Assembly (NCBI GenBank): GCA_016204695.1
Contig: JACQKD010000009.1
Location: 11,710 to 75,709 of the forward strand
DNA length: 64,000 nucleotides
Origin: Candidatus Kaiserbacteria bacterium
Lineage (GTDB): Bacteria > Patescibacteriota > Minisyncoccia > Phycocordibacterales > UBA918
Direction: 5' to 3'
The translations under genes were made by a program, and so were the position numbers. Below the pieces are notes generated by a model that ran no database searches, was not told where the DNA came from, and saw only the letters and a program-made list of their open reading frames with translations. Shown here piece by piece: positions 1 through 64,000 of the stretch. Positions within the stretch are counted from its first letter, which is position 1. Every line of letters starts with the position of its first letter.

Positions 1-876
1 CACATACGCGGCACTGAGGTGCGCATAGAGGGTTTGGGTACCATTTGCATGCTTGATCACAATGTAGCTGCCATAGCCGCCGTTCCACCCGGAGCCCTTG
101 CTGATGATGACTTCTCCGTCAGCGGCGGCGTATATCGGAGTGCCGACCCCCGCGGCAAGATCAACGCCGTTGTAGCCGTGGATACCCTGGGTGCGAATGG
201 TGCCCGGCGCGGGATGCGCAAAATATCCGTTGCCGCCGGACGGTGTTTGGGCAAGCGGAACCGGTTTTGAGCCGCTTGGCTTCTTGGGAGCCGGAGGCGG
301 CGCAATCCGCCCGCCCGGCACAACGACGGTCCCTCCGACAACAAGATCGTCCTCGGATGAGAGACCGTTGTACGCCACGATGTCAGCGCGATCACCCTCA
401 TACAGTTTCGCGATCAAAGCCACGGAGTCTCCTTTTTTCACCGTATGACGAACACCGGAAACAGGCAAAATAATGAGGGAATCACCGGGCTTTATAAGAT
501 TGGCGCTTTTCAGGTCATTTGCCCACAAGATGGTATTTGCCGACACGTCGAACATCTCGGCGATCTGCGAGAGCGCGTCTCCTTCTCGTACGATATAGAC
601 ACTGATCGCGCCATTGGACGGCAAAAGGACCGAGCCGGCCGCACCATCAGGCCCTTCCTGCGGGATGAGCGCTCCTTCGTCGACAACGAGATCACCTCCG
701 CCTTTTGAAGGATTGGGATCCGCGTTGGTGGCGGCCTGGAGCAAAGGAAGCGTCTGAATGCTCGCTTGCGACGATGTGTGCGCCGCCTCCGTTTCTTCGA
801 TAAAGACGCCGACTATGGCAGAAAAAACTCCCGCGTGGGCGAAAAACGGGATGGAAAGGAGAATGAGAACGGGCAT
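1..876 (-). CDS. LysM-domain M23 family peptidase, 3'-truncated at the window edge (N-terminal signal peptide, two LysM repeats, M23 catalytic region)
   Basis: Minus-strand reading frame with no in-window stop. Translation from ATG near 876 gives MPVLILLSIPFF (signal peptide), then LysM-like segments (VYIVREGDALSQIAEMF; HTVKKGDSVALIAKLY) and an M23-like GIHGYNGVDLAAGVGTPIYAAADGEVI...GYGSYIVIKH...LYAHL. The six-frame track does not list it because it runs off the edge. Confidence 0.6.
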   Translation of the reverse strand, partial: MPVLILLSIPFFAHAGVFSAIVGVFIEETEAAHTSSQASIQTLPLLQAATNADPNPSKGGGDLVVDEGALIPQEGPDGAAGSVLLPSNGAISVYIVREGDALSQIAEMFDVSANTILWANDLKSANLIKPGDSLIILPVSGVRHTVKKGDSVALIAKLYEGDRADIVAYNGLSSEDDLVVGGTVVVPGGRIAPPPAPKKPSGSKPVPLAQTPSGGNGYFAHPAPGTIRTQGIHGYNGVDLAAGVGTPIYAAADGEVIISKGSGWNGGYGSYIVIKHANGTQTLYAHLSAAYV

Positions 877-1230
877 TGCTTCCGGAAGAAGCAGACGTCT
901 TATGATGCCGTATGTCGTCCGGGTCTTTCGTAGCGAGCTTGCGGGCCGTGTATACGAAGGATCGGAGTCTTGTGAGTTTTGTTCAATACGCGTTTCGAGT
1001 TAGTGGCCCCGGTCGTCCGGTCATGCGGTCATCAAACGGTCCGTCAGCGACGTCTCCGGAAAAGGGTCGCCGAGAGTAATAGTAAGAAAAAGAGGTGTCG
1101 GACGTCAAACGAGATTTACCCAGGCTGAAAAAAGAGGGAAAACCGGGTTTAAAAATATACATATCTTTGACCTATTGACTTTCTTTAAAGTCATTGTGTA
1201 TTTGGTATGCTATAGTGAGCCGGTACTTCT

Positions 1231-3258
1231 ATGGAGCACAGTTTTGACAGTCTCGAAGGACTCAATGAGCGTCAAAAAGAGGCGGTACTCGCAACCGAAG
1301 GCCCCCTGCTTGTACTTGCCGGAGCCGGCTCCGGCAAGACACGCGTGATCACACACCGCATCCTCCACCTCATCGAAAAGGGCATCGCGCCGCAGAACAT
1401 CCTTGCGGTGACGTTTACGAACAAGGCCGCCCGCGAGATGCGCGAGCGGATGCGAGCGCTACTTTCGAATCTGTCGCCAAGCGCGCTCGCCGTCTCGCGG
1501 GCGGCCTACGATGCGCTTCCGTTACTCACAACATTCCACTCCCTCGGCGTCCGCATCCTGCGAGAACATCACGGCCTTTTGGGACTTCGACGACACTTCG
1601 CGATTTATGACCGAAGCGACTCGACGAAAGCCATCAAGCGAGCGCTTGATGAGAGCGGGTACGGCCCCAAAGAGTTTGAACCGCGGCGCATGCTCTCGAT
1701 TATTTCGCATGCGAAGGGGAATGCGATGACGAGAGACTCTTTCGGCGAGGCGACGCGCTCGTATGTCGAAGAAGCCGCGGCGGTCGTCTGGGAGCGGTAT
1801 GAACACATTCTCAAGGAGGAACAGGCACTTGATTTTGACGACCTTTTGCTCAAAACCCTGCGCCTTCTCGAGAATCATCCGGAGACCAAGGCCCACTACC
1901 GATCGCTTTTCCGATATATTCATATTGACGAGTACCAAGATACGAACAAAGTGCAGTACGAAATCGCCCGAGCGCTCGCGGGCGAGATACCGAATATCTG
2001 CGTCGTCGGCGACGCCGACCAGAATATTTACAGTTGGCGCGGCGCCGACATCAGTAACATTCTGCAATTCGAGCGGCATTTCCCGGGGGCTAAAACCATC
2101 CTGCTTGAAGAAAATTATCGCTCGACACAGACCATCATCGCGGCGTCGAACACCATCATCGAGAAAAACAGAAATCGAATCCCCAAGACCGTCTTCACCT
2201 CAAACGCCGAGGGCGAGCCGATCGGACTTTATGTCGGCTACAATCAAGACGAGGAAGCAAACTTCGTGGCGACAACGGCGCAAACGTTGATCGGGCAGGG
2301 TGCGAGCGCCTCGGGAATCGCGGTCCTCTTTCGGACCAATTTCCAGTCGCGGGCGCTCGAAGAGGCATTTCTCGGCCTCGGAGTGCCATATCAAGTGCTC
2401 GGCGTGCGCTTTTTCGAACGTAAGGAGATCAAGGATGTGCTGTCGTTTCTTCGTCTCGCCCTCAATCCCGACAGTACCGGCGATCTTGCCCGCGTCATCA
2501 ACGTACCACCGCGCGGCATCGGCAAAATCACGCTCCTGAAGCTGATCGAGAAAAACCGCAACGGCCTCAACGCCTCCGCCGTCGCGAAAGTCGCCGAATT
2601 CGATGCGATGATGAAGGAGATCGGAGAGTATGCCCGCACCAAGCCGCTCGCGGAAACGCTCCGCTTTATCATGAAGCGCACGGGTATGGAGGATTTACTT
2701 AAGAAGGGCGGCGAAGAGGAGCTTGAGCGGCTCGAAAATCTCCGAGAGCTCGTTTCGCTCGGCGCACAATACGACAATTCGCTCCGCCGGCCGGCGGATG
2801 GCGGATCTCCGGAAGAAGCCGTCGAACAGCTCCTCGAAGACGCGGCCCTGCAGACAGACCAAGACGAGCTGAAAAACGCGAAAGGGGACGAGGACGCGGT
2901 GAAACTGATGACCATTCACGCGGCGAAGGGACTTGAGTTCCAGTACGTATTCATCACCGGTCTCGAAGAAGGTCTCTTTCCGCACGAACGGCTCGCGATC
3001 GACGATCCGAGCGGTCCGCGCACGGACGAGGAAGAAGAACGGCGACTGTTTTACGTCGCGCTCACGCGCGCGCAGAAAAAGGTGTATTTGACATACGCGG
3101 CCCTGCGCACAATCTTCGGCAGTCAGCGGGTAAGTATGCCGTCATCATTCCTCGCGGACCTGAAGGAAGAACATATCGAAGAGTGCAACCCTCTGCCGGC
3201 CGGCGGAGCCGGCGGCGGGTTGCTTTCCGGGTTCGAACGAACTATTTATATTGACTGA
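1231..3258 (+). CDS. pcrA: ATP-dependent DNA helicase, UvrD/PcrA superfamily 1
   Basis: Walker A AGAGSGKTRVITHRI, motif II YIHIDEYQDTN, TIHAAKGLEF and YVALTRAQ helicase motifs. Length 675 aa. Confidence 0.85.
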   Translation: MEHSFDSLEGLNERQKEAVLATEGPLLVLAGAGSGKTRVITHRILHLIEKGIAPQNILAVTFTNKAAREMRERMRALLSNLSPSALAVSRAAYDALPLLTTFHSLGVRILREHHGLLGLRRHFAIYDRSDSTKAIKRALDESGYGPKEFEPRRMLSIISHAKGNAMTRDSFGEATRSYVEEAAAVVWERYEHILKEEQALDFDDLLLKTLRLLENHPETKAHYRSLFRYIHIDEYQDTNKVQYEIARALAGEIPNICVVGDADQNIYSWRGADISNILQFERHFPGAKTILLEENYRSTQTIIAASNTIIEKNRNRIPKTVFTSNAEGEPIGLYVGYNQDEEANFVATTAQTLIGQGASASGIAVLFRTNFQSRALEEAFLGLGVPYQVLGVRFFERKEIKDVLSFLRLALNPDSTGDLARVINVPPRGIGKITLLKLIEKNRNGLNASAVAKVAEFDAMMKEIGEYARTKPLAETLRFIMKRTGMEDLLKKGGEEELERLENLRELVSLGAQYDNSLRRPADGGSPEEAVEQLLEDAALQTDQDELKNAKGDEDAVKLMTIHAAKGLEFQYVFITGLEEGLFPHERLAIDDPSGPRTDEEEERRLFYVALTRAQKKVYLTYAALRTIFGSQRVSMPSSFLADLKEEHIEECNPLPAGGAGGGLLSGFERTIYID

Positions 3259-3270
3259 CATGATCGAGAT

Positions 3271-4086
3271 ATGCATACACACATTTTCGCAAAAAAATCC
3301 CTCGGACAACATTTCCTCAAGAATCCGAAGGTTGTTGAAAAGATGATCGAGGCCGCCGGATTACGGCACAGCGACCTCGTACTCGAAATCGGTCCTGGAA
3401 CAGGAATGCTCACCCGGGGCCTGCTCTCTGCCGGCGCACGCGTCATCGCAATCGAAGCGGACAAACGCGCGGTGGATGTATTGGAAGAGCGCTTTCACAA
3501 GGACACGGAGAGCGGCCAACTTGTAATACACCACGCCGATGTACGGGAAAGAGCATTGGCTGATTTCGTCCCGAAGGATACTTCCTACGTCATTATTGCG
3601 AACATCCCCTATTACCTCTCGGGCATGCTCCTGCGAGAAACACTCTCGGCCGCGCATCAGCCCGAAACGATCGTGTTCCTCGTCCAAAAGGAGGTTGCCG
3701 AACGTATCGCCCGGAGTAAAAAGGAATCGCTGTTGTCATTATCGGTCAAGGTATACGGGGTGCCGCGATACATAGCCACCGTTTCAAAAGGGAATTTCTC
3801 TCCAGCGCCAAAAGTGGACAGTGCGATCCTCGCCATCGAGAACATTTCCCGAAAAAATTTTGAAAATCTCAATGAGGCACGGTTCTTCGAGGTACTGCAC
3901 GCGGGTTTTGCCTCCCGCCGCAAACAACTCGCCGGCAATCTCGCCGCGCTCTGTAAGAGAACCGTACTTTTAGAGCTTTTCGAAACACTCGGGATACCGC
4001 GAAACGCCCGCGGGGAAGATCTCCCGGTCGAGACCTGGCTTATGCTTGCGAAACGACTCACTCACTACGCACAGCCCGCACCATAA
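3271..4086 (+). CDS. rsmA: 16S rRNA (adenine1518/1519-N6)-dimethyltransferase RsmA/KsgA
   Basis: SLGQHFL N-terminus and SAM-binding LEIGPGTGMLT. 271 aa. Confidence 0.85.
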   Translation: MHTHIFAKKSLGQHFLKNPKVVEKMIEAAGLRHSDLVLEIGPGTGMLTRGLLSAGARVIAIEADKRAVDVLEERFHKDTESGQLVIHHADVRERALADFVPKDTSYVIIANIPYYLSGMLLRETLSAAHQPETIVFLVQKEVAERIARSKKESLLSLSVKVYGVPRYIATVSKGNFSPAPKVDSAILAIENISRKNFENLNEARFFEVLHAGFASRRKQLAGNLAALCKRTVLLELFETLGIPRNARGEDLPVETWLMLAKRLTHYAQPAP

Positions 4087-4123
4087 TAGACGCGCACTTT
4101 TGTTATACTGGTTTTGTATTCTA

Positions 4124-5056
4124 ATGAATTTCCCGGGACATGTTAGTAGGAGGGGTGTTTTTCGTATAGGAGGCGCCATCGCATTCGGAGCCGGCATGGT
4201 TGGTGTTGCTTTTTTTGTGAATCATCGCGCTCTACAAACACAGACCGCGACGGTACCCGCGATAGTCGTCGCGCGCGGAGACGTGCGTACCATGCGCCCG
4301 GCTCCGGACAGCGACGGTGACCGCATCCCCGACTGGGAGGAGGCGCTTGAAGGAACCGATCCGCATACCTACACGACCATTGTCGCTTCCACTTCGACGC
4401 CTCCGGTGGAGGACGAACCGTACGAGAGACCGGCCACGCTCACCGGCCGGTTCGCCGAATACTTCCTCAAAGACATCGTCCGTACGGGAGCCGGAAAGGA
4501 TATCACTCCCGAAGACCGGGAAGCACTCGTTAGCCGCTCCGTCAGCACGCTGGCATCGGCTACAGAAGAAAAACTCTACACTCGCGCGGATATCAAAACC
4601 GGCGGGGGAAACGACATGGTTGCGTTGTATGCCTACGGAAATGCCGTCGGAGATATTTTCATCAGGAACAGAGTCGAACGGGAAACCGAGGACAAGTTCA
4701 CAATCCTCAAACGCGCAATGGACGCACACGACCCGGATATTTTAAGGCAGCTTAAGCCGATCGAAGATGCGTACGCGGGTCTCGTCACCGACCTCTTGGC
4801 GCTTGAGACACCGGCAAGTGTCGCGCGTCAGCATGTCGACCTCATCAACGCTCTCTCTATGGTACATACCGACGTGGCCGCGATGGGGAGGGCGCTCGAC
4901 GACCCGCTCGGAACGATGATGTATATCAAGCGATACCAGGATGATGCGCGGGGACTTTCCTATGCGTTCGATCAGGTGCGCGCCGTACTTGAGTCGAGCG
5001 ATATCGCATACGCAAGCGACGAGTCAGGTATTACCTTGTTTCGCTTTCGACCATGA
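4124..5056 (+). CDS. hypothetical membrane-anchored/secreted protein with a DxDxDG calcium-binding (thrombospondin-type-3-like) motif
   Basis: ORF 4046..5056 overlaps the rsmA 3' end. An internal ATG at 4124 precedes a hydrophobic segment IGGAIAFGAGMVGVAFFV, so the start is uncertain. Contains PDSDGDRIPDWEE. Confidence 0.45.
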   Translation: MNFPGHVSRRGVFRIGGAIAFGAGMVGVAFFVNHRALQTQTATVPAIVVARGDVRTMRPAPDSDGDRIPDWEEALEGTDPHTYTTIVASTSTPPVEDEPYERPATLTGRFAEYFLKDIVRTGAGKDITPEDREALVSRSVSTLASATEEKLYTRADIKTGGGNDMVALYAYGNAVGDIFIRNRVERETEDKFTILKRAMDAHDPDILRQLKPIEDAYAGLVTDLLALETPASVARQHVDLINALSMVHTDVAAMGRALDDPLGTMMYIKRYQDDARGLSYAFDQVRAVLESSDIAYASDESGITLFRFRP

Positions 5057-6570
5057 GACGACTCTTTTCACAAACAGACAAGCATACTTCGTGGCTCTTG
5101 CGCACCGCGCTTGGCAGTCTTATGGTGATCATGATAGCCGGAGCCACTCTCACGTTCAAGCCGAAAAAGGCCGAAGCGTACGTCTTAGTGGAAGACGTCG
5201 TAAACTGGGTTGAAAATGCGATATCCGCAATCGCGGAGGTCGCTTCGGAGGCACTGGTCGGTTCTCTTGAATATAAGGAGTATGTTCTCGACGGTATCCT
5301 ATCTGACCTCGCGAAGCTTGCCATGCAGGAAATCACCAACAGCACCATACGGTGGATCAATTCGGGCTTCGAGGGCTCTCCGGCATTCGTCACCGACCTT
5401 GACCAATTTCTCATAAATACCGCCGATAAGGCGGCCGGAGAATTCATCTACGGAAGCAATCTCAATTTCCTCTGCTCACCGTTCCAGCTCGACGTGCGCA
5501 TCGCCTTGCAGTTGAGCTACGACGCGGTCAACCGCGAGAGCGTGGCCCGATGTTCATTGAGCGAGGTGGTGGGTAATGTCGACAATTTCTTCAACGATCC
5601 GTTCGCCGGCGGCATCGACGGGTGGTTTGCGCTCACGGTGCTTCCGAGCAACAACTTCTTCAGTGCGTATGACATTTCGACGGAAGCCATGCTTGCGAAT
5701 ATCGCCCGCAAAAAAGAGATCAACATCACGGAACTCGCGTGGGGAAGCGGCTTCCTCTCAAAGAAAGAGTGCCATCCGGTGATAGACACGCGGAATGGAA
5801 GCGAGACGCAGGAGTGCGGTACCGTCACACCAGGCGATACTATTTCCGAAGCATTGACATTCGAGCTCTCGACCGGCTCACGTACGCTTCTTGAGGCCGA
5901 CGAGATCAACGAGGTCATCTCGGCACTCTTTACCCAACTTTCACTCAAAGCGCTCGAAGGTGCCGGGGGTCTCCTTGGACTTACAAAATCGGAGGAAGGG
6001 CAGGGGGGGACTTCATACATCGACAGAATCAACGATCCTCGATTTGACCGCGTGCCGGGATCAAGCACCATCGAGAGCGCCGCGATGGGCAATGCAATCA
6101 AGAGCGAACAGCAATACCGGGACCTCTATGCGGGACTCGTATCGCGAGCGGACGCGATCCTTGAGCGGATCAAGTATTGGGAGGCGCTTGCGGCAAAGAA
6201 AAGTGACAAAGAAAAATGGGTGTGCTCCGACTTGGACTCTCTCCGCGACCAGGCCACCCAGATACGCGAGGGCGCGTTAGAGAAACAAGGAGTCGCCGAT
6301 AAGAACCTTGCCGTACTGCGTGATCTCGAAGCGCGCGAGCAGACCTCGAAGGTGAATTCCACCGGCTCGAGCACGGCGGGGGAAGAGCGACTGCGCGTCG
6401 CCGAGGAATTCGTCGCACTCCAGCGAAGCGGCACGCTCCATAGCGCCACCAACTTCCCGCGAGACAAGAAAACCGTCGAACCTATAGAGCAGGCGCTCAC
6501 GCAGATTGCGGCCCAGGTCGAATCTTCATGTCAGAAAGTCGCGGAATCGGCGGAAACCGACGACGAATAA
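5053..6570 (+). CDS. hypothetical protein with an N-terminal signal/anchor helix (505 aa), first gene of the tightly coupled operon
   Basis: ATGA overlap with the upstream gene. N-terminal hydrophobic LLRTALGSLMVIMIAGATLTF. No recognised catalytic motif. Confidence 0.5.
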   Translation: MRRLFSQTDKHTSWLLRTALGSLMVIMIAGATLTFKPKKAEAYVLVEDVVNWVENAISAIAEVASEALVGSLEYKEYVLDGILSDLAKLAMQEITNSTIRWINSGFEGSPAFVTDLDQFLINTADKAAGEFIYGSNLNFLCSPFQLDVRIALQLSYDAVNRESVARCSLSEVVGNVDNFFNDPFAGGIDGWFALTVLPSNNFFSAYDISTEAMLANIARKKEINITELAWGSGFLSKKECHPVIDTRNGSETQECGTVTPGDTISEALTFELSTGSRTLLEADEINEVISALFTQLSLKALEGAGGLLGLTKSEEGQGGTSYIDRINDPRFDRVPGSSTIESAAMGNAIKSEQQYRDLYAGLVSRADAILERIKYWEALAAKKSDKEKWVCSDLDSLRDQATQIREGALEKQGVADKNLAVLRDLEAREQTSKVNSTGSSTAGEERLRVAEEFVALQRSGTLHSATNFPRDKKTVEPIEQALTQIAAQVESSCQKVAESAETDDE

Positions 6571-6573
6571 CGT

Positions 6574-8727
6574 ATGAAATACCTCCGTATACATAGACCA
6601 TGGATGCTCATCCTCCTCGTCGGGGTACTTCTTGCGACACCGCTCGTGACATACGCCGCGTTCAGCTTAAGCGGCATCATCATCGCGGTTGTAGGCAACC
6701 TTTCGACGATTGCCATGTTCCTCTTCAATGCCGCCGTGGACTGGTTCGTGCTCCGCATGGGCGCGCTCATCACCGGCACGGGCGCGAGCGGCGGTGTCGG
6801 CATCGGCACCAGCATCGACGTGGTGTGGAAGATCGTGCGAGATCTCGTGAACCTCACCTTCATCTTCGGTCTCGTCTATGTCGGATTCAAGACTATTCTC
6901 GACGCGGGCACGGACACCAAGAAGATGCTCGCATCCATTATTGTGAGCGCGCTTCTCGTCAATTTCAGCTTGTTCATCAGCAAGGTGGTTATCGACATCT
7001 CAAATATCACCGCGGTGGAGATATACCGCGCCATGCAGATCGCTCCGGACCAGACCGCCGGGACAAACCTCAAAGATCAGACTATCGGCGACGCCTTCCT
7101 TATTCGCATGGGCATCAAACAGCTCTTCACTGTCCCGAATGCGAAAAACGAATTAATCGCCAAAAATGCCGGCGATGCAAAAGAAGGTGCCGACACCTAT
7201 CTCGCCTATATCATCGGCGCGTCTCTCTTCGTCATCGTTGCGGCATTCGTCTTTGCCGCCGGAGCGATTCTTCTTGCGATACGCTTCGGCGTACTGATCA
7301 TACTCATGATCCTTTCGCCGATCGCATTCGCCGCGACCGTCTTCCCCGCATTCAAGGCATGGCGGGACAAATGGTGGCATACACTCTTCAGTCAGGCGTT
7401 TTTCGCTCCTGCCTATCTCTTCATGCTCTACATCACGCTCCAAGTCGCCAACGGCTATCGGAGCCAGATGAAAACATTCGACGGCCTGTATGATCCCAAC
7501 CTCTTCAAAGAAGGATTCGCCACCGCTGCCTTCTTCTGCCTCACCATTGTGCTCATGATCGCCTCCCTCATCATCGCCAAGCAAATGGGCGCCTACGGCG
7601 CCGCCCGGGCGGTGTCGTATCTTTCCAAAGCAGGCAGTTACGCCGGAAATAAGGTCCTGCGCGGCACACTCTACCCCATGCGCCTCGGCGCAAGAGCCGC
7701 CATATATCCGGTACGCGCCGGCGGCCGCGCGGCTGTCCGCGAGGCTTCGCGTATCGTGCGTAAAGCAGAATTTGCGGAGGGAAAAGTGGCAAGCACCATA
7801 CGGAAGATTCCGTTTGTAACAACAGCCCTGCAAAAAGCGGGTACCGCGGCAAATACCTATGCAGCGCAACGTAGAGCGGAGTTCGGAAAACTGCGCACCA
7901 GCCAGAAGAAGCATCTGCTTGATTCCTTCGGCTCACGATTTACTCCACTTGATCGCCTTGCGATATATCAGGCATTTCAGGATTCGAACGACCTCGACGA
8001 GCTGACCCCGGACCAGATTCGAGACTACCGCGAACTCTCAAATAAGTACGAGGTTAGCCAGCTTGCCCTTAATCGGTTGCGTCCGGACGTAGTGATCGAA
8101 AAGAAAACGGGCGAAGAGCTCAAGGAGCTTCACAAGAAGAGGGTTGGTTACATCAAGCTTCCCAGTGATTTTACTGCCCTCCATAAAGTAATCGTCGACA
8201 GGACGGCAAAGGACGGCGTGAATAACCGCAATGAGAGCGTCAATGCGATGCTCGATGCCATGATAGAGACATTCAACGGAGGCATTTTCGCCGCGGCCGG
8301 CCGCCGAGGAGATAACGTCAGTCTAGAGTTGTTCACACGACTACGTCAGCGTGTCAAGGATGAAGGTCTCGATAACAAGCGCGCGGAAAGTTATGTCACC
8401 TTCTTCGAGAAACTCGCTACAGATGAGGAGGAAAAAGGAGAAAAAGCTAACAGAGACTTTATACAACGCAATCGGTCAGCTGCGGATGAGTTCAGAAAGG
8501 GAATGATGGCCCGTCTGATCAACATTCTCCCCGTGGAATCGGCGGGACAAGGAAATCCCCAAAGCGGAGGAAACTCCGGTGGTGGAAATACAGGTCAACA
8601 ACAGGGCAGGCGAGCGCAGGGCAATCAGCGACGAGGACCCAATGTCAGCGGCAGACCGGTGCAACCGACTCCGGCACAACCCACAAACGGCGAGACTGAC
8701 GACCAAGACAACGAGATGATGACTTGA
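6574..8727 (+). CDS. polytopic inner-membrane protein (about 8 predicted helices) with a low-complexity C-terminus; candidate VirB6/TrbL-like channel component
   Basis: Many long hydrophobic segments in the first ~350 aa. A Gly/Gln-rich tail follows. Operon context includes a VirB4-like ATPase. The family assignment is an inference. Confidence 0.45.
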   Translation: MKYLRIHRPWMLILLVGVLLATPLVTYAAFSLSGIIIAVVGNLSTIAMFLFNAAVDWFVLRMGALITGTGASGGVGIGTSIDVVWKIVRDLVNLTFIFGLVYVGFKTILDAGTDTKKMLASIIVSALLVNFSLFISKVVIDISNITAVEIYRAMQIAPDQTAGTNLKDQTIGDAFLIRMGIKQLFTVPNAKNELIAKNAGDAKEGADTYLAYIIGASLFVIVAAFVFAAGAILLAIRFGVLIILMILSPIAFAATVFPAFKAWRDKWWHTLFSQAFFAPAYLFMLYITLQVANGYRSQMKTFDGLYDPNLFKEGFATAAFFCLTIVLMIASLIIAKQMGAYGAARAVSYLSKAGSYAGNKVLRGTLYPMRLGARAAIYPVRAGGRAAVREASRIVRKAEFAEGKVASTIRKIPFVTTALQKAGTAANTYAAQRRAEFGKLRTSQKKHLLDSFGSRFTPLDRLAIYQAFQDSNDLDELTPDQIRDYRELSNKYEVSQLALNRLRPDVVIEKKTGEELKELHKKRVGYIKLPSDFTALHKVIVDRTAKDGVNNRNESVNAMLDAMIETFNGGIFAAAGRRGDNVSLELFTRLRQRVKDEGLDNKRAESYVTFFEKLATDEEEKGEKANRDFIQRNRSAADEFRKGMMARLINILPVESAGQGNPQSGGNSGGGNTGQQQGRRAQGNQRRGPNVSGRPVQPTPAQPTNGETDDQDNEMMT

Positions 8728-8733
8728 TGACAT

Positions 8734-9459
8734 ATGAAAGATTTTTCCGACAACGAAATACGAACGGCATACAAAGCAACGAGTGACACCGTGCGCGACG
8801 TGATCTTTTCGACCACGACCACCGCCACCATCGGCGCGATTTCGGCACAGAATGGAATTCCGGAGGATAAAATGTACTTGGTTGCCGAAGAAGTATTATT
8901 TGCGCTTATTGGCCTTACCGGACCGCATGAAGTGGCTCCTCGACTGCAAGAGCGGCTGGGTATTGACCCCCTGCGGGCGCAACAGATCGCCCACAGTATC
9001 TTCGTTGAGATCTTTGATCGCAACAAGATCGCCATGTCGGCCCTCCCGCAAACCGCACCGGCACAACCCCCAATACCTGCCGCTATAGAAAGAAATCCGG
9101 CGACGATATCTGCCGCCACTCCGCAACAAATGACTCCTCGACCGACACCGCAACCCGCGCCACAACCCCCGCGACCTACACAATCCATACAACCCCCGCG
9201 GCCCGTACCACAACAAGCGCCGCCCTCCGCACAACCCATACTCGCCCCGATACCTCGGCCGGCCGCGCCGCCGCCCGCATGGACGCATGTGCAGACACGA
9301 CCGCAACCGCCGCAGAGCGCACCGCCGACCAATCTGCCTACGCAGGCGCCCGCGACTCCACCAATACCTTCTTATCAAAAGCCGCTCACACAAGTCCCGG
9401 AATATCGAAACGCAAATCTCTACCAGAAGCCGCATGACGGTGCGCCGCAGGGAAGGTAG
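8734..9459 (+). CDS. hypothetical protein with a ~100-aa N-terminal domain and a proline-rich (PQPxP) C-terminal half
   Basis: Low-complexity PQPAPQPPRPTQSIQPPRPVPQQAPP region. Tightly spaced in the operon. Confidence 0.4.
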   Translation: MKDFSDNEIRTAYKATSDTVRDVIFSTTTTATIGAISAQNGIPEDKMYLVAEEVLFALIGLTGPHEVAPRLQERLGIDPLRAQQIAHSIFVEIFDRNKIAMSALPQTAPAQPPIPAAIERNPATISAATPQQMTPRPTPQPAPQPPRPTQSIQPPRPVPQQAPPSAQPILAPIPRPAAPPPAWTHVQTRPQPPQSAPPTNLPTQAPATPPIPSYQKPLTQVPEYRNANLYQKPHDGAPQGR

Positions 9460-9500
9460 GACGTCATTCTGCACCCATCGAACCACATGCGACGCGCTCG

Positions 9501-9950
9501 GTGTGTATAATGGAGAGAACCTGTATGCGTTTTGAAGTGCCGCAATTTATCGATGTGGAGGATAAAATATTCGGTCCTTTCACTTGGAAGCAATTCGTCT
9601 ATATCGCCGGTGGCGCGGGTGCGGGCATTATGCTATACATGACTCTCCCATTCCCCCTTTTCATAGTGGTCGCCGGACCGATAGGAGCGCTTGCGGCGGG
9701 ACTGGCGTTCTACCCGGTCAACAACCGGCCGCTGGCGCTCTTCCTTGAAGCGGTGGTGCACTACATAAGCTCGACCCGCCTCTACATATGGAAAAAACAG
9801 GACACTCCGCCCGTCGCATCTTCTCCCGAAGGAGCGCCGCCGATCTACACACTGCCGACGACCAACAAGATCGCGAGTCTCTCCCGGCAACTTGAGCTCA
9901 ATGCGCTCCAAAAAGGTCTGCCGAAAGACCCCGGAGACGAGCCGCTGTAA
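9501..9950 (+). CDS. small two-helix membrane protein (VirB3/PrgI-like position, immediately upstream of VirB4)
   Basis: Hydrophobic core FVYIAGGAGAGIMLYMTLPFPLFIVVAGPIGALAAGLAFY. Its gene order relative to VirB4 matches VirB3-like proteins. No sequence-level proof. Confidence 0.4.
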   Translation: MCIMERTCMRFEVPQFIDVEDKIFGPFTWKQFVYIAGGAGAGIMLYMTLPFPLFIVVAGPIGALAAGLAFYPVNNRPLALFLEAVVHYISSTRLYIWKKQDTPPVASSPEGAPPIYTLPTTNKIASLSRQLELNALQKGLPKDPGDEPL

Positions 9951-9968
9951 TTTTTTCAATCAACACTC

Positions 9969-10616
9969 ATGGCAAGCAGTACGCCCGCAACCCAACAATT
10001 CGTTCCGCTCCGGGAGATCCGGGACGGTATCGTCGTTCTCAAAGACGGCGGTATGCGGGCGGTGCTCATGGCCTCGTCCGTAAACTTCGCGCTGAAATCG
10101 CAGGATGAACAGCACGCCATCCTCGCCCAGTTCCAGGCATTTCTCAATACACTCGACTTTTCCCTCCAGATATACGTCCAATCGCGCAAACTGAATATCC
10201 AACCCTATCTTGAGCTCCTGCGCAGTCGCGAAAAAGATCAGGACAACGACCTCATGCGGATACAACTGCGGGAATACATCGGATTCATCGAGAATTTCAC
10301 GAACGAAGTTGATATCATGACCAAGAGCTTCTTCGTCGTCGTGCCGTACACCGGCGGAGCGATACGCGTCAAAGGAGGTATCGGCGGCATGTTGAAGGGA
10401 AGTCTCTCTAAGGATGCGGCCGCCACACAGCGGCGTTTCGAGGAGGACCGCATGCAGATCGAACAGCGCATCGCGGTGGTCGAACAAGGACTCGCGCACG
10501 TCGGCGTCCGCACCGTACTTTTGGGAACAAACGAGCTCGTCGAGCTTTTCTACCATATTTTCAACCCGGGAGAGACCAATCAGGCATTACCGGTGTCGGA
10601 CACACGGACGAGGTGA
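9969..10616 (+). CDS. VirB4/TrbE/CagE N-terminal domain protein (separate ORF)
   Basis: FVPLREIRDGIVVLKDGGMRAVLMASSVNFALKSQDEQ resembles the N-terminal region of VirB4-family ATPases. It lies in the same frame as the next ORF, separated from it by TGA-TAA. Confidence 0.55.
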   Translation: MASSTPATQQFVPLREIRDGIVVLKDGGMRAVLMASSVNFALKSQDEQHAILAQFQAFLNTLDFSLQIYVQSRKLNIQPYLELLRSREKDQDNDLMRIQLREYIGFIENFTNEVDIMTKSFFVVVPYTGGAIRVKGGIGGMLKGSLSKDAAATQRRFEEDRMQIEQRIAVVEQGLAHVGVRTVLLGTNELVELFYHIFNPGETNQALPVSDTRTR

Positions 10617-10628
10617 TAAAGCAATGAT

Positions 10629-12449
10629 ATGAGTATTCTTGATTTTTTCAAACAAAAAACCAACAACGACTCTCTGCTCGCGAGCATCCTGCCGCAGGAT
10701 ATCGAGCGGGCAAGTCTGATGACGCTCGAAGATGTCATCGCGCCCGCGGCCGTCGGTATCACGCCGCAGGCACTTAACCTAAGCGGAAAGCTCGTGCGGA
10801 CATTTTTCGCGATTTCTTTTCCACGCTATCTCACCGATGGCTGGCTCGAAGCGGTGCTGAACCTTGAGAAAGTGTTCGACGTATCCATCGTTATTCACCC
10901 GATCGACACCGCCGAGGTCCTGAAAAAATTTCAAAAAAAGGTCGCCGAAGTGCAAAGCCAGATCAACGTCCGCGCCGAAAAGGGATTTGTGCGCGATCCA
11001 CAGCTCGATGCCGCCTACCGCAACCTCGAAGACCTGCGCGACAAGCTCCAGCAAGCCGAAGAGCGACTTTTTAACGTAGGTCTGTATCTCGCAATCTACG
11101 GAGACTCGGAGGATGAGATCGCAAAAACCCAGACCGAAATCAAGGCGATTCTTGACGCGCGTCTCGTATACCTGAAACCCGCACTCTTCCAGCACGTGCA
11201 GGGTTTTGCGAGCATCATGCCGATTCTTGACGACAAGCTCACGGTGCATACAAAACTCAATTCCTCCCCGCTCTCGAGTTTTTTCCCCTTCACCTCGTTC
11301 GACCTCACCGCGGACACCGGCATCCTCTACGGTATCAATCGCCACAACTCATCGCTTGTCCTCTTCGACCGCTTCTCGCTCGAAAACTACAACTCCGTGA
11401 CCTTCGCGACGTCCGGAAGCGGCAAATCCTACGCGGCAAAACTCGAAATTCTGCGTTCCCTGATGTTCGGCGCGGAGGTTATCGTGCTCGACCCCGAACG
11501 GGAATACGAATATCTCGCCGAAGCGACCGGCGGCCGCTTTTTCAACATTTCGTTGTCTTCCGCGCACCATATCAATCCCTTCGATCTGCCGAAACCCCAG
11601 CCGGACGAACAGCCGGCTGACATTCTGCGCTCGCACATCATCTCGCTCGTCGGCCTTTTCCGCCTCATGCTTTCGGGACTCACGCCGGAGGAAGACGCTA
11701 TCATCGACCGTGCGATCACCGAGACGTATGCGCTCAAGGATATCACCGGCCACAACGATTTCTCATCGCAAGAGCCGCCCCTGCTTTCCGATTTCGAAAT
11801 GGTGCTCTCCGGTATGGAAGGGAGTGAATCTCTTGTACAGCGCCTCGGCAAATATACGCGCGGCACGTGGTCGGGATTTCTCAACCAACCGACCAATGTC
11901 GATATCGGAGCGAAATTCATCGTGTTCTCCTTGCGCGATATGGAGGACGAGCTGAAAACCGTCGCGATGTACATCATCACGCACTTTATCTGGAGCGCGG
12001 TGCGGCGCGAGCTGAAGAAGCGGCTTCTCGTGATCGACGAGGCGTGGTGGATGATGCGCTCGGAGGATACCGCTTCCTTTCTCTACAGTGTTGCGAAGCG
12101 CGGCCGCAAATACTACCTCGGCCTTTCGACCATCACGCAGGATGTCGACGACTTCCTCCGGTCGCCCTACGGCGTGCCCATGCTGACAAACTCGTCGCTC
12201 CAGCTCCTAATGAAGCAATCGCCGACATCGATCGACCGCGTACAGGAGACATTCAATCTCACCGACGAAGAGAAATTCCTGCTCCTTGAGTCCGGGGTGG
12301 GGGAGGGCATCTTCTTTGCGGGCTTAAAACACGTCGCGATCAAGATCATCGCCTCGTACACCGAAGACCAGATCATCACCTCCGATCCATCGCAACTGCT
12401 CGCGATCAAGAAAGCTCGCGCGGAACTTAAAGAAGCGCAACAGCCATGA
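10629..12449 (+). CDS. type IV secretion/conjugation-type ATPase, VirB4/TrbE/TraC family (C-terminal ATPase portion)
   Basis: Walker A FATSGSGKSYAAKL, DPEREYEYLAEATGG and Walker B LLVIDEAWWMM. 606 aa. ATGA overlap with the downstream gene. Confidence 0.8.
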   Translation: MSILDFFKQKTNNDSLLASILPQDIERASLMTLEDVIAPAAVGITPQALNLSGKLVRTFFAISFPRYLTDGWLEAVLNLEKVFDVSIVIHPIDTAEVLKKFQKKVAEVQSQINVRAEKGFVRDPQLDAAYRNLEDLRDKLQQAEERLFNVGLYLAIYGDSEDEIAKTQTEIKAILDARLVYLKPALFQHVQGFASIMPILDDKLTVHTKLNSSPLSSFFPFTSFDLTADTGILYGINRHNSSLVLFDRFSLENYNSVTFATSGSGKSYAAKLEILRSLMFGAEVIVLDPEREYEYLAEATGGRFFNISLSSAHHINPFDLPKPQPDEQPADILRSHIISLVGLFRLMLSGLTPEEDAIIDRAITETYALKDITGHNDFSSQEPPLLSDFEMVLSGMEGSESLVQRLGKYTRGTWSGFLNQPTNVDIGAKFIVFSLRDMEDELKTVAMYIITHFIWSAVRRELKKRLLVIDEAWWMMRSEDTASFLYSVAKRGRKYYLGLSTITQDVDDFLRSPYGVPMLTNSSLQLLMKQSPTSIDRVQETFNLTDEEKFLLLESGVGEGIFFAGLKHVAIKIIASYTEDQIITSDPSQLLAIKKARAELKEAQQP

Positions 12450-13039
12450 ACGATGAGTCAGATCAACGCATCAGCACACAAAAGGCGGTTTTCATGGTCA
12501 TAATTGCGTTACTGTTTGACCTCGTCCAACTTGGTACCGGCATTCTCGCCCTCTCCGGCGCAACTCTTGTCGTCGGAACCGGCGCAGTTGCTGGTGAAGC
12601 AGTTGCTGGTGAAGCCGGGGCCGCCGTTGGTACAACCGTCGCCACCATAGTGCTTTGGTTGCCTTTCCTTGGACAGATCGTTGGACTCACCGCTGTCATG
12701 GCGGGTGTCCTCGTCCAATACCTGTCCTCATACATACTGATGCCTCTCGGGTATGCGACTATGGGTCTGTGGTTTGTTGGTTCCAACATATCGCTCTTCG
12801 GAGGGAAAAGTCCCTCTGGTAAGGTCGCGACATTTTTTTTGGGTTTGCTTGGTGACTTCATTCCACTTCTGAACATCTTTCTTCCCGGTCTCACTGTTTG
12901 GACAATCACCATGATATGGCATGCCAGACGTGAGGATAAGGAGGAAGAAAAAGCCGCAGAGGTGGGCTACAATAACACAAAGAATTGGAGTCGTGTTAAA
13001 AAGACCTTGCGTAAATATGCCAGCCGTAAAAATTACTAG
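12446..13039 (+). CDS. Gly/Ala/Val-rich polytopic membrane protein (pilin-like or VirB2-like candidate) with a short internal tandem duplication
   Basis: Hydrophobic LALSGATLVVGTGAVAGEAVAGEAGAAVGTTVATIVLWLPFLGQIVGLTAV. A 15-bp tandem repeat lies at 12584..12613. Confidence 0.4.
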   Translation: MNDESDQRISTQKAVFMVIIALLFDLVQLGTGILALSGATLVVGTGAVAGEAVAGEAGAAVGTTVATIVLWLPFLGQIVGLTAVMAGVLVQYLSSYILMPLGYATMGLWFVGSNISLFGGKSPSGKVATFFLGLLGDFIPLLNIFLPGLTVWTITMIWHARREDKEEEKAAEVGYNNTKNWSRVKKTLRKYASRKNY

Positions 13040-14018
13040 CGTATGCCCTCCGTCGAGACACGTTGTCGCGTTATGCGTTTTCCTGCTCCTTCTCATGCCA
13101 TACCCGACACAAGCCCAACTCCTGTCGACAGGCGCCACCACTCTCACGCTCACTCCCTCTTTCCCACAGCCGGGGAGAGAATTCAAGGTTCGCATTGACG
13201 CATACTCCTACGACATGACGCGAAGCCGTATTCTCTGGAGCATTGATGGGGCGGTAAAGAGCGAGTATGAAGGCGAGCGGGAGATTTCTCTTCCGGCTCC
13301 CGCGCTCGGCGTCCCCCTTTCGGTCGCCGTGAGCGTGACAGAGCCAAGCGGCGGTGTGCACACTGCCAAGAAAACCATCGTACCAAGCGCGCTTGATGTC
13401 GTCGTAGAAAGCGATACGCGGGTCCCATCCTTCTACAAGGGTCGAGCGCTCCCGAGTCCCGGTAGCCGGGTACGGCTCGTCGCCATGCCTTCTTTGTTTT
13501 CGTCAAACGGTACCCCGGCAGGGGCGGGAAATCTTCTCTATACATGGCGAATCAATAAGCAGGTCGCCAAATCCGGCATCGGTCAAAGGGCGCTTGCGAC
13601 CACGATGCCGAATAGCGGCTCACTCCTTGTCGAAGTCACCGCGGAGACAACCGACGGCAGTGCCCGGCATACGAGCGCCACGGAGATAGCCGCGACATCG
13701 CCGCATAATCTCTTCTACGAAGACAATCCTCTCTACGGCCTCTCGCATAACGCCCTGCCCAAGGATTTTACGTTGCTTGAAGACGAGATCACCGTCCGGG
13801 CGGAACCATATTTCGTATCGCCTGATATTTTCCGGAACGCCCGACATGAATGGACGATAGGCAACGCTCCCGTGCAGAATCCCAACGCCGATCCGCAGAC
13901 GCTTACCCTGCGCAAGACCGGCGAGACCGGCTCGGCAGAGGTTGGTTTCTCCATCCGCAACCTCTCGTCGCTCCTGCAGGCAGCCGCCGGCACCTTTACG
14001 GTACATTTTGAAAATTGA
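13017..14018 (+). CDS. secreted hypothetical protein (signal peptide)
   Basis: Internal start MPAVKITSVCPPSRHVVALCVFLLLLMPYPTQAQ chosen over the track start 12921, which overlaps the upstream gene. Confidence 0.4.
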   Translation: MPAVKITSVCPPSRHVVALCVFLLLLMPYPTQAQLLSTGATTLTLTPSFPQPGREFKVRIDAYSYDMTRSRILWSIDGAVKSEYEGEREISLPAPALGVPLSVAVSVTEPSGGVHTAKKTIVPSALDVVVESDTRVPSFYKGRALPSPGSRVRLVAMPSLFSSNGTPAGAGNLLYTWRINKQVAKSGIGQRALATTMPNSGSLLVEVTAETTDGSARHTSATEIAATSPHNLFYEDNPLYGLSHNALPKDFTLLEDEITVRAEPYFVSPDIFRNARHEWTIGNAPVQNPNADPQTLTLRKTGETGSAEVGFSIRNLSSLLQAAAGTFTVHFEN

Positions 14019-14019
14019 T

Positions 14020-15141
14020 ATGCGAGTAATTCAACACAACATCGTTTCTCTAATCTTGGCGCTCACATGCACCGTGTTGCTGTCCTTCTGTTTATTATCC
14101 TATGCACAAGCGGAGACTGAAATAGAACCGAATGAAGGAGGCTCTCAAGGACCGGCAGTAGTGTGGAATTGTACCCTCAATAACAAGACATTCCCGACAG
14201 AGGGTGCTTGCTATGCTGATTGCAGTACCACAGTCGGAACACTCGGTACTTGTCTGGAGGTGACACCGGCATTCACTCCATTAGCCCCTCCTACCCCGGA
14301 ACCGGCACCAACAACAGATCCTTTGTTTGAACTCGGATACTGCGCCACAGCGGGCGGAGTATGTCCGAATACTACACGTTCGGCATGTCGTGGTACATTC
14401 TTCCCTGGAGATACAGAAACACAAGCAACGGCTTGCAGGGCACACGTTGCAAGCCTTCAGGAACCTCCTAAAAAACAAAAGCCCGTCGAGTTTGTGCCTC
14501 TTACCGGCTTACCCGGCCTTACTGATAACCAAAGCAGGAGCCTCGCCGATTACCTCAATATTCTCTTCCGGCTCTCGATCGGCCTCGGCGCGCTTGCCGG
14601 CGTAATAAAGATCACTATGGCCGGTATCAAATACATGTCATCGGATGCTTTTTCAAGTAAAGAAGAAGCCAAGAAGGACATCACCGGCGCACTGCTTGGT
14701 CTTTTGATCATGCTCTCGACCGTCGTTATTCTCCAATTTATCTACCCCGGTATTCTCAATCTCAGCGTGCTCCAACAACTGCCGCCGATAAAAACCGCCG
14801 CTCCTGAATCCGCAACATCCCAATTTGGGACGGGGAGTCAGGTGTCCGCCGAAGATCAGACCGCATTTACTCAAACACACCCGGGGAAGACTGTGTTAAA
14901 CACTCTGGAGTTACGCGAATGGGCACCGGGCCAAAACACATTCGAACGATACCAAGCAGACCAGGACACCATACAACGCTTCCGTAACTGGTGCCAAGAA
15001 AAACAAGGGGCAGTTGAACGAAAAGCGATTAGAGGTGCTTTGACAACCCCGTTTTTCGGTAGCCAGGGTGAGCAATGGTTCTGCCTTGGTAATGCACAAT
15101 CAACCCCAGCTGCGGCAGTATCAACCCCGCCCGATGAATAA
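14020..15141 (+). CDS. secreted Cys-rich protein with C-terminal hydrophobic helices
   Basis: Start MRVIQHNIVSLILALTCTVLLSFCLLSYAQA lies immediately after the upstream stop. Multiple Cys residues in the N-terminal half. C-terminal LSIGLGALAGVIKITMAGIKY...LLGLLIMLSTVVILQFIYP. Confidence 0.4.
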   Translation: MRVIQHNIVSLILALTCTVLLSFCLLSYAQAETEIEPNEGGSQGPAVVWNCTLNNKTFPTEGACYADCSTTVGTLGTCLEVTPAFTPLAPPTPEPAPTTDPLFELGYCATAGGVCPNTTRSACRGTFFPGDTETQATACRAHVASLQEPPKKQKPVEFVPLTGLPGLTDNQSRSLADYLNILFRLSIGLGALAGVIKITMAGIKYMSSDAFSSKEEAKKDITGALLGLLIMLSTVVILQFIYPGILNLSVLQQLPPIKTAAPESATSQFGTGSQVSAEDQTAFTQTHPGKTVLNTLELREWAPGQNTFERYQADQDTIQRFRNWCQEKQGAVERKAIRGALTTPFFGSQGEQWFCLGNAQSTPAAAVSTPPDE

Positions 15142-15147
15142 TATGCT

Positions 15148-16371
15148 ATGAAAAAAACTTGGATCATTGTCGGTATTGTCATATTCATCATCCTGCTTCT
15201 TGGGGGAGCGTGGTGGTATCTCCTTATGAACGGTCGGCCCGAAGGGTTTGCAATCCCCAACCCGTTTGGTGGTACCGATCCGGGGGCGTTTACTCCGCCG
15301 CCTGAAACGCCGGTTGAAGAGTTTTCGACGAGCACCGGGGCGTTGCGCAAGTTGAGCACAAACCCCGTCGCGGGAGCGATAGCGATTACCCGCGACGGTA
15401 AGACCTACGCCCGCTTTGTCGAGCGCGGCACCGGCCATGTCTATGAGGCTGATCCCGAGAACGGCACCACCGTACGACTCACCAATACCACCATACCCCG
15501 CGTTATAGAAGCCGTCTGGTCTCCCCAAGGATCACGAGCCGTCCTAAAGGCAGAAAGCGCGGATGGTGAGGCACGAGTATTCGTCGGCACGATCGAACGC
15601 GCGGACAACGGGGAAGGCACGCTGGTAACCGACGACTTGCCCGCTACAGCGAAAAATATCGCCTTTTCGCCGACCGGAGAGAGCGTCCTATATACGGTAC
15701 CGAGCGCCGACGGAAGCACGGGCTACGAACATAACCTCAAGACAGACACCCGCACCGTTCGCTTCACTTCTCCCCTGCAAGACATCGTTGCGGTATGGGA
15801 ACCGACCGTTGTTGTATATACCGCGCCAAGCGCCGACCTTCCCGGCTACGCATATGAAGGTCCCGCACAGAAACGGATCGCGGGCGGCATTCGCGGCCTG
15901 ACCATATTCCCAATGCCGACCCGACATATCATCTCGTATATGGAAGGCGATTCTTTTGTTTCCCGAGTAGACACACCCTCCGGTATGTCGCTCGGCATCC
16001 CGGTATTCCCCGAAAAGTGCGCCGCAGATCCCGGCCGGACGACGGTGCTCTGGTGCGCCGCTCCCGACACGCTTGCCCCTGGTCGCTACCCCGATGAGTG
16101 GTACGAGGGGAGCATGTCTTTTGAAGACAGTCTGTGGGGACTTGATCTGGAGGCGGGCAGTGCCATGCTCCGGAGCACACTGCGCGAAGAAGCGTCTGAA
16201 ATCATCGACGCGACCGGCATGTCGATAAGCGACAACGGGGCCCTCCTTACATTTATAAACAAGCGCAACGGTTCACTCTGGTCCTACACACTGGAGACCG
16301 TCAGTCCTTCTGTGCCGGAGAATCCCGATGGAGATGACGACGAACCACCATCTCCTGAAGAATTGCCGTGA
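15148..16371 (+). CDS. membrane-anchored periplasmic beta-propeller-like (TolB/PD40-like) protein
   Basis: N-terminal TM helix IVGIVIFIILLLGGAWWYLL. Repeated FSPxG/SPxG segments (AFSPTGESVLYTVPSADGS) are typical of PD40 repeats. This is an inference. Confidence 0.45.
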   Translation: MKKTWIIVGIVIFIILLLGGAWWYLLMNGRPEGFAIPNPFGGTDPGAFTPPPETPVEEFSTSTGALRKLSTNPVAGAIAITRDGKTYARFVERGTGHVYEADPENGTTVRLTNTTIPRVIEAVWSPQGSRAVLKAESADGEARVFVGTIERADNGEGTLVTDDLPATAKNIAFSPTGESVLYTVPSADGSTGYEHNLKTDTRTVRFTSPLQDIVAVWEPTVVVYTAPSADLPGYAYEGPAQKRIAGGIRGLTIFPMPTRHIISYMEGDSFVSRVDTPSGMSLGIPVFPEKCAADPGRTTVLWCAAPDTLAPGRYPDEWYEGSMSFEDSLWGLDLEAGSAMLRSTLREEASEIIDATGMSISDNGALLTFINKRNGSLWSYTLETVSPSVPENPDGDDDEPPSPEELP

Positions 16372-17056
16372 TACTGCTGATGAGAAAATAGAGTGCGATC
16401 GTCGCCGAAAAGCGATAGGCGATGTAGCCGATCAACACCGGCATGATGTAGCGCATTTGCACCTGCATACTGCGAGCAAAGTCGTCTTTAAAGCTCTGCT
16501 CTTTGCCTTCCGCACGGGGAGGAAGGGGAGGAAGCGAAAGTTTGGTATGTACAAACTGCGCAAGACCCGCGAGTACCGCAAGCGGCCAGTTTTTTGCCGC
16601 GATGTTGATGAGGCCGATAAAAACCATTGTGACCGCATCCGGGAGCGGAATGAAGGAATAGAGAAGCGCCGTATTTATATCGGGAAACGGAATCCCTCCG
16701 CCGCGGGACACTGCAAAGTAGAGTGCAAAGATGAACGGGAGTTGGATGATCTGCAGGAGAAAACTGGCAAACGGATTGACGCCCGCAGTCCGATACAGAT
16801 CCATGGTCGCCTTGCCGCGTTGTTGGGCGTCGGTTTTGTATTTTTCGTTGATGACCGCGAGCTCCGGTTCGAGTGTGCGCATCGCGTACTGGGTTTTTGC
16901 GGCACGCAGGGAGAGGGGAAGGAGGACGAGCTTGATGAGAACTGTGAGGACGATAATGGCAACGCCCAGGTCCCCACCGGGGACGTGGTTGAGTATGAAA
17001 ATAAGAAGATTGTAGATCGGGTCAAAAAAAAGGGCGTGCCAGACTGTTGAAAACAT
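16301..17056 (-). CDS. yidC: membrane protein insertase YidC (short Oxa1/SpoIIIJ-type)
   Basis: About 250 aa with five hydrophobic segments. Conserved position next to rnpA and rpmH. Confidence 0.7.
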   Translation of the reverse strand: MFSTVWHALFFDPIYNLLIFILNHVPGGDLGVAIIVLTVLIKLVLLPLSLRAAKTQYAMRTLEPELAVINEKYKTDAQQRGKATMDLYRTAGVNPFASFLLQIIQLPFIFALYFAVSRGGGIPFPDINTALLYSFIPLPDAVTMVFIGLINIAAKNWPLAVLAGLAQFVHTKLSLPPLPPRAEGKEQSFKDDFARSMQVQMRYIMPVLIGYIAYRFSATIALYFLISSITAILQEMVVRRHLHRDSPAQKD

Positions 17057-17140
17057 ACTAGGTGACTTGTTTCAATGATTGAGTAACAACACGGCAACCG
17101 TCCCCAGATACATGGTTGATTCGAGACGAGTGTTCGTATT

Positions 17141-17476
17141 TTAGCGTGGATGACGGCTAACTCCAACCGTGCTTGCGAGGGCAGTTTTGATCTCCGTCTC
17201 CAACCGCTCGTACGTATACGAAGCGGCGGGAGGTTTTGCCACAAGGATGATATGCGCGTTTCGCGGCTTCAGTGCGGAAAGCGCCGCGTACATCCTGCGC
17301 CGCAGGAGATTGCGTCCCACGGCCGTTTTAGACACTTTCTTTCCAACGATCGCCGCCGCCTTGAACACGGCGGCCGGCATATGGACCGAAAAGAGACCCG
17401 GCATATGGGTCCGCCGGCCGCGCGCGTACGCCACAGTAAACGACGCCCTATCAAGCCGTTGTTTTTTTGCCACCAT
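17141..17476 (-). CDS. rnpA: ribonuclease P protein component
   Basis: The C-terminal part of track ORF 17141..17662 reads as a basic RnpA-like sequence (MVAKKQRLDRASF...LRRRMYAALSAL). An alternative start is near 17506. Coordinates may be off by about 1 nt because my base count disagrees with the track ORF end. Confidence 0.55.
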   Translation of the reverse strand: MVAKKQRLDRASFTVAYARGRRTHMPGLFSVHMPAAVFKAAAIVGKKVSKTAVGRNLLRRRMYAALSALKPRNAHIILVAKPPAASYTYERLETEIKTALASTVGVSRHPR

Positions 17477-17509
17477 AAAAGACGGTCGCGCGGTCGGCGG
17501 ACCCATGCT

Positions 17510-17647
17510 TACACCGCAAGCTTCGTCCGACCCTTTCTGCGGCGCGCGCGCAGTACGCGACGCCCCGACGGCGTACCGCTCCGGACAAGATAGCCGTGTG
17601 TGGTCGCCCGCTTCTTTTTCTTTGGCTGGTAGGTTCTCTTTGACATT
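17510..17647 (-). CDS. rpmH: 50S ribosomal protein L34
   Basis: My own translation of the minus strand gives [45 protein letters not shown] (45 aa). It is absent from the ORF track because it is under 60 aa. Confidence 0.8.
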
Positions 17648-17795
17648 ACTATGAAGGTACACTATTCGGATACTTTTTTCAAACCCTGTTAGAAGCGGAG
17701 CACTCGCTTCTAACAGGGCACACTGCTTGTTTTTGTATCCACACCGTTTTCAACAGCATATGCACAGAGCGCACGCACATACCTGTAGATGAGCC

Positions 17796-19235
17796 GTGAA
17801 TGCGATCGATTGTACGACAACAACACAAGAGCGTATAATACGTCTGAATCTTCACATGAGCACCTCAATCCACAGTACCGTTGTCGCAGTCGGTGTGCAG
17901 CCGCTCACTGCGAAACAACTGTGGGACGACGCACTTGTAAATATCGAGCTCTCCATCACGCCGGCCAATTTCAAGACATGGTTTAAAGACACACACATTG
18001 TCTCGGTGGAGTCCGGTACGGCGACCGTGGGCGTGCCGAGTGTGTTCGTCAAAGACTGGCTCGCCGACAAATTCAACGGTCTTATTCTCAAAACGCTCCG
18101 CGAGCTTTCCACCCACATACGAAGTGTTGAATACGCGGTGGTTCCTCGCAATGACCGACGAACCGAGAAAGTCGAGCACTCGGCGTTCAATCCGGCCTTA
18201 CCGCTCGAAGAATACTATATAAACAAAAGCGACAATCTCAATCCGCGATATGTTTTTGACACATTCGTCGTTGGCCCATTCAACGCGCTCGCCCACACCG
18301 CCGCGAAAACGGTCGCCGAGAAGCCCGGCATCGCGTATAACCCCCTCTTTGTCTACGGCAAGACCGGCCACGGGAAGACACATCTTATTCAGGCGGTCGG
18401 CAACCACCTCAAGCGCACCGGACGCAAGGTCTTTTATGCCACAAGCGAGCGTTTTACCGTCGACTACTTCAATGCGCTTCAAAACGGCACCGCAAATTCC
18501 TTCAAGGATAAGTATCGCCAATACGACGCATTGATGATGGATGATGTGCAGTTTCTTGCAAACAAGGAGAAAACACAGGAAGAACTCTTTCATCTCTTCA
18601 ACGCCTTCCACGACAACAACAAGCAGATCGTGTTCTCAAGCGATGTGCCGCCGCACCTGCTTCCACATATGGAAGACCGGCTCCGTTCGCGTTTCAGCCA
18701 GGGTATGATTGTTGACATTCCGCCCCCCGATCCGGAATCGCGCGGCGCCATCCTCAAGGCGAAAGCCGCACAAAACGGCATCACACTCGACGAAGCGGTC
18801 GTCAATCACCTCTCACAAACCATAGAAGGAAACATCCGTGAGCTCGAAGGAGCGCTCAACACCATCCTTTGCCAATCCCAGCTTCTCGGCCGCACACTCT
18901 CGCTCGATGAGGTCAAACAACTTATCAAAAACAGTATGCGGCCGCGCAAGTCGCTCGCGGTATCCGAAATCGTCGACAAAGTCGCCCGATTCTACGACAT
19001 TGAAAGCGCAAGTATATACGAAAAAACCCGGCGTAAGGAGATCATCAAGCCCCGCCAACTCATCATGTATATCCTGCGGGAAGATTTCCACGTCTCATAT
19101 CCGGCAATCGGTCAGAAACTCGGCGGCCGCGACCACACCACCGTCATTCACTCCTGTGAAAAGATTAAAACAAACCTTAGGTCGGACTCCTCTCTCGAGG
19201 ACGAACTTGGGCAGATCCGGGCCATTTTAAAGTAG
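17796..19235 (+). CDS. dnaA: chromosomal replication initiator protein DnaA
   Basis: AAA+ Walker A GKTGHGKTHLIQAVGN. The C-terminal DNA-binding domain is present. The track start at 17796 is GTG. An in-frame ATG at 17856 is preceded by TATAAT at 17834..17839 and is an alternative start. Confidence 0.9.
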   Translation: MNAIDCTTTTQERIIRLNLHMSTSIHSTVVAVGVQPLTAKQLWDDALVNIELSITPANFKTWFKDTHIVSVESGTATVGVPSVFVKDWLADKFNGLILKTLRELSTHIRSVEYAVVPRNDRRTEKVEHSAFNPALPLEEYYINKSDNLNPRYVFDTFVVGPFNALAHTAAKTVAEKPGIAYNPLFVYGKTGHGKTHLIQAVGNHLKRTGRKVFYATSERFTVDYFNALQNGTANSFKDKYRQYDALMMDDVQFLANKEKTQEELFHLFNAFHDNNKQIVFSSDVPPHLLPHMEDRLRSRFSQGMIVDIPPPDPESRGAILKAKAAQNGITLDEAVVNHLSQTIEGNIRELEGALNTILCQSQLLGRTLSLDEVKQLIKNSMRPRKSLAVSEIVDKVARFYDIESASIYEKTRRKEIIKPRQLIMYILREDFHVSYPAIGQKLGGRDHTTVIHSCEKIKTNLRSDSSLEDELGQIRAILK

Positions 19236-19518
19236 ATAACCCCACAAACTCGTATAGGATTCCCATCAAAGAAACCACTGCATATCCCGTGGAAATCTGC
19301 TATGCTGGCAGTGGAAACCGAACATCAAAAGTTCACAACAAAACCCTCTCTCCTGTGTCCGTGCGACTAATCCACAAGAAGCGCAACGGAATACACACAC
19401 CTGTCCTCACCCACACACATCGAGAAATGACTAGTGTTGGGGCGAACAATCGCCTATACACACTATCCACACCCCTAATAATAAAAAGATTTTTTAGAAG
19501 AAAATAAATAACACAGGT
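19236..19518. other. oriC: candidate chromosomal replication origin (dnaA-dnaN spacer with DnaA-box-like 9-mers and an AT-rich unwinding stretch)
   Basis: TAATCCACA at 19368..19376 and CTATCCACA at 19463..19471. AT-rich aataataaaaagattttttagaagaaaataaataa at 19476..19512. The rpmH-rnpA-yidC/dnaA-dnaN arrangement is the classical origin locus. Confidence 0.45.
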
Positions 19519-20619
19519 ATGCACATTGAAGTCGATCGAGAGAAACTTCTGCAACAACTCGAACTTGCCTCGCGCATCAGCACCAGACACCAAACATTGC
19601 CGGTGCTCCAATGCGCACTCTTTGATGTGTCCGACAGCACCCTCGTTCTCCGCGCGACCAACCTCGAACTCGGGTTCGAGGCACGCCTGCCAGTCGAAAC
19701 AAAAGAGAGTGGCGTGCTCGCGGTACCCGCCGCTCTTTTGGCGCAAACCATCGGGCTTCTCTATGACCGGGTGGTGACATTAAAATCGGAGGGCGAGATG
19801 TTGGTGGTAGAGACTTCGAAGTCGCATACCACCATAAAGACGCTTCCACACGACGAGTTTCCGGTCATTCCCCAACTTACCGGCGCCGTCCAAAAACTTT
19901 CAGGCAGTTTGTTCGTGCTTGGTATTCGCACGGCCGCATTCGCCACATCCCAGTCCTCCATCAAGCCGGAACTCGGCTCAATTCTCGTCCATCAACAAAA
20001 AGAGCGGACACTGACTTTTGTTGCGACGGATTCGTTTCGTCTTGTGGAGAAACTCGTGCCGCAACAGTCGATTTCTCTCGAACAGTCGCTTCTGGTGCCC
20101 CAAAAGAACGCGCTCGAGATTGCACGTATTACCGAGGTGGTCGGGGAAGACCCCGAGATGGTGGTTTCGGAAAACCAACTTGCGTTGCGGTTCCCAAGTG
20201 GTGTGTATGTGACAACGCGGCTCACTGAAGCGTCGTTTCCCGACTATCAGCAGATCATTCCAAAGGAATTTGCCACCACAGTGACGGTGCTTCGGGGGGA
20301 TCTGATCCACGCTCTTAAAAAAACCAACATTTTCGCGAACACCTTCCTGCAGGTGAAGGTGGGTATTGATCCCAAGAAGAAAACCATTACCTTTTCTTCC
20401 GACAGCGGCGATCTTGGTAAGACGGAGGAGACCGTCTCCGCGACCATCGAAGGAGAAGCTTTTTCTTTAAGCTTCAATCAACGATATCTGCATGATCCAC
20501 TCGGCTCGTTTGCCGACGACAGTATTGTGCTGAAGTTTGCGGGTGTCGGTCGGCCAATGGTGATGGAGGGGGTATCCGAAAAATCTTTGCGTTACCTCGT
20601 AATGCCGATGAATCGTTAG
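19519..20619 (+). CDS. dnaN: DNA polymerase III beta sliding clamp
   Basis: 366 aa with a three-domain clamp-like sequence. Canonical position after dnaA. Confidence 0.9.
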   Translation: MHIEVDREKLLQQLELASRISTRHQTLPVLQCALFDVSDSTLVLRATNLELGFEARLPVETKESGVLAVPAALLAQTIGLLYDRVVTLKSEGEMLVVETSKSHTTIKTLPHDEFPVIPQLTGAVQKLSGSLFVLGIRTAAFATSQSSIKPELGSILVHQQKERTLTFVATDSFRLVEKLVPQQSISLEQSLLVPQKNALEIARITEVVGEDPEMVVSENQLALRFPSGVYVTTRLTEASFPDYQQIIPKEFATTVTVLRGDLIHALKKTNIFANTFLQVKVGIDPKKKTITFSSDSGDLGKTEETVSATIEGEAFSLSFNQRYLHDPLGSFADDSIVLKFAGVGRPMVMEGVSEKSLRYLVMPMNR

Positions 20620-20629
20620 TTTCGGATGT

Positions 20630-20938
20630 ATGGTGCGGCATGGCCGGCAGGGTAAAAAACATGACGGACCGGTAAGGATAGGTTCTTTGTTTGAAAAGTA
20701 CCGGACGCGCCTGCGTCCTCCGCAGGGTGTTGTTGTTACGGCATTTTGCGCCGTGATCGAAAATGAGCTTGGGATACGGCTCCCTACTTCGTCCGTACGA
20801 TACAATGTTTATAACCGTACGATTGGCGTCACCGCGGGCGGTCCGCAGAAGACCGAAATCATCCTCAATCAAAAACACATCCTCGACCTCTGCCGTGAGA
20901 CTCTCGGCGACCTTGGATCACCGCAACAGATCGTCTAA
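20630..20938 (+). CDS. DUF721/DciA-like small protein
   Basis: 102 aa directly after dnaN. The C-terminal segment VRYNVYNRTIGVTAGGPQKTEIILNQKHILDLCRETLG resembles the DUF721 family. Assignment from memory only. Confidence 0.4.
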   Translation: MVRHGRQGKKHDGPVRIGSLFEKYRTRLRPPQGVVVTAFCAVIENELGIRLPTSSVRYNVYNRTIGVTAGGPQKTEIILNQKHILDLCRETLGDLGSPQQIV

Positions 20939-20948
20939 TATGAAATGA

Positions 20949-21557
20949 TTGAATATGGGCAGACTTGAAAAACTACGAGAGAAGATCGGCGTACTCTATG
21001 AGCGGAAAGACCCCAATCGTGCGGACTGGGCCGACTGGCTTTATGCGCACCATATATTTGTCGTTGCCGACAACGCCACGCGGCTTGCTCGCCGTTTTGG
21101 AGCGAATCCGGAGCTTGCGACAGCCGCCGGTATGCTCCACGACATCGCCGATGCGGAAATGAAGCGGGACAATCCTCATCATGAAGAGAGGAGTCTCGAA
21201 ATTGCGCGAGCACTGCTCGCGGAAGTCGGTTTTACTCCGGAGGAAATTGCAGTAGTGGTTGATGACGCAATCAAACATCATGGATGTCATGGTGGTAAAG
21301 CCCCGACGACGCTCGAAGGCAAGGTGATGGCGGCCGCCGACGCGCTTGCGCACCTGACGCGAGAATTCTACGATCACGCGGTTGAGACATTTCGGGACCA
21401 GAAGGAATCGGTGGAAGATATCCGCCGGTGGGTCTTCTCCAAACTTGAACGGGATTTCAACAACAAGCTCTGCTTCGAGGAATTACAGAAGGAAATGCGT
21501 CCCGGTTACGAACAGCTTAAGGAATTTTATACAAGTCAACTTAGCGGCATCACATAA
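20949..21557 (+). CDS. HD-domain metal-dependent phosphohydrolase
   Basis: HH...HD motif: HHIFVVADNATRLA...AGMLHDIAD. Confidence 0.6.
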   Translation: MNMGRLEKLREKIGVLYERKDPNRADWADWLYAHHIFVVADNATRLARRFGANPELATAAGMLHDIADAEMKRDNPHHEERSLEIARALLAEVGFTPEEIAVVVDDAIKHHGCHGGKAPTTLEGKVMAAADALAHLTREFYDHAVETFRDQKESVEDIRRWVFSKLERDFNNKLCFEELQKEMRPGYEQLKEFYTSQLSGIT

Positions 21558-21558
21558 T

Positions 21559-22212
21559 ATGTCTATAAAACTCGGAACGCTTCTTTTTGAACCTATAGAG
21601 GGGCATGCAGAACTTCTGGTCGCAGCAGTTGCCTTGGCGATCAAGAATCTGCCGGGGGTCGAGGATGTAGGGGTGGCGGCGATTGATCCGTCACTTTCCG
21701 ACACGGTCGCGTTCTGCGAGCACTATCAGTTGCCTTCCGAGCAGGCGGCAAACTGTGTGATCGTTGAAGGTGAGAAGCGAACATTTGGAGCTTCGAACGA
21801 CCTTGCGAGTTCTTTTGAGAGCGAAGCGAATCAAAAGAGCCGCAAGGTGTACGGCGCCTGTAAGGCGAGGCGCGGGGAAGAAAGAACGATGGCGGCCTGC
21901 GTCATACTCGCGAGTACTCGCGCCGACGTCAATGGTGTCGTGCGGCGGCAGATTGACGCAAAGAAGGTCTCGTTTGCACAGATGGAAAAAGCGGTCGAGG
22001 AGAGTGGTATGGAGTACGGGGCGATCACGCCAATCGGCCTTCCGGCCGATTGGCGCATCCTTGTGGACAAAGCGGTCGCGGATTTGGATTATGTCGTCAT
22101 CGGGAGCGGTGTTCGCGGCTCGAAGCTCGCCGTCCCCGGCTCGCTTCTTGCGTCACTTCCGAACGTGTCGGTGATAGAGGGACTGGCGAAACCGCGTACC
22201 GAAAATACATGA
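21559..22212 (+). CDS. YbaK/ProX-like aminoacyl-tRNA deacylase domain protein
   Basis: Internal start MSIKLGTL (the track ORF began inside the upstream gene). GAITPIGLP...VIGSGVRGSKL resembles the YbaK deacylase fold. Inference. Confidence 0.4.
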   Translation: MSIKLGTLLFEPIEGHAELLVAAVALAIKNLPGVEDVGVAAIDPSLSDTVAFCEHYQLPSEQAANCVIVEGEKRTFGASNDLASSFESEANQKSRKVYGACKARRGEERTMAACVILASTRADVNGVVRRQIDAKKVSFAQMEKAVEESGMEYGAITPIGLPADWRILVDKAVADLDYVVIGSGVRGSKLAVPGSLLASLPNVSVIEGLAKPRTENT

Positions 22213-22739
22213 GCATGTTTGACGGGATCTATCTGGTGGCGATTACCGTAGGGCTGTGCGCGACCTATGCCGCACTTCTCCTCTTCCTGCCATTCTTTTT
22301 CAACAAAGTGCGCAGACGTATCCCGATGCGGACGATTATCGTTTCAATCACATCGATTATTCTTCTAAGTGTTGCGGGTTACGCCGTGGCGTTGAGCATC
22401 TCCGATCTCCAATTGGGCAATCGCGTACTGCACGGCTTTGGCGGCGGGTTTATGGCCTTCTTTGCCTGTTTTCTTGCCGCACGAGACAGCGGTGTATCGG
22501 TCGGCAGGACGCGTTTTTTCATCATGGCCGCGCTCATTGTCACCGCGCTCGGTGTCCTGAATGAACTGGCGGAGCTGTTTCTGGAACGCTGTTGCGACCT
22601 TCCCCTGCCGGAGACGCTTGACGACACATGGCTTGATCTTTTGAGTAATACGGTCGGCCTTCTGTTTGCGGCTCTTTGCTTCGTGCCGTTTTTCGGCGCC
22701 GGCTCCACGGAAGTGCGAGTCACGTCCTCTGTGCGCTAG
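22209..22739 (+). CDS. integral membrane protein (4-5 helices), function unknown
   Basis: Start MSMFDGIYLVAITVGL has an ATGA overlap with the upstream stop. Hydrophobic throughout. Confidence 0.4.
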   Translation: MSMFDGIYLVAITVGLCATYAALLLFLPFFFNKVRRRIPMRTIIVSITSIILLSVAGYAVALSISDLQLGNRVLHGFGGGFMAFFACFLAARDSGVSVGRTRFFIMAALIVTALGVLNELAELFLERCCDLPLPETLDDTWLDLLSNTVGLLFAALCFVPFFGAGSTEVRVTSSVR

Positions 22740-24997
22740 TTGTTTTCTTCGTCGCGATTTCTGCGTCTTCGCCTGTTGTCATCCGGATCGGTGTCGTCGG
22801 TCGTAGAGGCAGTATCGTTGCTCTGTAGTTTTGTGGCGGCGCCTATGAGCGCGTTTCTCCATCCGGCGATCGGCCATTCCCAGAGATTAAACTGCGGGTC
22901 GCGGCCGGGACTGGCAGGATATGGGCCGCGAGGGTTGTCCTTGTCGACGTAGTAGAGAATCGTGTGAACCGAAGAGATCGCCGTCCCGAGCTGGCTTTCT
23001 TCGCCGCTCGTGCCGTCGGTCGGGGGGGCGGGCGTCGTATCGAGCCAGACGCCCCGCAGGATCGGTTTCACGTCGGGGGGCGTGGCCGCCGGTTCGGCGA
23101 ACGATTCTTTCGGACGTTTCTCGAGCGCGAAGTCCATGAACTCGCGCCACATTGGCGTCACAATAAGACCGGAGATTTTCTTTTCCATGGAGCGGTTGTC
23201 GTTGTTGCCCGCCCAGCAACCGACCGCGATGTTCGGCGTATAGCCGATGACCCACGCATCGCGGTAGTCGTTGGTTGTACCGGTCTTTGCCGCGACGTCG
23301 GTGCCGCCGAAATACAGTTGTGAATTAGAGCCGTAGAGCGGCGTGCGGGCGGCGTTGTCGGAAAGTATCGAAGAGATCTGGAGCGCGACATTGCGGTCGA
23401 GCACTTCTTCTTCCTTCGGTTTGGTCTCCTCAAGAACGTTTCCTTTGGGGTCCTCGATCCGCAGGATGGGGGTCTTTTCCACTTTTTTCCCTTCATGAGC
23501 GAACACGCCGTACGCGCCGACCATATCGACGAGCTGTACCTCGCCGCCGCCGAGGACGAGCGTGAGTCCGTATCGGTCGCGGTTCGCAAGACCGGTGATG
23601 CCCATGTCACGCGCGAGCTTGATCGAGTTGTCGATTCCGGCGAGATACAGTGTTTTTACGGCCGGAATATTGATTGATTGCGCGAGCGCATTGCGGAGTG
23701 AGATCGGGCCGCGGAATTGGCCGTCGTAGTTGACCGGCGAATAGCAACCGCCCTCGCTCGTCATATTGTCGGGCGAGCAGGCGGTGGAAAATTGCGTTTT
23801 GAGGTCAAAGAGTACTGTTTCGGGCGTGTACCCCTTTTCGAATGCGGCGGCGTAGACAAAGGGCTTGAATGAAGAGCCCGGCTGGCGGTCGGCTACCGCG
23901 ATATTGAAATTGCCGTCAATAGTCTCGTCGAAATAGTCGCGCGAGCCGACCATGACGAGGATCTCGCCGGTCTTCGGGTCGGTCGCGACCATGGCGGCGT
24001 TTTCCGCGTTAAATGTCTTCTCGTTTTGGAGCGCGTATTTTTTCACTATCTCCTCGGCTTTTTCTTGGAGCTGTGCGTCAAGCGTGGTGACTACCCGGAA
24101 ACCCCGTTCGGCCAGCGACTCCTCGCCGTATTTTTTCGCGAGGTATTCCCGCACATAAAAGACGAAATGTGGCGCGCGAATGCCGCTGGTCGCCTGCGGC
24201 AGAAATTCGACTTTCTCCGACTTCGCCTGCTCGTATTCCTCCTTGGTGATGAAGTTGTTCTTCAACATTTGTGAGAGAACCAGATCTTTCCGGCTTTCAA
24301 GTTCGGCGCGGTGGTTGCCGTAGGGGGAGTAGTAGGTGGGAGCCTGCGGCAGTGCGGCGATATATGCGGCCTCCGCGAGCGTCACGTCGGAGACCGGCTT
24401 GCCGAAAAACGACTGGCTCGCCTCTTCGACGCCGTAGAGCGTGCCGCCGTATGGGGACTCGTTGAGATAGTGGGAGAGTATCTCCTCTTTCGAGAGCTGG
24501 TGCTCAAGCTTCATTGCGAGTACCGCCTCTTTTACCTTGCGAGTGAGTGTTTTCTCCTGCTTCAGCAGGGCGTTTTTGACCACCTGCTGTGTGATCGTCG
24601 ACCCGCCCTGGCCGCCGAGGAGGTCGCCGCCCTGGATGTTGGCGAGTGCGGCGCGGATGATGGAAAGCGGACGGATGCCGGCATGCTCGAAGAATGTGTC
24701 GTCTTCGATGGCGACGGTCGCGTTGATCACATGGCGGGAAATATTTTCGTAGGGTACGATTGTGCGCCGAACATCCGCGTGGAGGTCGTAGAGGAGGATT
24801 TCTCCAGTGCGGTCGTAGATTTTTGTCGATTGGAGCACCCGGCGCTGTTCAAATGCCTGCAGATCGGGAATTTCGAGGGTGGAAACCCATAGAAGGAGCG
24901 ATCCGCCGACCACAAGCGCAAAAACGCCGATACCGACGACGATATCGAGCAGTACCCGCTTATAATGTCTCCCAACGAAGGTCTTGAACCGTTTCAT
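22736..24997 (-). CDS. class A penicillin-binding protein (PBP1A-type transglycosylase/transpeptidase)
   Basis: N-terminal TM. Transglycosylase motifs EDDTFFEHAGI and GGSTITQQ. Transpeptidase SxxK (GSSFKP) and KTGTT. Confidence 0.85.
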   Translation of the reverse strand: MKRFKTFVGRHYKRVLLDIVVGIGVFALVVGGSLLLWVSTLEIPDLQAFEQRRVLQSTKIYDRTGEILLYDLHADVRRTIVPYENISRHVINATVAIEDDTFFEHAGIRPLSIIRAALANIQGGDLLGGQGGSTITQQVVKNALLKQEKTLTRKVKEAVLAMKLEHQLSKEEILSHYLNESPYGGTLYGVEEASQSFFGKPVSDVTLAEAAYIAALPQAPTYYSPYGNHRAELESRKDLVLSQMLKNNFITKEEYEQAKSEKVEFLPQATSGIRAPHFVFYVREYLAKKYGEESLAERGFRVVTTLDAQLQEKAEEIVKKYALQNEKTFNAENAAMVATDPKTGEILVMVGSRDYFDETIDGNFNIAVADRQPGSSFKPFVYAAAFEKGYTPETVLFDLKTQFSTACSPDNMTSEGGCYSPVNYDGQFRGPISLRNALAQSINIPAVKTLYLAGIDNSIKLARDMGITGLANRDRYGLTLVLGGGEVQLVDMVGAYGVFAHEGKKVEKTPILRIEDPKGNVLEETKPKEEEVLDRNVALQISSILSDNAARTPLYGSNSQLYFGGTDVAAKTGTTNDYRDAWVIGYTPNIAVGCWAGNNDNRSMEKKISGLIVTPMWREFMDFALEKRPKESFAEPAATPPDVKPILRGVWLDTTPAPPTDGTSGEESQLGTAISSVHTILYYVDKDNPRGPYPASPGRDPQFNLWEWPIAGWRNALIGAATKLQSNDTASTTDDTDPDDNRRRRRNRDEENN

Positions 24998-25131
24998 GAT
25001 TAAGAACCTATCCCAAAATAAACTTCAACGCAAAGCCGTATTCCAGACAGGAAGAGTCAATCTGATACTAGCATACACTACGACGGTACGCCGCCGCCCG
25101 TTCCGCGCCTTAATTTCTTGTGATAGAGTGA

Positions 25132-26337
25132 GTGGCACACTCGATGATGAACGTATCTACTGACGCACAAAAAATAGAAGCATTACTTTCTCGCGGTGTC
25201 GTTGAGATCATCCACGAGGAGTCGTTGCGTAAAAAACTTCAGAGCGGCACGCAATTGCGCATCAAGCTCGGTATCGACCCCACCAGCCCCAACCTCCACA
25301 TCGGCCGGGCCATTCCCCTCCTGAAACTCCGCGACTTCCAGGAGCTCGGGCACCAGATCGTGCTCATTGTCGGCGACTTCACCGCCGTGATCGGTGACAC
25401 CTCCGACAAAGACAGCGAGCGGCCGATGCTCGCGCGCGACGTGATCGAGGAAAACAAAAAAGCGTATCTCGATCAAGCGGGGAAGCTCCTCGATCTCGAC
25501 AAGATTGAATTCCGGTACAACTCCGAGTGGCTCGGACCGCTTGATTACAACCAAATCGGCGAACATGCCGATCAATTCTCCGTTGCCGACTTCATCGCGC
25601 GCGACAATATCAAGCGCCGTCTCGACGCCGGCAAGCGCGTGTCGCTCCGTGAGGTGCTCTACCCGCTCATGCAAGGGTACGACAGCGTCGCAATAAAGGC
25701 CGACGTCGAGCTTGGCGGCACCGACCAGCGCTTCAATCTCCTTGCCGGACGGGTATTGCAGGAGCATTTCGGACAGGAGGCGCAAAATATCATCATTGGC
25801 CCGCTTATCAACGGTCTCGACGGACGAAAGATGAGCTCGAGTTGGGGCAACACGATCAACCTTACCGCCGAGCCGGCGGACATGTACGGCAAAGTAATGA
25901 GCATGCAGGATGGCGAAATACTCACCTACTTCGAGCTGTGTACGCGCGTGCCGATGAGCAGAATTGACGATATGAGAGATTTACTTAATGGAGCGGAAAT
26001 TTCCCCTAGGGATGCAAAGATGGAGCTTGCAAAAGAGATCGTGACACTCTATCACGGCGCGGATGCGGCGGGAAAGGCAGAGGAGGCGTTTGTTGAGACA
26101 TTTCAAAAACGCAACCCGTTCTTGGTAGAAGAAGTTGTACGGAGAGAGGGTGAGACGTATGCTGACGCACTCGTACGGACCGAGATTGTTAGTTCAAAAA
26201 GCGAGCTCTCGCGGCTACTTGATGCAGGTGCCGTATCGGATACAAGTACCGGAGAGAAATACGACACCTTGCCGGATACACCGGGTGCGACGCTAAAGAT
26301 CGGCAAACGGCGGTTTGTGAGATTTGGCGATTCCTGA
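25132..26337 (+). CDS. tyrS: tyrosine--tRNA ligase
   Basis: HIGH-like PTSPNLHIGRAIPL, IVGDFTAVIGDTS and KMSKS-like KMSSS. C-terminal S4-like domain. Confidence 0.75.
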   Translation: MAHSMMNVSTDAQKIEALLSRGVVEIIHEESLRKKLQSGTQLRIKLGIDPTSPNLHIGRAIPLLKLRDFQELGHQIVLIVGDFTAVIGDTSDKDSERPMLARDVIEENKKAYLDQAGKLLDLDKIEFRYNSEWLGPLDYNQIGEHADQFSVADFIARDNIKRRLDAGKRVSLREVLYPLMQGYDSVAIKADVELGGTDQRFNLLAGRVLQEHFGQEAQNIIIGPLINGLDGRKMSSSWGNTINLTAEPADMYGKVMSMQDGEILTYFELCTRVPMSRIDDMRDLLNGAEISPRDAKMELAKEIVTLYHGADAAGKAEEAFVETFQKRNPFLVEEVVRREGETYADALVRTEIVSSKSELSRLLDAGAVSDTSTGEKYDTLPDTPGATLKIGKRRFVRFGDS

Positions 26338-26408
26338 AGCCGGGGTAGGGAAATACAAACAAAGACCCCCGCGGCCGAAGGCCGCGGGGGTCTTTGTTTC
26401 AGACAATC

Positions 26409-26627
26409 TCAATAATCATCACGATCATCGAACGACGAGATGTAGCTCTCGTCATCGTCATCCTCTTCGAGCGGGTCAGTCCCGTCATCGCCGTCGAAGT
26501 CGTCGTCAAAATCTCCGAGTGCGCCTCCCGAGAACTCATCTTCTTTCTCATCGTCGTTTGGTATCGAATTATGTACGAAATACGTCATAGTGCCGCATAT
26601 GAATTTTATACTCGTCTTTTCTACCAA
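26409..26627 (-). CDS. small highly acidic protein (Asp/Glu-rich), questionable
   Basis: Lies downstream of ruvC on the same strand. Its stop abuts the long terminator hairpin at 26357..26400. Low-complexity DDDFDGDDGTDPLEEDDDDE. Confidence 0.25.
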   Translation of the reverse strand: MVEKTSIKFICGTMTYFVHNSIPNDDEKEDEFSGGALGDFDDDFDGDDGTDPLEEDDDDESYISSFDDRDDY

Positions 26628-26727
26628 AGTGTTCCCGTTTCTGCAAATGCCCGTTCCCGCCGTCTGTGTGGATAACCCGATGTGCTATACGAAACGAGCG
26701 AGCCGGCGATTTCTGTCTCCGCCTCGT

Positions 26728-27216
26728 CTACCGGACGGACGCAATCGCGGTCATGCCGACCGCTATTGCGTCATACTCATCATCAAGCGCCTTTTTAGGC
26801 ACGTCCGGCAGAAGCCGCTTGACCATATCCATGACTTGCCGCTTGTCGCTTTTGCCCCAGCCGGTGACTGCGATCTTTATCTCCTGCGGTGAGTATTCGA
26901 GCGCGGTACAGCCGTGTTTTTGTGCAAGATAGAGGAGCATACCGCGCGTCTCGGCAACCGCGATCGCGGTTTTCTGGTTCTTATTGAAAAACAACGTTTC
27001 AAGCGCAACGTAGTCGGGCTCGAATTTTTTCAAAAGGACGACAAACTCGTTTCCGATCGCAAGCAGACGGTCGGCAAGCTCCTGTGTGCGGTCGGTCGTG
27101 ATACACGCGGAATAGACCAGTGCATCTTTTCCGCCCGTTTTCTCAAGCACCGCTACGCCGAGGCGGTCATATCCCGGGTCACATGCAAGTACGCGCATGC
27201 AGAGAGCATACCACAA
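26728..27216 (-). CDS. ruvC: crossover junction endodeoxyribonuclease RuvC
   Basis: MRVLACDPGYDRLGVAVLE N-terminus with catalytic Asp. The conserved yebC-ruvC pair is present. Confidence 0.8.
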   Translation of the reverse strand: MWYALCMRVLACDPGYDRLGVAVLEKTGGKDALVYSACITTDRTQELADRLLAIGNEFVVLLKKFEPDYVALETLFFNKNQKTAIAVAETRGMLLYLAQKHGCTALEYSPQEIKIAVTGWGKSDKRQVMDMVKRLLPDVPKKALDDEYDAIAVGMTAIASVR

Positions 27217-27435
27217 GGTATTTTCGACGCCGCTCAGCCGCTTCCAGCGGTGGCCTCGCTTGTCCTCGGGCTCGAATTTTGCTTCGCAAAAACCCAGCTT
27301 CTCGTCTTACAGACGCGATACACCTTGCCGATACTTTTCTTCGCTTCGCTCGAAAAGGTATCTGGCAAGGTCTTGCGAAGCTCCAAGTATTCGCTTCTCA
27401 CCCTGCGGCCGTATCGAAAATACCTTGTGGTATGT

Positions 27436-27981
27436 TCAGACTTCCTCCGGTGTGTCAGCCGCAGTATATATATCTTGAACGTCGTCATTCTCTTCGAGCT
27501 GTTCGACGAGCGAGGCGAGCTTCTCCCCATCGTCGTCCGAGAGCGTCATGGGGGTGGTGGGGATGTAGTCGGCGCCGACTTTCGTGAATGCCCATGCGGC
27601 CGAGCCCGGTGCGCCGAGCGCATAGCCGAGCTTTGAAAGCGTCTGTTTCACCTGTCCGCTCGTGCGGTTGTTGTTGTCGGTGAGTGCAGTGATGAGGAGC
27701 GCCGTGCCTCCCGGTCCGTACGCTTCATAGAGCACTTCCTGCATAGTACCCGCGTCTCCGCCTTTGCCTTTCTGCACCGCGCGGTCGATATTATCTTTCG
27801 GCATCGAATCTTTCTTTGCGCGCTCAATCGCGGCGATAAGGCCCGGCGCCGCGAGGTCGCCCTTCGCTTTCTGCGATTCGACCGCAATGAAGCGTGCATG
27901 CTTTCCGAAGATTTTGCTCTTCTTCGCATCCGTCGCCTCCTTCTTGTGCTTCACCTTCGACCATTTGTTATGTCCGGACAT
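27436..27981 (-). CDS. YebC/PmpR family DNA-binding transcriptional regulator
   Basis: Start MSGHNKWSKVKHKK (internal ATG chosen over the track TTG start at 28053). Confidence 0.8.
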   Translation of the reverse strand: MSGHNKWSKVKHKKEATDAKKSKIFGKHARFIAVESQKAKGDLAAPGLIAAIERAKKDSMPKDNIDRAVQKGKGGDAGTMQEVLYEAYGPGGTALLITALTDNNNRTSGQVKQTLSKLGYALGAPGSAAWAFTKVGADYIPTTPMTLSDDDGEKLASLVEQLEENDDVQDIYTAADTPEEV

Positions 27982-28094
27982 GTTGAGAATGAGTGTAGTG
28001 CACTCGCACATACTTCGCAAGACATCGGTAAAACAACCGAGGTCTCCACGCAAGGTGGAGACCTGAAAGTCGGCGAGGGTGGTTCTGTAGCGTC

Positions 28095-28781
28095 TCAGGT
28101 ACCCTGGCCGAGTTCTTTATTTATTGGCCTGCCCCAGGCACAGGGGCCGGTTAAGGCGCATTGTGAAGCGGTCCACTCGCGGATCCCTTGGTTCACAAGC
28201 GCAAAAAATTTAGGAACACCTAGGAATGTTGTCGGGAGAAGAATCGCTCCTCTGCGATTCCAAATTACCCCTACGCCGACGATTGTACATCCCAGACCCT
28301 CGAGCAGTCTGACAACCTTCAATATCGATCCGCCGGTGTTTAAGACACCGTCCACAACTAGTACTCGTCTTCCGGCGAGTAGCCGTGCGTCGCGATGCCT
28401 AAACGCAAACCCTCCGGTCTCCGCGTAACACCGCCTACCGCGACCTTCCGGGTCGGGGATCCTCACGGTTTCTTTACGGGCGGTTACCTCGACCACCTTC
28501 GTGCTACTTGAAAACGAAAGGTGGGAAGCGATTACATGCCCCGTAATGATCCCTGCTGTTTCGGGAGCCACTACGGCCTCCACATCATCTGTGAGAAAGC
28601 GTTGGGCAATTTCATCGTAGAGGAGGGAGGTCTCCTCTACGAGTGTGTGCAGAGTACGGACGTCAATATAGGTTTCGCCATGTCTTTCCTCCCCGTGCTC
28701 TTTGTTGGTGTATACAAAATGGCTGCCTGTGACGATTGCTCCGGTTTGTTCCAATATGGCGATAACGCCTTCTGTCTTCAT
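28095..28781 (-). CDS. phosphoribosyltransferase-family protein (PyrE-like)
   Basis: PRPP-binding loop VLVVDGVLNTGGS. The C-terminal ~40 aa look non-native, so the true stop/start may differ. Confidence 0.45.
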   Translation of the reverse strand: MKTEGVIAILEQTGAIVTGSHFVYTNKEHGEERHGETYIDVRTLHTLVEETSLLYDEIAQRFLTDDVEAVVAPETAGIITGHVIASHLSFSSSTKVVEVTARKETVRIPDPEGRGRRCYAETGGFAFRHRDARLLAGRRVLVVDGVLNTGGSILKVVRLLEGLGCTIVGVGVIWNRRGAILLPTTFLGVPKFFALVNQGIREWTASQCALTGPCAWGRPINKELGQGT

Positions 28782-28892
28782 TGCCTCTCCTCATGTCAAG
28801 TAGACGTGTGCTGGGCCGCCAGACCGACAAGAATCTCCCGCTTCTGAGACTCTAGAGTATGGGAAGGAGTCGGAAAAGCAAGTAAAAGGTAG

Positions 28893-29588
28893 TCAGTTAG
28901 GCACCGAATACTTCAGATGGAGATATGAGTGGTCGAGTTTGATGACCGATTCGAGCTTCAGTGGTCTGATTTTGAATAGTTCTTCAGGGGTATGGAGTGA
29001 TTCGCCGTCCATAAGTGTCGAAGTATCTTTGCCGCCGATCATGAGGGGCGCGATGACAATCGAGATGTAGTCGACCAATCCTCCTCGTATAAATTCGGCA
29101 TTGAGCGTTCCGCCGGATTGGATCGTTAGTTTGTCCACGCCGAAGTTTTCTTTCAGTTTCGAGAATAAGTCTTGGAAATCGATGTCCCTTTCATATGAGA
29201 GTATCTCTACGTTACCCGGACCATCTTTCAGTGCATACGCTGGATGTTCGACGTTTGTAGTCACGAGAATCAATTGCTTCGCTTTCTGCGCAAGATAACG
29301 AACGCCGTTCTCGTTCAGGTGGGGTTTGTTGTCAATGACGATGAATGTCACCGGCAGTTTTTTTGGAACGTCAATCCTTTCGTTAAAGCCGATTTTTGCG
29401 AACACGCGGCCGGAGTTTAGGGAAAACAAGTCGGTCTGTTGTTCAAGGTTGTAATATTGATGCAATCCCTCTTTTGCTCCGGTGATTTTCGGCAGATCCG
29501 AGTCAACGTCCATCACATCCGTATCGCCGGTGGATATTTTCCCGTCGACGGACATCAGCATAAAAAGAGTAGTAACAGGTCTGTTCAT
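28893..29588 (-). CDS. dihydrofolate-reductase-like / RibD C-terminal domain reductase
   Basis: TLFMLMSVDGKIS...IVIAPLMIGG, typical of the RibD_C/DHFR fold. Confidence 0.55.
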   Translation of the reverse strand: MNRPVTTLFMLMSVDGKISTGDTDVMDVDSDLPKITGAKEGLHQYYNLEQQTDLFSLNSGRVFAKIGFNERIDVPKKLPVTFIVIDNKPHLNENGVRYLAQKAKQLILVTTNVEHPAYALKDGPGNVEILSYERDIDFQDLFSKLKENFGVDKLTIQSGGTLNAEFIRGGLVDYISIVIAPLMIGGKDTSTLMDGESLHTPEELFKIRPLKLESVIKLDHSYLHLKYSVPN

Positions 29589-30637
29589 GTATTTTGTATA
29601 TGCGCGTGTGCGGCGGCGGTGGCGACGCGGCCGCGGGGGGTGCGCTCGATGAGGCCTTGGCGGATGAGGTAGGGCTCAAGCACATCTTCGATGGTTGCCA
29701 TCTCTTCGCCGGTCGCGGCCGCGAGCGTGTTGAGGCCGACCGGCCCGCCGTTGAACTTATGCACGATGGCGCGCAGAAGCTGTCGGTCGGGGCCGTGGAG
29801 GCCGAGCGTGTCGATGTCGAGGAGTCCGAAGGTGCGCGAGACGATGTCGTCCGAGATGTCCGCGCCCTCAATCTGCGCGAGGTCGCGGGCGCGTTTGAGG
29901 AGATAGTTTGCGGTGCGCGGGGTGGCGCGGCTCCGCGAGGCGATTCCTTTGAGCGTCTCTTTTTCCGTCTGGACGCCGAGCATTTTTGCCGAGCGGTCGA
30001 GGATGGAGACGATTTCATCATCGGAATAAAACTCAAGCCGGAACGTGCCGCCGGAGAAGCGCGAGCGAAGCGGCGCGGAAATGAGTGAGACGCGCGTGGT
30101 CGCGGCGACGAGTGTGAACGGGGGAAGGTCGAGCTGTACGGTGCGCGCCGACGGGCCTTTGCCGATGATGATGTCGAGCACGCCCGACTCCATCGCGGGG
30201 TAGAGGACTTCCTCAATGGTTTTCGGAAGCCGGTGGATTTCGTCGATGAAAAGAATGTCTCCCGGGGAGAGATTGGAGAGGATGGCGGCAAGGTCGCCGA
30301 CCCGCTCAATGGCGGGGCCGCTTGTCACGCGCATGTTGGTGCCGAGTGTGCCCGAGATGAGATGCGCGAGCGTGGTCTTGCCAAGTCCCGGAGGGCCATA
30401 GAGCAGGATGTGCTCGGCCGCTTGTCCGCGCTCGCGCGCCGCCGTGAGCAAAATCCGCAAGTTTTCTTTTACCTTCGCCTGCCCGACATACTCGTCCCAT
30501 GTCTTCGGCCGCAACGTCTGGTCGAGATGCGCCCCGTCCCCGCGTTCATACACTGGGGATGCTAGAGGATCAGCATTTTTCTCATCCTTCTCCTTTTTCA
30601 TACCAGAACTATAACGTGTCAGAGGATTACTTGACAA
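29585..30637 (-). CDS. ruvB: Holliday junction branch migration ATPase RuvB
   Basis: LLYGPPGLGKTTLAHLI Walker A and the sensor motifs. 350 aa. Confidence 0.9.
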   Translation of the reverse strand: MSSNPLTRYSSGMKKEKDEKNADPLASPVYERGDGAHLDQTLRPKTWDEYVGQAKVKENLRILLTAARERGQAAEHILLYGPPGLGKTTLAHLISGTLGTNMRVTSGPAIERVGDLAAILSNLSPGDILFIDEIHRLPKTIEEVLYPAMESGVLDIIIGKGPSARTVQLDLPPFTLVAATTRVSLISAPLRSRFSGGTFRLEFYSDDEIVSILDRSAKMLGVQTEKETLKGIASRSRATPRTANYLLKRARDLAQIEGADISDDIVSRTFGLLDIDTLGLHGPDRQLLRAIVHKFNGGPVGLNTLAAATGEEMATIEDVLEPYLIRQGLIERTPRGRVATAAAHAHIQNT

Positions 30638-30659
30638 ATAGAAATATCTGTGCTATCCT
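30631..30659 (+). promoter_or_regulatory. sigma70-like promoter (TTGACA-17-TATCCT) driving the small ORF at 30733
   Basis: Exact -35 hexamer with a 17-nt spacer. AGGAGA lies 6 nt before the ATG at 30733. Confidence 0.4.
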
Positions 30660-30732
30660 GAACACTAGGAATCAGTGGCCCTACATTCCGTAGGGTTGGC
30701 AATAACATCTCTCATATCAGAGGAGAAGAGAG

Positions 30733-30984
30733 ATGGAAACCATGGCAACGATCGTTATTGGCGGCCCCGCTCCAGTTGTCCGTCTCGTGACCGGCACTCC
30801 GGAGTACATCACTGATGAGTTCCGCAGGGAGCTCGAGGCGGCCGGATGGCCTCCAGGCTTCCTCATCGCCCAAGGGACGGGCGATGAAGCTAGGGCTCTC
30901 GACGAGCTCTGGCAAGGGGACTACCGGTGGCCGGTGTGCATGCCGGCTGGAGAGTGTCCCTATTGTCGGCAGGTAGTCAGTTAA
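30733..30984 (+). CDS. small CxxC-containing protein (83 aa), function unknown
   Basis: Consensus-like promoter and RBS upstream. C-terminal CMPAGECPYCRQ. Confidence 0.4.
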   Translation: METMATIVIGGPAPVVRLVTGTPEYITDEFRRELEAAGWPPGFLIAQGTGDEARALDELWQGDYRWPVCMPAGECPYCRQVVS

Positions 30985-31070
30985 AAGGTTCGGGGAGTAC
31001 CTGATGCACACACTGCATCAAAAGCTCCCCAAGCCCCCGGCATCTGCGCTGTGGGGTTTTTATATTTTGC

Positions 31071-31099
31071 TTGACTCCGAATAGTGCCTAGGATACTAT
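31071..31099 (+). promoter_or_regulatory. sigma70-like promoter TTGACT-17-TACTAT upstream of tuf
   Basis: Read directly from the sequence. It sits about 75 nt upstream of the tuf ATG in an AT-rich leader. Confidence 0.45.
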
Positions 31100-31173
31100 A
31101 GCGGCACTGAATTGCGCTTTCGGCGTGTTCGTTGGTAAGCAAGTTTTATTATTTTTTTATTTCAAATCTTTAT

Positions 31174-32370
31174 ATGGCAGCAGCTACATTTGATCGATCG
31201 AAGCCGCACGTAAACGTCGGCACCATCGGTCACGTCGATCATGGTAAGACCACACTCACCGCGGCTATTCTCGCTGTACTTAACGCCAAGGGTGAGGGGT
31301 ATGCGGCAAATACCAAGGGCGTTGACGAAATCGACAAAGCGCCGGAAGAGAAGGCGCGCGGTATTACCATTTCCCTCTCACACTCCGAGTACGAAACGCC
31401 GAATCGCCACTACGCGCACATCGACGCGCCGGGCCATGCCGACTACATCAAGAACATGATTACCGGCGCCGCGCAGATGGACGGCGCAGTGCTCGTGGTT
31501 GCCGCCTCCGACGGTGCGATGCCGCAGACGCGCGAACACGTACTCCTGGCGCGGCAAGTGGGCGTGCCGAAGATCATCGTCTTTCTCAACAAGGTGGACA
31601 TGGTTGACGATGAGGAAATGATCATGCTCGTTGAGGAAGAGCTCCGCGAACTCCTTGATAAGAACGGCTACGACGGCAAGAACGCACCGATCATCAAAGG
31701 TTCGGGTCTCAAGGCGCTTGAGGATCCGACCGGCGACTGGGGCAAGAAAGTGCTTGAGCTCGTTGATGCGATGGATACGTACTTCCCGATTCCGGTGCGC
31801 GACCTTGAAAAGCCGTTCCTGATGCCGATTGAAGACATCTTCTCCATTGAAGGACGCGGGACGGTGGTGACCGGACGCGTTGAACGCGGCAAGGTGAAAG
31901 TTGGCGAGGAAGTGGAGATTGTCGGTATCAAGCCGACGTCGAAGACCACGGTGACCGGCGTCGAAATGTTCAACAAACAACTTGACCAGGCGCAGGCGGG
32001 CGACAACGCCGGCGTGCTCCTTCGCGGCACTGCAAAGGACGATGTACACCGCGGACAGGTGCTTGCGGCGAAGGGCTCGGTCAATCCACATACGGAATTT
32101 GAAGCGGAGGTATACATTCTCTCGAAAGATGAAGGAGGCCGCCACACGCCGTTCTTCTCCGGATACAAGCCGCAGTTCTACATCCGCACGACGGACGTGA
32201 CCGGCGACGTGACGCTGAACGAAGGCGTTGAAATGGTAATGCCGGGCGACACCGTCACGTTTAAGGTGAAGCTCGTCGCACCGGTGGCGCTCGAAGAGCA
32301 GACGCGCTTTGCGATCCGCGAGGGCGGCAAGACCGTCGGCGCAGGCGTGGTGACGAAGATCATCGCCTAA
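31174..32370 (+). CDS. tuf: elongation factor Tu
   Basis: [27 protein letters not shown] and NKVD GTPase motifs. Start [12 protein letters not shown] chosen over the longer track ORF. Confidence 0.95.
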
Positions 32371-32412
32371 CGGCTAAGGAGGAGGATAGAGACGGCGGAC
32401 ACGACAGTACTT

Positions 32413-32793
32413 ATGGCAACCAAAACAACAGAGAAGCCCGTAAAACGCCCGAGACAGGCGCGGAAAGCCGTGTCCGCGGACGGCGAGATTCAGAAACTGC
32501 GTATTCGCGTGCGCGCATACGAACACAAGATTCTCGACGCGTCGGTGAAGCAGATTATAGATACGGCGCTTCGCTTCGACGCGAAGGTTGTCGGACCGAT
32601 TCCCCTGCCGACCCAGCTCAAAAAATACACGGTCAACCGCTCCGCATTCATCTACAAAGATGCGCGCGAGCAGTTTGAGATGCGGATCCATTGCCGGGTG
32701 ATCGATATTCTGAATCCTCCGCCGAAAGTCATCGAAGCGCTGACCAATCTCTCGTTACCTTCCGGCGTCAGTATCGATGTGAAAATGATGTGA
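32413..32793 (+). CDS. rpsJ: 30S ribosomal protein S10 (with a ~25-aa basic N-terminal extension)
   Basis: IRIRVRAYEHKILD...GPIPLPT S10 core. Confidence 0.9.
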   Translation: MATKTTEKPVKRPRQARKAVSADGEIQKLRIRVRAYEHKILDASVKQIIDTALRFDAKVVGPIPLPTQLKKYTVNRSAFIYKDAREQFEMRIHCRVIDILNPPPKVIEALTNLSLPSGVSIDVKMM

Positions 32794-32804
32794 TTTTGCA
32801 AACA

Positions 32805-32846
32805 GAGAAAAACCGGTGCGGCCGAAGGCCGCACCGGTTTTTCTCT
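32805..32846. terminator. perfect palindromic hairpin flanked by an A-run and a T-run (bidirectional intrinsic terminator) between rpsJ and the convergent histidine kinase gene
   Basis: agagaaaaaccggtgcggcc-gaa-ggccgcaccggtttttctct. Confidence 0.55.
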
Positions 32847-32872
32847 TTTGGCACCTTCTTCCATGGCGGCCG

Positions 32873-33796
32873 TTATGTTGCGGTCCGTGCCGGCGAGAGG
32901 GGAAGGGTAACCGTGAATGTCGTGCCTTTTCCGGGTTCGCTATCAAAGGTGATTGTGCCGCCGTGCTGCTCAATGATATTTTTCGTGATATAGAGGCCGA
33001 GGCCCACGCCGCCCGTATGCATGTCGAGCGCTTCTCGCGTTCGGCGGAATTTCTTGAATATGTCACCCTGCTTTTCTCGAAGGATGCCGATGCCGGAGTC
33101 TGCGACAGTATAGACGAACGAGTCGCCTCTGCGCTCCGTACCGACGCGGATCGTTCCTCCCGACGGCGTGTAGTGGAAGGCGTTGTCGACGAGGTTGGCG
33201 ACCGCAATCTCAATCATGGCTTCGTCGCCCGAAAGCGGCGTTGCGCCGAAGCCGAGTGCTCGCTCGAGCCGGATGTTTTTTTCGGCAAAGCGCTTCTCCG
33301 CTTCATCGAGTACGGATGTGACGAGCGGTTCGATCTCGATCGGGGTGATGGTGTACTCGCGGTAGCCGGCTTCGGCGTCGACGAAATGGAGGAGCTCGTC
33401 GATCAGACGGGTCATTTTTCCCGCGCTCTCGAGCGTGTTGCGCACCTGTTCCTTCTGCTTTTCGGTAAGTTCGCCGTAGGTGCCGTCAAGGATGTTTTCT
33501 ATCGCCCACTTGATCTCGGTTACCGGCGTGCGCAACTGGTGGGAGGCCACGCTCACGAAATCGTTTTTTGCTTCGAGTGAACGTTGGAGTCGGATGTTCT
33601 GGTCGGACAGTTCAAGGTTTTTCTCGACGAGTTGCCGCGCGGTCTTCTCGACGAGATCACTCTTTTCAGCGAGCAATTTCTTGAAATGACCGATTCGCAA
33701 TCGTCCGATCACGAAGCCGACGACAAGACCGGCAGTTCCAATGACAGCCAAAACGAGTACCGGAAAAGGGTCAAAATTCAAAAACGTCGTTCCCAT
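32873..33796 (-). CDS. sensor histidine kinase (single TM, HisKA + HATPase_c)
   Basis: H-box SHQLRTPVTEIKW. G-box GVGLGLYITKNIIEQHGGTI. Confidence 0.8.
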   Translation of the reverse strand: MGTTFLNFDPFPVLVLAVIGTAGLVVGFVIGRLRIGHFKKLLAEKSDLVEKTARQLVEKNLELSDQNIRLQRSLEAKNDFVSVASHQLRTPVTEIKWAIENILDGTYGELTEKQKEQVRNTLESAGKMTRLIDELLHFVDAEAGYREYTITPIEIEPLVTSVLDEAEKRFAEKNIRLERALGFGATPLSGDEAMIEIAVANLVDNAFHYTPSGGTIRVGTERRGDSFVYTVADSGIGILREKQGDIFKKFRRTREALDMHTGGVGLGLYITKNIIEQHGGTITFDSEPGKGTTFTVTLPLSPARTAT

Positions 33797-33808
33797 AGCG
33801 GGGGGTTG

Positions 33809-34198
33809 TTATGTTTCTCCGAGTATAGTCCGCACCTTTTCGACAACATCGCGCGGATTGACATTCGCTTTGATGAGATATGCGACGGCGCCCATGCCGA
33901 GTCCTTTATCGATATCTTTCTGCTGGCCGAAATTCGACAGGATGACAACGGGTATGCTTTTCATCCGCGGATCCGCTTTCATTTTTTCAAGCACCGCGAA
34001 TCCGTCCATTTGGGGAAGCAGGAGATCAAGTAAGAGCAGATCAGGCTTTGCTTTTTCCATTGCAGCCAGTCCGTCCTCCGCCATGACGCAGGCGGCGACG
34101 TCGTATCCCTCCCCGGTCAACTTGTCGACGATCATTTGCTGTATCAGAGGATCGTCCTCAATGATGAGAATGTGTTTCTTTTGGGGTGCGTCTGTCAT
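33809..34198 (-). CDS. single-domain response regulator (CheY-like receiver)
   Basis: ILIIEDDPLIQQMIV...LLLLDLLLPQMDG...PVVILS. Confidence 0.8.
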   Translation of the reverse strand: MTDAPQKKHILIIEDDPLIQQMIVDKLTGEGYDVAACVMAEDGLAAMEKAKPDLLLLDLLLPQMDGFAVLEKMKADPRMKSIPVVILSNFGQQKDIDKGLGMGAVAYLIKANVNPRDVVEKVRTILGET

Positions 34199-34216
34199 AT
34201 ATATTCGTGGAACGCG

Positions 34217-35410
34217 TCACTCTCCGATTATTGCGAGGGAAATGGATTGTTCGTAGAAGCCCGGATCGCAGGTGTTGACGCTCGTATCCTTGACGCCAAG
34301 CGGCGCAATCTGGCCATACGAGTAAAAGCCGAAGATGTGGCCGGCTTCTCCCATCATGTTCTTTACCGCCTGGAATTCTTCCTCGCGGCGCTCGCCGAAG
34401 AGGATTTTGCGCGCGACGCAGTCCGAGACGAAAGCGACTCGCGGTTGTGCTTCTTTTGTTTCAACGGAAAGCCGCTCGGTGGTGGCTTCCGCGGCGCTAA
34501 GGGCGCTCTCGATCGTGCCGATCATGAGCGAAATCGAGCTTCCTTCGATCACCTCCGCGCCGCACACGATCGAGCCGTCGTCTTGCACGGCAAGCGGAAC
34601 GCGGATCATATAGGCGTCCATATCGGCGACTTTCATGCCGAGCGGATAGCTCACCGCGGCGAGCGAGAGCGTCTTTTTGAAATCACCGGCGCGGTCGCCG
34701 AAGTAATCTTCATAAATCGCGAATGCCGGCTTGCCGTCGAGCTCATAGAGCGTCGTTCCTTTTGCCTTCGTGACCGTACGCGGATTGCCGACCGGTTGCC
34801 AGCCGTGGTCGGCGCCGACCGCGTAGATCACGTCGCCGCTGATCGCGAATCCGACCGCGGCATTGCCGAGCACCTCGTCATTGTAGTACTGGGAGGTCTT
34901 TTTGAAGTTCATGTCGTCCGCCGCCGCGCCGCCCATGAGCGGGAAGTTGGCGCCGAGCGTGCCGAGCACGCCGCGCACCAGTTCCGTGCCGTTGCCGGCA
35001 AGCGCGTCGGAGAAGATAAACGCCACCTTTGCGTTGCCGCCCGGCGCATTTTTGACCGCATCCGCGAATTTTTCACCGCCCGCCCGGATGTTCTCCGAAA
35101 GCCCTTCGACTTTGATGGGATGAAAGGAGAGCTTGTCCGACTGCAGGACGAGCACGGCGACCGATTGCTCATGCAGGCCGTAGTCGGTGATGGTGCCAGC
35201 GGTCGTACAGCCGATGAGCGGCGTGCCGCCGAGTGCTTCGCGCACGCCTTTGAGCAAGTCCTCTTGCGAGTACAGCGATGAGGCCATCAGTACCGCGAAG
35301 TCCGCTTTCTCAAGCCCCGCTTTCTCAAGCGCCTGTTTTGCCGCTTCCGTCCCTGCGGCGTACGCGTTCTGGTTTTGCGTACTAAGGCCGATGCCAATCT
35401 TGAGTGCCAT
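34217..35410 (-). CDS. FIST-domain sensory protein
   Basis: Start MALKIGIGLS chosen (the track ORF extends a further 69 aa upstream with a non-protein-like sequence). FIST_N/FIST_C-like layout assigned from memory. It is co-directional with the HK/RR genes. Confidence 0.55.
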   Translation of the reverse strand: MALKIGIGLSTQNQNAYAAGTEAAKQALEKAGLEKADFAVLMASSLYSQEDLLKGVREALGGTPLIGCTTAGTITDYGLHEQSVAVLVLQSDKLSFHPIKVEGLSENIRAGGEKFADAVKNAPGGNAKVAFIFSDALAGNGTELVRGVLGTLGANFPLMGGAAADDMNFKKTSQYYNDEVLGNAAVGFAISGDVIYAVGADHGWQPVGNPRTVTKAKGTTLYELDGKPAFAIYEDYFGDRAGDFKKTLSLAAVSYPLGMKVADMDAYMIRVPLAVQDDGSIVCGAEVIEGSSISLMIGTIESALSAAEATTERLSVETKEAQPRVAFVSDCVARKILFGERREEEFQAVKNMMGEAGHIFGFYSYGQIAPLGVKDTSVNTCDPGFYEQSISLAIIGE

Positions 35411-35571
35411 GATGTTATGTATATAAGATAGTAATGATGCCTTCATACTAGCATGCGAAGGATGCGAAGACTTCTTGGTTGAGGTCTGGTGGGGATACAG
35501 ATCCCCATCTAATAATGGTATAGTCAATCTGCAAGGATGTTTTATAAGGGTTACCGTTTTACGACAGGGAC

Positions 35572-36006
35572 ATGTCAATTGAGGGTCACGACAATCAACA
35601 CGTACCGTCTGAACCAAGTACGGAAGCGTATCGAGCAGGCAACTATAGTCTGGATCCGGAGCTGATTGTGAGAAGAGACGAACTGGTTGTAAAAAGGAAA
35701 AGTGAGATTCAAGAGGCCTTACTGAAAAGGATGCACGATATCAGAGCGATTTTAGATTGGAGGTCGGGTAAAGGAGACGCAGTTCTACTCGATACAGTTG
35801 GAGATGTTATGCTCGGGGAAAGGGCGGGGATACGACGCGACGTGCTCGCTCATGGAAAGCTTTCCGACATCTTTACGGAGATCGGTAAAGAGCTGGGGAT
35901 TCGTACCGATTCAGGAGGGACGGATGTGGGGGCGATTGGCATGTCGGCTATAGACACGGTGTTGGAAGGCATGCTGAACCGTCGTAGTGGGGCGGATCGA
36001 AACTGA
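35572..36006 (+). CDS. hypothetical protein (144 aa), weak
   Basis: ORF only; no motif recognised. Confidence 0.2.
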   Translation: MSIEGHDNQHVPSEPSTEAYRAGNYSLDPELIVRRDELVVKRKSEIQEALLKRMHDIRAILDWRSGKGDAVLLDTVGDVMLGERAGIRRDVLAHGKLSDIFTEIGKELGIRTDSGGTDVGAIGMSAIDTVLEGMLNRRSGADRN

Positions 36007-36007
36007 C

Positions 36008-36035
36008 TTGCATTGTTGGTCGCCATCTGTATAAT
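36008..36035 (+). promoter_or_regulatory. sigma70-like promoter TTGCAT-16-TATAAT upstream of the rplC leader
   Basis: Read directly. It would re-initiate the r-protein operon after the HK/RR/FIST interruption. Confidence 0.45.
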
Positions 36036-36095
36036 GCTCTTAGCCTTTAGAAGACCTACGTCTCCGCCATCTTCGATGGGGAAACCAATGGGCAG

Positions 36096-36136
36096 AAAAC
36101 CGCACGAGCGGGCTTTTGCCCGCTCGTGCGGTTTTC
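36096..36136 (+). promoter_or_regulatory. leader hairpin (15-bp perfect stem, UUUU loop, followed by UUUUC) between the promoter and the rplC start; possible attenuator
   Basis: aaaaccgcacgagcgggc-tttt-gcccgctcgtgcggttttc. The track GTG start at 36126 lies inside the stem, so GTG 36162 is favoured as the rplC start. Confidence 0.4.
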
Positions 36137-36161
36137 TGTCCGCTACATCTTCCGCTATATC

Positions 36162-36785
36162 GTGAAATTCATTTTGGGAACAAAACAGCGCATGACCCAA
36201 GTCTTTAACGAGGCTGGTGTCGTGTATCCGGCCACCGTCCTGCGTGTCGAGCCGGGCATTGTCTCACAAGTGAAAACGGTCGAGAAGGACGGCTACGCCG
36301 CAGTACAGATCGCCTCCGGCGCTACAAAAGAGAAGCGTATGTCCAGAGCTCAAGTGGGTCATCTCGGCGGCGCCTACGCGCGCGTCAGAGAGTACCGCCC
36401 ACGGCGAGCCGGTGAAACTATCGAAGCGGTGGAAAAGGGTTCTGCGGTGACCGTGGACATGTTTGCGGTAGGCGACATCGTGACCGTCTCGGCGATTTCA
36501 AAGAGCAAAGGGTTTCAAGGCGTCGTCAAGCGGCATGGTTTCCATGGCGACAAAGCGTCGCACGGCCGCAAGCACTCCATGCGCGCGCCGGGATCGATTG
36601 GCGGCGGCGGCCGGGATGGCGGGCGCGTCATCAAGGGTATGCGCATGGCCGGCCGCATGGGGGGCGATCGAGTGACCGTTAAGAACCTCAAAGTGGTCGC
36701 CGTCGATCCGGCGAGCAATCTCTTGCTTATCTCGGGGGCCGTGCCGGGCCGCCCGGGAACGGTGGTCGAAATACGAGGCGCGTAG
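36162..36785 (+). CDS. rplC: 50S ribosomal protein L3
   Basis: VKFILGTKQRMTQVFNEAG matches the L3 N-terminus. GTG start. Confidence 0.9.
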   Translation: MKFILGTKQRMTQVFNEAGVVYPATVLRVEPGIVSQVKTVEKDGYAAVQIASGATKEKRMSRAQVGHLGGAYARVREYRPRRAGETIEAVEKGSAVTVDMFAVGDIVTVSAISKSKGFQGVVKRHGFHGDKASHGRKHSMRAPGSIGGGGRDGGRVIKGMRMAGRMGGDRVTVKNLKVVAVDPASNLLLISGAVPGRPGTVVEIRGA

Positions 36786-36792
36786 TCATATT

Positions 36793-37539
36793 TTGCATAT
36801 GCAGGCAATAACATACAACAAAGAAGGTAAGGAAACGGGGAAGGTGGAACTTCCGGAGAGCGTCTTCGGCCTGCCATGGAATGCGGATCTTGTTCATGGC
36901 GTAGTGCTTGCCATGCAGGGTAATGCCCGCGCGGGCACGGCGCATACCAAGAACCGCGGCGAAGTGCGGGGTAGCGGCCGCAAGCCGTGGCGCCAGAAGG
37001 GTACCGGCCGAGCCCGCGCGGGTTCCAAGCGCTCCCCGATCTGGCGCGGCGGCGGCATCTCGCACGGTCCGCGCACCGAAAAAGACTACTCGCGTGCGCT
37101 CAATCGCAACGTCCGCGCCAAAGCGCTCGGTGTCACCCTCTCCCAGAAGCTTCGCGACGACGAGATCATCTTCCTTGATGAGTTTTCGTTCGGTTCGCCG
37201 AAAGCGAAAGACGCGAAGGCGGTACTTGTTGCGGTAAGCGGCATTGGCGGCAAGGGAGCGCTTGCCACAAAGCGCAGAAATGCGGCACTGCTTGTTCTGC
37301 CTCTGCGTGACGAGCATGTTGAAAAAAGCTTCCGCAACTTCGGCAACATGGCGGTCAGTCAGGCAAAGGACATCAATCCTGTCGACCTTCTTTCATACAA
37401 GTATGTCGTGCTTGCGGGCGCCGACGCCATCATCAAACAGCTCTCCGACCGCGTCGCGACCAAGGCAACAAAGGCGACCAAGAACAAGACAGAGGACGAG
37501 ACCAAGAAGCGTTCGGTACCAGTTGTAGCAAAAAAGTAA
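36793..37539 (+). CDS. rplD: 50S ribosomal protein L4
   Basis: [16 protein letters not shown] motif. Confidence 0.9.
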
Positions 37540-37548
37540 TCACACACC

Positions 37549-37908
37549 ATGGCACTCTTCGGACGAAAAAAAGCATCGACACCGGCAAGCGCGCAATCCG
37601 CGAAGTCTGCGGTCGCGCGCGTCGACCGCGATCTCTCGCAGGTCCTCTTGCGACCGCGCGTCACGGAGAAGTCGGCGCGTCTGAATGAGCAAAACGCGTA
37701 CACGTTCCTCGTCCGCAAGGGCGCGACCAAGTACGACGTACGCGATGCGGTACGACAGATCTTCAACGTGACCCCACGCAAGATCACGATCGTCAACCGC
37801 ACTCCCCGCACGACGCATCTGCGTTCTCGCAGTCGCACCGTGACGGAGCCGGGCATGCGGAAGGCACACATCTTTCTTAAAAAGGGCGATCGCATCGATC
37901 TCGCATAG
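37549..37908 (+). CDS. rplW: 50S ribosomal protein L23
   Basis: LLRPRVTEKSARL motif. Confidence 0.9.
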   Translation: MALFGRKKASTPASAQSAKSAVARVDRDLSQVLLRPRVTEKSARLNEQNAYTFLVRKGATKYDVRDAVRQIFNVTPRKITIVNRTPRTTHLRSRSRTVTEPGMRKAHIFLKKGDRIDLA

Positions 37909-37924
37909 CTTTTGACTATCAGGT

Positions 37925-38785
37925 ATGAAAACATACAAACCAACATCAGCAGGACGCCGCGGCATGTCGGTGCTTTCCTATAAAGAGCACCTTTCAAGTA
38001 CGAAAAACGCCCCGCACAAGCCGCTGACGCGCGGCGGCAAATCGACCGGCGGCCGCAATCGCTTCGGACGCACGACCGCGTTTTATCGCGGCGGCGGTGT
38101 GAAGCGTACCTATCGTCTCGTTGACTTTATCTATAACAAAAAGGACGTTCCCGCCCGTGTTGAAAAGATCGAGTACGATCCGTATCACTCGGCCTTCATC
38201 GCGCTCGTCTGTTATCGAGACGGCGAACGCCGCTACATTCTCGCGCCCAAGGACATGAAAGTCGGCGACGAGTTCACCGTGTCCGCGACCGCCCGCACAA
38301 AGACCGGCAATCGCACCGTACTCGGCAACATTTCCGTCGGCACCTTTGTGCACAACATCGAGCTGAAGCCCGGAGCAGGCGCCCGCATGGCGCGCTCGGC
38401 CGGAAGCTATGCCGAAGTGGTCGCGCACGATGCCGGCTATACGCTCTTGAAGATGCCCTCGACCGAAGTGCGCCGCGTGCCATCCGGCGCATGGGCATCC
38501 ATCGGCGTTGTTTCAAACGATGAAAACCGCCTCGTCTCGTTGGGCAAGGCAGGAAGAGCGCGCTATCGGGGCTTGCGCCCGAAGAACCGCGGTACCGCTC
38601 GGAACGCCGTTGATCACCCGCATGGCGGCGGCGAGGGCCGCAGTCCTCGCGGTCACCGCCGTGAGCGCACCGTACACGGCCGCCCGACCGGCAAAGGACA
38701 GAAATCCCGCCGCCCCAAGAAGTATTCAAACAAACACATCATCTCCCGCCGCAAGCCCGGGAAGATCATGGGCGGAAAAAGATAA
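37925..38785 (+). CDS. rplB: 50S ribosomal protein L2
   Basis: Conserved L2 core with GRNxxG and HPHGGGEG. Confidence 0.95.
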   Translation: MKTYKPTSAGRRGMSVLSYKEHLSSTKNAPHKPLTRGGKSTGGRNRFGRTTAFYRGGGVKRTYRLVDFIYNKKDVPARVEKIEYDPYHSAFIALVCYRDGERRYILAPKDMKVGDEFTVSATARTKTGNRTVLGNISVGTFVHNIELKPGAGARMARSAGSYAEVVAHDAGYTLLKMPSTEVRRVPSGAWASIGVVSNDENRLVSLGKAGRARYRGLRPKNRGTARNAVDHPHGGGEGRSPRGHRRERTVHGRPTGKGQKSRRPKKYSNKHIISRRKPGKIMGGKR

Positions 38786-38822
38786 GAAAAATGCTCCCCG
38801 ACAAAGGGGAGCTTTTCTTATC
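38781..38822. terminator. 42-nt perfect palindrome overlapping the rplB stop (bidirectional intrinsic terminator), left edge of the island
   Basis: gataagaaaaatgctcccc-gacaaa-ggggagcttttcttatc. Confidence 0.5.
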
Positions 38823-38843
38823 TTTTTCCGAGCCGGAGCGATG

Positions 38844-38871
38844 TTTTTCTGCCCGTGCCGAGGCAGAAAAA
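38844..38871. terminator. second palindromic hairpin tttttctgcc-N8-ggcagaaaaa
   Basis: Read directly; 23 nt after the first hairpin. Confidence 0.4.
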
Positions 38872-39024
38872 CCGCGAGGCGTGGTCAAGGATGCTTAGTA
38901 GAATTTACGCGAAGCGGAAATTATACTTAGCAATCCGTGACGAAAGAGATAGTATCTCTTCCTATAAAAATACTACAGGCCACCAGGATACGCCCCGGTG
39001 GCCCGCGTTCGATTGGTCGACGCT

Positions 39025-39480
39025 TCAACTTCTTTCCCCTCGTCGCTCCTCTATTCTTGTCAGTACAGCGGCGGACCAGATCGCGGGAACGAATACCATG
39101 AGCGTCGGCATTCCCGCTGTGGTCAGATAAAGGTTTCCTGGCAGACTGACTTCACCTCTGAAATGCGCCCGTAGAGAGGTGCGAGTCCACGTCGAGATCT
39201 GATAGAGATTGTGGTATGGAGGCGAGGGGTCTCGACATGCGATTGTCAGCCGCTGGAAATCCTGACGTTGGTTACCGGTCAAAAACGGAACGTTACGCAG
39301 GAGTAGGTCTCGCATTCGCAGTCCCGTTACCTCGGCCATCTCGACGAGATCCACCCACTCCCGCCGTTCCAATCTGCCGATGAGTTCTTGGTCACTGCCG
39401 TGTGGAACAAACGGCAGAGTGTACCGCGCCGGCCGCACCTTTCTGGGCACTCGATCGATATCCATATCCATCATCTCCAT
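39025..39480 (-). CDS. hypothetical protein (151 aa), weak; possibly a remnant at the island edge
   Basis: ORF only. Confidence 0.2.
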   Translation of the reverse strand: MEMMDMDIDRVPRKVRPARYTLPFVPHGSDQELIGRLERREWVDLVEMAEVTGLRMRDLLLRNVPFLTGNQRQDFQRLTIACRDPSPPYHNLYQISTWTRTSLRAHFRGEVSLPGNLYLTTAGMPTLMVFVPAIWSAAVLTRIEERRGERS

Positions 39481-39641
39481 CCTCCTGCCGCATCTTGCGG
39501 CTCACTAGTCCATAGCCATAGGCGAACAACAAACTGGCGCGATACTGTCACAAAACCGTCCCGAACGCAAGATATCCGACAGTTATGCACTTGCACCTCT
39601 TGTGCTCGGCGGGGCAGATCATACCATGCACGTAACAGCCC

Positions 39642-42600
39642 ATGCACACTCTTCATTCTGCGCTCGGTGCGGGAATGACGCGGCATATCCGCGCAATGTC
39701 TGTCTTATTGTGTCTCCTTTTTCTCCTCGCCGCTCCGCGCATCGCCTCGGCGTATCTCGTTTTCAGCCAGAACCCGCCAAACGAAACATACAACGGCGCC
39801 ATGCTCGATAGCCCGTACCATTTTATAAGTTTCGGATGCACGCTCTCGCTCGACTGCGGAGTGGCGGGCGAGACAGTCTACCGCGTCGGCGTCTGGATGC
39901 AAAAAGTCGGCAGTCCGAAAGACGTGCGGCTCGATGTTGTCGGAGATTGGCAGGATATAAGCGGGACAAGCGCGGTCGCATCGACTCCGGTCTCGGCGGA
40001 CACAATTCCAAATGACGCCTATACGCTTGTGTGGTTTGATTTTCCCGAAGGAGTGGTGATCGGAGAGCGGGGCGCAAACAACCAGTTCTTCCAGTTTCAA
40101 TTCGCGGATGCGCCGGGGATGTATGACGCGGCCAACCATTACCGCGTCCTCTTTCATGAGACGAGCGACTTTTCCGGACCCGCGCAGTGGTGCAAAAAGT
40201 ACAGCGGCTGTTTCTCCTCGCAATTTTATTGGCAGATGGACGCCGGTCCGGTGCCGCAGGCACCGGACCAATTCTACGCGACCACTACCGCATCAGGCAC
40301 CGAGCAGTATGCGGACCACTTCGACGCAGACCCTTCGTGGAACACCGACCAACCCGAGCATTTTTCTTGGGACTCCGCGCGGCATGAACTGCGCGCGCAT
40401 ATGGAAAATACTCCACCCGCGTATCAACCCAATCGCTATTTTATAAAAGAGTTGGACATAGATCCGACCCAATCTTTCAGTATTTCGGCCGATCTCATGC
40501 TTGAAGATGCCCGCGGCGGCAATGGCGCCATACTCTTCGGACTCTTTGCGGACGACTTTACCCATGAAAATCTGACGCCGACGAACGGCCCGCGCATATA
40601 CAGCAAAAGCACGCTCAATCTCAAGCTCATGTCGCTTGGCGGGGGCAATCGCTTTTTTGAACTCAACGCTATCGGTCAGGATAGCGTACAGCAGGGCGGC
40701 GGAGGAAGCGGCCCCTCTTTTCGCCGCTACCGATGGTATACCTTTTATCTCCGCTATGATGCGGAAACCAAACACGTGTACGGGACCGTCATCGACACCA
40801 AGACCGGCCTGCCCTACATCTCGCTCGACGCCGACATGCCCGCAGGATTCTCGCCCGACATGCGCTATCTCGGTGTCAGCATGCATCCCGACGGCGAATT
40901 TCATTCAACCATGGCCGGAAGCGAACAGCGGCTCGCGGGCGCATCCGACTTCCGCATAGACAACGTCCGCGTTTTCGGCACCGCCTCCACCACTCCAACA
41001 CCCGCATGCTGTTCCAATATATTTTTCATCCCGGGCATTCAGGCGAGCCGATTGTATCTTGATGAAAATGGCAATGAGAATCGGCTCTGGGAGCCAAATT
41101 GGAGGACAGATATCAAAAAGCTCTTTTTTGATAAGAACGGGGAGAGCGTGACGCAAGGTATCTATACCAAAGATACGATTGATGCCGTATTCGGTAGGTC
41201 TGATATCTATGGCGAGTTTACTACTTCACTCGACGGTCTTGTGACGGATGGCACGATTGCCGACTGGCAAGCGTTTCCCTACGATTGGCGCAAGAGCGCG
41301 GAAGATGTTGTCGAAAGCGGCACTTCGATCAAGGTTGGCGATGATGTGCAGGTGGTGTATATGGCCGACGAGCTTCTCAATCTTGCCACCACCTCAAAGA
41401 GTGGAAAGGTAACCATTCTCGGCCACAGCAACGGCGGCATTGTTGGCAAACTGCTCATTGACGAACTGGTGCGCCGCGGTCATGCCGATCTCGTAGACAC
41501 ATTCATCATGGTCGCGACGCCCCAGCTCGGCACGCCGAAAGCGCTCGCGAGTCTTCTCCACGGCGACGAGCAGTCGATTCCGTGGGAGCACTTCGGCGTT
41601 GTTATGGACAAGAGCATGGCCCGCGATTTTGCGGAAACGATGCCCGGAGGGTACGCTCTCATTCCTTCGGCGAGATACATCTCAAGCGTGTCCGAACCGG
41701 TGATTGAATTTGATCCCGATGTTGCCGAGATTTACGACTTCCCATCGCTCTACGGTGATTCAATCGATACGCAGAGCGAACTACAGGAATTTCTCACGGG
41801 TGACAATGGCGGTCGCGCCAAACCATCCGAGGAAGATACCGACTCGCCAAATGTACTCGACAAGACACTCGTCGGAGAGGCATACACTCTGCACCGTCAT
41901 CTCGACTCATGGACTGCGCCGGAAGGCATCGAAGTGATTCAGATCGTCGGTTGGGGGCTCGATACCATCCGCGGCATCCGCTATGACGACTGCGACATAC
42001 TGCTGTGTCCTGATAATTTGGGTAACCTCGATAGGGAACTTCTTTTAGATACTGAAGGTGACGGAACTGTTGTAGCCGAAAGCGCAAGTGCCGCAACCGG
42101 AATGGAAACCTATTATCTAAAGTTACATGCTTATAACGATGGTACGGGAGAAAACAGAGACCACGCCGATTTTTTGGGAGCAAAACCAGTACAAGAACTC
42201 ATCAAGAACTTCGTACAAAATGGTACCAGTACATTACCGACATATGTCAGCCCCGAAAAACCGTCGGATACAAGTGACGAGCGCTTGCGATTCAGAATCC
42301 ATTCCCCCGTCTCTCTCGATCTCTATGACACGAAAGGCCGCCACACTGGCATTCTTCCGCCCGCACCAGATTCCGACCTGATGCGCATCGAAGCCGAAAT
42401 ACCCAACAGCTACTATCGCGAATTCGGAGAGGTAAAGTATGCGGGAGCGGGCTCTGGAGAGCCGGTTGGTGTTGTGCTCATCGGCCAAGACACTGGCACA
42501 TTCACGCTCGAGATTGAAGAGATTCGAGGAGATGCAGTGCAGGAGACAAGCGTATTTACGGACATTCCTGTGGTGGAAAACGCTCGCGCATCCGTTGAGA

Positions 42601-42998
42601 ATGTTGGCGGTACGGCGCCCCCTTCGCTCTCGCTCGACATGGATAATGATGGAGTCAATGACGCGTCGATCGCTCCGGGAGAGGGTCTGACCTCCCAAGA
42701 ATTGATCGGCATTCTCCGCGGTCTGATATGGACGCTTGATCTGCCGGTGGAGAAACAGAAGAAACTCGACAAGATCTTCGATACAATAGACAAGACGCTT
42801 ATCAAAGACCAGAAGTGCGTTGCACACGCAAAAGCCAAGTGCGAACACAATACCAAGCACAAGACCGATCAGGCATTTGCCAAGCTCTCGCAGTCAATAC
42901 AGAAATTATCCCGAGATAAAAAGGATGCGGTATCTTCGGAAGATGTGACCGACATACTGGCACTTATAAATCTCGTTAAAACTAATTTGAAAATATAA
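39642..42998 (+). CDS. large secreted multidomain protein with an alpha/beta-hydrolase (lipase/LCAT/PGAP1-like) domain
   Basis: N-terminal signal-like MSVLLCLLFLLAAPRIASA. Nucleophile elbow VTILGHSNGGIVGKLL with upstream FFIPGIQASRLY. A jelly-roll-like N-terminal region precedes it. The C-terminus has helical KK-rich repeats. Confidence 0.6.
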   Translation: MHTLHSALGAGMTRHIRAMSVLLCLLFLLAAPRIASAYLVFSQNPPNETYNGAMLDSPYHFISFGCTLSLDCGVAGETVYRVGVWMQKVGSPKDVRLDVVGDWQDISGTSAVASTPVSADTIPNDAYTLVWFDFPEGVVIGERGANNQFFQFQFADAPGMYDAANHYRVLFHETSDFSGPAQWCKKYSGCFSSQFYWQMDAGPVPQAPDQFYATTTASGTEQYADHFDADPSWNTDQPEHFSWDSARHELRAHMENTPPAYQPNRYFIKELDIDPTQSFSISADLMLEDARGGNGAILFGLFADDFTHENLTPTNGPRIYSKSTLNLKLMSLGGGNRFFELNAIGQDSVQQGGGGSGPSFRRYRWYTFYLRYDAETKHVYGTVIDTKTGLPYISLDADMPAGFSPDMRYLGVSMHPDGEFHSTMAGSEQRLAGASDFRIDNVRVFGTASTTPTPACCSNIFFIPGIQASRLYLDENGNENRLWEPNWRTDIKKLFFDKNGESVTQGIYTKDTIDAVFGRSDIYGEFTTSLDGLVTDGTIADWQAFPYDWRKSAEDVVESGTSIKVGDDVQVVYMADELLNLATTSKSGKVTILGHSNGGIVGKLLIDELVRRGHADLVDTFIMVATPQLGTPKALASLLHGDEQSIPWEHFGVVMDKSMARDFAETMPGGYALIPSARYISSVSEPVIEFDPDVAEIYDFPSLYGDSIDTQSELQEFLTGDNGGRAKPSEEDTDSPNVLDKTLVGEAYTLHRHLDSWTAPEGIEVIQIVGWGLDTIRGIRYDDCDILLCPDNLGNLDRELLLDTEGDGTVVAESASAATGMETYYLKLHAYNDGTGENRDHADFLGAKPVQELIKNFVQNGTSTLPTYVSPEKPSDTSDERLRFRIHSPVSLDLYDTKGRHTGILPPAPDSDLMRIEAEIPNSYYREFGEVKYAGAGSGEPVGVVLIGQDTGTFTLEIEEIRGDAVQETSVFTDIPVVENARASVENVGGTAPPSLSLDMDNDGVNDASIAPGEGLTSQELIGILRGLIWTLDLPVEKQKKLDKIFDTIDKTLIKDQKCVAHAKAKCEHNTKHKTDQAFAKLSQSIQKLSRDKKDAVSSEDVTDILALINLVKTNLKI

Positions 42999-43003
42999 AA
43001 GTT

Positions 43004-43405
43004 ATGGAAAGCAAAAAAAGAATCAATCAACTAATCATCGTAGCGGCGATTCTTTCTGTACTATTTTTCTTCCTATCCAGCCCGATAAAGAATGGTCTAT
43101 GCGCTGATACCGACATTAGTTGTGCTCGTTTGGGGGATAGTATTGGGATACCTATTTTCCTTTTTTCAATAAGTATTTTTATCCTGTGTGTATTGCTACG
43201 GTGGCTGTCTGCCGGCTTCCATGCATGGCTTCGGTTCGCAAAATACTATATTCTTGTTGCCGCACTTTTGATCACCGCTTCGCCGAGCGTGGCGACCACC
43301 ATCTTCGGCTTCGACAAAGAATTCATGTCCTGGGCTACGGCCGGCTTATTCCTCCTCGTCAGTCTGATACTCGTTGTTTATAAACAATTTAGGAAGAAAG
43401 AGTGA
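43004..43405 (+). CDS. small polytopic membrane protein (3-4 helices)
   Basis: Hydrophobic and AT-richer than its surroundings. Follows the hydrolase gene directly. Confidence 0.45.
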   Translation: MESKKRINQLIIVAAILSVLFFFLSSPIKNGLCADTDISCARLGDSIGIPIFLFSISIFILCVLLRWLSAGFHAWLRFAKYYILVAALLITASPSVATTIFGFDKEFMSWATAGLFLLVSLILVVYKQFRKKE

Positions 43406-43937
43406 TACTCGACATCCTATGCGAAATTTCTACCAATATCGTAAGTGGTTGGCGGTTCTCGCTCTTTCTTGCGGTATTCTAGCCGGATTAAGTACTCTTA
43501 TGTTTATTCCGTACGAAATGGGTCTGTGTCGGTACCACGATAGTCATTGTCGAGAGCGATATGAAAACAAAGGAGGAACTATTTTAGCGGTAACTTTTCC
43601 GGTATTCATACTGGGCTCATTTATATTCGTCCATACACGAAACGGTAAACGACCGTGGCGCATCTCACTTGTCATGTTGGGGTCCGTCGGCGCTCTTTCG
43701 GTTTTAGAAAATATCACTCATTCAGAAGGCGGTTTTGGTTTGTCGTTCCCATCTGAATTCGTTGTTCTTGCGATCATCTTGGGATTCGTTTACGGAGCAT
43801 ATCTCGTAAGTATGACGCTAAAAGAGTTGTTAGAGAGGAATCTCCTTTTTAGAAGAATAGGTGTCAAGACTCTGGCAGGTATACTCCTCACGCTGACTTT
43901 GGGAGTTTTCATGACTCTGGAATTCTTTTGGCTATAG
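43374..43937 (+). CDS. polytopic membrane protein (about 5 helices)
   Basis: Hydrophobic. Its start overlaps the previous gene. AT-richer than the flanking DNA. Confidence 0.45.
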   Translation: MFINNLGRKSDTRHPMRNFYQYRKWLAVLALSCGILAGLSTLMFIPYEMGLCRYHDSHCRERYENKGGTILAVTFPVFILGSFIFVHTRNGKRPWRISLVMLGSVGALSVLENITHSEGGFGLSFPSEFVVLAIILGFVYGAYLVSMTLKELLERNLLFRRIGVKTLAGILLTLTLGVFMTLEFFWL

Positions 43938-44165
43938 GGTCTCTATATCGTAGTATGATCTCGCTCGGCAAAAAGATCACGTCGAGGTTCTCTCCCGGTT
44001 TATTTCCAGTTCCTGGTGATGATACTCATCATATACAAACAAATTTGGGGCAGAGCGCAATAAAAGTGGGACTGTAGTACACTCATCGCATGTCCAAAGA
44101 AGCTGAAGATCGCCAGTGTCTCAAGAGGCCGCTTTTCTAGTCCTGCTGCAGATTTATTTTGGTAG

Positions 44166-45404
44166 TTGGAATTCCCTTCTTTCCGCCAGATGTCCAAGTT
44201 AGAACCCTTTATTAACATGCCACCAGAACAAAATAATCGTTCGTACGCGCATCTACCCGATGAACTGTTGGGAAAAATTCTCGAGAATGTCCCGCATACC
44301 GTCAACAAAATGAACAGCCTGTTCGATATCCAAGACGAACCTATCGCAAAAGGGATGGAGAAACTGCGGACCGGCGATAAAATCAAGAAGCTCTCCGCTA
44401 CGGAGGCCTCCAATTCGGTCATTGCTGTTGACGGAGGCAATATCCCCGAGAAAATGGCTGGCGCGGACGTGCTCCTAGCCGTTGCCGTCGGCGTTGAGGG
44501 TCTATCGGAGGATAAGGGTACGGAGTGGGGCAGCGAGAAGAATCAATACTACCAGTGGCAAACTGTCCTTCCTCACGGCGAAGCCAACGCACGTCTCATA
44601 CAAGGGGTGATGTTTTTGATGGAGTTATCGGTACTTGCGAACGACGACCATGAGATCCGTATTATGGACGGCACGCACTTCACGCCGATATTGAAGATAA
44701 ACAGCATGTTGTCGGCAAAGGAGGAGGGCGCGGGTGCTGAATACACGAACGCACTCCGGGACTTCTTGCGAGAAACCTACTCGAAAATCATCCCTGACAT
44801 CCCTCAAATCATTACGGCTGCACAAAACAACGAACACATCATTGCTCTTGCGAAGTACAGTTCGTCCACCGATGTCATCGACGCCTTCTTGAACGATTGC
44901 GATATCAAGCTCGACGACAAGACCTTCTTTTCTCTTGGCTTACAGGAGGATGAATACTTCGTGCCACATTCTGCCGGACAGAGTCCGCAGGAACGGGAGC
45001 GTATTTGGAACGAGCTGCACATCATCTGCAATCTCGATATACCCGAACGCGAGGAACTCAATTATGCGCTCGCCGCTGCAATTGAACCCATCAGGACGAA
45101 AGGCGGAAAAAAGTCAGAGCTCTACTACACCTACTATCGGCCATTCATGGACGGACCAGCATATCGCATCGAGCTCAAGAAAAGTGTCGCCGAAGACCAA
45201 TCCAAATTGGAGCGCTATCTCTTCAGCTTGAAAAACCAGATTGTTTTCCCCGAAATCCGCGAGCCATATCCTCAATATCTTGTCGACCTCATGGCAAAAA
45301 GTATCTCGACAGGCATGTTTGCAATCGTTGACGCCATTCGTCTCTCGCCCGATTTAAAAATTGACCAAGGTAAGTTCAATCTATTATTCTCATATCGCAC
45401 ATAA
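44166..45404 (+). CDS. NurA-like nuclease-domain protein
   Basis: Two DG(S/G/T) motifs characteristic of NurA (VIAVDGGNI and IRIMDGTHFTPIL). Translationally coupled to a HerA-like ATPase. The start is uncertain (alternative ATGs at about 44190 and 44217). Confidence 0.5.
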   Translation: MEFPSFRQMSKLEPFINMPPEQNNRSYAHLPDELLGKILENVPHTVNKMNSLFDIQDEPIAKGMEKLRTGDKIKKLSATEASNSVIAVDGGNIPEKMAGADVLLAVAVGVEGLSEDKGTEWGSEKNQYYQWQTVLPHGEANARLIQGVMFLMELSVLANDDHEIRIMDGTHFTPILKINSMLSAKEEGAGAEYTNALRDFLRETYSKIIPDIPQIITAAQNNEHIIALAKYSSSTDVIDAFLNDCDIKLDDKTFFSLGLQEDEYFVPHSAGQSPQERERIWNELHIICNLDIPEREELNYALAAAIEPIRTKGGKKSELYYTYYRPFMDGPAYRIELKKSVAEDQSKLERYLFSLKNQIVFPEIREPYPQYLVDLMAKSISTGMFAIVDAIRLSPDLKIDQGKFNLLFSYRT

Positions 45405-45406
45405 CT

Positions 45407-47221
45407 ATGGCAACTGAAAAAGAAAAGACAGCGAACTTCTCAGAGGAAATCCTTGAAGCAATAAAGAAGCAAGGCGATTCTCTCATTGGCATTACTGGCT
45501 CGCCAAGTACGACGCTCGACATCGTCATCGACATTGTCGAAAAGAGTAAGGCGCAGAGGGCTTTGGGCCAGATGGTTTATGTCGTAGTCAACGAAGACGG
45601 CCAAGACATTCTCGTTATAGGGCAAATCATCGGCATAGAGACGCAAAACCGATGGCATGAAGACCCTTCGTTCAAGGGTGTAATAAAGCGTCACGGGCGC
45701 CTCCCGCACTTGAGCGGTACGGCCGACAATCGCGTCGCTACAATCAGCGTGCAGGCCTGCTACAGCTTGGGGACCGAAACCCCGGAGGGTCATATCTTGG
45801 GAACTTCTCCTTCGACCGGCGAACGCGTACAGAAAATGAACAACGAGGTCATGTCCGCGTTGATGAAAAAGCACGACGGAATCACCTACATGGGTAAGGT
45901 GTACGGGACCGATGTCGATTTGCCGTTTTGGTTCAAGCACTTCGACAGGACCGACGAGAAGAACAAGGAAATTGGCGCGGGCGACGCGTATCACATAGGT
46001 GTCTTCGGCAGAACAGGCTCCGGTAAAACCGTTTCCGCGGCGTACATGCTCCTCGGTTATGCCAAAAACAAGAACAACATCAGCATCATGGTGCTTGACC
46101 CGCAACGACAATTCTTCGCGGATAAAGACCTGCTCCCACCAGACCAAAAGCTAGAGGACCACATTACCAAGACGGGAATGAAATATGAGAAATACGAAGT
46201 GCTGAAAGATATCTGTCTTCCGAGCGATAATTACGAGTTGTTTGGCGACTTGCTTGCGAACAACGGTTTCCTCGAGCTTGCCTTGCGTCCCTTGTACACT
46301 CCGGACAAAGTCGAAGCCGCGCGCGATGCTGTCATCGAGTATCTTCGCGGTCGAGCAAATGTACCGAGTTTCAATCTCAACTCGATTACCGACAAAACAG
46401 CTCTTCTTCAAGAGTTGCTGAATCGGTTTACAACGCCCACGGGTCCGCAGGAGACCAGCGCCGGCTACAGTTCCTATGTCATTTCAATATTTGGAACCAC
46501 GCAGACGCGCACACGCCTCCAAAATAGATTGGAGCATATTCGAGACCATCTCGCCACAGAGACGAACGTAGTCCGTAAATGGGGAAATGCTCTCGAGCTC
46601 TTTACCAAGACGCGAGCCGACAGTACGCAAAAGATGTCCGTGGAGGAGCTTGTGAAGAAAGTCGTACTGGAAAACGGGAATTTCATCGTGCTCGACATCA
46701 GCGGCACTCAAGTCGGCGAAATACAGAACGAAAACCTCCAAGCGGTTTTCATCAAGACGATTGAAGCGAAAATAGTTGAGCTTGGGGCGCAGCTCTATGC
46801 CGACGGTAAAAAAGCCAACTGTCTCATCGTTATGGACGAAGCGCACAGATTCATTTCCACTACGTCGCAAGACCCTCGCATCAAAGAACTCACGCAGGAA
46901 ATCATTGGCTCGGTCCGCACAACTCGCAAGTACGGCATCGGCTATATGTTCATTACGCAGACCATCGAATCATTGGACGACGAAATTCTGCGACAGATGC
47001 GAATTTTTGGTTTCGGATATGGGCTCACTTCCGGTTCGGAACTTCGGAAGGTCAGCGAGTTCGTAAACAATCCTTCAGCGATTCAGCTGTACAAGTCGTT
47101 CATCGACCCGAGTAGCAACCACAAATTCCCGTTCATGTTCTTTGGCCCGGTATCGCCCCTATCATTCACCGGCTCACCGCTTTTTATTGAAATGTACGGA
47201 GACGTAAAGGACTTCAGATAG
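45407..47221 (+). CDS. HerA/FtsK-like (DUF87) hexameric ATPase
   Basis: Walker A HIGVFGRTGSGKTVSAAYML, Walker B NCLIVMDEAHRF and FITQT sensor-like motif. 604 aa. Confidence 0.7.
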   Translation: MATEKEKTANFSEEILEAIKKQGDSLIGITGSPSTTLDIVIDIVEKSKAQRALGQMVYVVVNEDGQDILVIGQIIGIETQNRWHEDPSFKGVIKRHGRLPHLSGTADNRVATISVQACYSLGTETPEGHILGTSPSTGERVQKMNNEVMSALMKKHDGITYMGKVYGTDVDLPFWFKHFDRTDEKNKEIGAGDAYHIGVFGRTGSGKTVSAAYMLLGYAKNKNNISIMVLDPQRQFFADKDLLPPDQKLEDHITKTGMKYEKYEVLKDICLPSDNYELFGDLLANNGFLELALRPLYTPDKVEAARDAVIEYLRGRANVPSFNLNSITDKTALLQELLNRFTTPTGPQETSAGYSSYVISIFGTTQTRTRLQNRLEHIRDHLATETNVVRKWGNALELFTKTRADSTQKMSVEELVKKVVLENGNFIVLDISGTQVGEIQNENLQAVFIKTIEAKIVELGAQLYADGKKANCLIVMDEAHRFISTTSQDPRIKELTQEIIGSVRTTRKYGIGYMFITQTIESLDDEILRQMRIFGFGYGLTSGSELRKVSEFVNNPSAIQLYKSFIDPSSNHKFPFMFFGPVSPLSFTGSPLFIEMYGDVKDFR

Positions 47222-47225
47222 AGAG

Positions 47226-48404
47226 TTACTTATTTCGCACTAGGGCTTGATAGGTATTCTTGAAACCCTCTAATTCCTCTTCTGCATCGCGTATATAGCC
47301 AGCTGCTGTAAAGTCCTTATAGCTCACATCTCGCTGGCTTCTCGGGATAGCCCACCTTGTTTTCCAGCTGTCAGTAAGGTCCGTAATAGATCGCTTGATC
47401 CACTTCGGCTTTTTGTTGTGTCGTATGACCTCCTTGAGATTGTCTACCAAAGAGAAAAGATACACGCCACGCTTGATTGTATGCCGCGTTCCTTTTTCGA
47501 AGCCGATCATCTTCATTGCTTGATCGATGAGCTTGATCTTGCGAGACGGCCCCGATCCATAACCGCGAGCAGTATCGATATTTTTTGATTCCAAGTAGCG
47601 GAGCAAGTTTTCGTACATCAGGTTCGAGATATGGAAAGAGCCGATGCCGTTGCTGTAGCCGATAAAGTCGGCGACCATTTTTTCTTTGTACTTGAGACGA
47701 GCATAGATGCTACTCTTGCCGTAACCACCGGTCGTCGTGACGAAGAGTAATCGCGCAGGAATTTTACGCTTCTGCATTACGGTGCGGACCGTTCTATATT
47801 TTTTCTCGAAAGCACGACGTATCGTGTCGGAAGTGAGGAGACTAGCAACGAGTTTGCCGCCGAGGAGTTGATTGTATGGTGGAAGAGCACCAAGACGTTG
47901 CGCGCTTAGTGACTGATTGACCCAGTAATCCCGGTCCTTTGCAGAAATACCGAGGTGGCCATCTCGGACCGCCCAACTTAGGATTGGACTTTGAAGACCA
48001 ATAAGACCAATCGGGGCTTTATGGTAGCTGTCCCATACGAGAAAGCGCATCTGCCGACCGTAAGCGCGCTCATTCGGGAGGCTCCACCATACGAGACTCC
48101 ACCAGCGAAACATGATTTCCCATTTGCTACCGGCCTTGACCTCAATAAGTCGCGGCTTGATCTTGGCCACATTGATATCCTTACCGTTCGGTAAGTGTGA
48201 GAGGATGAACTGTTTGTGTTTCGTGACAAATTTTTCTTGAGCAAGAATGCGCTCGGCTTTCGCTATGATGTGCGCCTTACGTTTGGAGTCTCGGGTATTT
48301 TCTTTGAGCTGGATCACTCCGCTCCTTATACGGTAGCCTTGCTTATGCAGACTCCTGATGATTTCTCTTTTTAGTTCTTTAGATCTGGTAAGTGTCGATG
48401 GCAT
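47226..48404 (-). CDS. 392-aa protein of unknown function, convergent with the HerA-like gene (stops 4 bp apart)
   Basis: Clean ORF with a protein-like composition. No motif I can assign with confidence. Confidence 0.5.
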   Translation of the reverse strand: MPSTLTRSKELKREIIRSLHKQGYRIRSGVIQLKENTRDSKRKAHIIAKAERILAQEKFVTKHKQFILSHLPNGKDINVAKIKPRLIEVKAGSKWEIMFRWWSLVWWSLPNERAYGRQMRFLVWDSYHKAPIGLIGLQSPILSWAVRDGHLGISAKDRDYWVNQSLSAQRLGALPPYNQLLGGKLVASLLTSDTIRRAFEKKYRTVRTVMQKRKIPARLLFVTTTGGYGKSSIYARLKYKEKMVADFIGYSNGIGSFHISNLMYENLLRYLESKNIDTARGYGSGPSRKIKLIDQAMKMIGFEKGTRHTIKRGVYLFSLVDNLKEVIRHNKKPKWIKRSITDLTDSWKTRWAIPRSQRDVSYKDFTAAGYIRDAEEELEGFKNTYQALVRNK

Positions 48405-48550
48405 AGCTTTTTAGATTAGGTATCGTTGCATCTCCATTGTAGCTTTTTAGCAAGAGAACAGGTGATGAAGCACGTGGATACGCCTCCATACGCTAGTGTC
48501 AAGAGGTCATGTAAATAATTACTCAATTTTTGCCATATTGAGCACTACTG

Positions 48551-48579
48551 TTGATAACTCGCCTTGAGGGGTGTAAGAT
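48551..48579 (+). promoter_or_regulatory. sigma70-like promoter TTGATA-17-TAAGAT for the antitoxin gene
   Basis: Lies in the divergent intergenic region. The ATG at 48596 is 16 nt downstream of the -10. Confidence 0.35.
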
Positions 48580-48595
48580 ACGCTACTATTCAAGT

Positions 48596-49318
48596 ATGGC
48601 TTCTATGCTTTCAAAACTCAATATTAAAGCACTGCGGGAATCACACGGCATGTCGCAGGCGTATCTCGCCGAACGGCTTGGTATGTCTCGCCCGACCTTC
48701 ATAAAGGTGGAGAAAGGAGAACGGATACTGACTCGTCCTGAAGAGGAACGTGTCAGGGAGCTGTTCGGGATGGTTGATGAATTCACGAAAGCGACGGACA
48801 TACGCATCTCCGTACCGCAGAAGAAACTGGAGAAATTCAAACAGGTGCTCCTGTATGTGCTTGAGAAAACAGCCGGAAACCCGAAGATCGGCATGACCGC
48901 ACTCTACAAGCTCCTCTATTTCATTGATTTTGACTACTATGAAAAGTATGACCAGCAGTTGATGGGACTCACCTATATTAAAAATCACTATGGTCCAACG
49001 CCTCGCGAATTCGTGAAAGTGGTGGAGGACATGAAGCAGGCGGGCGATCTGGAAGAGGTGAGGAGTTCGTATTTTGCGTACGAGCAGAGAAAATTTCTTC
49101 CTCGCAAATCAGCAAACCTTGCGTCGTTAAGCGGCCAGGAGAAGGAGATGATTGATAGCGTCCTCGCACGATATGGTGATAAAAGCGCGACGGAACTCAC
49201 GCGGCTCTCACACGAGGATACGCCGTATGTGGTCGCGGAAGACGGGAAAAATATTGAGTACGAGCATGTGTTCTATCGTACCGACGGGTTCTCCGTGCGC
49301 GAGTATGATCCGCTGTAG
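48596..49318 (+). CDS. HTH-XRE + Panacea (DUF4065/SocA-like) domain protein, putative type II antitoxin
   Basis: N-terminal HTH LRESHGMSQAYLAERLGMSRPTFIKVEKGER. C-terminal ALYKLLYFIDFDYYEKYDQQLMGLTYIKNHYGPTPRE matches the Panacea/DUF4065 signature. Confidence 0.55.
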   Translation: MASMLSKLNIKALRESHGMSQAYLAERLGMSRPTFIKVEKGERILTRPEEERVRELFGMVDEFTKATDIRISVPQKKLEKFKQVLLYVLEKTAGNPKIGMTALYKLLYFIDFDYYEKYDQQLMGLTYIKNHYGPTPREFVKVVEDMKQAGDLEEVRSSYFAYEQRKFLPRKSANLASLSGQEKEMIDSVLARYGDKSATELTRLSHEDTPYVVAEDGKNIEYEHVFYRTDGFSVREYDPL

Positions 49319-49330
49319 GCGGTTGCACGT

Positions 49331-49669
49331 ATGAAATATGATGAGTTACACGAATTCTCGCGCGAATTGAAACGGCTTCGCAAAAAATACTTGACATTGA
49401 GCGATGACCTAGATGAACTGAAGCACACTTTGGCGAAGCTTACGATACAAGGCGGCGGGAAACACTGGACTTGTCTGCACCGAGAAGAGCGGGTGAGTAT
49501 CTATAAAATACGACTTGCGTGCCGATCTCTGCGGGCGACAACCATGCGAGTAATCTATGCACGTCATACGGATCCAGTCAGGATCGTTTTTATAGAACTT
49601 TATTACAAAGGCGAGAAAGAAAACGAAGATCGGGAACGTATCAAACAGTATCTTCTTGATACACAATGA
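49331..49669 (+). CDS. RelE/ParE(HigB)-superfamily toxin-like protein
   Basis: 112 aa. YKIRLACRSLRATTMRVIYARHTDPVRIVFIELYYKGEKEN resembles the RelE/ParE beta-core. Paired with the antitoxin-like gene 12 bp upstream. Confidence 0.4.
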   Translation: MKYDELHEFSRELKRLRKKYLTLSDDLDELKHTLAKLTIQGGGKHWTCLHREERVSIYKIRLACRSLRATTMRVIYARHTDPVRIVFIELYYKGEKENEDRERIKQYLLDTQ

Positions 49670-49877
49670 TAATGTGGTACTGCTCGGACCTGCCATAGAG
49701 GACAAGGATCTAGAGCACGAGTTCGTGCATGTGGAGCAGTTCGAGCGAGCGCCGTTCATATCTATGTTTTTGATGTGGATCGACAAGGCGAAAAACGGTA
49801 ATAGGTACAGTACGTATGAGGACGAAGCATATCGCCGGGCCGGCAATGTCTGGAAAGGCGAGGAGAAACGGAAGTGA
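49656..49877 (+). CDS. 73-aa ORF carrying an HExxH motif (HEFVHVEQ); possible remnant of a metallopeptidase
   Basis: Overlaps the toxin 3' end in another frame. No signal beyond the motif. Confidence 0.15.
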   Translation: MIHNDNVVLLGPAIEDKDLEHEFVHVEQFERAPFISMFLMWIDKAKNGNRYSTYEDEAYRRAGNVWKGEEKRK

Positions 49878-49892
49878 GAGGGTATAAAGGTA

Positions 49893-49928
49893 AAAGCCGG
49901 TGCGGACGTATGTCCGCACCGGCTTTTC
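49893..49928. terminator. palindromic hairpin aaaagccggtgcggac-gtat-gtccgcaccggctttt (bidirectional terminator)
   Basis: Read directly. Lies between convergent ORFs. Confidence 0.5.
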
Positions 49929-49943
49929 GCAAGCGTGCATGTT

Positions 49944-50210
49944 TCATTTGTCCTCCCACGGGGAGTTTTCCCGTATCCACTCTTCGACGTGTTGTGCGAG
50001 GGTGATAGCGACAAATGTCCAGAGAAGCGCAAGATAGGTTCCCATAGCCGCGTTCCCGAGTATGAGCCAGACTGACTTCAGCCATCTTGCACTTACGAAT
50101 ATCCACCCCACCTGGAAGAGTATGAAAACCGCAATGCTCGCCCATGCGAGCAAATGGACGAATCCGACCAAATGACCAATCCGCGGGACCTTCCGTCTTC
50201 GATCAGCCAT
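49944..50210 (-). CDS. small two-helix membrane protein (88 aa)
   Basis: Hydrophobic LVGFVHLLAWASIAVFILFQVGWIFV and LALLWTFVAITLA. Confidence 0.3.
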   Translation of the reverse strand: MADRRRKVPRIGHLVGFVHLLAWASIAVFILFQVGWIFVSARWLKSVWLILGNAAMGTYLALLWTFVAITLAQHVEEWIRENSPWEDK

Positions 50211-50377
50211 TACGACCCCCCTTGTTGCTCGGGTTATATCGAGTATGAACTACGGAACATGACTTGCGTGATAGTTTCATACTATGGTGTAGCTGGCAAG
50301 AAAATACCGCGCAAGTTAACTCGCATTTGAGACCCATACCATATGAGAATTCAAGGGTGGTGGACGCGAACAGGCGT

Positions 50378-50406
50378 TTGACAGCCCCTATGCTTTCGCG
50401 TACTAT
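50378..50406 (+). promoter_or_regulatory. sigma70-like promoter TTGACA-17-TACTAT about 120 nt upstream of rpsS (right edge of the island)
   Basis: Exact -35 hexamer, 17-nt spacer and a good -10. It would restart transcription of rpsS through secY after the insertion. Confidence 0.5.
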
Positions 50407-50526
50407 GCCTGCACAAAGCTCGAACGGGCTTTTTTGTTTGCTGGGCAGTGTTATATATGTAGGGTGCATATGTGACGCGGCCGACCGATCAAGCGCGGTC
50501 GCCAAGCGGGTGGCATACGTATCTTT

Positions 50527-50874
50527 ATGTCCCGGTCACTATATAAAGGACCATACGTCGACGAAAAATTGCTCAAGAAAGTGTTGAGCAAGAAGTCCCG
50601 TGAGGCGGGGACTATTAAGACGTGGGCGCGCCGGAGCCAGATCTCTCCGGAAATGGTGGGATATACCTTCGGAGTGCACAACGGCAAGGATCATATCGAC
50701 GTATTCGTGAGCGAGGAGATGGTGGGGCACCGGCTGGGGGAGTTCTCACCGACCACCAAATTTGTCCGCCACGGCGGCCAGATGCAGAAGGGTCTTGAGG
50801 CAAAAAAGAAGGAGGGCGAGATTGCGGCGGCGAAGGCCGCAAAGGCCGTGGCCACTCCCGCCAAGAAGAAGTAA
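50527..50874 (+). CDS. rpsS: 30S ribosomal protein S19 (with a Lys/Ala-rich C-terminal tail)
   Basis: [19 protein letters not shown]...[23 protein letters not shown]. Confidence 0.9.
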
Positions 50875-50886
50875 TCATCTCCGCAT

Positions 50887-51222
50887 ATGAAAGCCGTCCT
50901 TAAAAACTATCATCAGTCTCCCCGCAAGGTCCGCTTGCTCGCAGATCTCGTGCGCGGGAAGGACGTCCGGAAGGCGCTTGATCTTCTCTCTTTTGCGAAC
51001 AAGCGCGCGGCCGGGCCGTTTGCTGCGCTTCTGCGCTCCGCACTTGCGAATGCGAAGGCCGCCGGCTCGGATGCCGACGGTCTTGTGGTGAAAAAAGTGG
51101 CGGTCGACGCAGGGACGGCCTTTAAGCGTTTTATGCCGCGAGCGCGCGGATCGGCATCGACGATCAACCGCCGATCGAGCACCGTCACCTTGGAGCTCGC
51201 CGAGCAGGAGGCGAAAAAATAA
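50887..51222 (+). CDS. rplV: 50S ribosomal protein L22
   Basis: Typical L22 sequence. Correct position in the operon. Confidence 0.9.
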   Translation: MKAVLKNYHQSPRKVRLLADLVRGKDVRKALDLLSFANKRAAGPFAALLRSALANAKAAGSDADGLVVKKVAVDAGTAFKRFMPRARGSASTINRRSSTVTLELAEQEAKK

Positions 51223-51237
51223 CCGCCGTTTTATACC

Positions 51238-51963
51238 ATGACTCACATCGTCCATCCGTACATACACCGCCTCGGCGTCATCCGCGACTGGAAGTCTCGC
51301 TGGTTTGCGTCCGATCCGAAGAAGTACCGGGAGTATCTCCGGGTGGACCGGGGCATTCGCACCCTGCTTGAAAAGAAGCTTCGCGGCATGTACGTGGCGT
51401 CGATCGACATCGAGCGGGGCGACAAGATCGTGCGCATCGTCCTGCGGACATCGCGCCCCGGTCTCATCATCGGCCGTTCGGGAGAAGGTGCGGTGAAATT
51501 GAAAAAGGAGATCGATATGCTTCTGCGGACGCTCTCGCTCTCGGAGATCCCGGAGGTGAAGCTCGATATCGAGGAGATCCGCACGCCGGAATCGAACGCG
51601 ATGATCGTCGCGCAGATGATCGTCGAAGGACTTGAAAAGCATATGCCGTTCCGTCGCGTGATGAAGCAGACGGTCGAGAAGGTGATCGCCAACCGCGACG
51701 TCGAGGGCGTGCGGGTGATGGTCTCGGGCCGGCTCGGCGGGGCGGACATGAGCCGCACCGAGGAGCTCAAGCGCGGCCGCATCCCGCTCCAGACCCTGCG
51801 GGCCGACATCGACTTCGCGCGGGCGCGGGCGGTCGACAAGTTTGGCACGATGGGCGTAAAGGTCTGGATCTACCGCGGCGACATCTTCGCCGACCGCGCC
51901 AAGCGGAGTGAGGAACGCCCGGAGCAGCCGCGCGGCCGCTTCGAACACGCACGGACCCGTTAA
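51238..51963 (+). CDS. rpsC: 30S ribosomal protein S3
   Basis: KH domain and S3 C-terminal core. Confidence 0.9.
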   Translation: MTHIVHPYIHRLGVIRDWKSRWFASDPKKYREYLRVDRGIRTLLEKKLRGMYVASIDIERGDKIVRIVLRTSRPGLIIGRSGEGAVKLKKEIDMLLRTLSLSEIPEVKLDIEEIRTPESNAMIVAQMIVEGLEKHMPFRRVMKQTVEKVIANRDVEGVRVMVSGRLGGADMSRTEELKRGRIPLQTLRADIDFARARAVDKFGTMGVKVWIYRGDIFADRAKRSEERPEQPRGRFEHARTR

Positions 51964-51972
51964 CATACCGAT

Positions 51973-52392
51973 ATGCTGTTTCCAAAGAAAGTAAAACATA
52001 GAAAGTGGCAGACGGGACGCGTCAATCCGAAGAAATACTCTCCGGATACGCGCGGACTTTCGGTGTCGTTTGGCTCGTACGGATTGCGGGCGCTCTCGCA
52101 AGCGCGAGTAAAGTCAAATCAGATCGAGGCGGCGCGGCGGGTGATCTCCCGCACGCTCGGCAAGACGGGCAAGGTGTGGATCCGCATTTTTCCCGACCAT
52201 CCGGTCACGAAAAAGCCGGCCGAGGTCGGCATGGGCAAAGGGAAGGGCGACCCGGAGCATTTCATTTTTGAGGTTCTGCCCGGACGCATCCTCTTTGAGG
52301 TCGACGGCGTGACGAAGGAGGTGGCGACCGAGGCCTTCCGGAAGGCGACGGCGAAACTTCCGGTCAAGGGCAAGATGGTCGTACGGGTGTAA
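51973..52392 (+). CDS. rplP: 50S ribosomal protein L16
   Basis: MLFPKKVKHRK start. Confidence 0.9.
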   Translation: MLFPKKVKHRKWQTGRVNPKKYSPDTRGLSVSFGSYGLRALSQARVKSNQIEAARRVISRTLGKTGKVWIRIFPDHPVTKKPAEVGMGKGKGDPEHFIFEVLPGRILFEVDGVTKEVATEAFRKATAKLPVKGKMVVRV

Positions 52393-52412
52393 TGCGACAG
52401 CATAGCGGCAGT

Positions 52413-52604
52413 ATGAAGACCAATGATTTTAAAACAAAAGACGAAGCGGAACTGCAGAAGGCGATCAGCGCGTCGCGCGAGGAGCTTCGTGTCGCGCGCT
52501 TTGCCGCCGCCGGCGCCGCGCCGCGCGACCTCAAGGCAATGCGTGCGGCAAAGAAAGGGATCGCCCGAATGCTCACCGAGCTGTCAGTCCGCCGTAGCGC
52601 ATAG
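52413..52604 (+). CDS. rpmC: 50S ribosomal protein L29
   Basis: MKTNDFKTKDEAELQKAISASREELRVARF. Start chosen inside the track ORF. Confidence 0.8.
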   Translation: MKTNDFKTKDEAELQKAISASREELRVARFAAAGAAPRDLKAMRAAKKGIARMLTELSVRRSA

Positions 52605-52615
52605 CAGAATGTCAT

Positions 52616-52882
52616 ATGGATACTAAAGAAACACAACAGAAGACCGGTGAGAAGAAGACGAAGGGGCGTACCTTCCGCGGGACGGTCGTGGCCGCGAAGA
52701 TGCAAGATACCGCTACTGTTGCGGTCGAGCGGTATGTTCAGCACCCGAAGTACAAGAAATTTATGCGGCGGACCAAGAAATATCTCGTACACAATCCGGC
52801 GGGCGCGGCCAAGGTCGGGGACGCGGTTACGATCGCCGAAGTGCGCCCGATCTCGCGGCGTAAGCATTTCATTATCATATGA
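52616..52882 (+). CDS. rpsQ: 30S ribosomal protein S17
   Basis: GTVVAAKMQDTATVAVER...KYLVHNP. Confidence 0.85.
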   Translation: MDTKETQQKTGEKKTKGRTFRGTVVAAKMQDTATVAVERYVQHPKYKKFMRRTKKYLVHNPAGAAKVGDAVTIAEVRPISRRKHFIII

Positions 52883-53250
52883 TCCAGCCACAGACACTTG
52901 TCACAATCACCGACAATTCCGGCGCGAAGACCGGGCGCGTTTTCAAGGTGCTCGGCAGTTCGAAGAAGCGCTACGCGCGCATCGGGGATCTCGTCGTGCT
53001 CTCCGTCCAGATCGCCGAGCCGCGCAAGCAGACCAAGAAGAAGGACGTGGTGCATGCGATCGTGGTGCGCCAGCGCACGCCATTTCGCCGCAAAGACGGC
53101 TCGTACGTGAGCTTCGATGACAACGCGGTCGTTATCGTCGAAAAGGAGAAGCGCGAGCCGCGGGCGACCCGCGTCTTCGGACCGATACCGCGCGAGATTG
53201 CGGAAGCGGGCTATCAGCGCATTGTCTCGCTTGCGCCCGAGGTCGTATAA
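52879..53250 (+). CDS. rplN: 50S ribosomal protein L14
   Basis: [17 protein letters not shown]. Confidence 0.9.
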
Positions 53251-53258
53251 ATAGTTGT

Positions 53259-53564
53259 ATGAAAATCAGGAAAGGAGACAATGTTATCGTGATTGCGGGG
53301 AAAGACCGGGGAAAGACCGGAACGGTGATTGCGGCGTTCCCGAAGCGGGAGCAGGTGCTTGTCGAAGGTATCGGCATGGTGAAAAAGCACCAGAAGTCGC
53401 GGCGGCGCGGACAGGCGGGCCAGATCGTCGACCGCCCGAGCCCGATTCATGTGTCGAACGTGGCCGCCAAAGATCCGAAGACCGGCAAAGTCGCCCGCGT
53501 CGGATACCGGGTCGACGACGGCAAGAAAGTGCGTGTCGCAAAGCCGAGCAACGACAAGATCTAA
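53259..53564 (+). CDS. rplX: 50S ribosomal protein L24
   Basis: [21 protein letters not shown]. Confidence 0.9.
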
Positions 53565-53579
53565 CCTATCTATTTCCAT

Positions 53580-54140
53580 ATGGCAGTAAAGGCAACAACC
53601 GTTCCAAAAGGCAAGACGCTTGAGAAAGTGAGCGGTGCATACAACGCGCTTAAGGAGGCATCCGGCTATACCAATGCCATGCAGGCGCCGCGGATCGAGA
53701 AGGTCGTAGTCGGCGTCGGGATCGGCAGGGTGAGCGACAAGACCCAGCGAGAGCTCATAGCGGACCGCTTGGCGCGGATCACCGGCCAGCGGCCGGTCGC
53801 GTGCGGAGCCAAGCAGTCGATTGCCTCGTTCAAACTCCGCCAGGGCGACATCGTGGGCTACCAGACCACGCTTCGCGGTCCCCGCATGTACCACTTTCTC
53901 GACAAGCTGATCCATGTAGCCCTGCCGCGTACTCGCGACTTTCGCGGTATTAGGGCATCGTCGGTCGACGAGATGGGCAACTGCACGATCGGCATCCGCG
54001 AGCACACGATTTTCCCCGAAACCTCCGACGAGGATCTCCGCAACGTCTTCGGGCTCGGCATCACTATCGTTACGACCGCCCGCACGAAAAAGGACGCGCT
54101 CGCGCTCCTGCGCCATATCGGTGTCCCGCTGGAGAAATAG
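53580..54140 (+). CDS. rplE: 50S ribosomal protein L5
   Basis: L5 core. Confidence 0.9.
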   Translation: MAVKATTVPKGKTLEKVSGAYNALKEASGYTNAMQAPRIEKVVVGVGIGRVSDKTQRELIADRLARITGQRPVACGAKQSIASFKLRQGDIVGYQTTLRGPRMYHFLDKLIHVALPRTRDFRGIRASSVDEMGNCTIGIREHTIFPETSDEDLRNVFGLGITIVTTARTKKDALALLRHIGVPLEK

Positions 54141-54517
54141 TGGTTGGGCGAGGTGCTATACTCGTACTGATGCGTTTTTTCTTTAATAAGACGATTTTGG
54201 TTATTTTTATACTTCTGCTTGCGGTCGGTGCCCTCTCTTTTTTTGCTTTGCGATACGAGGCACAGTTCGGCCTTCCGCCTGATTTTTGTCGTGATGGAAC
54301 CTACGCAAAGCCGTTTTGGGAGTCTCCAATCGGGTGCAAAGTGTATGTAGTGAGCCAGTTTGTCCTGTTACCGGTAATTATGGCGGCATTTTTCGGCGGA
54401 GAAAGTCAACTCTGGGCGGCTGTTGGAATGGAGATTCTGGGTCTGTATATACTGGCAGTTATTCTGTATATACCGATAGGACTGGTTAAACGCCTGCGGA
54501 GGACTACTTCCATATAA
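54140..54517 (+). CDS. small polytopic membrane protein (125 aa) inserted between rplE and rpsN
   Basis: Three or four hydrophobic helices. ATGG overlap with the rplE stop. Confidence 0.4.
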   Translation: MVGRGAILVLMRFFFNKTILVIFILLLAVGALSFFALRYEAQFGLPPDFCRDGTYAKPFWESPIGCKVYVVSQFVLLPVIMAAFFGGESQLWAAVGMEILGLYILAVILYIPIGLVKRLRRTTSI

Positions 54518-54638
54518 GTAGTCCAGCAACAGTTTGACAGGGGAGGGTGCAATTGGTAGTATTCCTCCGTTCGCGACTTGCGCAGGAGTTGGGAAAAGGC
54601 GCCTGCAAACGGTGCTTTTTCTATACATTTTTCTCTAC

Positions 54639-54824
54639 ATGGCTAAAACATCAGCAAAGGTTCGTGCGGCGCGCACCCCGAAGTTTAAGAGTCGGGTTGT
54701 TCGGCGATGTTTTGCCTGCGGGAGGCGGCACGGGTATCTGCGGGATTTCGGTCTCTGCAGGATCTGTTTCCGCGAAATGGCGAATGAGGGCGTGATTCCG
54801 GGCATTAAGAAATCATCATGGTAA
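54639..54824 (+). CDS. rpsN: 30S ribosomal protein S14, zinc-binding type Z (61 aa)
   Basis: [61 protein letters not shown]. CxxC...CxxC. Confidence 0.85.
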
Positions 54825-55210
54825 GCGACCCGGTAGGAGATTTTGTCGTACAGCTTATGAACGGGGCCGCGGTCCGGAAGAGGAGCGTGTCCGTTCCGTA
54901 TTCGAAATTGAAAGCGGCGATTGCCGAGAAGCTTGTGGAGGCGGGGTATCTCAAAGCCGTCGCGAAGCGCGGTAAGAAGGTTCGCAAGACGCTTGAAGTC
55001 GAGCTTGCGTACGAGAAGGGCGCGCCGGCGATTCGCGGAGTCAAGCGCATCTCGAAGCCCGGTCGTCGCATGTACGCGGGCGTCGCCGACATCCACCCGG
55101 TCAAGTTCGGTATCGGGTCGATCATCCTCTCCACACCGAAGGGTATAGTTACCGGAGAGGAGGCGCGCAAAGAACAGGTCGGCGGGGAGCAACTCTTCAC
55201 TATTTGGTAG
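54818..55210 (+). CDS. rpsH: 30S ribosomal protein S8
   Basis: [16 protein letters not shown] start. Confidence 0.9.
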
Positions 55211-55235
55211 ATCGCCAGTATTCTTCATTTTTCAT

Positions 55236-55772
55236 ATGAGCCGTCTCGGTAAAAAACCAATAGTACTTCCCTCGCCAGTCACAGCGACGCTTGCAGGCGG
55301 CGTGCTTACCGTGAAAGGTCCGAAGGGGGAAATCAGCCGTACGTTCACCGACGACATTACCATGACGGTCGGCGCCGGCGAGATCACACTTGTGCCCGCC
55401 CGGGAGTCGAACTATACCCGCGCGCTCTGGGGCACCTATGCCGCGCACATATACAATATGATCACCGGTGTGACGGAGGGCTTCACGAAAAAGCTTGAAA
55501 TCGAGGGTGTCGGATACCGTGCCGCAGTGAAGGGCGAGGGGCTTGAGCTCATGATCGGCTTTTCGCACCCGGTGCTGGTGGCCGTTCCGAAAGACCTTGC
55601 GGTGTCGGTGGAAAAGAACGTCATCACCGTTTCCGGCATCGACAAAGAGCAGGTCGGGCAGTTTGCGGCGATCGTCCGGCTTGCGAAGCCCCCGGAGCCG
55701 TACAAGGGCAAGGGCATCCACTACGCAGGCGAGTACATTCTGCGCAAGCAGGGCAAGCGGGCGACCGCGTAA
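55236..55772 (+). CDS. rplF: 50S ribosomal protein L6
   Basis: MSRLGKKPIVLP start. Confidence 0.9.
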   Translation: MSRLGKKPIVLPSPVTATLAGGVLTVKGPKGEISRTFTDDITMTVGAGEITLVPARESNYTRALWGTYAAHIYNMITGVTEGFTKKLEIEGVGYRAAVKGEGLELMIGFSHPVLVAVPKDLAVSVEKNVITVSGIDKEQVGQFAAIVRLAKPPEPYKGKGIHYAGEYILRKQGKRATA

Positions 55773-55781
55773 CATTCGATT

Positions 55782-56141
55782 TTGTACCGTATGGAAAAAG
55801 CCACCGCAAAAAAGAATAATCGAGCACGACGCCATGCGCGCATACGCGCCCGCGTGCGGGGTACGGAGTCGCGTCCGCGTCTTGCCGTGTTTCGCAGTAA
55901 CCAGGCTCTCTATGTGCAACTGATCGACGACGAACAGTCGAATACGATAGTGGCCGCCGACTCGCGCAAAGAAAAAGGAGCGACACTGCGCGAGCGGTCG
56001 ACCCTACTCGGCGTAACGGTCGGCGCCAAGGCGAAAGAAAAAGGTATCGAGAAAGTCGTCTTTGATCGCGGCGGATTCAGGTACCAGGGAGCGATTGCCG
56101 CGTTCGCCGAGAGCGCCCGAAGTGCAGGGCTCGCGTTTTAA
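55782..56141 (+). CDS. rplR: 50S ribosomal protein L18
   Basis: RPRLAVFRSNQALYVQLIDDE. Confidence 0.9.
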   Translation: MYRMEKATAKKNNRARRHARIRARVRGTESRPRLAVFRSNQALYVQLIDDEQSNTIVAADSRKEKGATLRERSTLLGVTVGAKAKEKGIEKVVFDRGGFRYQGAIAAFAESARSAGLAF

Positions 56142-56142
56142 T

Positions 56143-56799
56143 ATGACAGAGGATATGGAAGACAAAAATACAACAGAAATACTCCCGAATGATCCGACGA
56201 TCGACGGAGATGTCGTCGTGCCGGAGGTAGAAGAAGCAGTCCTCGCTGTTGTCGGGGATGAGGTTCGAGCGGTGCCGGAAGCACAAGCGCCGGCAACATC
56301 AGCACGGGGACCCCGCAATCCCCGCCGTCAGCGCCGTACCGGACGCCGCGAAGAGCGCGCACGGCCGGAATTCGAACAGAAGATCATCAGTATTCGCAGG
56401 GTGACCCGCGTGATGGCCGGCGGCCGCCGCTTCAATTTCAGCGTCGCGATGGTTGCCGGTGACAAGAAGGGCAAGGTGGGCGTCGGCATCGGAAAAGCGG
56501 GCGACACCCAGCTCGCGATCGAGAAGGCGCTCCGCGACGCGCGCAGACACATGATCACCGTGCCGATCAACAAGGAACAAATGGTGCCGCATGATGCCAC
56601 GGTCAAATATTCGGCAAGCCAGATCATGATCATGCCGGCGCCCGGTCGCGGTATTGTCGCGGGAAGCTCGGTCCGTACCGTACTCGAGCTTGCGGGCGTT
56701 AAAGACGTGACGGCGAAAGTCCTCTCGCGAAGCAAGAACAAGCTCAACAACGCGCGCGCCGCGATCAAAGCACTTTCGTCCATGCGAGCGCGCTCATAG
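56143..56799 (+). CDS. rpsE: 30S ribosomal protein S5 (with a ~60-aa acidic N-terminal extension)
   Basis: IISIRRVTRVMAGGRRFNFSVAMVAGDKKGKVGVGIGKAGD. Start MTEDMED chosen inside the track ORF. Confidence 0.9.
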   Translation: MTEDMEDKNTTEILPNDPTIDGDVVVPEVEEAVLAVVGDEVRAVPEAQAPATSARGPRNPRRQRRTGRREERARPEFEQKIISIRRVTRVMAGGRRFNFSVAMVAGDKKGKVGVGIGKAGDTQLAIEKALRDARRHMITVPINKEQMVPHDATVKYSASQIMIMPAPGRGIVAGSSVRTVLELAGVKDVTAKVLSRSKNKLNNARAAIKALSSMRARS

Positions 56800-56812
56800 C
56801 CGGATTCGACAT

Positions 56813-57262
56813 ATGCAACTTCATCAACTCAAACCGAAAACAGTACGAAAAACCGCGCGCCGCATCGGCCGCGGCGGCAAGCGGGGCAAGACATCCGGCC
56901 GCGGCGGCAAGGGTCAGACCGCGCGTACGGGCAACAGCACGCGTCCGGAGATGCGCGATCTCATCAAGAAACTGCCGAAACTGCGCGGTCACGGCAAGAA
57001 CCGCGCTCGGACCGTCAATGCCGAGCGGGTTCGTCCGACCGTCATCAATCTTTCGGTTTTGGATGGCGTATTCGAAGCGGGATCGACGGTTGATCCGCGC
57101 GCACTCCTCTCTCGCGGACTCATTCATGAGCGCGGCGGCCGCCTGCCGACTGTGAAGATACTTGCCGACGGCGACCTTTCGAAAAAGTTGACGGTCGTCG
57201 CGTGTGCGGTATCGGCGGCGGCCCGCACCAAAATAGAAGCACGGGGAGGGAGCGTACAATAG
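56813..57262 (+). CDS. rplO: 50S ribosomal protein L15
   Basis: MQLHQLKPK...GRGGKRGKTSGRGGKG. Confidence 0.85.
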   Translation: MQLHQLKPKTVRKTARRIGRGGKRGKTSGRGGKGQTARTGNSTRPEMRDLIKKLPKLRGHGKNRARTVNAERVRPTVINLSVLDGVFEAGSTVDPRALLSRGLIHERGGRLPTVKILADGDLSKKLTVVACAVSAAARTKIEARGGSVQ

Positions 57263-57271
57263 AGACACCCA

Positions 57272-58555
57272 ATGTCTACTTTTTTCAGAAAATTGAAGCT
57301 CGCGGTTACCGACACGGCGATTCGCAATCGGATCTTGTTCGTACTCGGAGGACTGTTTGTCTTTCGGGCGCTTTCCGCAGTGCCGGTGCCCGGCATCGAC
57401 TCCACGCAACTCGAGCAATTTCTGCTCCAAAATCAGGCGGTCGGCAACCTCTTGGGTTTTTTTAATATTTTTTCCGGTGGCGGTCTCAAAAATCTTTCCA
57501 TCATCATGCTGGGCGTCAGTCCCTACATCACCGCATCGATTACGATGCAGCTTCTGACCGTCATGTCGCCCCAACTGAAAGCGATGCATACGGAAGAAGG
57601 GGAGACGGGACGGCACCGCTTTACGCAATACACGCGCCTCCTTGCTCTGCCGCTTGGCGTCTTGCAAGGCTTCGGTTTTTTGACGCTCCTGCAAAATCAA
57701 GGAGTCGTCAGCGGGCTCTCCACATTTGATTTCATGGCAAGCCTGATCGTGATCGTCGCGGGCTCCCTGCTCTTGATGTGGATCGGCGAGCTTCTCACCG
57801 AATTCGGCATCGGCAACGGCGTATCCATCATCATTTTTGCCGGCATCGTCGCCGGCCTGCCGAACGCCATTAGCCAGTTACTCTTTACCTTCGACGTTTC
57901 CCAACTGCCGTTGTATCTCGGGTTCCTTGCCGCCGCGCTCGTTGTGATCTACGGCGTCGTGATCATGACGGAAGCGGAACGGTCCGTGCCGATCACACAC
58001 GCCAAACAGGTGCGCGGCGGCAAGACCTACGGCGGCGTCTCGTCATACCTGCCGCTCCGCATCAACCAGGCCGGCGTCATTCCGATCATTTTTGCCGGCT
58101 CGGTCCTCCTCTTCCCACAGATGATCCTGCAGGCGCTTTCCGGTCTTGAGGCGGCGTGGGTCGTGCGTGCATCGGATATCGTACTTGCGTTTCTTGCAAA
58201 CCAGCTCTGGTATGGCGTCCTCTACTTCATACTGGTCTTCCTCTTCACGTATTTCTATACCGCAGTGACGTTCGATCCTGATGCGATCTCGAAAAATCTC
58301 CAACGAAGCGGTGCGTTTATTCCCGGAGTGCGTCCCGGTCTGCACACTGCCGAGTATCTCGGCTCGGTCATTACGCGGCTCACACTCGTCGGCGCGCTTT
58401 TCTTGGGCATCATTGCGATTCTGCCGCTTCTCATGCAAGCGGCGACCGGCTTCACCATGCTCGCGCTCGGCGGTACCGCGCTCCTCATCGTCGTCTCCGT
58501 TGTCCTCGAGCTCATCCGCCGCATCGACTCCCAGCTTTCCCTGCGGGAGTACTAA
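57272..58555 (+). CDS. secY: protein translocase subunit SecY
   Basis: 427 aa with about 10 TM segments. Canonical position after rplO. Confidence 0.9.
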   Translation: MSTFFRKLKLAVTDTAIRNRILFVLGGLFVFRALSAVPVPGIDSTQLEQFLLQNQAVGNLLGFFNIFSGGGLKNLSIIMLGVSPYITASITMQLLTVMSPQLKAMHTEEGETGRHRFTQYTRLLALPLGVLQGFGFLTLLQNQGVVSGLSTFDFMASLIVIVAGSLLLMWIGELLTEFGIGNGVSIIIFAGIVAGLPNAISQLLFTFDVSQLPLYLGFLAAALVVIYGVVIMTEAERSVPITHAKQVRGGKTYGGVSSYLPLRINQAGVIPIIFAGSVLLFPQMILQALSGLEAAWVVRASDIVLAFLANQLWYGVLYFILVFLFTYFYTAVTFDPDAISKNLQRSGAFIPGVRPGLHTAEYLGSVITRLTLVGALFLGIIAILPLLMQAATGFTMLALGGTALLIVVSVVLELIRRIDSQLSLREY

Positions 58556-58580
58556 AATATTCCAATACGATAACTAACTA

Positions 58581-58607
58581 ACCCCCTTGGAATCCCAAGG
58601 GGGTTTG
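58581..58607 (+). terminator. hairpin cccccttgg-aatc-ccaaggggg followed by TTTG (intrinsic terminator after secY)
   Basis: Read directly. Confidence 0.45.
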
Positions 58608-58613
58608 CGGTTA

Positions 58614-59435
58614 CTAGTGCCGATCGTTCCCGTGTCGTATTCCGGTGTACAAGGCCTCCATACCCCATCTGCGATGGCGTTTAACCTCGTGACAGTGGGC
58701 TTCTTTGGTGAGGAGGAATACCTGTTCGGACTCGATAAAGCGTCTCCCATTATCTTCCAGATAATGGGCTCTCCATTCTTCCTCTAATTCCCAGTGAGGA
58801 GTCCCTCGAAAGACAGCCAACGCTTCCATCTGTGCATCGAAAGACGCCTGGTGCTGGACAGGATCGTCCTGAGCAATCTTGTCTGCGCTTACCACGAAAC
58901 CGCCTTGACGCACGATCCTCCCAATCTCTCGGAATGCATTCCTTCGGTACGGGGAGTCCTCATTGTGGAGACAGAAGACCGTAACCACCGCATCAAAAGA
59001 GATGTCATCCTGTCTGGCGAGAAAATAGCACGCATCTGCCTCAACAAACGTGACATTTTTATGCCCTCTCAAGGCGTTCTTTGCTTGGTCGAGCATAGTA
59101 CTGTATTTGTCCACTGCGGTAATGTGCACGTTTGGAACGTGCTGTAGCAGGGCACGGGTGGTAAGACCCGTGCCGCAACCGATTTCCAGAATGGAGATTG
59201 GCCGATTATTGGCATGGGTAGCTACCAGGCGAGCGACCTCTTCCTGCACCTCGTTGTAATGAGGTATGGCCATGAGGAGAAGGTCGTATTCAGTACCGAT
59301 CTGACCACCGTCAAAACCTGACTTTCCAGGCATAAGATTTCCTCCTGCCTTTGGGCAAACAACTCGGTTATTACTCCTTACAAAACTGTGCTTTATAGTC
59401 TGATTTACATCAACTTTAGATCCAGAAAATAGCAA
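58614..59435 (-). CDS. class I SAM-dependent methyltransferase
   Basis: Motif I ILEIGCGTGLTTRAL. Confidence 0.65.
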   Translation of the reverse strand: MLFSGSKVDVNQTIKHSFVRSNNRVVCPKAGGNLMPGKSGFDGGQIGTEYDLLLMAIPHYNEVQEEVARLVATHANNRPISILEIGCGTGLTTRALLQHVPNVHITAVDKYSTMLDQAKNALRGHKNVTFVEADACYFLARQDDISFDAVVTVFCLHNEDSPYRRNAFREIGRIVRQGGFVVSADKIAQDDPVQHQASFDAQMEALAVFRGTPHWELEEEWRAHYLEDNGRRFIESEQVFLLTKEAHCHEVKRHRRWGMEALYTGIRHGNDRH

Positions 59436-59501
59436 ATATATGTTTTATTTAATATATAAAAGTCTGTTGACATGCTTTCAACAAATTGGTAGGTTTTAGG
59501 T

Positions 59502-60257
59502 ATGTTTGAGGAAGATTTCGGGAAATTGGGACTTAATGAGAATGAACAGGAGGTGTATCTCGCGGTTCTAAAGGCTGGAAAGGTGTCTCCCCAGAGGGTG
59601 GCAAAGCTTACGGGTGTCAATCGCACCACGGTCTACAGCATCGTCCGCAAGCTCGCGGGGCTTGGCCTCCTCCATGAGGATTTAGGGTCGAAGGTACAGT
59701 ATCTCTCCGCAGAATCGCCGGAGGCGTTCGGACGGCTGATCGATCGCGAACAGCGCGCCGTCGAGGAGAAGAAAAAGGCCGCGCGGCGTCTCACCGAAGA
59801 GCTTGCGGCGTTCGGCGCGGGCAAGCATTATTCGGTGCCGCGGATCAAGTTTGTCGAAGAGCGGGATCTCTCCGACTATCTCTACCAGCGCTATCCGGCG
59901 TGGGCCGAGAGCGGCGCGCGGCGAGACAATACGTGGTGGGGCTACCATGACCACTCCTGCACGGAGACGTACGGACAGTGGATCGACTGGAGTTGGAAAC
60001 AGCCGCCGCGCGGTGTCTCGGTACGGTTCTTCACGAACGCGGCCGACAGCGAGCGGAAGATGAAGGAGAAGCATCCGGACCGTCTCGTGAAAGTTCTTTC
60101 CGATTCGAAGGACTTTGATTCAAGTATGTGGGTGATCGGCGACTACACCATCATGGTGCAGACGCGGGAACGCCCGCATTATCTCGTCGAAATTCACGAC
60201 TCCGTTTTTTCGCGAAATCAGCGACAGCTTTTCAAAACGCTTTGGGAGAAGGACTGA
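59502..60257 (+). CDS. TrmB-family-like HTH transcriptional regulator
   Basis: N-terminal LNENEQEVYLAVLKAGKVSPQRVAKLTGVNRTTVYSIVRKL winged-helix. Inference. Confidence 0.45.
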   Translation: MFEEDFGKLGLNENEQEVYLAVLKAGKVSPQRVAKLTGVNRTTVYSIVRKLAGLGLLHEDLGSKVQYLSAESPEAFGRLIDREQRAVEEKKKAARRLTEELAAFGAGKHYSVPRIKFVEERDLSDYLYQRYPAWAESGARRDNTWWGYHDHSCTETYGQWIDWSWKQPPRGVSVRFFTNAADSERKMKEKHPDRLVKVLSDSKDFDSSMWVIGDYTIMVQTRERPHYLVEIHDSVFSRNQRQLFKTLWEKD

Positions 60258-60308
60258 TTCCGGGCGCTCCACTTTCGCGACACTGAAGAAACTGCTATTC
60301 TAGGCGGT

Positions 60309-60908
60309 ATGGCGGATCACGATTTCACCGGGCATCTCATCGTCTTTGTCGGCACGCCGGGAAGCGGAAAGGGGGTATTGCGCGAATATGTTCGCGAGGT
60401 CTTTCCGCAGTTGCATTTTGCGGTGTCGTGCACGACACGGACTCGGCGCCCGGGAGAAATTGACGGCAAGGATTATTTTTTTATCACAAAAGAAGAATTT
60501 CAAAAACGGATCGACGAGGGAGCGTTTCTCGAGTGGATCGAACAGGACGGCGGCAATATGTACGGGACACTGAAGTCCGAGATTCTCGAGCCGCTTGCTC
60601 GCGGAGAAGTTGTCGTTCGCGAAGTGGAGGTGCGCGGCGTAGAGGCGATCAGGAACATTGTCCCCGCCGAGAACCGCACCATTATCTTTATTGAAGCGGA
60701 TACGTGGGACATACTGCAGAGACGCATACAGGAGCGCGCGCCCATTTCACCCGAGGAACTCGAAAAACGCAGAGAGCGGTATGAACGCGAGCGGCTTTTT
60801 ATGCCCTCAGCGGACATTGTGGTGCACAATTACGACGGCAAGCTCGACGATGCACAGCGCGAGCTCAAAGATGCGATAGCGGGCATACTTGAGAAAGTTG
60901 TGCAATAA
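60309..60908 (+). CDS. gmk: guanylate kinase
   Basis: P-loop GTPGSGKG. CTTRTRRPGEIDGKDYFFITKEEF...GAFLEW. Confidence 0.7.
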   Translation: MADHDFTGHLIVFVGTPGSGKGVLREYVREVFPQLHFAVSCTTRTRRPGEIDGKDYFFITKEEFQKRIDEGAFLEWIEQDGGNMYGTLKSEILEPLARGEVVVREVEVRGVEAIRNIVPAENRTIIFIEADTWDILQRRIQERAPISPEELEKRRERYERERLFMPSADIVVHNYDGKLDDAQRELKDAIAGILEKVVQ

Positions 60909-60923
60909 TACCGGCGCATAACC

Positions 60924-61529
60924 ATGTCTCCATACACCATCATCTTCATCGGGCCGCAGGGAAGCGGCAAAGGGACGCAGATCGAGAGACTCGACGCGGC
61001 ACTGCGCGTGCGCCATCCGACCGACCGGATCGTCACACTGCAGACCGGGCGCCTCTTTCGCGCGCTTGCGCACAAGCAAGTCAACTACACCGAACGGCAC
61101 GTCAGCGAGACGATCGACACCGGCATCCTCCAGCCGCACTTTCTCACCGTCGTGCTTTGGGGGGAGGTGCTCGTGAGTCAGCTTGATCCGACTTCGCACC
61201 TGCTCATCGACGGCGTACCGCGCACGCTTGAGCAGGCGCACTTGCTCGACGAAGCATTTCGCTTTTACAACCGCGGTACGTTGACCATCGTCAATCTCGT
61301 CGCTTCGGACGACGTGGTGCGTGAACGTATGCAAGGTCGTGCTCGTCCCGATGATACGCCGGAGGCGATCGAAGAGCGCCTGCGCGCCTACCACACGGAC
61401 ACCGTTCCGGTGCTCGATTTCTACCGCGCCCGTCCCGATACGGTCGTGCTCGACATCGACGGTACGAAATCCGTCGAAGAAATACACGATGCGATTCTCG
61501 AAGGTATCGGATCATCCCGCAAACAATGA
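60924..61529 (+). CDS. adk: adenylate kinase
   Basis: IIFIGPQGSGKGTQ. LID-less short form. Confidence 0.85.
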   Translation: MSPYTIIFIGPQGSGKGTQIERLDAALRVRHPTDRIVTLQTGRLFRALAHKQVNYTERHVSETIDTGILQPHFLTVVLWGEVLVSQLDPTSHLLIDGVPRTLEQAHLLDEAFRFYNRGTLTIVNLVASDDVVRERMQGRARPDDTPEAIEERLRAYHTDTVPVLDFYRARPDTVVLDIDGTKSVEEIHDAILEGIGSSRKQ

Positions 61530-62302
61530 TCAAGCTGAAGACACACGAAGAGGTCGTCTCCTTGCGAAAGGGCGGTCGCATACTCGCGCGCATTCTCGAC
61601 GAGCTCTCCCTCCTTGTCGCGCCCGGCGTCTCGACCGAAGAGCTTAATGACGAGGCGCTTGAAAAAATAGAACGCGCCGGAGCGGAGCCGGTGCTCCTCG
61701 GGTATCATCCAGAGTTTGCGCCGCGTCCGTATCCCGCGGCCATCTGTACGTCCATCAACGATGTGGTGGTACATGGCATTCCGAACGAACCGTCTGTCGT
61801 GTTACAGGAAGGCGACGTTGTCGGGATTGATTTGTCCATCGGGTATGAAGGCATGATCGTGGACTCGGCGCGCACGGTGCCGGTGGGGCTTGTGAATCCC
61901 GAAGTGCAGAAGCTCATCAACATCACCAAAGAAGCGCTCGCGGTCGGCATCAAAGCGGCGAAGGCTGGCGGGCATGTCGGCGATATCGGTGCGGCGATAG
62001 AATCATTCGTGCGTCCGCATCACTACGGTATTGTGGAAGAACTCTGCGGCCACGGCGTGGGGTACGCGGTGCACGAAGAGCCGATGGTGCAAAATGTCGG
62101 GACGCGGGGCACGGGTCCCGAACTCGAGCCCGGACTCGTGCTCGCCATCGAGCCGATGCTCACGCTCGGGGACTATAACGTGACCTTTGACAAAAAAGAC
62201 GGCTACACCGTCCGCACCAAAGACGGCTCCGTCAGTGCGCACTTCGAGCACACCATCGTCATCACCGAAAACGGCCCGGAAATTTTAACAGCTTCACGGT
62301 AA
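61526..62302 (+). CDS. map: type I methionine aminopeptidase
   Basis: Metal-ligand pattern D...D...H...E...E. VHGIPN. HEEPMV. Confidence 0.9.
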   Translation: MIKLKTHEEVVSLRKGGRILARILDELSLLVAPGVSTEELNDEALEKIERAGAEPVLLGYHPEFAPRPYPAAICTSINDVVVHGIPNEPSVVLQEGDVVGIDLSIGYEGMIVDSARTVPVGLVNPEVQKLINITKEALAVGIKAAKAGGHVGDIGAAIESFVRPHHYGIVEELCGHGVGYAVHEEPMVQNVGTRGTGPELEPGLVLAIEPMLTLGDYNVTFDKKDGYTVRTKDGSVSAHFEHTIVITENGPEILTASR

Positions 62303-62321
62303 CTCGTATCTAATCTCATAC

Positions 62322-63167
62322 ATGAAATCTTTTCTATACAACTTTGCACGCCTCATCATACTCGTCGTAGCGATCATCGGTACGTTTACCGTATGTCTTA
62401 CGATATGGGGAGTATGGTATGACGAGTGGAGCGGATACAGCGCGAGCGTCGCCGTAAGCGACGGCTCATGCAATATCGCCGTTGCTCCCGTGATGGGGGA
62501 CATCGTTACCGTCCCGTACGCGAGCAACCCGGAGGATCCTGCCGCAGGAGGCGGTGCCAATGTCGATGCGGTACTCGCCTATTTGCGCCAAGCGGAAAAT
62601 GACCCGTACATAGAGGGCATTCTTGTTCGCATCGACTCGTACGGCGGCATGCCTGCTGGCTCGGAGATGATCGCAAATGCGGTTAAAAATTCCGCGCTTC
62701 CCAGTGTCGGACTTATCCGAGAGGCGGGTACCTCCGGCGGATATTTGATTGCCACGGGAGCCGATGTTGTCATCGCTTCGCCGTTTTCTGATGTGGGCAG
62801 TATTGGCATGACCATGTCATATGTGGAGAACTGGGAGCAAAACGAACGGGACGGACTACGGTACGTCCCACTCGCATCGGCGGAGTTCAAAGACTATGGT
62901 GACCCGAACAAACCACTTACCTCTGCGGAGCACGCCCTCATTGAACGCGACCTCAAGATTTACCACGAGCAATTCGTGAAGGAAGTCGCGGAGAATCGCA
63001 ATCTGCCGATTGAAGAAGTCGCAAAGCTCGCCGACGGCTCCTCGATGCCGGGAAGTCTCGCGCTTGAACATAAACTCGTCGATGTACTCGGCGACCAAGA
63101 GACAGCCAGAACGTGGTTTGCGGAACAGCTCGGTATCCCACCGGAGGAGGTGGTATTTTGCGAGTGA
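62322..63167 (+). CDS. signal peptide peptidase SppA-like (S49) serine protease, membrane-anchored
   Basis: N-terminal TM. IDSYGGMPAGSEM...GTSGGYLIATGAD...SIGMT. Confidence 0.55.
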   Translation: MKSFLYNFARLIILVVAIIGTFTVCLTIWGVWYDEWSGYSASVAVSDGSCNIAVAPVMGDIVTVPYASNPEDPAAGGGANVDAVLAYLRQAENDPYIEGILVRIDSYGGMPAGSEMIANAVKNSALPSVGLIREAGTSGGYLIATGADVVIASPFSDVGSIGMTMSYVENWEQNERDGLRYVPLASAEFKDYGDPNKPLTSAEHALIERDLKIYHEQFVKEVAENRNLPIEEVAKLADGSSMPGSLALEHKLVDVLGDQETARTWFAEQLGIPPEEVVFCE

Positions 63168-63218
63168 GGCGGAGCCTATTGAATGAGGCCGTTTTTTGTA
63201 CTATACTCGGCCATAATT

Positions 63219-63839
63219 ATGGAAACACCGACACAGAAGCGCGAAATGCACAAGGAGCGGACGCTTGTGATTATCAAACCCGACGGGGTCCAGCGGGGGC
63301 TCGTCGGCGAGATTATTCGCCGCTATGAGCGTACGGGGCTGAAATTCGTCGCGTTCAAATTTCTCGTGCCGACTCGGGAACAATGTCTTGTCCACTACAA
63401 CAAAGACGACGCGTGGCTTTTGCGGAAGGGCCAGCGGTTTATTGAAGATCTCAAAGCGGAGGGTATGCCCGTCGAAAAGGACGCGATGGAATACGGTAAG
63501 GGTATTATCGACACGGTCATCAAGTTCATGATGGCGGGGCCCGTGCTTGCGATGGTGATCGAAGGCAATCAGTCCGTTGCGATCGTGACCAAGATTACAG
63601 GTACGACCGAGCCTTCCACGTCGGATGTCGGGACGATCCGCGGAGATCTTACGGTGGATTCATACAGCCACTCGGCCGCACAGAATCGTTCGGTGCGCAA
63701 TCTCATCCACTGCTCCGACTCGCCCGAGGAGGCGGAACGCGAAATGCAAGTCTGGTTCAAACCGGAAGAATTGATCAATTACCGCACGACGCACGAGCGG
63801 ATACTCTACGACGTGGACCTTGACGGGATTTTCGAATAA
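63219..63839 (+). CDS. ndk: nucleoside diphosphate kinase (long form with an internal ~50-aa insertion)
   Basis: ERTLVIIKPDGVQRGLVGEIIRRYE. The catalytic His region NLIHCSDSPEEAERE. Confidence 0.7.
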   Translation: METPTQKREMHKERTLVIIKPDGVQRGLVGEIIRRYERTGLKFVAFKFLVPTREQCLVHYNKDDAWLLRKGQRFIEDLKAEGMPVEKDAMEYGKGIIDTVIKFMMAGPVLAMVIEGNQSVAIVTKITGTTEPSTSDVGTIRGDLTVDSYSHSAAQNRSVRNLIHCSDSPEEAEREMQVWFKPEELINYRTTHERILYDVDLDGIFE

Positions 63840-64000
63840 CCCCCTTGGCACCTTTTTTGGGAGTGGTATGCTATAGACGAGGGTTGCTGAATGCATGTTT
63901 CTCTTAACGCATTACCCAGGGAGTTCAAACTCACAATGTGCCAATGAGAACCAGTCGTGGATTTCAGCAGCAATTGGATAGAACACCCACCTAGTCTGTA

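Follow-up and report, generated by a model that had tools for sequence, protein, structure and literature searches.

The locus raises the question of how 11,741 bp of non-ribosomal genes can lie in the middle of the S10 ribosomal-protein cluster. We analyzed a 64-kb stretch (the window) of a Paceibacteria/"Kaiserbacteria" (CPR) genome, in which the rplC-rplD-rplW-rplB block occupies positions 36126-38785 and closes with rplB (37925..38785, + strand), whose translation shares 74-76% identity with the nearest Paceibacteria L2 proteins. From rpsS (S19; 50527..50874, +), assigned from its translation and gene order, a second unit continues through rplV, rpsC, rplP and further genes to rplE. The interval of 38786-50526 is non-ribosomal, as an earlier note on this DNA had recognized; that note read it as one island of about 11.7 kb inserted inside the S10 operon.

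The cargo block between rplB and rpsS is real. Three independent Logan per-run assemblies, each from a different SRA run, match the window region at 100% identity. One contig (SRR12113384) covers 43134-55721 and another (SRR12113430) covers 42278-48446, while the third (SRR12113383; 13,351 bp) corresponds to 37943-51293 and runs from rplB through the entire cargo into rplV, spanning both junctions. A chimera, in which ribosomal blocks and cargo from different organisms had been wrongly joined, might be suspected given that the source is a metagenome-assembled genome and that GC shifts within the region. It is nevertheless barely conceivable in view of these identical assemblies, the same split with different cargo in relatives, and a GC shift whose position matches neither junction.

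To place the interval in context, we surveyed 21 ribosomal-gene junctions in 160 related loci, counting gaps above 300 bp and above 1 kb. Only three are open: rpsJ|rplC (median 860 bp; above 300 bp in 55/76 loci), rplB|rpsS (median 1463 bp; above 300 bp in 90/105 and above 1 kb in 67/105) and rplE|rpsN (median 520 bp; above 300 bp in 43/68). The remaining 18 have medians of at most 30 bp, exceed 300 bp in three instances in total, and never exceed 1 kb. All three junctions are open in the window, at 3395, 11741 and 498 bp, respectively. Within the nearest clade, delimited by rplB identity of 66% or more, the rplB|rpsS gap is larger than 300 bp in 43 of 44 genomes, with a median of 2.4 kb; the arrangement is therefore not the rarity it had been taken for on the grounds that read-through of the operon is normally essential.

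The window order (tuf, rpsJ, rplC, rplD, rplW, rplB, rpsS, rplV, rpsC, rplP, rpmC, rpsQ, rplN, rplX, rplE, rpsN, rpsH, rplF, rplR, rpsE, rplO, secY) is fully collinear with the E. coli-type S10 and spc operons (rpsJ...rpsQ; rplN...rpmJ), apart from the absence of the L30 gene. The partition differs, however. E. coli is cut at rpsQ|rplN, whereas this lineage is cut at the three open junctions, has terminator-like hairpins after rplB and internal promoters before rpsS and rpsN, and carries non-ribosomal genes in the cuts. A single-transcript S10 operon does not describe the locus: rpsJ to rpsQ is interrupted by the 3395- and 11741-bp gaps, the same two junctions being open in most relatives, and, judging from the sequence only, a hairpin after rplB and a promoter before rpsS lie inside it.

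What fills the rplB|rpsS gap varies from genome to genome, ranging from no genes at all to upward of 6 kb of unrelated ones. In the relatives these are mostly ordinary or secreted-protein genes, among which no defence systems were found, arguing that the site is no dedicated defence hotspot. Several gap genes are resident in the clade, namely DUF2103 (27 loci), DUF3298 (19) and a PG-binding acidic protein (14), and the window lacks them. Conversely, no window cargo gene has a homologue in the rplB|rpsS gap of any of the 105 relatives holding both flanks, the nearest of which shares just 74-76% L2 identity. The gap itself is thus old and lineage-specific, whereas its present contents are not shared. 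Closely related pairs show that it gains and loses genes. In L040 and L038 (85% rplB nucleotide identity) the gaps measure 263 and 3901 bp, and the difference falls precisely in the segment bounded on one side by the rplB stop and on the other by a conserved 120-nt promoter block. Only about 10% of the gap is common to L073 and L075 (93% identity), and the pairs L046/L047 and L011/L091 likewise differ.

The boundaries of the gap are more constant. Hairpin 1 (38773..38830) overlaps the rplB stop codon and forms a hairpin on both strands; its perfect 18-nt arms (38773-38790 and 38813-38830) enclose an inner 7-bp stem within 38793-38812 and are followed by a T-run (TTTTTCC). Folding places hairpin 2, TTTTTCTGCC...GGCAGAAAAA, at ~38843..38873, and relatives such as L129, L015, L116 and L028 have a similarly built hairpin pair. 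Two consecutive perfect palindromes had been described at this point; both hairpins are present, but their coordinates were a few bases off, and hairpin 1 carries a 2-nt bulge and so is not strictly perfect. Folded together, the two reach -65.7 kcal/mol (z = -8.9), with none of 200 shuffles as stable. The same holds more broadly: over the 100 nt past the rplB stop in 88 relatives, the median folding z is -5.4 and 93% fall below -2, compared with a median of 0 and 14% for mid-gap controls. These features suggest that the rplB hairpins act as a terminator.

At the other boundary, the consensus-like promoter previously proposed before rpsS, TTGACA-17-TACTAT (50378..50406, +), proved to be the best match in 16.5 kb (10/12). 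We searched up to 320 nt upstream of genes with the strict motif TTGAC[AT]-N17-TAnnnT, which occurs just five times in the 64 kb, each time on the + strand ahead of a + gene: two before tuf and one each before rpsS, rpsN and the ORF at 59502. Across loci it precedes rpsS in 71%, rpsN in 54% and tuf in 24%, against a background of 2.2%. Tight-junction genes have it in 0-1%, with rpsH at 11%, a value for which the search window includes the rpsN promoter. Before rpsS the motif is kept even at intergenic distances of just 57-260 nt, and TTGACA-17-TACTAT would accordingly serve as the rpsS promoter. Because terminator and promoter are conserved lineage-wide, including in genomes with gaps of 140-260 nt, both would predate the cargo.

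Downstream of the promoter, a hairpin close to the 5' end of the leader runs into a stretch of U, AAAGCTCGAACGGGCTTT TTTGTTTG (50415..50440, +); a hairpin and U-run at the same position are conserved in short-leader relatives. About 33 relatives carry a conserved, structured leader of ~150 nt before rpsS, with compensatory base changes, which is absent from the window. Rfam 15 gave no gathering-score match in the window or in eight relatives, and one relative's leader (L093) returned nothing relevant at E up to 10. The layout resembles the L4-responsive S10 leader and other ribosomal protein leader attenuators in that the rpsS unit opens with a promoter, then a hairpin and U-run, but the structured leader precedes rpsS rather than rpsJ and matches no Rfam family.

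Taken together, we consider it probable that three fixed junctions divide the S10-spc cluster into separate units and that the spacer of the window grew by several independent cargo pieces. The separate transcription units would be split at rpsJ|rplC, rplB|rpsS and rplE|rpsN, the upstream unit closing over the rplB stop codon with an intrinsic-terminator-like hairpin that is strong and often double, and the downstream unit having a strong sigma-70-type promoter to itself, with a 5' leader hairpin behind it. DNA between terminator and promoter would then be spacer, where the gain and loss of genes would exert no polar effect on the expression of ribosomal proteins. Given the conserved terminator after rplB and conserved promoter before rpsS, read-through from one to the other would not be required; with no operon interrupted, no special operon-breaking mobilization mechanism is needed. 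The description of an insertion inside the S10 operon thus does not hold for a junction that is open in most relatives and bounded by conserved terminator and promoter motifs, and the paradox of a large island in an essential operon dissolves, as the lineage re-partitioned the operon. The resulting four-unit picture is incomplete at rpsJ|rplC, since the strict motif precedes rplC in only 1% of loci. Such re-partitioning lays out, for an uncultivated phylum with reduced genomes, a map of ribosomal transcription units that can be tested.

In the window the spacer would have reached 11.7 kb through a 151-aa ORF and an LCAT-like hydrolase, both host-like, two low-GC membrane proteins, a DruA-like/NurA/HerA trio, a toxin-antitoxin pair and two small ORFs. 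A gene list drawn up beforehand (a secreted hydrolase, membrane proteins, a NurA/HerA-like pair, a 392-aa gene, a toxin-antitoxin-like pair and small ORFs) is borne out, and Pfam and PADLOC assign the 392-aa gene, listed there as unknown, to DruA/DUF4338. The 151-aa ORF (39025..39480, - strand; GC 0.56, GC3 0.60) is also a gene call in the Logan contig and has no match in Pfam, NCBIfam or PADLOC; a terminator-like hairpin of 14 pairs lies downstream of it (38975..39006, -). The hydrolase (39642..42998, +) is a 1118-aa secreted LCAT-like alpha/beta hydrolase (Pfam LCAT, 5.6e-13) with a GHSNGG serine motif and an N-terminal signal/TM segment. Its GC3 of 0.60-0.64 is host-like, and it has homologues in related Paceibacteria, which in L065 and L061 lie downstream of rplE, the L065 copy being inside the rplE|rpsN gap. 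The two membrane proteins follow, one of 133 aa (43004..43405, +; GC 0.44, GC3 0.49) and one of 187 aa, or 172 aa if started at 43419 (43374..43937, +; GC 0.42, GC3 0.41), the latter having the lowest GC in the window.

Composition divides the interval. GC drops to 0.42-0.50 over ~42.7-50.4 kb, whereas genes in the remainder of the window stand at 0.56 ± 0.035. Nowhere in the 64 kb does GC go below 0.51 except at about 42-50.5 kb, a stretch that also departs from the rest by 4-5 SD in tetranucleotide distance. The left part (~38.8-42.7 kb) is host-like in both measures. Only 43.0-44.0 kb had been singled out as AT-richer, and windowed GC and tetranucleotide analysis extends that deviation to the right two-thirds of the interval but not to the left ~3.9 kb. 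At third codon positions the host mean is 0.64 ± 0.07: NurA (0.60), HerA (0.63) and the Panacea antitoxin PanA (0.59) lie within 1 SD, DruA (0.55) about 1.3 SD away, and the membrane genes and toxin (0.41-0.49) are lower than it by more than 2 SD. Amino-acid composition accounts for much of the GC drop, so that for NurA, HerA, PanA and DruA the compositional shift is a weaker sign of recent transfer.

The trio spans 44166-48404. A NurA-like nuclease gene (44166..45404, +; Logan call from 44190; Pfam NurA, 1.2e-9) is followed after 2 nt by that of a HerA-like P-loop ATPase/translocase (45407..47221, +; Pfam DUF87, 3.4e-9), and the gene for the 392-aa DruA-like (DUF4338) protein (47226..48404, -; Pfam DruA, 3.9e-60) converges on it. 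Searching the island proteins against defence-system HMMs, a step proposed at the outset, was productive: PADLOC matched the DruA-like protein to DruA (2.4e-89) and the HerA-like protein to mad8 (6.6e-16) and HerA (1.7e-11). In six other contexts, a NurA-like gene 63-71% identical to that of the window lies beside DruA and HerA, and the HerA-like partners are 57-70% identical. The DruA-like proteins form a tight subfamily, with at least 53% identity among the best 120 matches. Across phyla, the trio is intact in nine of ten contexts examined, the tenth being interrupted by a contig end; these are unrelated loci, with neighbors that are sometimes serine recombinases (two contexts) or restriction-modification genes. 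Other hosts, among them source-named Omnitrophus and Eubacteriaceae genomes, have copies that share 57-88% identity with its members. Such comparisons mark the trio, in all likelihood, as a horizontally spread module that recurs at other loci.

The trio differs from the systems it most resembles. The 392-aa protein strongly matches the DruA/DUF4338 models of Druantia type I (DruA-DruB-DruC-DruD-DruE), but is only 30-34% identical to DruA of a canonical DruABCDE locus. DruB, DruC, DruD and the ~1800-aa DruE (DUF1998) helicase are missing: PADLOC found no DruB-E match among nine island proteins and ten other large window ORFs, and all nine intact homologous contexts lack them. With NurA and HerA as partners instead, we rejected a Druantia type I identity. 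As in the Sir2-HerA and DUF4297-HerA systems, the HerA-family ATPase adjoins, and is translationally coupled with, an effector enzyme; however, NurA takes the effector position, and Pfam and PADLOC gave no Sir2 or DUF4297 match. NurA is the classical HerA partner nuclease, and the two are encoded together as in the NurA-HerA end-resection complex, but there is no linkage to Mre11/Rad50 or housekeeping repair genes, the window neighbors being DruA, the toxin-antitoxin pair and membrane proteins. Unlike that complex and the two-gene HerA systems, the trio always includes a third, possibly GNAT-like DruA subunit. The AlphaFold 2 model of this protein (pLDDT 83) has only GNAT acetyltransferases as top PDB matches, at weak scores (E ~0.04), hinting at a GNAT-like fold.

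We infer an anti-phage role for the trio, whereby a HerA hexamer might scaffold or activate the NurA nuclease while the GNAT-like DruA senses or modifies the target. It falls outside PADLOC v2 coverage, which gave no NurA model match, and the literature searched gave no paper naming DruA together with NurA. The previously undescribed combination can be put forward as a specific candidate among anti-phage systems yet to be described, and it offers a second, simpler setting for studying the enigmatic DruA domain.

Downstream of the trio, 48551-49669 encodes a predicted pair of a Panacea antitoxin and a putative RelE-fold toxin. The antitoxin (48551..49318, +; Logan call from 48605) combines an XRE-type HTH with a SocA-like Panacea domain (Pfam SocA_Panacea, 4.5e-19; HTH_3, 2.3e-8). 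Starting 12 nt after it, the 112-aa putative toxin (49331..49669, +) has 84 homologues; JGI gives the name RelE to a few that are more distant, and Patescibacteria names occur on a few. Its RelE/HigB-fold assignment comes from an AlphaFold 2 model (pLDDT 89), which in the PDB best matched RelE 1wmi (probability 1.0, TM 0.62/0.76), HigB2 and YoeB. The layout is that of PanA type II pairs, with the HTH-Panacea antitoxin directly upstream of a toxin-sized gene of predicted RelE/HigB fold, but this toxin matches no Pfam or NCBIfam model.

These results bear on two further readings of the interval. One, along the lines of the earlier note, is a single, recently acquired mobile island of ~11.7 kb in a functional S10 operon, which would have brought the terminators and created or carried the rpsS promoter. 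The compositional shift at 42-50.5 kb, the absence of the cargo from all relatives, the trio's mobility elsewhere beside serine recombinases and the presence of a toxin-antitoxin pair are in keeping with this, but terminator and promoter are lineage-conserved even at the shortest gaps, by which the reading is largely refuted. Moreover, as the note had already remarked of integrase, tRNA and direct repeats, the apparatus of mobility is lacking: no integrase, recombinase or transposase was matched among island ORFs of at least ~88 aa (Pfam, PADLOC and NCBIfam) or, in Pfam, among the 73- and 76-aa ORFs, the 64 kb holds no tRNA and no Rfam match, and flanking repeats are at chance level (14-21 nt). 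The left 3.9 kb is host-like, with a hydrolase that has Paceibacteria homologues, and the modules pair with different partners in other genomes. A single island is thus improbable; the rplB|rpsS cargo is mosaic, combining host-like genes (38.9-42.7 kb) with a number of independent modules. Equally hard to sustain is the opposite reading, in which all intervening genes are long-resident and vertically inherited, none having been acquired horizontally. The gap is universal in the lineage, relatives' gaps hold clade-resident genes and several cargo genes have GC3 near the host value, but the window shares no cargo with any relative and lacks those resident genes, the membrane genes and toxin deviate in GC3, and the trio has copies in other hosts, in unrelated contexts.

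The favored reading, a re-partitioned cluster whose spacer filled piecemeal, leaves the route of entry to homologous recombination via the conserved ribosomal flanks or to illegitimate recombination, either of which we would expect where no recombinase is present. A more far-reaching version, offered tentatively and doubtful on balance, treats the three junctions as terminator/promoter-bounded landing pads whose cargo is swapped through homologous recombination once DNA has been taken up, on the strength of their extremely conserved flanks; the pad of the window would hold a new three-gene, phylum-crossing immune system, and sister pads an undescribed structured leader RNA regulating rpsS-rplE. 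The site shares with defence islands and variable hotspots of E. coli, Pseudomonas and Vibrio a fixed position between conserved genes, cargo varying by genome and, in the window, defence-type genes with a toxin-antitoxin pair. It differs in being flanked by ribosomal protein genes within the S10-spc cluster and in lacking an integrase; the cargo of relatives, too, is different, being mostly ordinary or secreted-protein genes. With their ultra-conserved flanks, the three insertion-tolerant sites could serve as neutral sites for engineering Patescibacteria genetically. They also call for caution, as island-prediction tools will flag ribosomal neighborhoods in such genomes.

The right end of the interval holds a few small features. 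A 73-aa ORF (49656..49877, +), uncertain as a gene, overlaps the end of the toxin gene and has a putative terminator directly downstream. There, a perfect 16-bp hairpin (49892..49927) found by inverted repeat search lies between convergent units and is likely a bidirectional terminator. On its other side, a small 88-aa membrane protein (49944..50210, -), also a Logan gene call, is encoded divergently from rpsS.

The window comes from a Patescibacteria (CPR) genome and covers its supercluster of ribosomal protein genes, in which rplC-rplD-rplW-rplB (36126-38785) and the run beginning rpsS-rplV-rpsC-rplP-rpmC-rpsQ-rplN (from 50527) are separated by 11,741 bp with zero ribosomal genes, confirming the non-ribosomal block described in the earlier note. 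The two hairpins that the note had placed after rplB are present (joint fold −65.7 kcal/mol, z = −8.9), the first with a stem that takes in the stop codon, and the TTGACA-17-TACTAT element at 50378-50406, proposed there as the rpsS promoter, is the top promoter match in 16.5 kb. An assembly artefact was excluded by three contigs, each independently assembled from a single sequencing run and 100% identical to the window: L161 (SRR12113383; 13,351 bp) extends from inside rplB through the whole cargo into rplV, L162 (SRR12113384) matches 43134-55721, and L163 (SRR12113430) matches 42278-48446. The closest L2 matches, 74-76% identical, were from MAGs of Paceibacteria, Nomurabacteria, and Kaiserbacteria, and the DruA protein of the window has an exact NCBI record under Candidatus Kaiserbacteria bacterium. 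L2 scans of genome and metagenome contigs gave no relative above 76%, and an exact look-up of the window rplB product returned no record.

We surveyed 160 loci around L2 relatives, drawn from species-representative genomes and metagenomes, placing 22 cluster genes per locus by tblastn to define 21 junctions. Eighteen junctions are tight, with median gaps of at most 30 bp and, in all, three instances above 300 bp and none above 1 kb. The other three, rpsJ|rplC, rplB|rpsS, and rplE|rpsN, are open. The rplB|rpsS gap has a median of 1463 bp and exceeds 300 bp in 90/105 loci and 1 kb in 67; rpsS was not found within 10 kb in two loci. Among the 44 genomes of the nearest clade, defined by L2 identity of at least 66%, 43 have more than 300 bp at this junction (median 2.4 kb, maximum 6.6 kb). 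At 11741 bp, the window gap is the largest measured and is the extreme of a rule rather than an exception. The other two junctions are also open in most relatives: rpsJ|rplC (median 860 bp) exceeds 300 bp in 55/76 loci and 1 kb in 33, and rplE|rpsN (median 520 bp) does so in 43/68 and 21, respectively. Within window positions 32413-36125, rpsJ (32413-32793) lies 3.4 kb before rplC, and this 3395 bp gap contains minus-strand genes for a histidine kinase (32873-33796) and a FIST protein (34217-35617), together with a 144-aa ORF assigned to no family. The 498 bp rplE|rpsN gap (54140-54638) holds a 125-aa membrane ORF (54140-54517; GC 0.47).

The open rplB|rpsS junction is bounded by conserved signals. 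For the 88 relatives whose gaps measure 300 bp or more, we compared the 100 nt from the rplB stop codon with shuffled sequences, using mid-gap segments as the control. The median z was −5.4 (z < −2 in 93%, < −3 in 84%), against a median of 0 for the control, and the design matches that of the window: a long perfect stem that takes in the stop codon, in many cases with a second hairpin behind it. A strict promoter motif (TTGAC[AT]-N16-18-TAnnnT), searched up to 320 nt upstream of each gene, was present before rpsS in 71% of loci, rpsN in 54%, and tuf in 24%, compared with a background of 2.2% per equivalent length. The value was 0-1% for tight-junction genes and rplC, and the 11% at rpsH is spill-over from the rpsN promoter. 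Across both strands of the window, the motif occurs only five times, always on the plus strand upstream of plus-strand genes, preceding tuf (twice), rpsS, rpsN (at 54534, in the rplE|rpsN gap), and an ORF at 59502. Where 140-260 nt separate rplB from rpsS, relatives have only a terminator hairpin, the promoter, and a short leader hairpin plus U-run. At 57-70 nt the promoter is present, with the leader hairpin as well in 2/4 (L150 and L151), and at 1-23 nt neither promoter nor leader hairpin is present.

Because the terminator and promoter are conserved in relatives, even at short distances, we infer from these sequence patterns that this lineage transcribes a separate unit of which rpsS is the first gene. 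Both internal signals would then be older than the cargo and would be the reason why the site tolerates insertions. The earlier note had regarded the cargo as a rare insertion inside an operon in which rplB normally runs straight into rpsS. That reading was not borne out: rplB and rpsS are mostly not adjacent in relatives, and the cargo appears to occupy an ancient inter-operon spacer bounded by signals. The literature searched, with incomplete coverage, held nothing relevant on the S10 operon in CPR bacteria or on rplB/rpsS in Parcubacteria.

The contents of the spacer turn over, differing between pairs with similar flanks. Two loci with rplB at 93% nucleotide identity (L073 and L075) have ~10% of their gaps in common, and cargo differs also within the pairs L046/L047 and L011/L091. 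In another pair, the gap is 263 bp (L040) versus 3901 bp (L038), the difference being confined precisely to the interval from the rplB stop to a conserved promoter block of 120 nt. A more distant clade (L040, L036, L038, L139, and ~30 more distant relatives) carries this ~120-nt block before rpsS; it reads TGTCAACGTTCTGAAACGG...TTGACTC-N17-TGTATCTT, continues with the hairpin CCCGC...GCGGG, and ends in CUUUUCAUUGCUU just ahead of the rpsS start codon. The stretch ahead of its −35 element could be a UP element or a site for a regulator.

Several gap families are resident in the clade: DUF2103 (~105 aa; 27 loci), DUF3298 (~270 aa; 19 loci), a peptidoglycan (PG)-binding acidic secreted protein (14 loci), and a YdjM-like membrane protein (7 loci). 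Many gap ORFs are singletons, including purC, purE, FtsW, RNase PH, Fpg, TruB, glycosyltransferases, very large secreted proteins, MazF, PIN-PhoH, an IS200-like transposase, and a LAGLIDADG endonuclease. We considered whether the rplB|rpsS gap is a dedicated defence hotspot. PADLOC applied to 80 representative gap proteins of relatives identified one homing endonuclease, one HIT protein, and nothing else. Since the gaps of relatives carry next to no defence systems, the hotspot reading was rejected, and rplB|rpsS is a general permissive spacer.

The window cargo shares no homologue with any relative's rplB|rpsS gap, nor are any of the relatives' gap genes present in the window. The windowed composition check that the earlier note had proposed divides it in two. 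The left part (38.9-42.7 kb) is host-like in GC and tetranucleotides, and encodes a 151-aa ORF on the minus strand, which has a terminator-like hairpin of its own, and a 1118-aa secreted LCAT-like alpha/beta hydrolase, homologues of which are known in other Paceibacteria. One homologue (33% identity over 576 aa) lies at 9347-10969 of L065, a relative's locus, within the rplE|rpsN gap, placing the same kind of gene at a different open junction; another is found at the end of a further locus, L061. The right part, from ~42.7 kb, includes the AT-richer stretch previously noticed and falls to GC 0.42-0.50, the sole such stretch in 64 kb, at a tetranucleotide distance of 4-5 SD from the remainder. 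GC3 is 0.41-0.49 in two membrane genes and the putative toxin and 0.55-0.63 in the NurA-like, HerA-like, PanA, and DruA-like genes (host 0.64 ± 0.07), the shift in the latter four being mostly at codon positions 1 and 2. The GC drop starts within the 3′ end of the hydrolase gene (42042-42998), so the compositional boundary does not coincide with a gene boundary. The last ~100 codons of this gene are lysine-rich (GC 0.39-0.43), perhaps as a tail of low complexity or as the trace of an old gene fusion. Pfam searches to E values of 10 returned no match for the 151-aa, 73-aa, 76-aa, and 144-aa ORFs.

The reported absence of an integrase, tRNA, or flanking repeats held up. Pfam, PADLOC, NCBIfam, tRNA, and repeat searches gave no recombinase, tRNA, or repeat signature in the cargo; tRNA and Rfam scans of the window were both empty, and repeats over the island were at chance level, thus providing no att sites. 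A prophage origin lacks support because viral contigs scanned with a DruA profile held no relatives. Most economically, recombination would have added the cargo piece by piece, possibly anchored in the highly conserved ribosomal flanks. The proposal of an acquired accessory island stands in part: the cargo is accessory and partly horizontally acquired, but is a mosaic rather than one island. Placing the cargo in a probably ancient spacer between operons resolves the paradox of an island in an essential operon.

The right part includes a trio (44166-48404) of NurA-like (44166-45404, +), HerA-like (45407-47221, +), and DruA-like (47226-48404, −) genes. The NurA/HerA-like pair in the earlier note was upheld, while its unknown 392-aa gene proved identifiable as a DruA/DUF4338 protein (Pfam 3.9e-60). 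The suggested search of the island proteins against defence models likewise returned DruA in PADLOC (2.4e-89), and DruB-E were not found. PDB sequence searches with DruA and the 112-aa putative toxin were both empty, so fold searches were needed. The AlphaFold model of DruA (pLDDT 83) matched only GNAT acetyltransferases in the PDB, and weakly (E ~0.04, probability up to 0.99), a GNAT-like fold being consistent with the published domain assignment (PMC10853773).

The DruA subfamily is tight, the best 120 of 1591 homologues being at least 53% identical and all ~360-410 aa. We examined ten contexts across phyla, the window and nine more; those of the nine with a source name are from Buchananbacteria, Omnitrophus, Eubacteriaceae, and Brocadiales. 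DruA adjoins NurA-like (~400 aa) and HerA-like (~600 aa) genes in 9/10; in the tenth, the contig end falls within the gene next to DruA. Partners in the contexts compared are 57-71% identical to the window copies. Trio loci outside the window include L165 (8130-12256), L166 (8128-12297), L167 (6001-10283), L168, L169, L172, and L173. The usual order is DruA-NurA-HerA on one strand, with DruA inverted downstream of HerA in the window and its 88%-identical relative. The sites are unrelated (beside rpsT/ruvA, between serine recombinases, after an MmeI-like methyltransferase with or without an SNF2 helicase, and after a type I HsdR); restriction-modification genes or serine recombinases are often adjacent. 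Canonical Druantia I DruA proteins encoded on plasmids are only 30-34% identical to the window DruA and have DruB-E behind them, genes that the window lacks. Assignment to Druantia type IV was rejected, as PADLOC defines that type by DruE, DruF, and DruL, without DruA. PADLOC v2 has no matching NurA model and left the trio unclassified, and no paper in the literature searched (coverage incomplete) mentioned DruA together with NurA. We infer that the trio is a defence-type module that has spread horizontally. If it resembles Sir2-HerA and DUF4297-HerA, in which HerA lies beside an effector, a HerA hexamer probably scaffolds and activates the NurA nuclease.

Downstream of the trio, the toxin-antitoxin-like pair was corroborated. 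Its upstream gene (48551-49318, +) encodes an HTH and a Panacea domain, and the 112-aa putative toxin (49331-49669, +), to which no family model matched, is predicted to adopt a RelE fold, as its structural model (pLDDT 89) matches RelE, HigB2, and YoeB. A few more distant 112-aa homologues carry the JGI name RelE, and a few homologues carry Patescibacteria names. Between this plus-strand unit and an 88-aa membrane ORF on the minus strand, which diverges from the rpsS promoter, lies a perfect 16-bp hairpin (49892-49927).

In ~33 relatives from the nearest clade, the rpsS promoter leads straight into a conserved structured RNA of ~150 nt (e.g., L093 4455-4602, L122 7455-7613, and L016 10717-10873). 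It begins with an invariant GUUCCAACCUC, has a hairpin whose GGCCGUUAC loop is invariant, and closes with a 3′ hairpin and U-run. RNAalifold gave 17 pairs, 14 with compensatory changes. The covariance model recovered a single copy at each locus, in every case immediately before rpsS; ten of these loci lay outside the seed alignment, and the window gave no copy. A divergent 5S rRNA or other known RNA was rejected, as no Rfam family matched. The element is a candidate for a new leader or attenuator of ribosomal protein genes. The remaining interest lies in the leader RNA, the DruA-like/NurA/HerA trio, and the lineage-wide three-break architecture, none of which had an earlier description in the literature searched (incomplete coverage).

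Other features of the window merit brief mention. A T4SS-like gene set at 6574-12449 includes a 717-aa TrbL/VirB6-like membrane protein, just under the Pfam cut-off, and a 606-aa VirB4/TraG-type ATPase (TraG P-loop 2.5e-24) that also matches PADLOC mad8; the ORFs neighbouring these genes matched no family. As dnaA lies at 17796-19235, the window probably includes the replication origin region, which would place the ribosomal cluster and cargo ~13-40 kb away, in an origin-proximal zone. Within the cluster, rplO directly follows rpsE (56799-56813), leaving no gene for L30. Brown et al. in 2015 reportedly described L30 loss in CPR bacteria, with which this arrangement is consistent.

Follow-up and report, generated by a model that had tools for sequence, protein, structure and literature searches.

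A preliminary description of the window, by which we mean the whole 64,000-nucleotide stretch analysed here from a Candidatus Kaiserbacteria bacterium, had placed a lipase-like ORF ahead of two membrane-protein ORFs, and all three were found where it put them (Table 1). Gene callers applied to the identical public contig start the enzyme at M12 (position 39675), giving a 1107-aa protein (P0001), and this ATG rather than the one at 39642 is probably the true start. The first partner gene begins 6 nt past the enzyme stop codon; its NCBI annotation covers only the last 70 aa (P0021). Since an identical 172-aa protein (P0037) is present in the representative library, the second membrane protein most likely starts at the ATG at 43419. 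The two partner genes have GC contents of 0.438 and 0.434 against a window mean of 0.548, and their GC3 (0.485 and 0.428) is the lowest in the locus, the flanking ribosomal-protein genes reaching 0.68-0.85; their reported AT-richness is thus real and not just an amino-acid effect.

Table 1. Features of the locus, with positions in the window and the evidence for each.
Feature	Position	Strand	Remarks
rplB	37925-38785		S10 operon, left border of insertion
Insertion between rplB and rpsS, S10 operon	38786..50526	.	About 11.7 kb; Pfam, PADLOC
151-aa ORF		-	Within insertion
LCAT-like enzyme ORF	39642-42998	+	1118 aa from first ATG
Probable Sec signal peptide	39675..39752	+	MTRHIRAMSVLLCLLFLLAAPRIASA; sequence reading; predicted cleavage after ASA
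Clade-specific N-terminal region	39753..41006	+	Residues 38-455 (1118-aa numbering); beta-rich
LCAT/LPLA2-type alpha/beta-hydrolase domain	41007..42221	+	About residues 456-860; Pfam, PDB profile search, Foldseek
Catalytic nucleophile Ser596 codon	41427..41429	+	S585 in 1107-aa numbering; alignment
Catalytic Asp807 (GDGTV) codon	42060..42062	+	Alignment
Catalytic His841 codon	42162..42164	+	Alignment
C-terminal beta-sandwich domain	42279..42674	+	Ends with DxDxDG (calcium-site-like) motif; AF2
Lys/Glu-rich C-terminal tail	42693..42998	+	Four helices, about 100 aa, then stop codon; AF2
Partner gene 1	43004..43405	+	133-aa 4-TM protein; family HMM, conservation, hydropathy, AF2
Partner gene 2	43419..43937	+	172-aa very divergent paralogue, same 4-TM family; family HMM E = 2e-16
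NurA-like	44166-45404		Within insertion; Pfam/PADLOC
HerA-like	45407-47221		Within insertion; Pfam/PADLOC
DruA	47226-48404	-	Within insertion; Pfam/PADLOC
HTH-Panacea	48551-49318		Within insertion; Pfam/PADLOC
112-aa ORF	49331-49669		Within insertion
rpsS	50527-50874		S10 operon, right border of insertion

The insertion that separates rplB from rpsS has a GC content of about 0.50, compared with the window mean given above. That the pair lies inside the S10 ribosomal-protein operon in this clade, adjoining variable defence genes, was unexpected and had escaped the preliminary description. Two related loci (L001 and L005) have the identical layout of rplB, LCAT gene and partner, variable cargo, a Panacea pair and rpsS, and a third (L092) has rplB, LCAT gene and partner in that order. 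Partner gene 2 is absent from the closest relatives, each of these three loci having a single partner.

Pfam analysis assigned residues 520-817 of the enzyme to the LCAT family (PF02450, E = 5.6e-13, 49.3 bits for a cut-off of 21 bits). The segment ILGHSNGGIVG, previously read as a lipase/LCAT-type nucleophile elbow, falls within this match, which bears out that reading. Within the catalytic domain are an FIPG...SRLY strand, the PYDWR motif, a nucleophile elbow (HSNGG) and an Asp motif (GDGTV). A search of the PDB with a profile of 12 homologues retrieved LPLA2 (1.3e-4) and LCAT (8e-4), with PYDWR, HSxG and DGDGTV aligned. AF2 modelled residues 445-1107 with confidence (pLDDT 70-90), and for this portion Foldseek returned LPLA2 (4x97_A, E = 2e-11, TM-target 0.70) and LCAT (about 0.65) as the best PDB folds; the matches span about 450 aligned columns, beyond the core fold, at an identity of just 13-17%. 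Tle4 (4r1d_A) was a weaker but significant neighbour (E = 1e-8, TM-target 0.43). Ser596 was invariant in 86/86 aligned relatives, the motif having been part of the search pattern, and aligned with the nucleophile motifs HSMG of LPLA2 and HSLG of LCAT. Asp807, which lies outside the search pattern, was invariant in 87/87 relatives and aligned with DGDGTV of LPLA2 and DGDDTV of LCAT. His841 was invariant in the same number (87/87) and follows Asp807 by 34 residues, a spacing that we take to be 32 in LPLA2 and LCAT from the numbering of their triads. YDWR was invariant in 86-87 relatives. The alpha/beta-hydrolase fold and Ser-Asp-His triad presupposed by the lipase assignment were thus both recovered, with S596/D807/H841 intact.

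The enzyme opens with MTRHIRAMSVLLCLLFLLAAPRIASA followed by YLVF, a sequence in which a charged n-region and a hydrophobic core precede an AxA site that close homologues keep as ASA, AFA or AAA. An N-terminal hydrophobic segment was present in 71 of 76 full-length relatives and another TM-like segment in only 4; the signal-like character attributed to this end of the protein is borne out, and beyond its signal peptide the enzyme has no membrane anchor. Judged by sequence and modelled structure, it is an exported LCAT/LPLA2-type alpha/beta-hydrolase with an intact catalytic triad. The region between signal peptide and catalytic domain had been called jelly-roll-like, for which we obtained no confirmation: it gave no Pfam match even at E <= 10, and AF2 modelled residues 1-444 with pLDDT < 50 and merely scattered strands. 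Just two additional metagenome contigs have this clade-specific region. The alignment showed it to be swapped between relatives, more distant ones having beta-helix (NosD/Beta_helix) domains at the same position, and we presume it to be a binding or targeting module. The beta-sandwich strands (869-999 in 1107-aa numbering, pLDDT about 75-88) were conserved in 12/12 homologues, and the helical lysine-rich tail described earlier was modelled as four helices at 1007-1106 (same numbering, pLDDT about 57-74). A C-terminal tail (median 118 aa) ends nearly all relatives and is retained in those lacking a 4-TM partner, being just somewhat shorter in L051 and L066, the two loci without any TM neighbour.

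Two multi-helix membrane proteins had been described, and both indeed fall, as divergent members, into a single 4-TM family that lacks any annotation; the second is most likely 172 rather than 187 aa long, and the two are better seen as one conserved partner plus a very divergent paralogue. An exhaustive search yielded 1381 representatives of this family, nearly always stand-alone proteins of 120-160 aa, with no similarity to any Pfam family, lipase chaperones included. Partner 1 has a predicted N-in/C-in topology, a K/R tail, a CX6C pair in its first outside loop and, in the cytoplasmic loop, a conserved W75; AF2 gave a four-helix model (pLDDT 78.5). According to hydropathy and the AF2 model the protein is nearly all membrane-embedded, and its outside loops are so short (about 25 and 12 residues) that they would leave little docking surface. 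Partner 2 (P0037) has an extra C-terminal hydrophobic helix, keeps the GLCxxxDxxC loop and has a best non-self match of just 4e-8. We also considered a Tli-type protein and rejected it: the known Tli immunity proteins, which plug the active site, are either soluble in the periplasm or lipoproteins, whereas the partner spans the membrane four times and its outside loops measure about 12-25 residues.

For 77 LCAT-like relatives the available sequence extended far enough downstream; nearly all of them carry the names of Patescibacteria MAGs. In 68 of these 77 the family HMM detected a partner directly downstream on the same strand, with a gap of -60 to +136 nt (<= 34 nt in all but one locus); five of the nine exceptions have another small 3-TM ORF in the same position. 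Four partners looked up from their own side (P0015, P0025, P0100 and P0160) all lay directly after an LCAT-family gene (4/4), and these look-ups yielded no orphan partner gene. In these loci orthologues of the membrane proteins thus lay beside the enzyme rather than beside unrelated genes, and a functional tie between the two, as the preliminary description had suggested, is supported. Several genomes carry two to four partner copies in tandem, and some carry multiple enzyme copies (L017; L011 and L032 from one MAG). At least 491 enzyme relatives occur in species-representative genomes, the best 80 of which come nearly all from named Patescibacteria/Parcubacteria lineages or unclassified bacterial MAGs; the viral contigs searched contained none. 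JGI labels relatives as 'pimeloyl-ACP methyl ester carboxylesterase'. Downstream neighbours are mainly housekeeping genes (L10 in 12/129 neighbour ORFs, L7/L12, tRNA synthetases, MgsA), rplJ-rplL adjoining the pair in 12 loci and dcw genes in L096; VgrG, PAAR, Rhs and LXG were all missing from the 25 commonest neighbour families on the downstream side. What the locus contains is a two-gene operon that is conserved among Patescibacteria (Candidate Phyla Radiation, CPR) and whose second gene is present here in an additional, divergent copy. As far as sequence comparison can tell the pair is a widely conserved operon of these bacteria, to which it appears restricted among the relatives recovered, and not a strain-variable weapon.

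LPLA2 (PLA2G15) and LCAT share with the window enzyme the PF02450 family, PYDWR, GxSxG (HSNGG), GDGTV, a similar triad spacing, the best PDB folds (TM-target 0.65-0.70) and export, and like them it would act at a membrane or lipid surface. It differs in being bacterial (Patescibacteria) and about three times larger, with an additional lineage-variable N-terminal module of about 420 aa, C-terminal beta-sandwich and helical Lys-rich tail, in its low identity (13-17%) and in sharing an operon with a 4-TM membrane protein; we know of no dedicated membrane partner for LPLA2 or LCAT. Characterised LCAT-family members take an acyl chain off a phospholipid; the acceptor is either water, in which case they act as phospholipase A, or a lipid alcohol, in an acyl-CoA-independent transacylation. 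We propose, with a probability of about 0.5, that the enzyme is a phospholipase A/transacylase exported by Sec, that its 4-TM partner of about 135 aa holds or restrains it at the producing cell's own membrane, and that it harvests or remodels exogenous lipids. The plausible contact sites for the partner, which would keep the exported enzyme at the cell surface, are the conserved C-terminal beta-sandwich and the helical tail of the enzyme; the lineage-variable N-terminal module would bind the surface of another cell, either a host or a neighbour. The catalytic domain would deacylate or transacylate exogenous phospholipids and would thereby supply lysolipids and fatty acids, or remodel scavenged lipids, in an organism believed to be incapable of making its own. 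We infer the enzyme-partner contact, the lipid substrate, the reaction direction and the nutritional role, the substrate from family membership at 13-17% identity, and alpha/beta-hydrolases switch substrate easily. Persistence of the C-terminal tail in relatives without a 4-TM partner argues against docking through it, and tandem partner copies and low partner GC3 fit an immunity-gene pattern better than an anchor role.

A possible but clearly less probable explanation is that the exported lipase is a weapon lysing host or competitor membranes, the 4-TM proteins solely neutralising it at the producer's membrane and the divergent copy being an additional or orphan immunity gene. Tle-Tli systems (Tle4-Tli4, PDB 4r1d) similarly place an alpha/beta-hydrolase lipase beside a cognate, sometimes tandem gene, and share the idea of self-protection. 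The strict and often overlapping adjacency of enzyme and partner, the 2-4 tandem copies seen in some genomes, as is common for immunity genes, the extra, very divergent copy in the window, the GC3 of the partner genes, lowest in the locus, and the significant, if weaker, structural match to Tle4 all point this way, and immunity proteins for pore-forming colicins are likewise small polytopic membrane proteins. A PF02450 lipase located in a T6SS vgrG island of Pantoea ananatis (PMC3942780) adds to this side. However, the window enzyme has a predicted Sec signal peptide and no T6SS or specialised secretion context was seen; the neighbours are mainly housekeeping, VgrG, PAAR, Rhs and LXG being absent among the most frequent families, PADLOC returned no match for the pair, and the fold match to Tle4 (0.43) is far weaker than that to LPLA2 (0.70). 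The partner is a polytopic membrane protein with loops of about 12-25 residues, not a periplasmic inhibitor that plugs an active site. Catalytic domain and partner look vertically conserved, usually single-copy, over many Patescibacteria lineages and in housekeeping neighbourhoods, unlike a patchy cassette, and there were no orphans in the four partner-side look-ups. The effector/immunity arrangement suggested earlier thus finds partial support: the strict pairing, tandem copies and Tle4 resemblance are in its favour, but no secretion or toxin context was seen among the neighbours and the partner is not Tli-like. The host-membrane-attacking surface enzyme offered as its alternative fits better, although its role, too, is one that we infer.

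A housekeeping envelope enzyme with no host role appears unlikely. It would remodel the cell's own membrane lipids or, acting from the outer face, (de)acylate a lipoprotein or envelope polymer, with the 4-TM protein presenting the substrate or forming a membrane subunit. Conservation of the pair in many lineages and its repeated adjacency to core genes (rplJ-rplL, dcw in L096, tRNA synthetases, the S10 operon) would suit such a function, as would the chemistry, since LCAT, LPLA2 and PDAT are transacylases independent of acyl-CoA. Yet the large N-terminal module is swapped between lineages, which is more typical of binders of variable external targets, and some genomes carry several enzyme copies (L017; L011 and L032).

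We give little credence to a 4-TM protein needed only to fold or release the lipase. The strict pairing and the gene order, with a membrane-protein gene 6 nt downstream of a secreted lipase gene, recall LipA-Lif/LipH of Pseudomonas and Burkholderia, where a gene for a membrane-anchored helper follows lipA. Lif, however, crosses the membrane with just one TM helix and embraces the lipase with a large helical domain in the periplasm, whereas the partner is a nearly all membrane-embedded 4-TM bundle with very short loops and is similar neither to Lif nor to any Pfam family, lipase chaperones included. Least probable is a hydrolase of non-lipid esters (e.g., a polyester or acetylated polysaccharide) resembling LCAT in shared fold only: the 13-17% identity, the beta-helix N-terminal domains of relatives, common in carbohydrate-active proteins, and their JGI naming would allow it, but the family-specific PYDWR and GDGTV are invariant beyond a generic GxSxG, and fold matches over about 450 LPLA2/LCAT columns exceed the core fold.

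Our preferred reading remains an exported phospholipase A/transacylase that acts on exogenous lipids and is held or restrained by its membrane partner. The partner may also shield the producer's own bilayer from the enzyme, which would make an 'immunity-like' role compatible with lipid harvest. Vibrio cholerae VolA (PMC3656444) is a surface lipase/lysophospholipase that makes external lipids usable, as the window enzyme would; it differs in being an outer-membrane lipoprotein of another lipase family, in a Gram-negative that makes its own lipids, and is not known to have a 4-TM partner. Lysolipids are enriched in CPR cells, and phospholipase A can generate lysolipids (PMC7242380). Since the pair recurs across ultrasmall bacteria thought unable to make lipids, it is a candidate for lipid uptake or remodelling and, if our reading is true, would constitute a route by which these bacteria take or remodel the lipids of other cells.

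The product of the large open reading frame (referred to as the enzyme in the rest of the text) had been described as an alpha/beta-hydrolase with a lipase-type nucleophile elbow, and database searches bore this out. Pfam PF02450 (LCAT) covers residues 520-817 with 49.3 bits against a gathering cut-off of 21 bits (E = 5.6e-13); DUF676, PGAP1 and DUF7379 gave sub-threshold matches only, and a precomputed PF02450 match is present in 12 of 12 database homologues. When a 12-homologue profile was compared with all PDB sequences, it retrieved LPLA2 (1.3e-4) and LCAT (8e-4), with the PYDWR, HSxG and DGDGTV motifs of the enzyme aligned to both. An AF2 model built from the same alignment reached a pLDDT of about 70-90 over residues 445-1107 (1107-aa numbering) and was unreliable over residues 1-444. 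Foldseek against the PDB placed LPLA2 (4x97_A, E = 2.1e-11, TM-target 0.70) and LCAT entries (0.60-0.66) at the top ranks, with the T6SS effector Tle4 (4r1d_A, 0.43) and a Bacillus lipase as more distant neighbours. The LPLA2 match spans about 450 aligned columns, which suggests that the likeness extends beyond the hydrolase core, perhaps to the cap and membrane-binding subdomains inserted in it. The enzyme contains a Ser-Asp-His triad with a GxSxG elbow and the (D)GD(G/D)TV motif of the Asp; S596, D807 and H841 (1118-aa numbering) as well as YDWR are invariant across 86-87 aligned relatives, D807 and H841 lying outside the pattern by which these relatives were fetched. Based on the PF02450 match, the LPLA2/LCAT fold neighbours and the invariant triad and YDWR, the enzyme is predicted to be an intact member of the LCAT/LPLA2 family. 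Its catalytic domain is a fresh addition to an already known family.

All three open reading frames of the preliminary description exist, although two of their starts had to be amended. The gene call on the identical public contig L002 begins the large gene at M12, giving a product of 1107 aa (P0001), and in a representative library the product of the third open reading frame begins at ATG 43419, right past the stop of the second gene, and has 172 aa (P0037); both starts should be corrected accordingly. The two small genes are AT-richer than their surroundings, as had been noted, with a GC content of 0.438 and 0.434 (GC3 0.485 and 0.428) compared to about 0.56-0.63 (GC3 0.68-0.85) for the flanking ribosomal protein genes and a window mean of 0.548. 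GC3 of the large gene is 0.66 in its N-terminal third, 0.57 in the catalytic part and 0.55 in the C-terminal part.

The signal-like N-terminus reads as a standard Sec signal, MTRHIRAMSVLLCLLFLLAAPRIASA/YLVF, whose AxA site is preserved in close homologues. A hydrophobic N-terminal segment occurs in 71 of 76 relatives, and any other such segment in only 4. Lipoprotein anchoring was rejected, the signal peptide containing a Cys that lacks a lipobox and is not conserved. After cleavage of the signal peptide the enzyme is predicted to have no anchor of its own. The N-terminal 420 residues gave no Pfam match at E <= 10 (residues 38-225 and 226-455 queried); because of this and of the unreliable model, the jelly-roll fold proposed for this region is unconfirmed. 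Beta-helix domains occupy the N-terminal position in more distant relatives, and the region is best described, on the aligned sequences, as a lineage-variable module. A metagenome scan for further members of this clade yielded two contigs only. Downstream of the catalytic domain, the model shows a beta-sandwich closing with a DxDxDG motif and then a Lys-rich tail of four helices and about 100 residues, in agreement with the helical tail described previously. Loci that have a partner gene and loci that lack one differ only weakly in tail length, a difference that is not decisive on whether the tail is a docking element. A disulfide between the tail and the loop of the partner was rejected as a general mechanism, since the Cys pair of the tail (CVAHAKAKC) is found in only 5 of 80 relatives.

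To define the family of the small membrane proteins encoded downstream, we seeded an HMM with six downstream open reading frames and iterated it twice over every open reading frame of the fetched loci. Members are typically about 120-160 aa long and have four hydrophobic helices. Their N- and C-termini are rich in Lys and Arg, which predicts an N-in/C-in topology. The first outside loop (about 25 residues) carries a CX6C pair conserved at 84% and 83%, a Trp right after TM2 is conserved in 95% of members, and the second outside loop has about 12 residues. An AF2 model from a 10-sequence alignment shows four helices with minimal loops (pLDDT 78.5) and has no significant Foldseek neighbour. Pfam returned nothing significant for 77 members; weak sub-threshold DUF202 matches in 12 of the 77 were not taken as membership. 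NCBIfam and PADLOC contained no match to the enzyme or to either partner. Searched exhaustively with HMMER, a set of 1.84 billion cluster representatives contained 1381 members at E <= 1e-3, nearly all of them stand-alone proteins of 120-160 aa.

Both small proteins of the window are membrane proteins of this one family, which refines their initial description as two small multi-helix membrane proteins. The 133-aa protein shows every family feature, including placement directly 3' of the LCAT-like gene. The 172-aa protein retains the Cys pair and the Trp and is recognised by the family HMM (2e-16). It differs in having a fifth helix, and its sequence has diverged very far: no non-self match is better than 4e-8, and the 133-aa protein does not appear among the 14 best of them. 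The closest relatives carry a single partner copy. The NCBI annotation HY416_02960 of a Candidatus Kaiserbacteria MAG (window 43196-43405, P0021) covers just the last 70 codons of the 133-aa protein, which suggests that annotation of this family in public records is probably incomplete.

Scanning one genome per species yielded at least 491 relatives of the enzyme. The best 80 of these are nearly all in MAGs named as Patescibacteria lineages (Parcubacteria, Kaiser-, Ryan-, Giovannoni-, Morani-, Nomura-, Taylor- and Liptonbacteria, Paceibacterota) or as unclassified bacteria; one bears the name Patiriisocius, and we judged pipeline names such as 'Saccharibacteria' or 'Bdellovibrionales' on some relatives' MAGs untrustworthy. 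Among the 77 loci with enough downstream DNA, 68 carry a partner-family gene directly 3' of the enzyme gene on the same strand, at a distance of -60 to +136 nt (<= 34 nt in all loci but one). Five of the nine exceptions have another small open reading frame of 92-117 aa with two to three TM helices in the partner position, which may encode analogous or very remote partners; the other four have none. Look-ups that started from the partner gave a matching picture: P0015 (49% identical), the remote P0025, and P0100 and P0160, both picked arbitrarily from the exhaustive family list, each lie directly after an LCAT-family gene, and no orphan partner gene was found among these four look-ups. Partner orthologues were thus not found beside unrelated genes. 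In L090 (394-2385), the gene call splits the LCAT-like gene that precedes P0025 into two open reading frames of 210 and 430 aa; a frameshift, an error in the assembly or decay to a pseudogene could account for this. Given this linkage from both sides, enzyme and partner form a conserved operon, and a functional link is supported to the limit of gene context.

The neighbourhood of the pair is mostly housekeeping. Pfam analysis of 129 open reading frames that come right after the pair, from about 65 loci, returned most often ribosomal protein L10 (12), L7/L12 (6), PaaX_M (6), MgsA (3) and tRNA synthetases, with few methylases; neither VgrG, PAAR, Hcp nor other secretion-system or polymorphic-toxin families are among the 25 most frequent, and the loci that we inspected individually agree with this picture. 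In 12 of about 65 loci, among them L035, L044, L051, L056 and L066 from other Patescibacteria lineages, rplJ-rplL (L10, L7/L12) follow immediately on the LCAT-like gene, alone or with its partner; this is a second, independent tie of the enzyme to a ribosomal protein operon. In L096 (6921-12398), from an unrelated lineage, the pair follows cell-wall (dcw) genes and is again followed by defence-type genes (an EcoRI-like methylase, a weak PBECR3 match and GmrSD/HNH), suggesting that genes of this kind may repeatedly insert into the DNA that follows the pair.

In the window, the locus sits within the S10 ribosomal protein operon, between rplB and rpsS. A terminator-like hairpin follows rplB and a strong 14-bp hairpin follows the 151-aa open reading frame, so the genes downstream of rplB presumably need their own promoter. 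Within the fetched loci, only the identical contig L002 contains a homologue of the 151-aa open reading frame; at the corresponding position L001 has an unrelated 183-aa plus-strand open reading frame. Upstream of the ribosomal protein genes, genes for a FIST-domain protein, a response regulator and a histidine kinase lie on the minus strand. ARAGORN detected no tRNA gene in the whole 64-kb window.

Features of the locus (window coordinates, except in the last line, where those of the named loci are given)
Feature	Position	Strand	Remarks
L3	36126-36785		
L4	36793-37539		
L23	37549-37908		
L2 (rplB)	37925-38785		
Foreign-looking DNA	38786-50526		about 11.7 kb
Terminator-like hairpin	38793-38812	both	bidirectional, right after rplB
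Strong 14-bp hairpin	38975-39006	-	after 151-aa ORF
151-aa ORF	39025-39480	-	between rplB and LCAT-like gene; no Pfam, NCBIfam or PADLOC match
Large ORF, LCAT-like enzyme	39642-42998	+	1118 aa from first ATG
First small ORF, partner 1	43004-43405	+	133 aa
Second small ORF, partner 2	43374-43937	+	187 aa if TTG start
NurA-like nuclease	44166-45404		Pfam 1.2e-9
HerA-like ATPase	45407-47221		DUF87; PADLOC mad8 6.6e-16
DruA	47226-48404	-	lone, convergent; DUF4338; PADLOC 2.4e-89
HTH + SocA/Panacea-domain protein	48551-49318		Pfam 4.5e-19
112-aa ORF	49331-49669		no family match
S19 (rpsS)	50527-50874		
L22	50887-51222		
S3	51238-51963		
L16	51973-52392		
Substitute small TM ORFs	L024 5206-5502; L035 12016-12306; L037 3125-3478; L044 11898-12194; L056 2479-2757		

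Three relatives (L001, L005 and L092) share the placement beside rplB. In L005, whose enzyme is 51-58% identical by the alignment used, rplB, LCAT and partner genes at the left end are followed by DUF5678, an aspartyl-protease-like open reading frame and an N4/N6-methylase with HinfI, and then by HTH-Panacea and the 112-aa open reading frame next to rpsS. L092 (enzyme 64% identical) shows rplB, LCAT and partner genes up to the contig end. The middle of the window island holds the NurA-like, HerA-like and DruA genes, which are not a canonical system as no further Druantia genes are present beside DruA. The Panacea protein and the 112-aa product beside rpsS, probably a PanA-type antitoxin with its candidate toxin, are strongly conserved in L001 and L005 (phmmer E about 1e-147 to 1e-144, and 1e-63 for the 112-aa open reading frame). 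From these layouts and matches, both ends of the island are conserved, the left one carrying the LCAT pair and the right one the Panacea pair, and its middle exchanges defence systems. Adjacency to rplB or rpsS was found in none of the other 80 relatives, many of which sit just upstream of rplJ-rplL. The S10 operon, normally among the most stable bacterial gene arrays, is split in this clade by a defence-swapping island of about 8-12 kb; a literature search on insertions in this operon returned nothing relevant.

Since the cleaved enzyme would have no anchor of its own, the pairing is most simply read as retention or parking of the enzyme by its membrane partner, and self-protection is also allowed. 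Our main reading, to which we give a probability of about one half, is that the exported enzyme is parked on the 4-TM partner and harvests or remodels exogenous lipids. The partner would keep it at the membrane of the producing cell, the variable module at its N-terminus would bind an external surface, and its LCAT/LPLA2-type site would take acyl chains off exogenous phospholipids by hydrolysis or acyl-CoA-independent transfer, yielding lysolipids and fatty acids or remodelled scavenged lipids. The analysis itself shows the family, the triad, export, the pairing, the distribution and the housekeeping context; that the two proteins touch, which substrate is used, which way the reaction runs and that it serves nutrition are what we infer.

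A pure toxin/immunity pair appears unlikely. Pore-forming colicins have immunity proteins that are small and polytopic, which offers a precedent. A PF02450 lipase has been noted in a T6SS island of Pantoea (PMC3942780), which, together with the place of Tle4 among the structural neighbours and the low GC3 of the partner genes, counts for an immunity-like element. As with T6SS Tle-Tli pairs, the cognate gene is adjacent and often in tandem, with four copies in L011, three in L055 and two in L016, L069 and the window. Unlike those pairs, however, the enzyme has a Sec signal, VgrG, PAAR and Hcp are not among the 25 most frequent families downstream, where housekeeping genes lead, and neither enzyme nor partner has a PADLOC match. 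Tli1-5 are periplasmic soluble proteins or lipoproteins that inhibit the effector by binding it and are not polytopic, whereas the partner is a membrane bundle with short outside loops. The gene arrangement first described is confirmed, and its effector/immunity interpretation has partial support. Should the pair nevertheless prove to be a weapon plus immunity protein, its kind would be new, being Sec-dependent and having a polytopic protein for immunity. The remaining probability is shared by three readings, an envelope enzyme acting on the cell itself, a helper of the Lif type and an esterase with a non-lipid substrate; Lif is a single-pass protein with a large periplasmic helical chaperone domain, in contrast to four TM helices with minimal loops, and none of the 77 partner members matched a lipase chaperone in Pfam. 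A phage origin was rejected, as no relative of the enzyme was found in the viral contigs scanned.

Lipid synthesis appears to be absent from most Patescibacteria. According to a 2024 perspective, no mechanism of lipid uptake or breakdown has been identified in them so far (PMC11665869). Membranes of Patescibacteria/CPR are enriched in lysolipids, which phospholipase A can make, and lipidomics points to lysolipids obtained from neighbours (PMC7242380); for Vampirococcus, a secreted phospholipase has been proposed to serve this lipid supply (PMC8080830). We found nothing relevant in the literature on LCAT in Patescibacteria or on Southlakia Tn-seq with lipases, and no report of the multidomain architecture, the obligate 4-TM pairing or the restriction of the recovered relatives to Patescibacteria. 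A bolder and quite improbable extension of the parked-enzyme reading is that Patescibacteria acquire their lipids through this pair, which would be the machine so far missing: a docked, acyl-CoA-independent LCAT-type transacylase would strip acyl chains or lysolipids from host phospholipids and deliver or re-esterify them into the symbiont bilayer, the 4-TM protein being the acceptor site, entry port or safety catch. If true, this would explain both membranes without fatty-acid synthesis and their richness in lysolipids.

Patescibacteria (CPR) make up a very large share of bacterial diversity, and most seem unable to make fatty acids or phospholipids. LCAT/LPLA2 is the one well-studied family that moves acyl chains from phospholipids without acyl-CoA. 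The tight coupling of an exported member of this family to a 4-TM family makes the lipid question testable, and the locus provides a concrete, clonable candidate, a predicted LCAT-family enzyme tied to an unannotated membrane family of about 1400 cluster representatives.

What the first reader, a model, noticed from the sequence alone, without database searches (positions are those of the whole stretch)
44166..48404. NurA-like nuclease + HerA/DUF87-like ATPase operon with a convergent 392-aa unknown partner: candidate defence or DNA-end-processing module
The 412-aa ORF carries two DG(S/G/T) motifs (VIAVDGG, IMDGTHF) typical of NurA. Its stop is 2 nt before the start of a 604-aa protein with HerA-type Walker A (GRTGSGKT), Walker B (VMDEAHRF) and a TQ sensor. 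A 392-aa gene of no recognisable family converges on HerA, with stops 4 bp apart. HerA-type ATPases pair with various nucleases or effectors (NurA, SIR2, DUF4297) in DNA repair and in anti-phage systems. Here the pair sits in an accessory island with a toxin-antitoxin module, not in a repair gene context. The three-gene combination may be an undescribed variant.
Basis: partly seen in the sequence, partly recalled or inferred. Interest (0 to 1): 0.8.

Follow-up and report, generated by a model that had tools for sequence, protein, structure and literature searches.

The report
Conserved DruA–NurA–HerA three-gene cassette
The three genes form a compact, horizontally spread cassette found in many bacterial phyla: a DNA-pumping ATPase, its nuclease, and a Druantia-type DruA protein. 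It is most likely an undescribed anti-phage or anti-plasmid system and gives a new way to study what DruA does.

Summary
The ORFs, motifs and spacings are as described. The 412-aa protein is a NurA nuclease by Pfam and by predicted fold, and probably starts at Met18 (395 aa). The 604-aa protein is a HerA/DUF87 ATPase. The 392-aa "unknown" protein is a full-length DruA/DUF4338 with a GNAT-like core, the marker protein of type I Druantia.

The three genes are one conserved unit. I found 99 non-redundant loci in more than 10 phyla and 88 carry all three genes. In 77 of those the order is DruA→NurA→HerA as a tight operon. The convergent DruA here is a rare rearrangement, seen in 2 of 88. Searching with DruA gave NurA next door in 68 of 75 informative loci.

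The genes flanking the trio differ from genome to genome. The recurring neighbours are restriction-modification genes, serine recombinases, toxin-antitoxin pairs and tRNA genes. No DruB–E is present, and neither PADLOC nor the searchable literature describes the trio.

Best reading (confidence 0.6): a mobile defence cassette in which HerA–NurA degrades DNA and DruA senses or controls. The main rival is an accessory DNA-end-resection module, because two loci add Mre11/Rad50-like genes. I rate it a new variant of a known kind.

The parts
44182..48448 (.). Cassette block: the whole three-gene unit with short 5' leaders. It is the only stretch shared with the closest relative that sits in a different genomic context.
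   Evidence: blastn of the window against L001 gives 88.9% identity over exactly 44182-48448 and no similarity outside that range. L001 is a 4503-nt contig holding only the trio.
44217..45404 (+). NurA-like nuclease, 395 aa from ATG 44217 (the mechanical ORF from TTG 44166 gives 412 aa). The motif-I Asp (VIAVDGG) is at 44430-44432 and the IMDGTHF Asp is at 44667-44669.
45407..47221 (+). HerA/FtsK-superfamily ATPase (DUF87), 604 aa. Walker A is at 46007-46030 and Walker B at 46829-46852.
   Evidence: Pfam DUF87 at E=3.4e-9, 37.5 bits against 23.2. The profile against PDB hits a defence HerA 8wiv (3.5e-5), TdpA 8wet (9.6e-5) and SsoHerA 4d2i. Walker A/B and the TQ sensor are invariant. Identity to the window co-varies with NurA at r=0.96 across loci.
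47226..48404 (-). DruA/DUF4338 protein, 392 aa. The GNAT-like core is at about aa 84-330 (47415-48155), with a small N-terminal domain and C-terminal helices.
44182..44189 (+). Possible remnant of a tRNA 3' end (TCCGCCAG) at the left edge of the cassette. This is weak evidence.
   Evidence: In L001 the cassette directly abuts ...GGTTCGAATCCTTCCGCCTCCGCCA, and homology with the window starts inside that acceptor end. The window has no tRNA gene. About 16 of 52 other loci have a tRNA gene within 4 kb upstream.

Best explanation
This is a self-contained, horizontally mobile three-gene module, DruA-NurA-HerA, here in a rearranged form with DruA inverted downstream. It most likely protects the cell against phages or other invading DNA.

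What is shown: the three genes are a conserved unit across phyla, the folds and families are as named, and the catalytic and nucleotide-binding motifs are intact.

What is inferred: by analogy with solved HerA-NurA complexes, a HerA hexamer uses ATP to thread double-stranded DNA from free ends into a NurA dimer, which degrades both strands. DruA has a GNAT-like acyltransferase fold and an invariant core that it shares with type I Druantia DruA. It would be the third obligatory subunit, deciding when or on what the degradation machine acts. It could do this by sensing infection, by gating assembly or activity, or by acyl-marking a protein or nucleic acid. DruA would then be a portable control module that different lineages couple to different DNA motors: DruB-E, NurA-HerA, or a kinase-ORC/CDC6 ATPase.
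For: Unit: a scan with HerA gave 54 genomic and 3 viral loci, and a scan with DruA gave 80 metagenomic loci. After removing redundancy there are 99 loci, and 88 carry all three genes. The order is DruA>NurA>HerA in 77, NurA>HerA>DruA on the same strand in 9 (cyanobacteria), and convergent in 2. Median gaps are 2 nt and 8 nt. In the reverse test, 68 of the 75 DruA loci with room on the contig have NurA next to DruA. The linkage persists where NurA and HerA are only 24-32% identical to the window's (L047, L057, L059, L061, L082, L085, L087).

Mobility: the proteins are 55-75% identical across Patescibacteria, Omnitrophota, Proteobacteria, Nitrospirota, Bacteroidota, Firmicutes and others. The block shared with L001 ends at the gene boundaries. 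Many contigs are about 4.5 kb, the size of the trio. tRNA genes and large serine recombinases lie alongside.

Context: flanks are unrelated between genomes. The recurrent neighbours are type IIG/ISP/PglX-like methyltransferases, SNF2-PLD and ResIII helicases, type I HsdR, GmrSD, PIN/MazF/AbiEii toxins and HTH-M78 regulators.

Components: DruA is the signature protein of type I Druantia. HerA partnered with a nuclease is an established defence design (PMC11291478). HerA-NurA degrades both strands from DNA ends, and an antiviral role has been proposed for it (PMC12977600).
Against: No experiment supports this. Defence is inferred from context and from the components. A minority of loci sit among housekeeping genes, for example L067 with FtsK, RNase J and PNPase. 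In two loci the trio is followed by Mre11-like and Rad50/SbcC-like genes, which is the classical repair set. There is no hit in cultured-phage genomes and no enrichment statistic against a genomic background. DruA's biochemical activity is unknown, so the GNAT fold does not say whether it senses, marks or kills. The NurA model is of only moderate confidence (pLDDT 64.8).
Confidence: 0.6

Rival explanations
1. This is an accessory DNA double-strand-break end-resection or recombination module. HerA-NurA processes chromosomal DNA ends as proposed for archaea and Deinococcus, and DruA acts as a regulatory or modifying subunit.
For: The fold and family match repair-type NurA and HerA. L036 (Anaerolineae) and L037 (Rhodothermales) carry DruA-NurA-HerA followed, with 4-nt overlaps, by Metallophos (Mre11/SbcD-like) and SbcC/Rad50-like genes. 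Some loci lie among housekeeping genes.
Against: The distribution is patchy and looks horizontally transferred. Flanks are variable and dominated by restriction-modification, toxin-antitoxin and recombinase genes. DruA is otherwise known only from a defence system. Only 2 of about 99 loci have Mre11/Rad50-like genes, and SbcCD-like pairs also occur in defence contexts (the last point is from general knowledge).
Confidence: 0.2
2. The cassette serves the mobile element that carries it. It could help maintain, replicate or package the element, or exclude competing elements, with HerA acting as a DNA pump.
For: The cassette is frequently linked to serine recombinases, tRNA integration sites and ParB-methyltransferase genes. 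Three copies are on IMG/VR contigs. HerA shows weak superfamily similarity to FtsK/HerA-type terminases and Zot.
Against: The same trio occurs with quite different or no element genes. No capsid, relaxase or T4SS genes are nearby. There is no hit in 50,697 phage genomes. Excluding competitor elements would in practice be a form of defence.
Confidence: 0.12
3. DruA is merely an adjacent, unrelated gene, for example an orphan remnant of a Druantia system next to an independent NurA-HerA pair.
For: In this window it lies on the opposite strand with its own upstream region, and DruB-E are absent.
Against: DruA is adjacent to NurA-HerA in 88 non-redundant loci across phyla, usually separated by 2 nt in the same operon. 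It is still present where the partners have diverged to about 25% identity. All family-invariant residues are intact.
Confidence: 0.03
4. The 604-aa ATPase is a conjugative FtsK/TraD/VirB4-type coupling protein.
For: There are borderline Pfam and NCBIfam hits to T4SS-DNA_transf, VirB4 and TraC, restricted to the P-loop region.
Against: All of these score far below the family cut-offs (for example 31.9 bits against 590). DUF87/HerA is the best match and passes its cut-off. A NurA partner is always present, and no T4SS or relaxase genes are nearby.
Confidence: 0.02

Closest known systems
Type I Druantia (DruABCDE)
   Same: It has a full-length DruA/DUF4338 protein of the same length and architecture. 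29 core residues are invariant between the trio DruA and DruA from the P. putida, N. watsonii and Meiothermus DruA-E operons. In most loci DruA is the first gene of the operon, as in Druantia.
   Different: There is no DruB, DruC or DruD, and none of the roughly 1,800-aa DruE helicase that defines every Druantia type. NurA and HerA take their place. DruA identity is only about 33%.
Archaeal/Deinococcus HerA-NurA DNA-end-processing complex
   Different: A third obligatory gene (DruA) is present. The distribution is patchy and mobile. Mre11/Rad50-like genes are linked in only 2 of about 99 loci. The sequences are too diverged for HMMER to find any PDB NurA.
HerA-effector defence systems (SIR2-HerA, DUF4297-HerA)
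   Same: A HerA-family hexameric ATPase is paired with a degradative effector in defence-island contexts. The published complexes are constitutively active in vitro, so they need an unknown control step (PMC11291478). DruA could provide such a step here.
   Different: The effector is NurA rather than SIR2 or DUF4297. The HerA subfamily is different (NCBIfam HerA_antiphage_2 scores 16.5 bits against a cut-off of 850). This is a three-gene system, not a two-gene one.
TdpAB (HerA-like TdpA plus NurA-like TdpB; PDB 8wet)
MADS (methylation-associated defence system, mad1-8)
   Same: The best PADLOC hit of the HerA-like protein is mad8 (E=6.6e-16). Some trio loci have a large methyltransferase directly upstream.
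   Different: MADS is an eight-gene system. Only the ATPase core of mad8 is similar, and the other mad components are absent here.

Membership tests
NurA nuclease family (PF09376) | Profile match above the curated cut-off | tested here: met
   38.5 bits against a cut-off of 21, E=1.2e-9, covering profile positions 2-231 of 254.
NurA nuclease family (PF09376) | RNase-H-like NurA fold | tested here: met
NurA nuclease family (PF09376) | Catalytic acidic residues (motif-I Asp and partners) | tested here: inconclusive
   D72 (VIAVDGG), E136, D151, H154 and D357 are invariant in 30 homologues. D72 lies at the start of the Pfam match, where the essential Asp of TkoNurA (Asp49, PMC12977600) is expected. 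No residue-level structural alignment was available.
NurA nuclease family (PF09376) | Encoded next to and co-evolving with a HerA ATPase | tested here: met
   The gap here is 2 nt. The median gap is 8 nt in 79 loci, and identity correlates at r=0.96.
HerA/FtsK-superfamily ATPase (DUF87, PF01935) | Profile match above the cut-off, with Walker A, Walker B and Gln sensor-1 | tested here: met
   37.5 bits against 23.2. GRTGSGKT, VMDEAH and TQ are invariant. The profile hits HerA chains 8wiv and 4d2i in the PDB.
HerA/FtsK-superfamily ATPase (DUF87, PF01935) | Hexamer formation, ATP-driven DNA translocation and complex with NurA | not testable with these tools
   This needs biochemistry or multimer modelling.
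DruA / DUF4338 (PF14236) | Full-length profile match | tested here: met
   Pfam 204 bits against 27, covering profile positions 8-296 of 297. PADLOC DruA1 at E=2.4e-89, positions 13-384 of 407.
DruA / DUF4338 (PF14236) | GNAT-like core (as assigned in PMC10853773) | tested here: met
Type I Druantia system (DruABCDE) | DruE: large YprA-like helicase of about 1,800 aa | tested here: not met
   The largest ORF in the window is 1,118 aa (LCAT-like, no PADLOC hit). None of the trio loci examined had a gene of this kind adjacent. Canonical operons do have it.
Type I Druantia system (DruABCDE) | DruB, DruC and DruD downstream of DruA | tested here: not met
   The genes next to DruA are NurA and HerA in 88 loci.
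Archaeal-type HerA-NurA-Mre11-Rad50 repair operon | Linked Mre11 and Rad50 genes and vertical, housekeeping-type inheritance | tested here: not met
   These genes are absent from the window. They are present only in L036 and L037. The distribution is patchy across phyla with high identity, which points to horizontal transfer.
SIR2-HerA / DUF4297-HerA defence systems | SIR2 or DUF4297 effector and the matching HerA subfamily | tested here: not met
   No such effector is present. NCBIfam HerA_antiphage_2 scores 16.5 bits against a cut-off of 850, and the PADLOC HerA models match only the C-terminal P-loop part.
Anti-phage defence system (generic) | Experimental protection against phage | not testable with these tools
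   Only contextual evidence is available.

The most novel reading that the evidence does not exclude
DruA is a general-purpose immune licensing enzyme. It would be a GNAT-type acyltransferase that marks self or non-self material (DNA, as phage Mu Mom does, or a partner protein) and so gates whichever DNA-destroying motor it is wired to: DruE in Druantia, HerA-NurA here, or a kinase-ORC/CDC6 ATPase in L147. The trio would then be a restriction-modification-like system built on an acyl mark and an archaeal-type end-resection machine.
Probability: 0.12. Interest if true: 0.85.

Novelty: new variant of a known kind. Interest (0 to 1): 0.62.

Why it matters
DruA's role in Druantia is unknown. Recent mechanistic Druantia work found in the library search concerns type III (DruH/DruE), not DruA. 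A three-gene system in which DruA is coupled to a structurally well-understood machine (HerA6-NurA2) is a much simpler place to find out what DruA does than the five-gene Druantia I.

It would also show that the classical archaeal-type end-resection pair has been recruited into a mobile immune cassette. That bears on the current debate over whether HerA-NurA is a repair or an antiviral machine (PMC12977600).

There is a practical consequence too. Annotation pipelines now label these proteins 'Druantia anti-phage system protein DruA' even though no Druantia system is present, so defence-system censuses of CPR and environmental genomes could be misread.

Tried and rejected
- **Transposon or circular-element idea.** This was prompted by the many contigs of about 4.5 kb. 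No terminal inverted or direct repeats flank the cassette, and no transposase lies inside it. The contig sizes are better explained by assemblies breaking at the edges of a cassette shared between different contexts.
- **Sequence searches of NurA against the PDB.** Both the single sequence and the profile found nothing. The fold had to be tested by structure prediction.
- **Cultured-phage genomes and a DruA scan of IMG/VR.** Neither gave a hit. Only three IMG/VR contigs carry a distant trio.
- **MADS link through mad8.** Only the ATPase core is similar, and MADS is an unrelated eight-gene system.
- **TdpAB literature.** It is not in the searchable library, so only the PDB entry titles could be used.
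- **Armatimonadota HerA relatives (38-40% identity).** They are solitary, sit next to MinC, GntR or hydrolase genes, and are not part of this system.
- **B12-radical-SAM and DUF3047 neighbours.** They are specific to Nitrospirales and were judged to be lineage context, not part of the system.
- **The neighbouring Panacea antitoxin pair as part of the system.** Rejected, because it has no hit in any locus apart from the copies of the source genome itself (L002, L003).
Full report
**Observation.** There is a 2-nt gap between the first two genes and 4 nt between the convergent stop codons. All the quoted motifs are present and fall in columns that are invariant among homologues. The 412-aa ORF begins at a TTG. 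Homologues are 395-404 aa long, gene callers start at internal Met codons, and DNA homology to the nearest relative begins at 44182. The real start is therefore probably ATG 44217, giving 395 aa.

**Family assignments.**
- The second protein passes the DUF87/HerA cut-off. Its profile hits a defence HerA (8wiv), TdpA (8wet) and SsoHerA (4d2i). Hits to conjugative ATPases are far below their cut-offs.

I tested the linkage in both directions.
- A scan of 185,579 species genomes with a HerA alignment gave 54 loci, and IMG/VR gave 3 more. tblastn with the window's NurA and DruA found both next to HerA in nearly all loci of the family.
- A scan of metagenome contigs with a DruA alignment gave 80 loci. 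Of these, 59 carry the full trio, 9 have DruA+NurA before the contig ends, 5 end right after DruA, and 7 have no detectable NurA.
- After collapsing loci at 95% nucleotide identity there are 99 loci, and 88 have all three genes. The order is DruA>NurA>HerA in 77, NurA>HerA>DruA on one strand in 9 (cyanobacteria), and NurA>HerA followed by an inverted DruA in 2 (this window's lineage and L001). Median gaps are 2 nt for DruA-NurA and 8 nt for NurA-HerA.
- The linkage survives where NurA and HerA have diverged to 24-32% identity. NurA and HerA identities co-vary tightly (r=0.96). DruA co-varies less (r about 0.7), and DruA proteins 53-58% identical to the window's pair with very divergent NurA-HerA. 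This suggests module exchange.
- The window's own cassette looks chimeric. Its NurA-HerA is 86% and 92% identical to that of a Paceibacterota genome (L005), whose DruA is only 56% identical and lies upstream.

**Mobility and context.** The source is a Candidatus Kaiserbacteria (CPR) genome. The window and L001 share 88.9% nucleotide identity over exactly 44182-48448 and nothing outside that range. In L001 the cassette abuts the 3' end of a tRNA gene. About 16 of 52 other loci have a tRNA gene within 4 kb upstream, and tRNA-Asn recurs. No terminal repeats were found.

Flanking genes differ between genomes. Among 608 neighbour proteins the commonest family is a large serine recombinase, found in 16 of 99 loci. 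Among 144 nearest neighbours there are 131 Pfam families. The recurring ones are ResIII/SNF2 helicases, type IIG/ISP/PglX-like methyltransferases, type I HsdR, GmrSD, HTH-M78 regulators and PIN/AbiEii-type toxins. Individual loci show integrases, Shedu SduA_C, PIN-MazE, HNH and FRG genes. A few loci sit among housekeeping genes.

Two kinds of extended arrays recur:
- **RM-like pairs upstream.** Co-directional restriction-modification-like pairs sit directly upstream of DruA. L027 and L062 have SNF2-PLD plus an Eco57I/MmeI methyltransferase. The distant viral copies L059 and L061 have an N6_N4 methyltransferase plus ResIII/SWI2-SNF2.
- **Repair-type pairs downstream.** Mre11-like plus Rad50/SbcC-like genes sit directly downstream of HerA in L036 and L037.

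**Relation to Druantia.** Canonical type I operons on plasmids (P. putida pKF715A, N. watsonii) run DruA, two or three mid-sized genes, then a DEAD-box helicase of about 1,840 aa. Their DruA is about 33% identical to the window's over 93% of its length. An alignment across contexts covered trio loci, three Druantia I operons and L147, where DruA precedes a kinase-ORC/CDC6-like ATPase. It leaves 29 invariant residues concentrated in the GNAT core: WS.P, YGR..R...D, RD, GA.PPY, GGKL, G.SS.Y.RL, G..G..FH and G.GP. DruA therefore keeps one conserved activity while its partners change. The window has no DruB-E.

**Prior description.** PADLOC-DB v2 has no model that matches the NurA partner, and its best HerA match is the unrelated mad8. 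NCBIfam has no model for the DruA or NurA proteins. Full-text searches for NurA+HerA+Druantia, NurA+HerA+GNAT, DUF4338 and DruA found no description of the trio. The NurA subfamily is small. It has 418 representatives at E<=1e-3 and 39 at E<=1e-30 among 1.84 billion clusters.

**Mechanism.**
- Shown: a conserved three-gene unit, the folds, and intact motifs.
- Inferred from solved HerA-NurA complexes (PMC12977600): a HerA hexamer threads dsDNA from free ends into a NurA dimer, which cuts both strands.
- Inferred from defence HerA-nuclease complexes (PMC11291478): such machines are dangerous to the cell and need a control step, and DruA is the obvious candidate for it.
- Unknown: whether DruA senses, marks or acts as a second effector.
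- Confidence: I put 0.6 on a defence role, about 0.2 on an accessory end-resection role, and about 0.12 on a function serving the mobile element.

**Verdict.** The trio is a widespread, mobile and apparently undescribed cassette, a new variant of known kinds (HerA-nuclease defence systems and DruA-associated systems). This window holds an atypical rearranged copy inside an island that splits the ribosomal S10 operon.

Noticed in passing
window 38786-50526: The whole accessory island of about 11.7 kb, with GC 0.44-0.50 against about 0.58 in the flanks, is inserted between rplB (L2, 37925-38785) and rpsS (S19, 50527-50874). It therefore splits the otherwise contiguous S10 ribosomal-protein operon (L3, L4, ..., L2 | island | S19, L22, S3, L16, ...). 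The same arrangement is seen in three independent assemblies of the same organism.
   Followed up: partly
window 48551-49669: An HTH_3 + SocA/Panacea-domain antitoxin gene (255 aa) is followed 12 nt later by a 112-aa gene with no Pfam family (weak match to phrog_5869), a likely PanA-type toxin-antitoxin pair. It does not accompany the trio in any locus other than the copies of the source genome itself.
   Followed up: partly
window 39642-43937: A 1,118-aa protein with an N-terminal signal-like segment and an LCAT/lipase-like alpha/beta-hydrolase domain is followed by two small multi-pass membrane proteins (133 and 187 aa). Together they fill the left half of the island.
   Followed up: no
L036 7693-16589; L037 7143-16166: Five-gene arrays of DruA-NurA-HerA-Metallophos(Mre11/SbcD-like)-SbcC/Rad50-like with 4-nt overlaps, in an Anaerolineae and a Rhodothermales genome. 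This is the full archaeal-type end-resection gene set plus DruA.
   Followed up: partly
L027 445-11027; L062 1316-11800; L059 699-11803; L061 1360-11812; L064 5780-13010: Large restriction-modification-like genes lie directly upstream of DruA on the same strand, and they come from two unrelated families. One family is SNF2-PLD plus an Eco57I/MmeI/TaqI_C methyltransferase (L064 has the methyltransferase only, with no SNF2-PLD gene). The other is an N6_N4 methyltransferase plus ResIII/SWI2-SNF2. The viral-contig copies share only 24-31% identity with the window's trio. This may be a recurrent functional coupling rather than just island neighbourhood.
   Followed up: partly
L147 1474-5158: A DruA homologue (45% identical) is followed, with overlap, by an 852-aa protein kinase + ORC/CDC6-like ATPase instead of NurA-HerA. 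This is a third kind of DruA partner.
   Followed up: partly
BFVD entries A0A3G4ZXG3 (Faunusvirus), A0A5K0UAJ3 (Yasminevirus), A0A3G4ZRA1 (Dasosvirus): The DruA model has near-full-length structural matches (Foldseek E 3e-15 to 3e-8, 13-19% identity) to uncharacterised proteins of giant viruses of amoebae, and to one Caudovirales fragment.
   Followed up: no
L001 1-29; window 44160-44189: In the closest relative the cassette starts immediately after a tRNA 3' end (GGTTCGAATCCTTCCGCCTCCGCCA). The window keeps only TCCGCCA at the same junction, possibly a remnant of an att site.
   Followed up: partly
L005 7620-11785 versus window 44217-48404: The window's NurA-HerA is 86% and 92% identical to that of a Paceibacterota genome, but the DruA proteins are only 56% identical and lie in different positions. 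The window cassette is apparently a recombinant in which DruA was replaced and inverted.
   Followed up: partly
L038-L045, L050, L052, L054: Armatimonadota encode HerA-like proteins 38-40% identical to the window's, but they are solitary and sit next to MinC, GntR-type regulators or hydrolases. This is a paralogous family with a different, possibly housekeeping, role.
   Followed up: partly
L082 1295-2716: One trio locus has a ThiF/E1-like gene as its immediate neighbour, and it matches PADLOC E1-E2 (ubiquitin-like conjugation defence) models.
   Followed up: no
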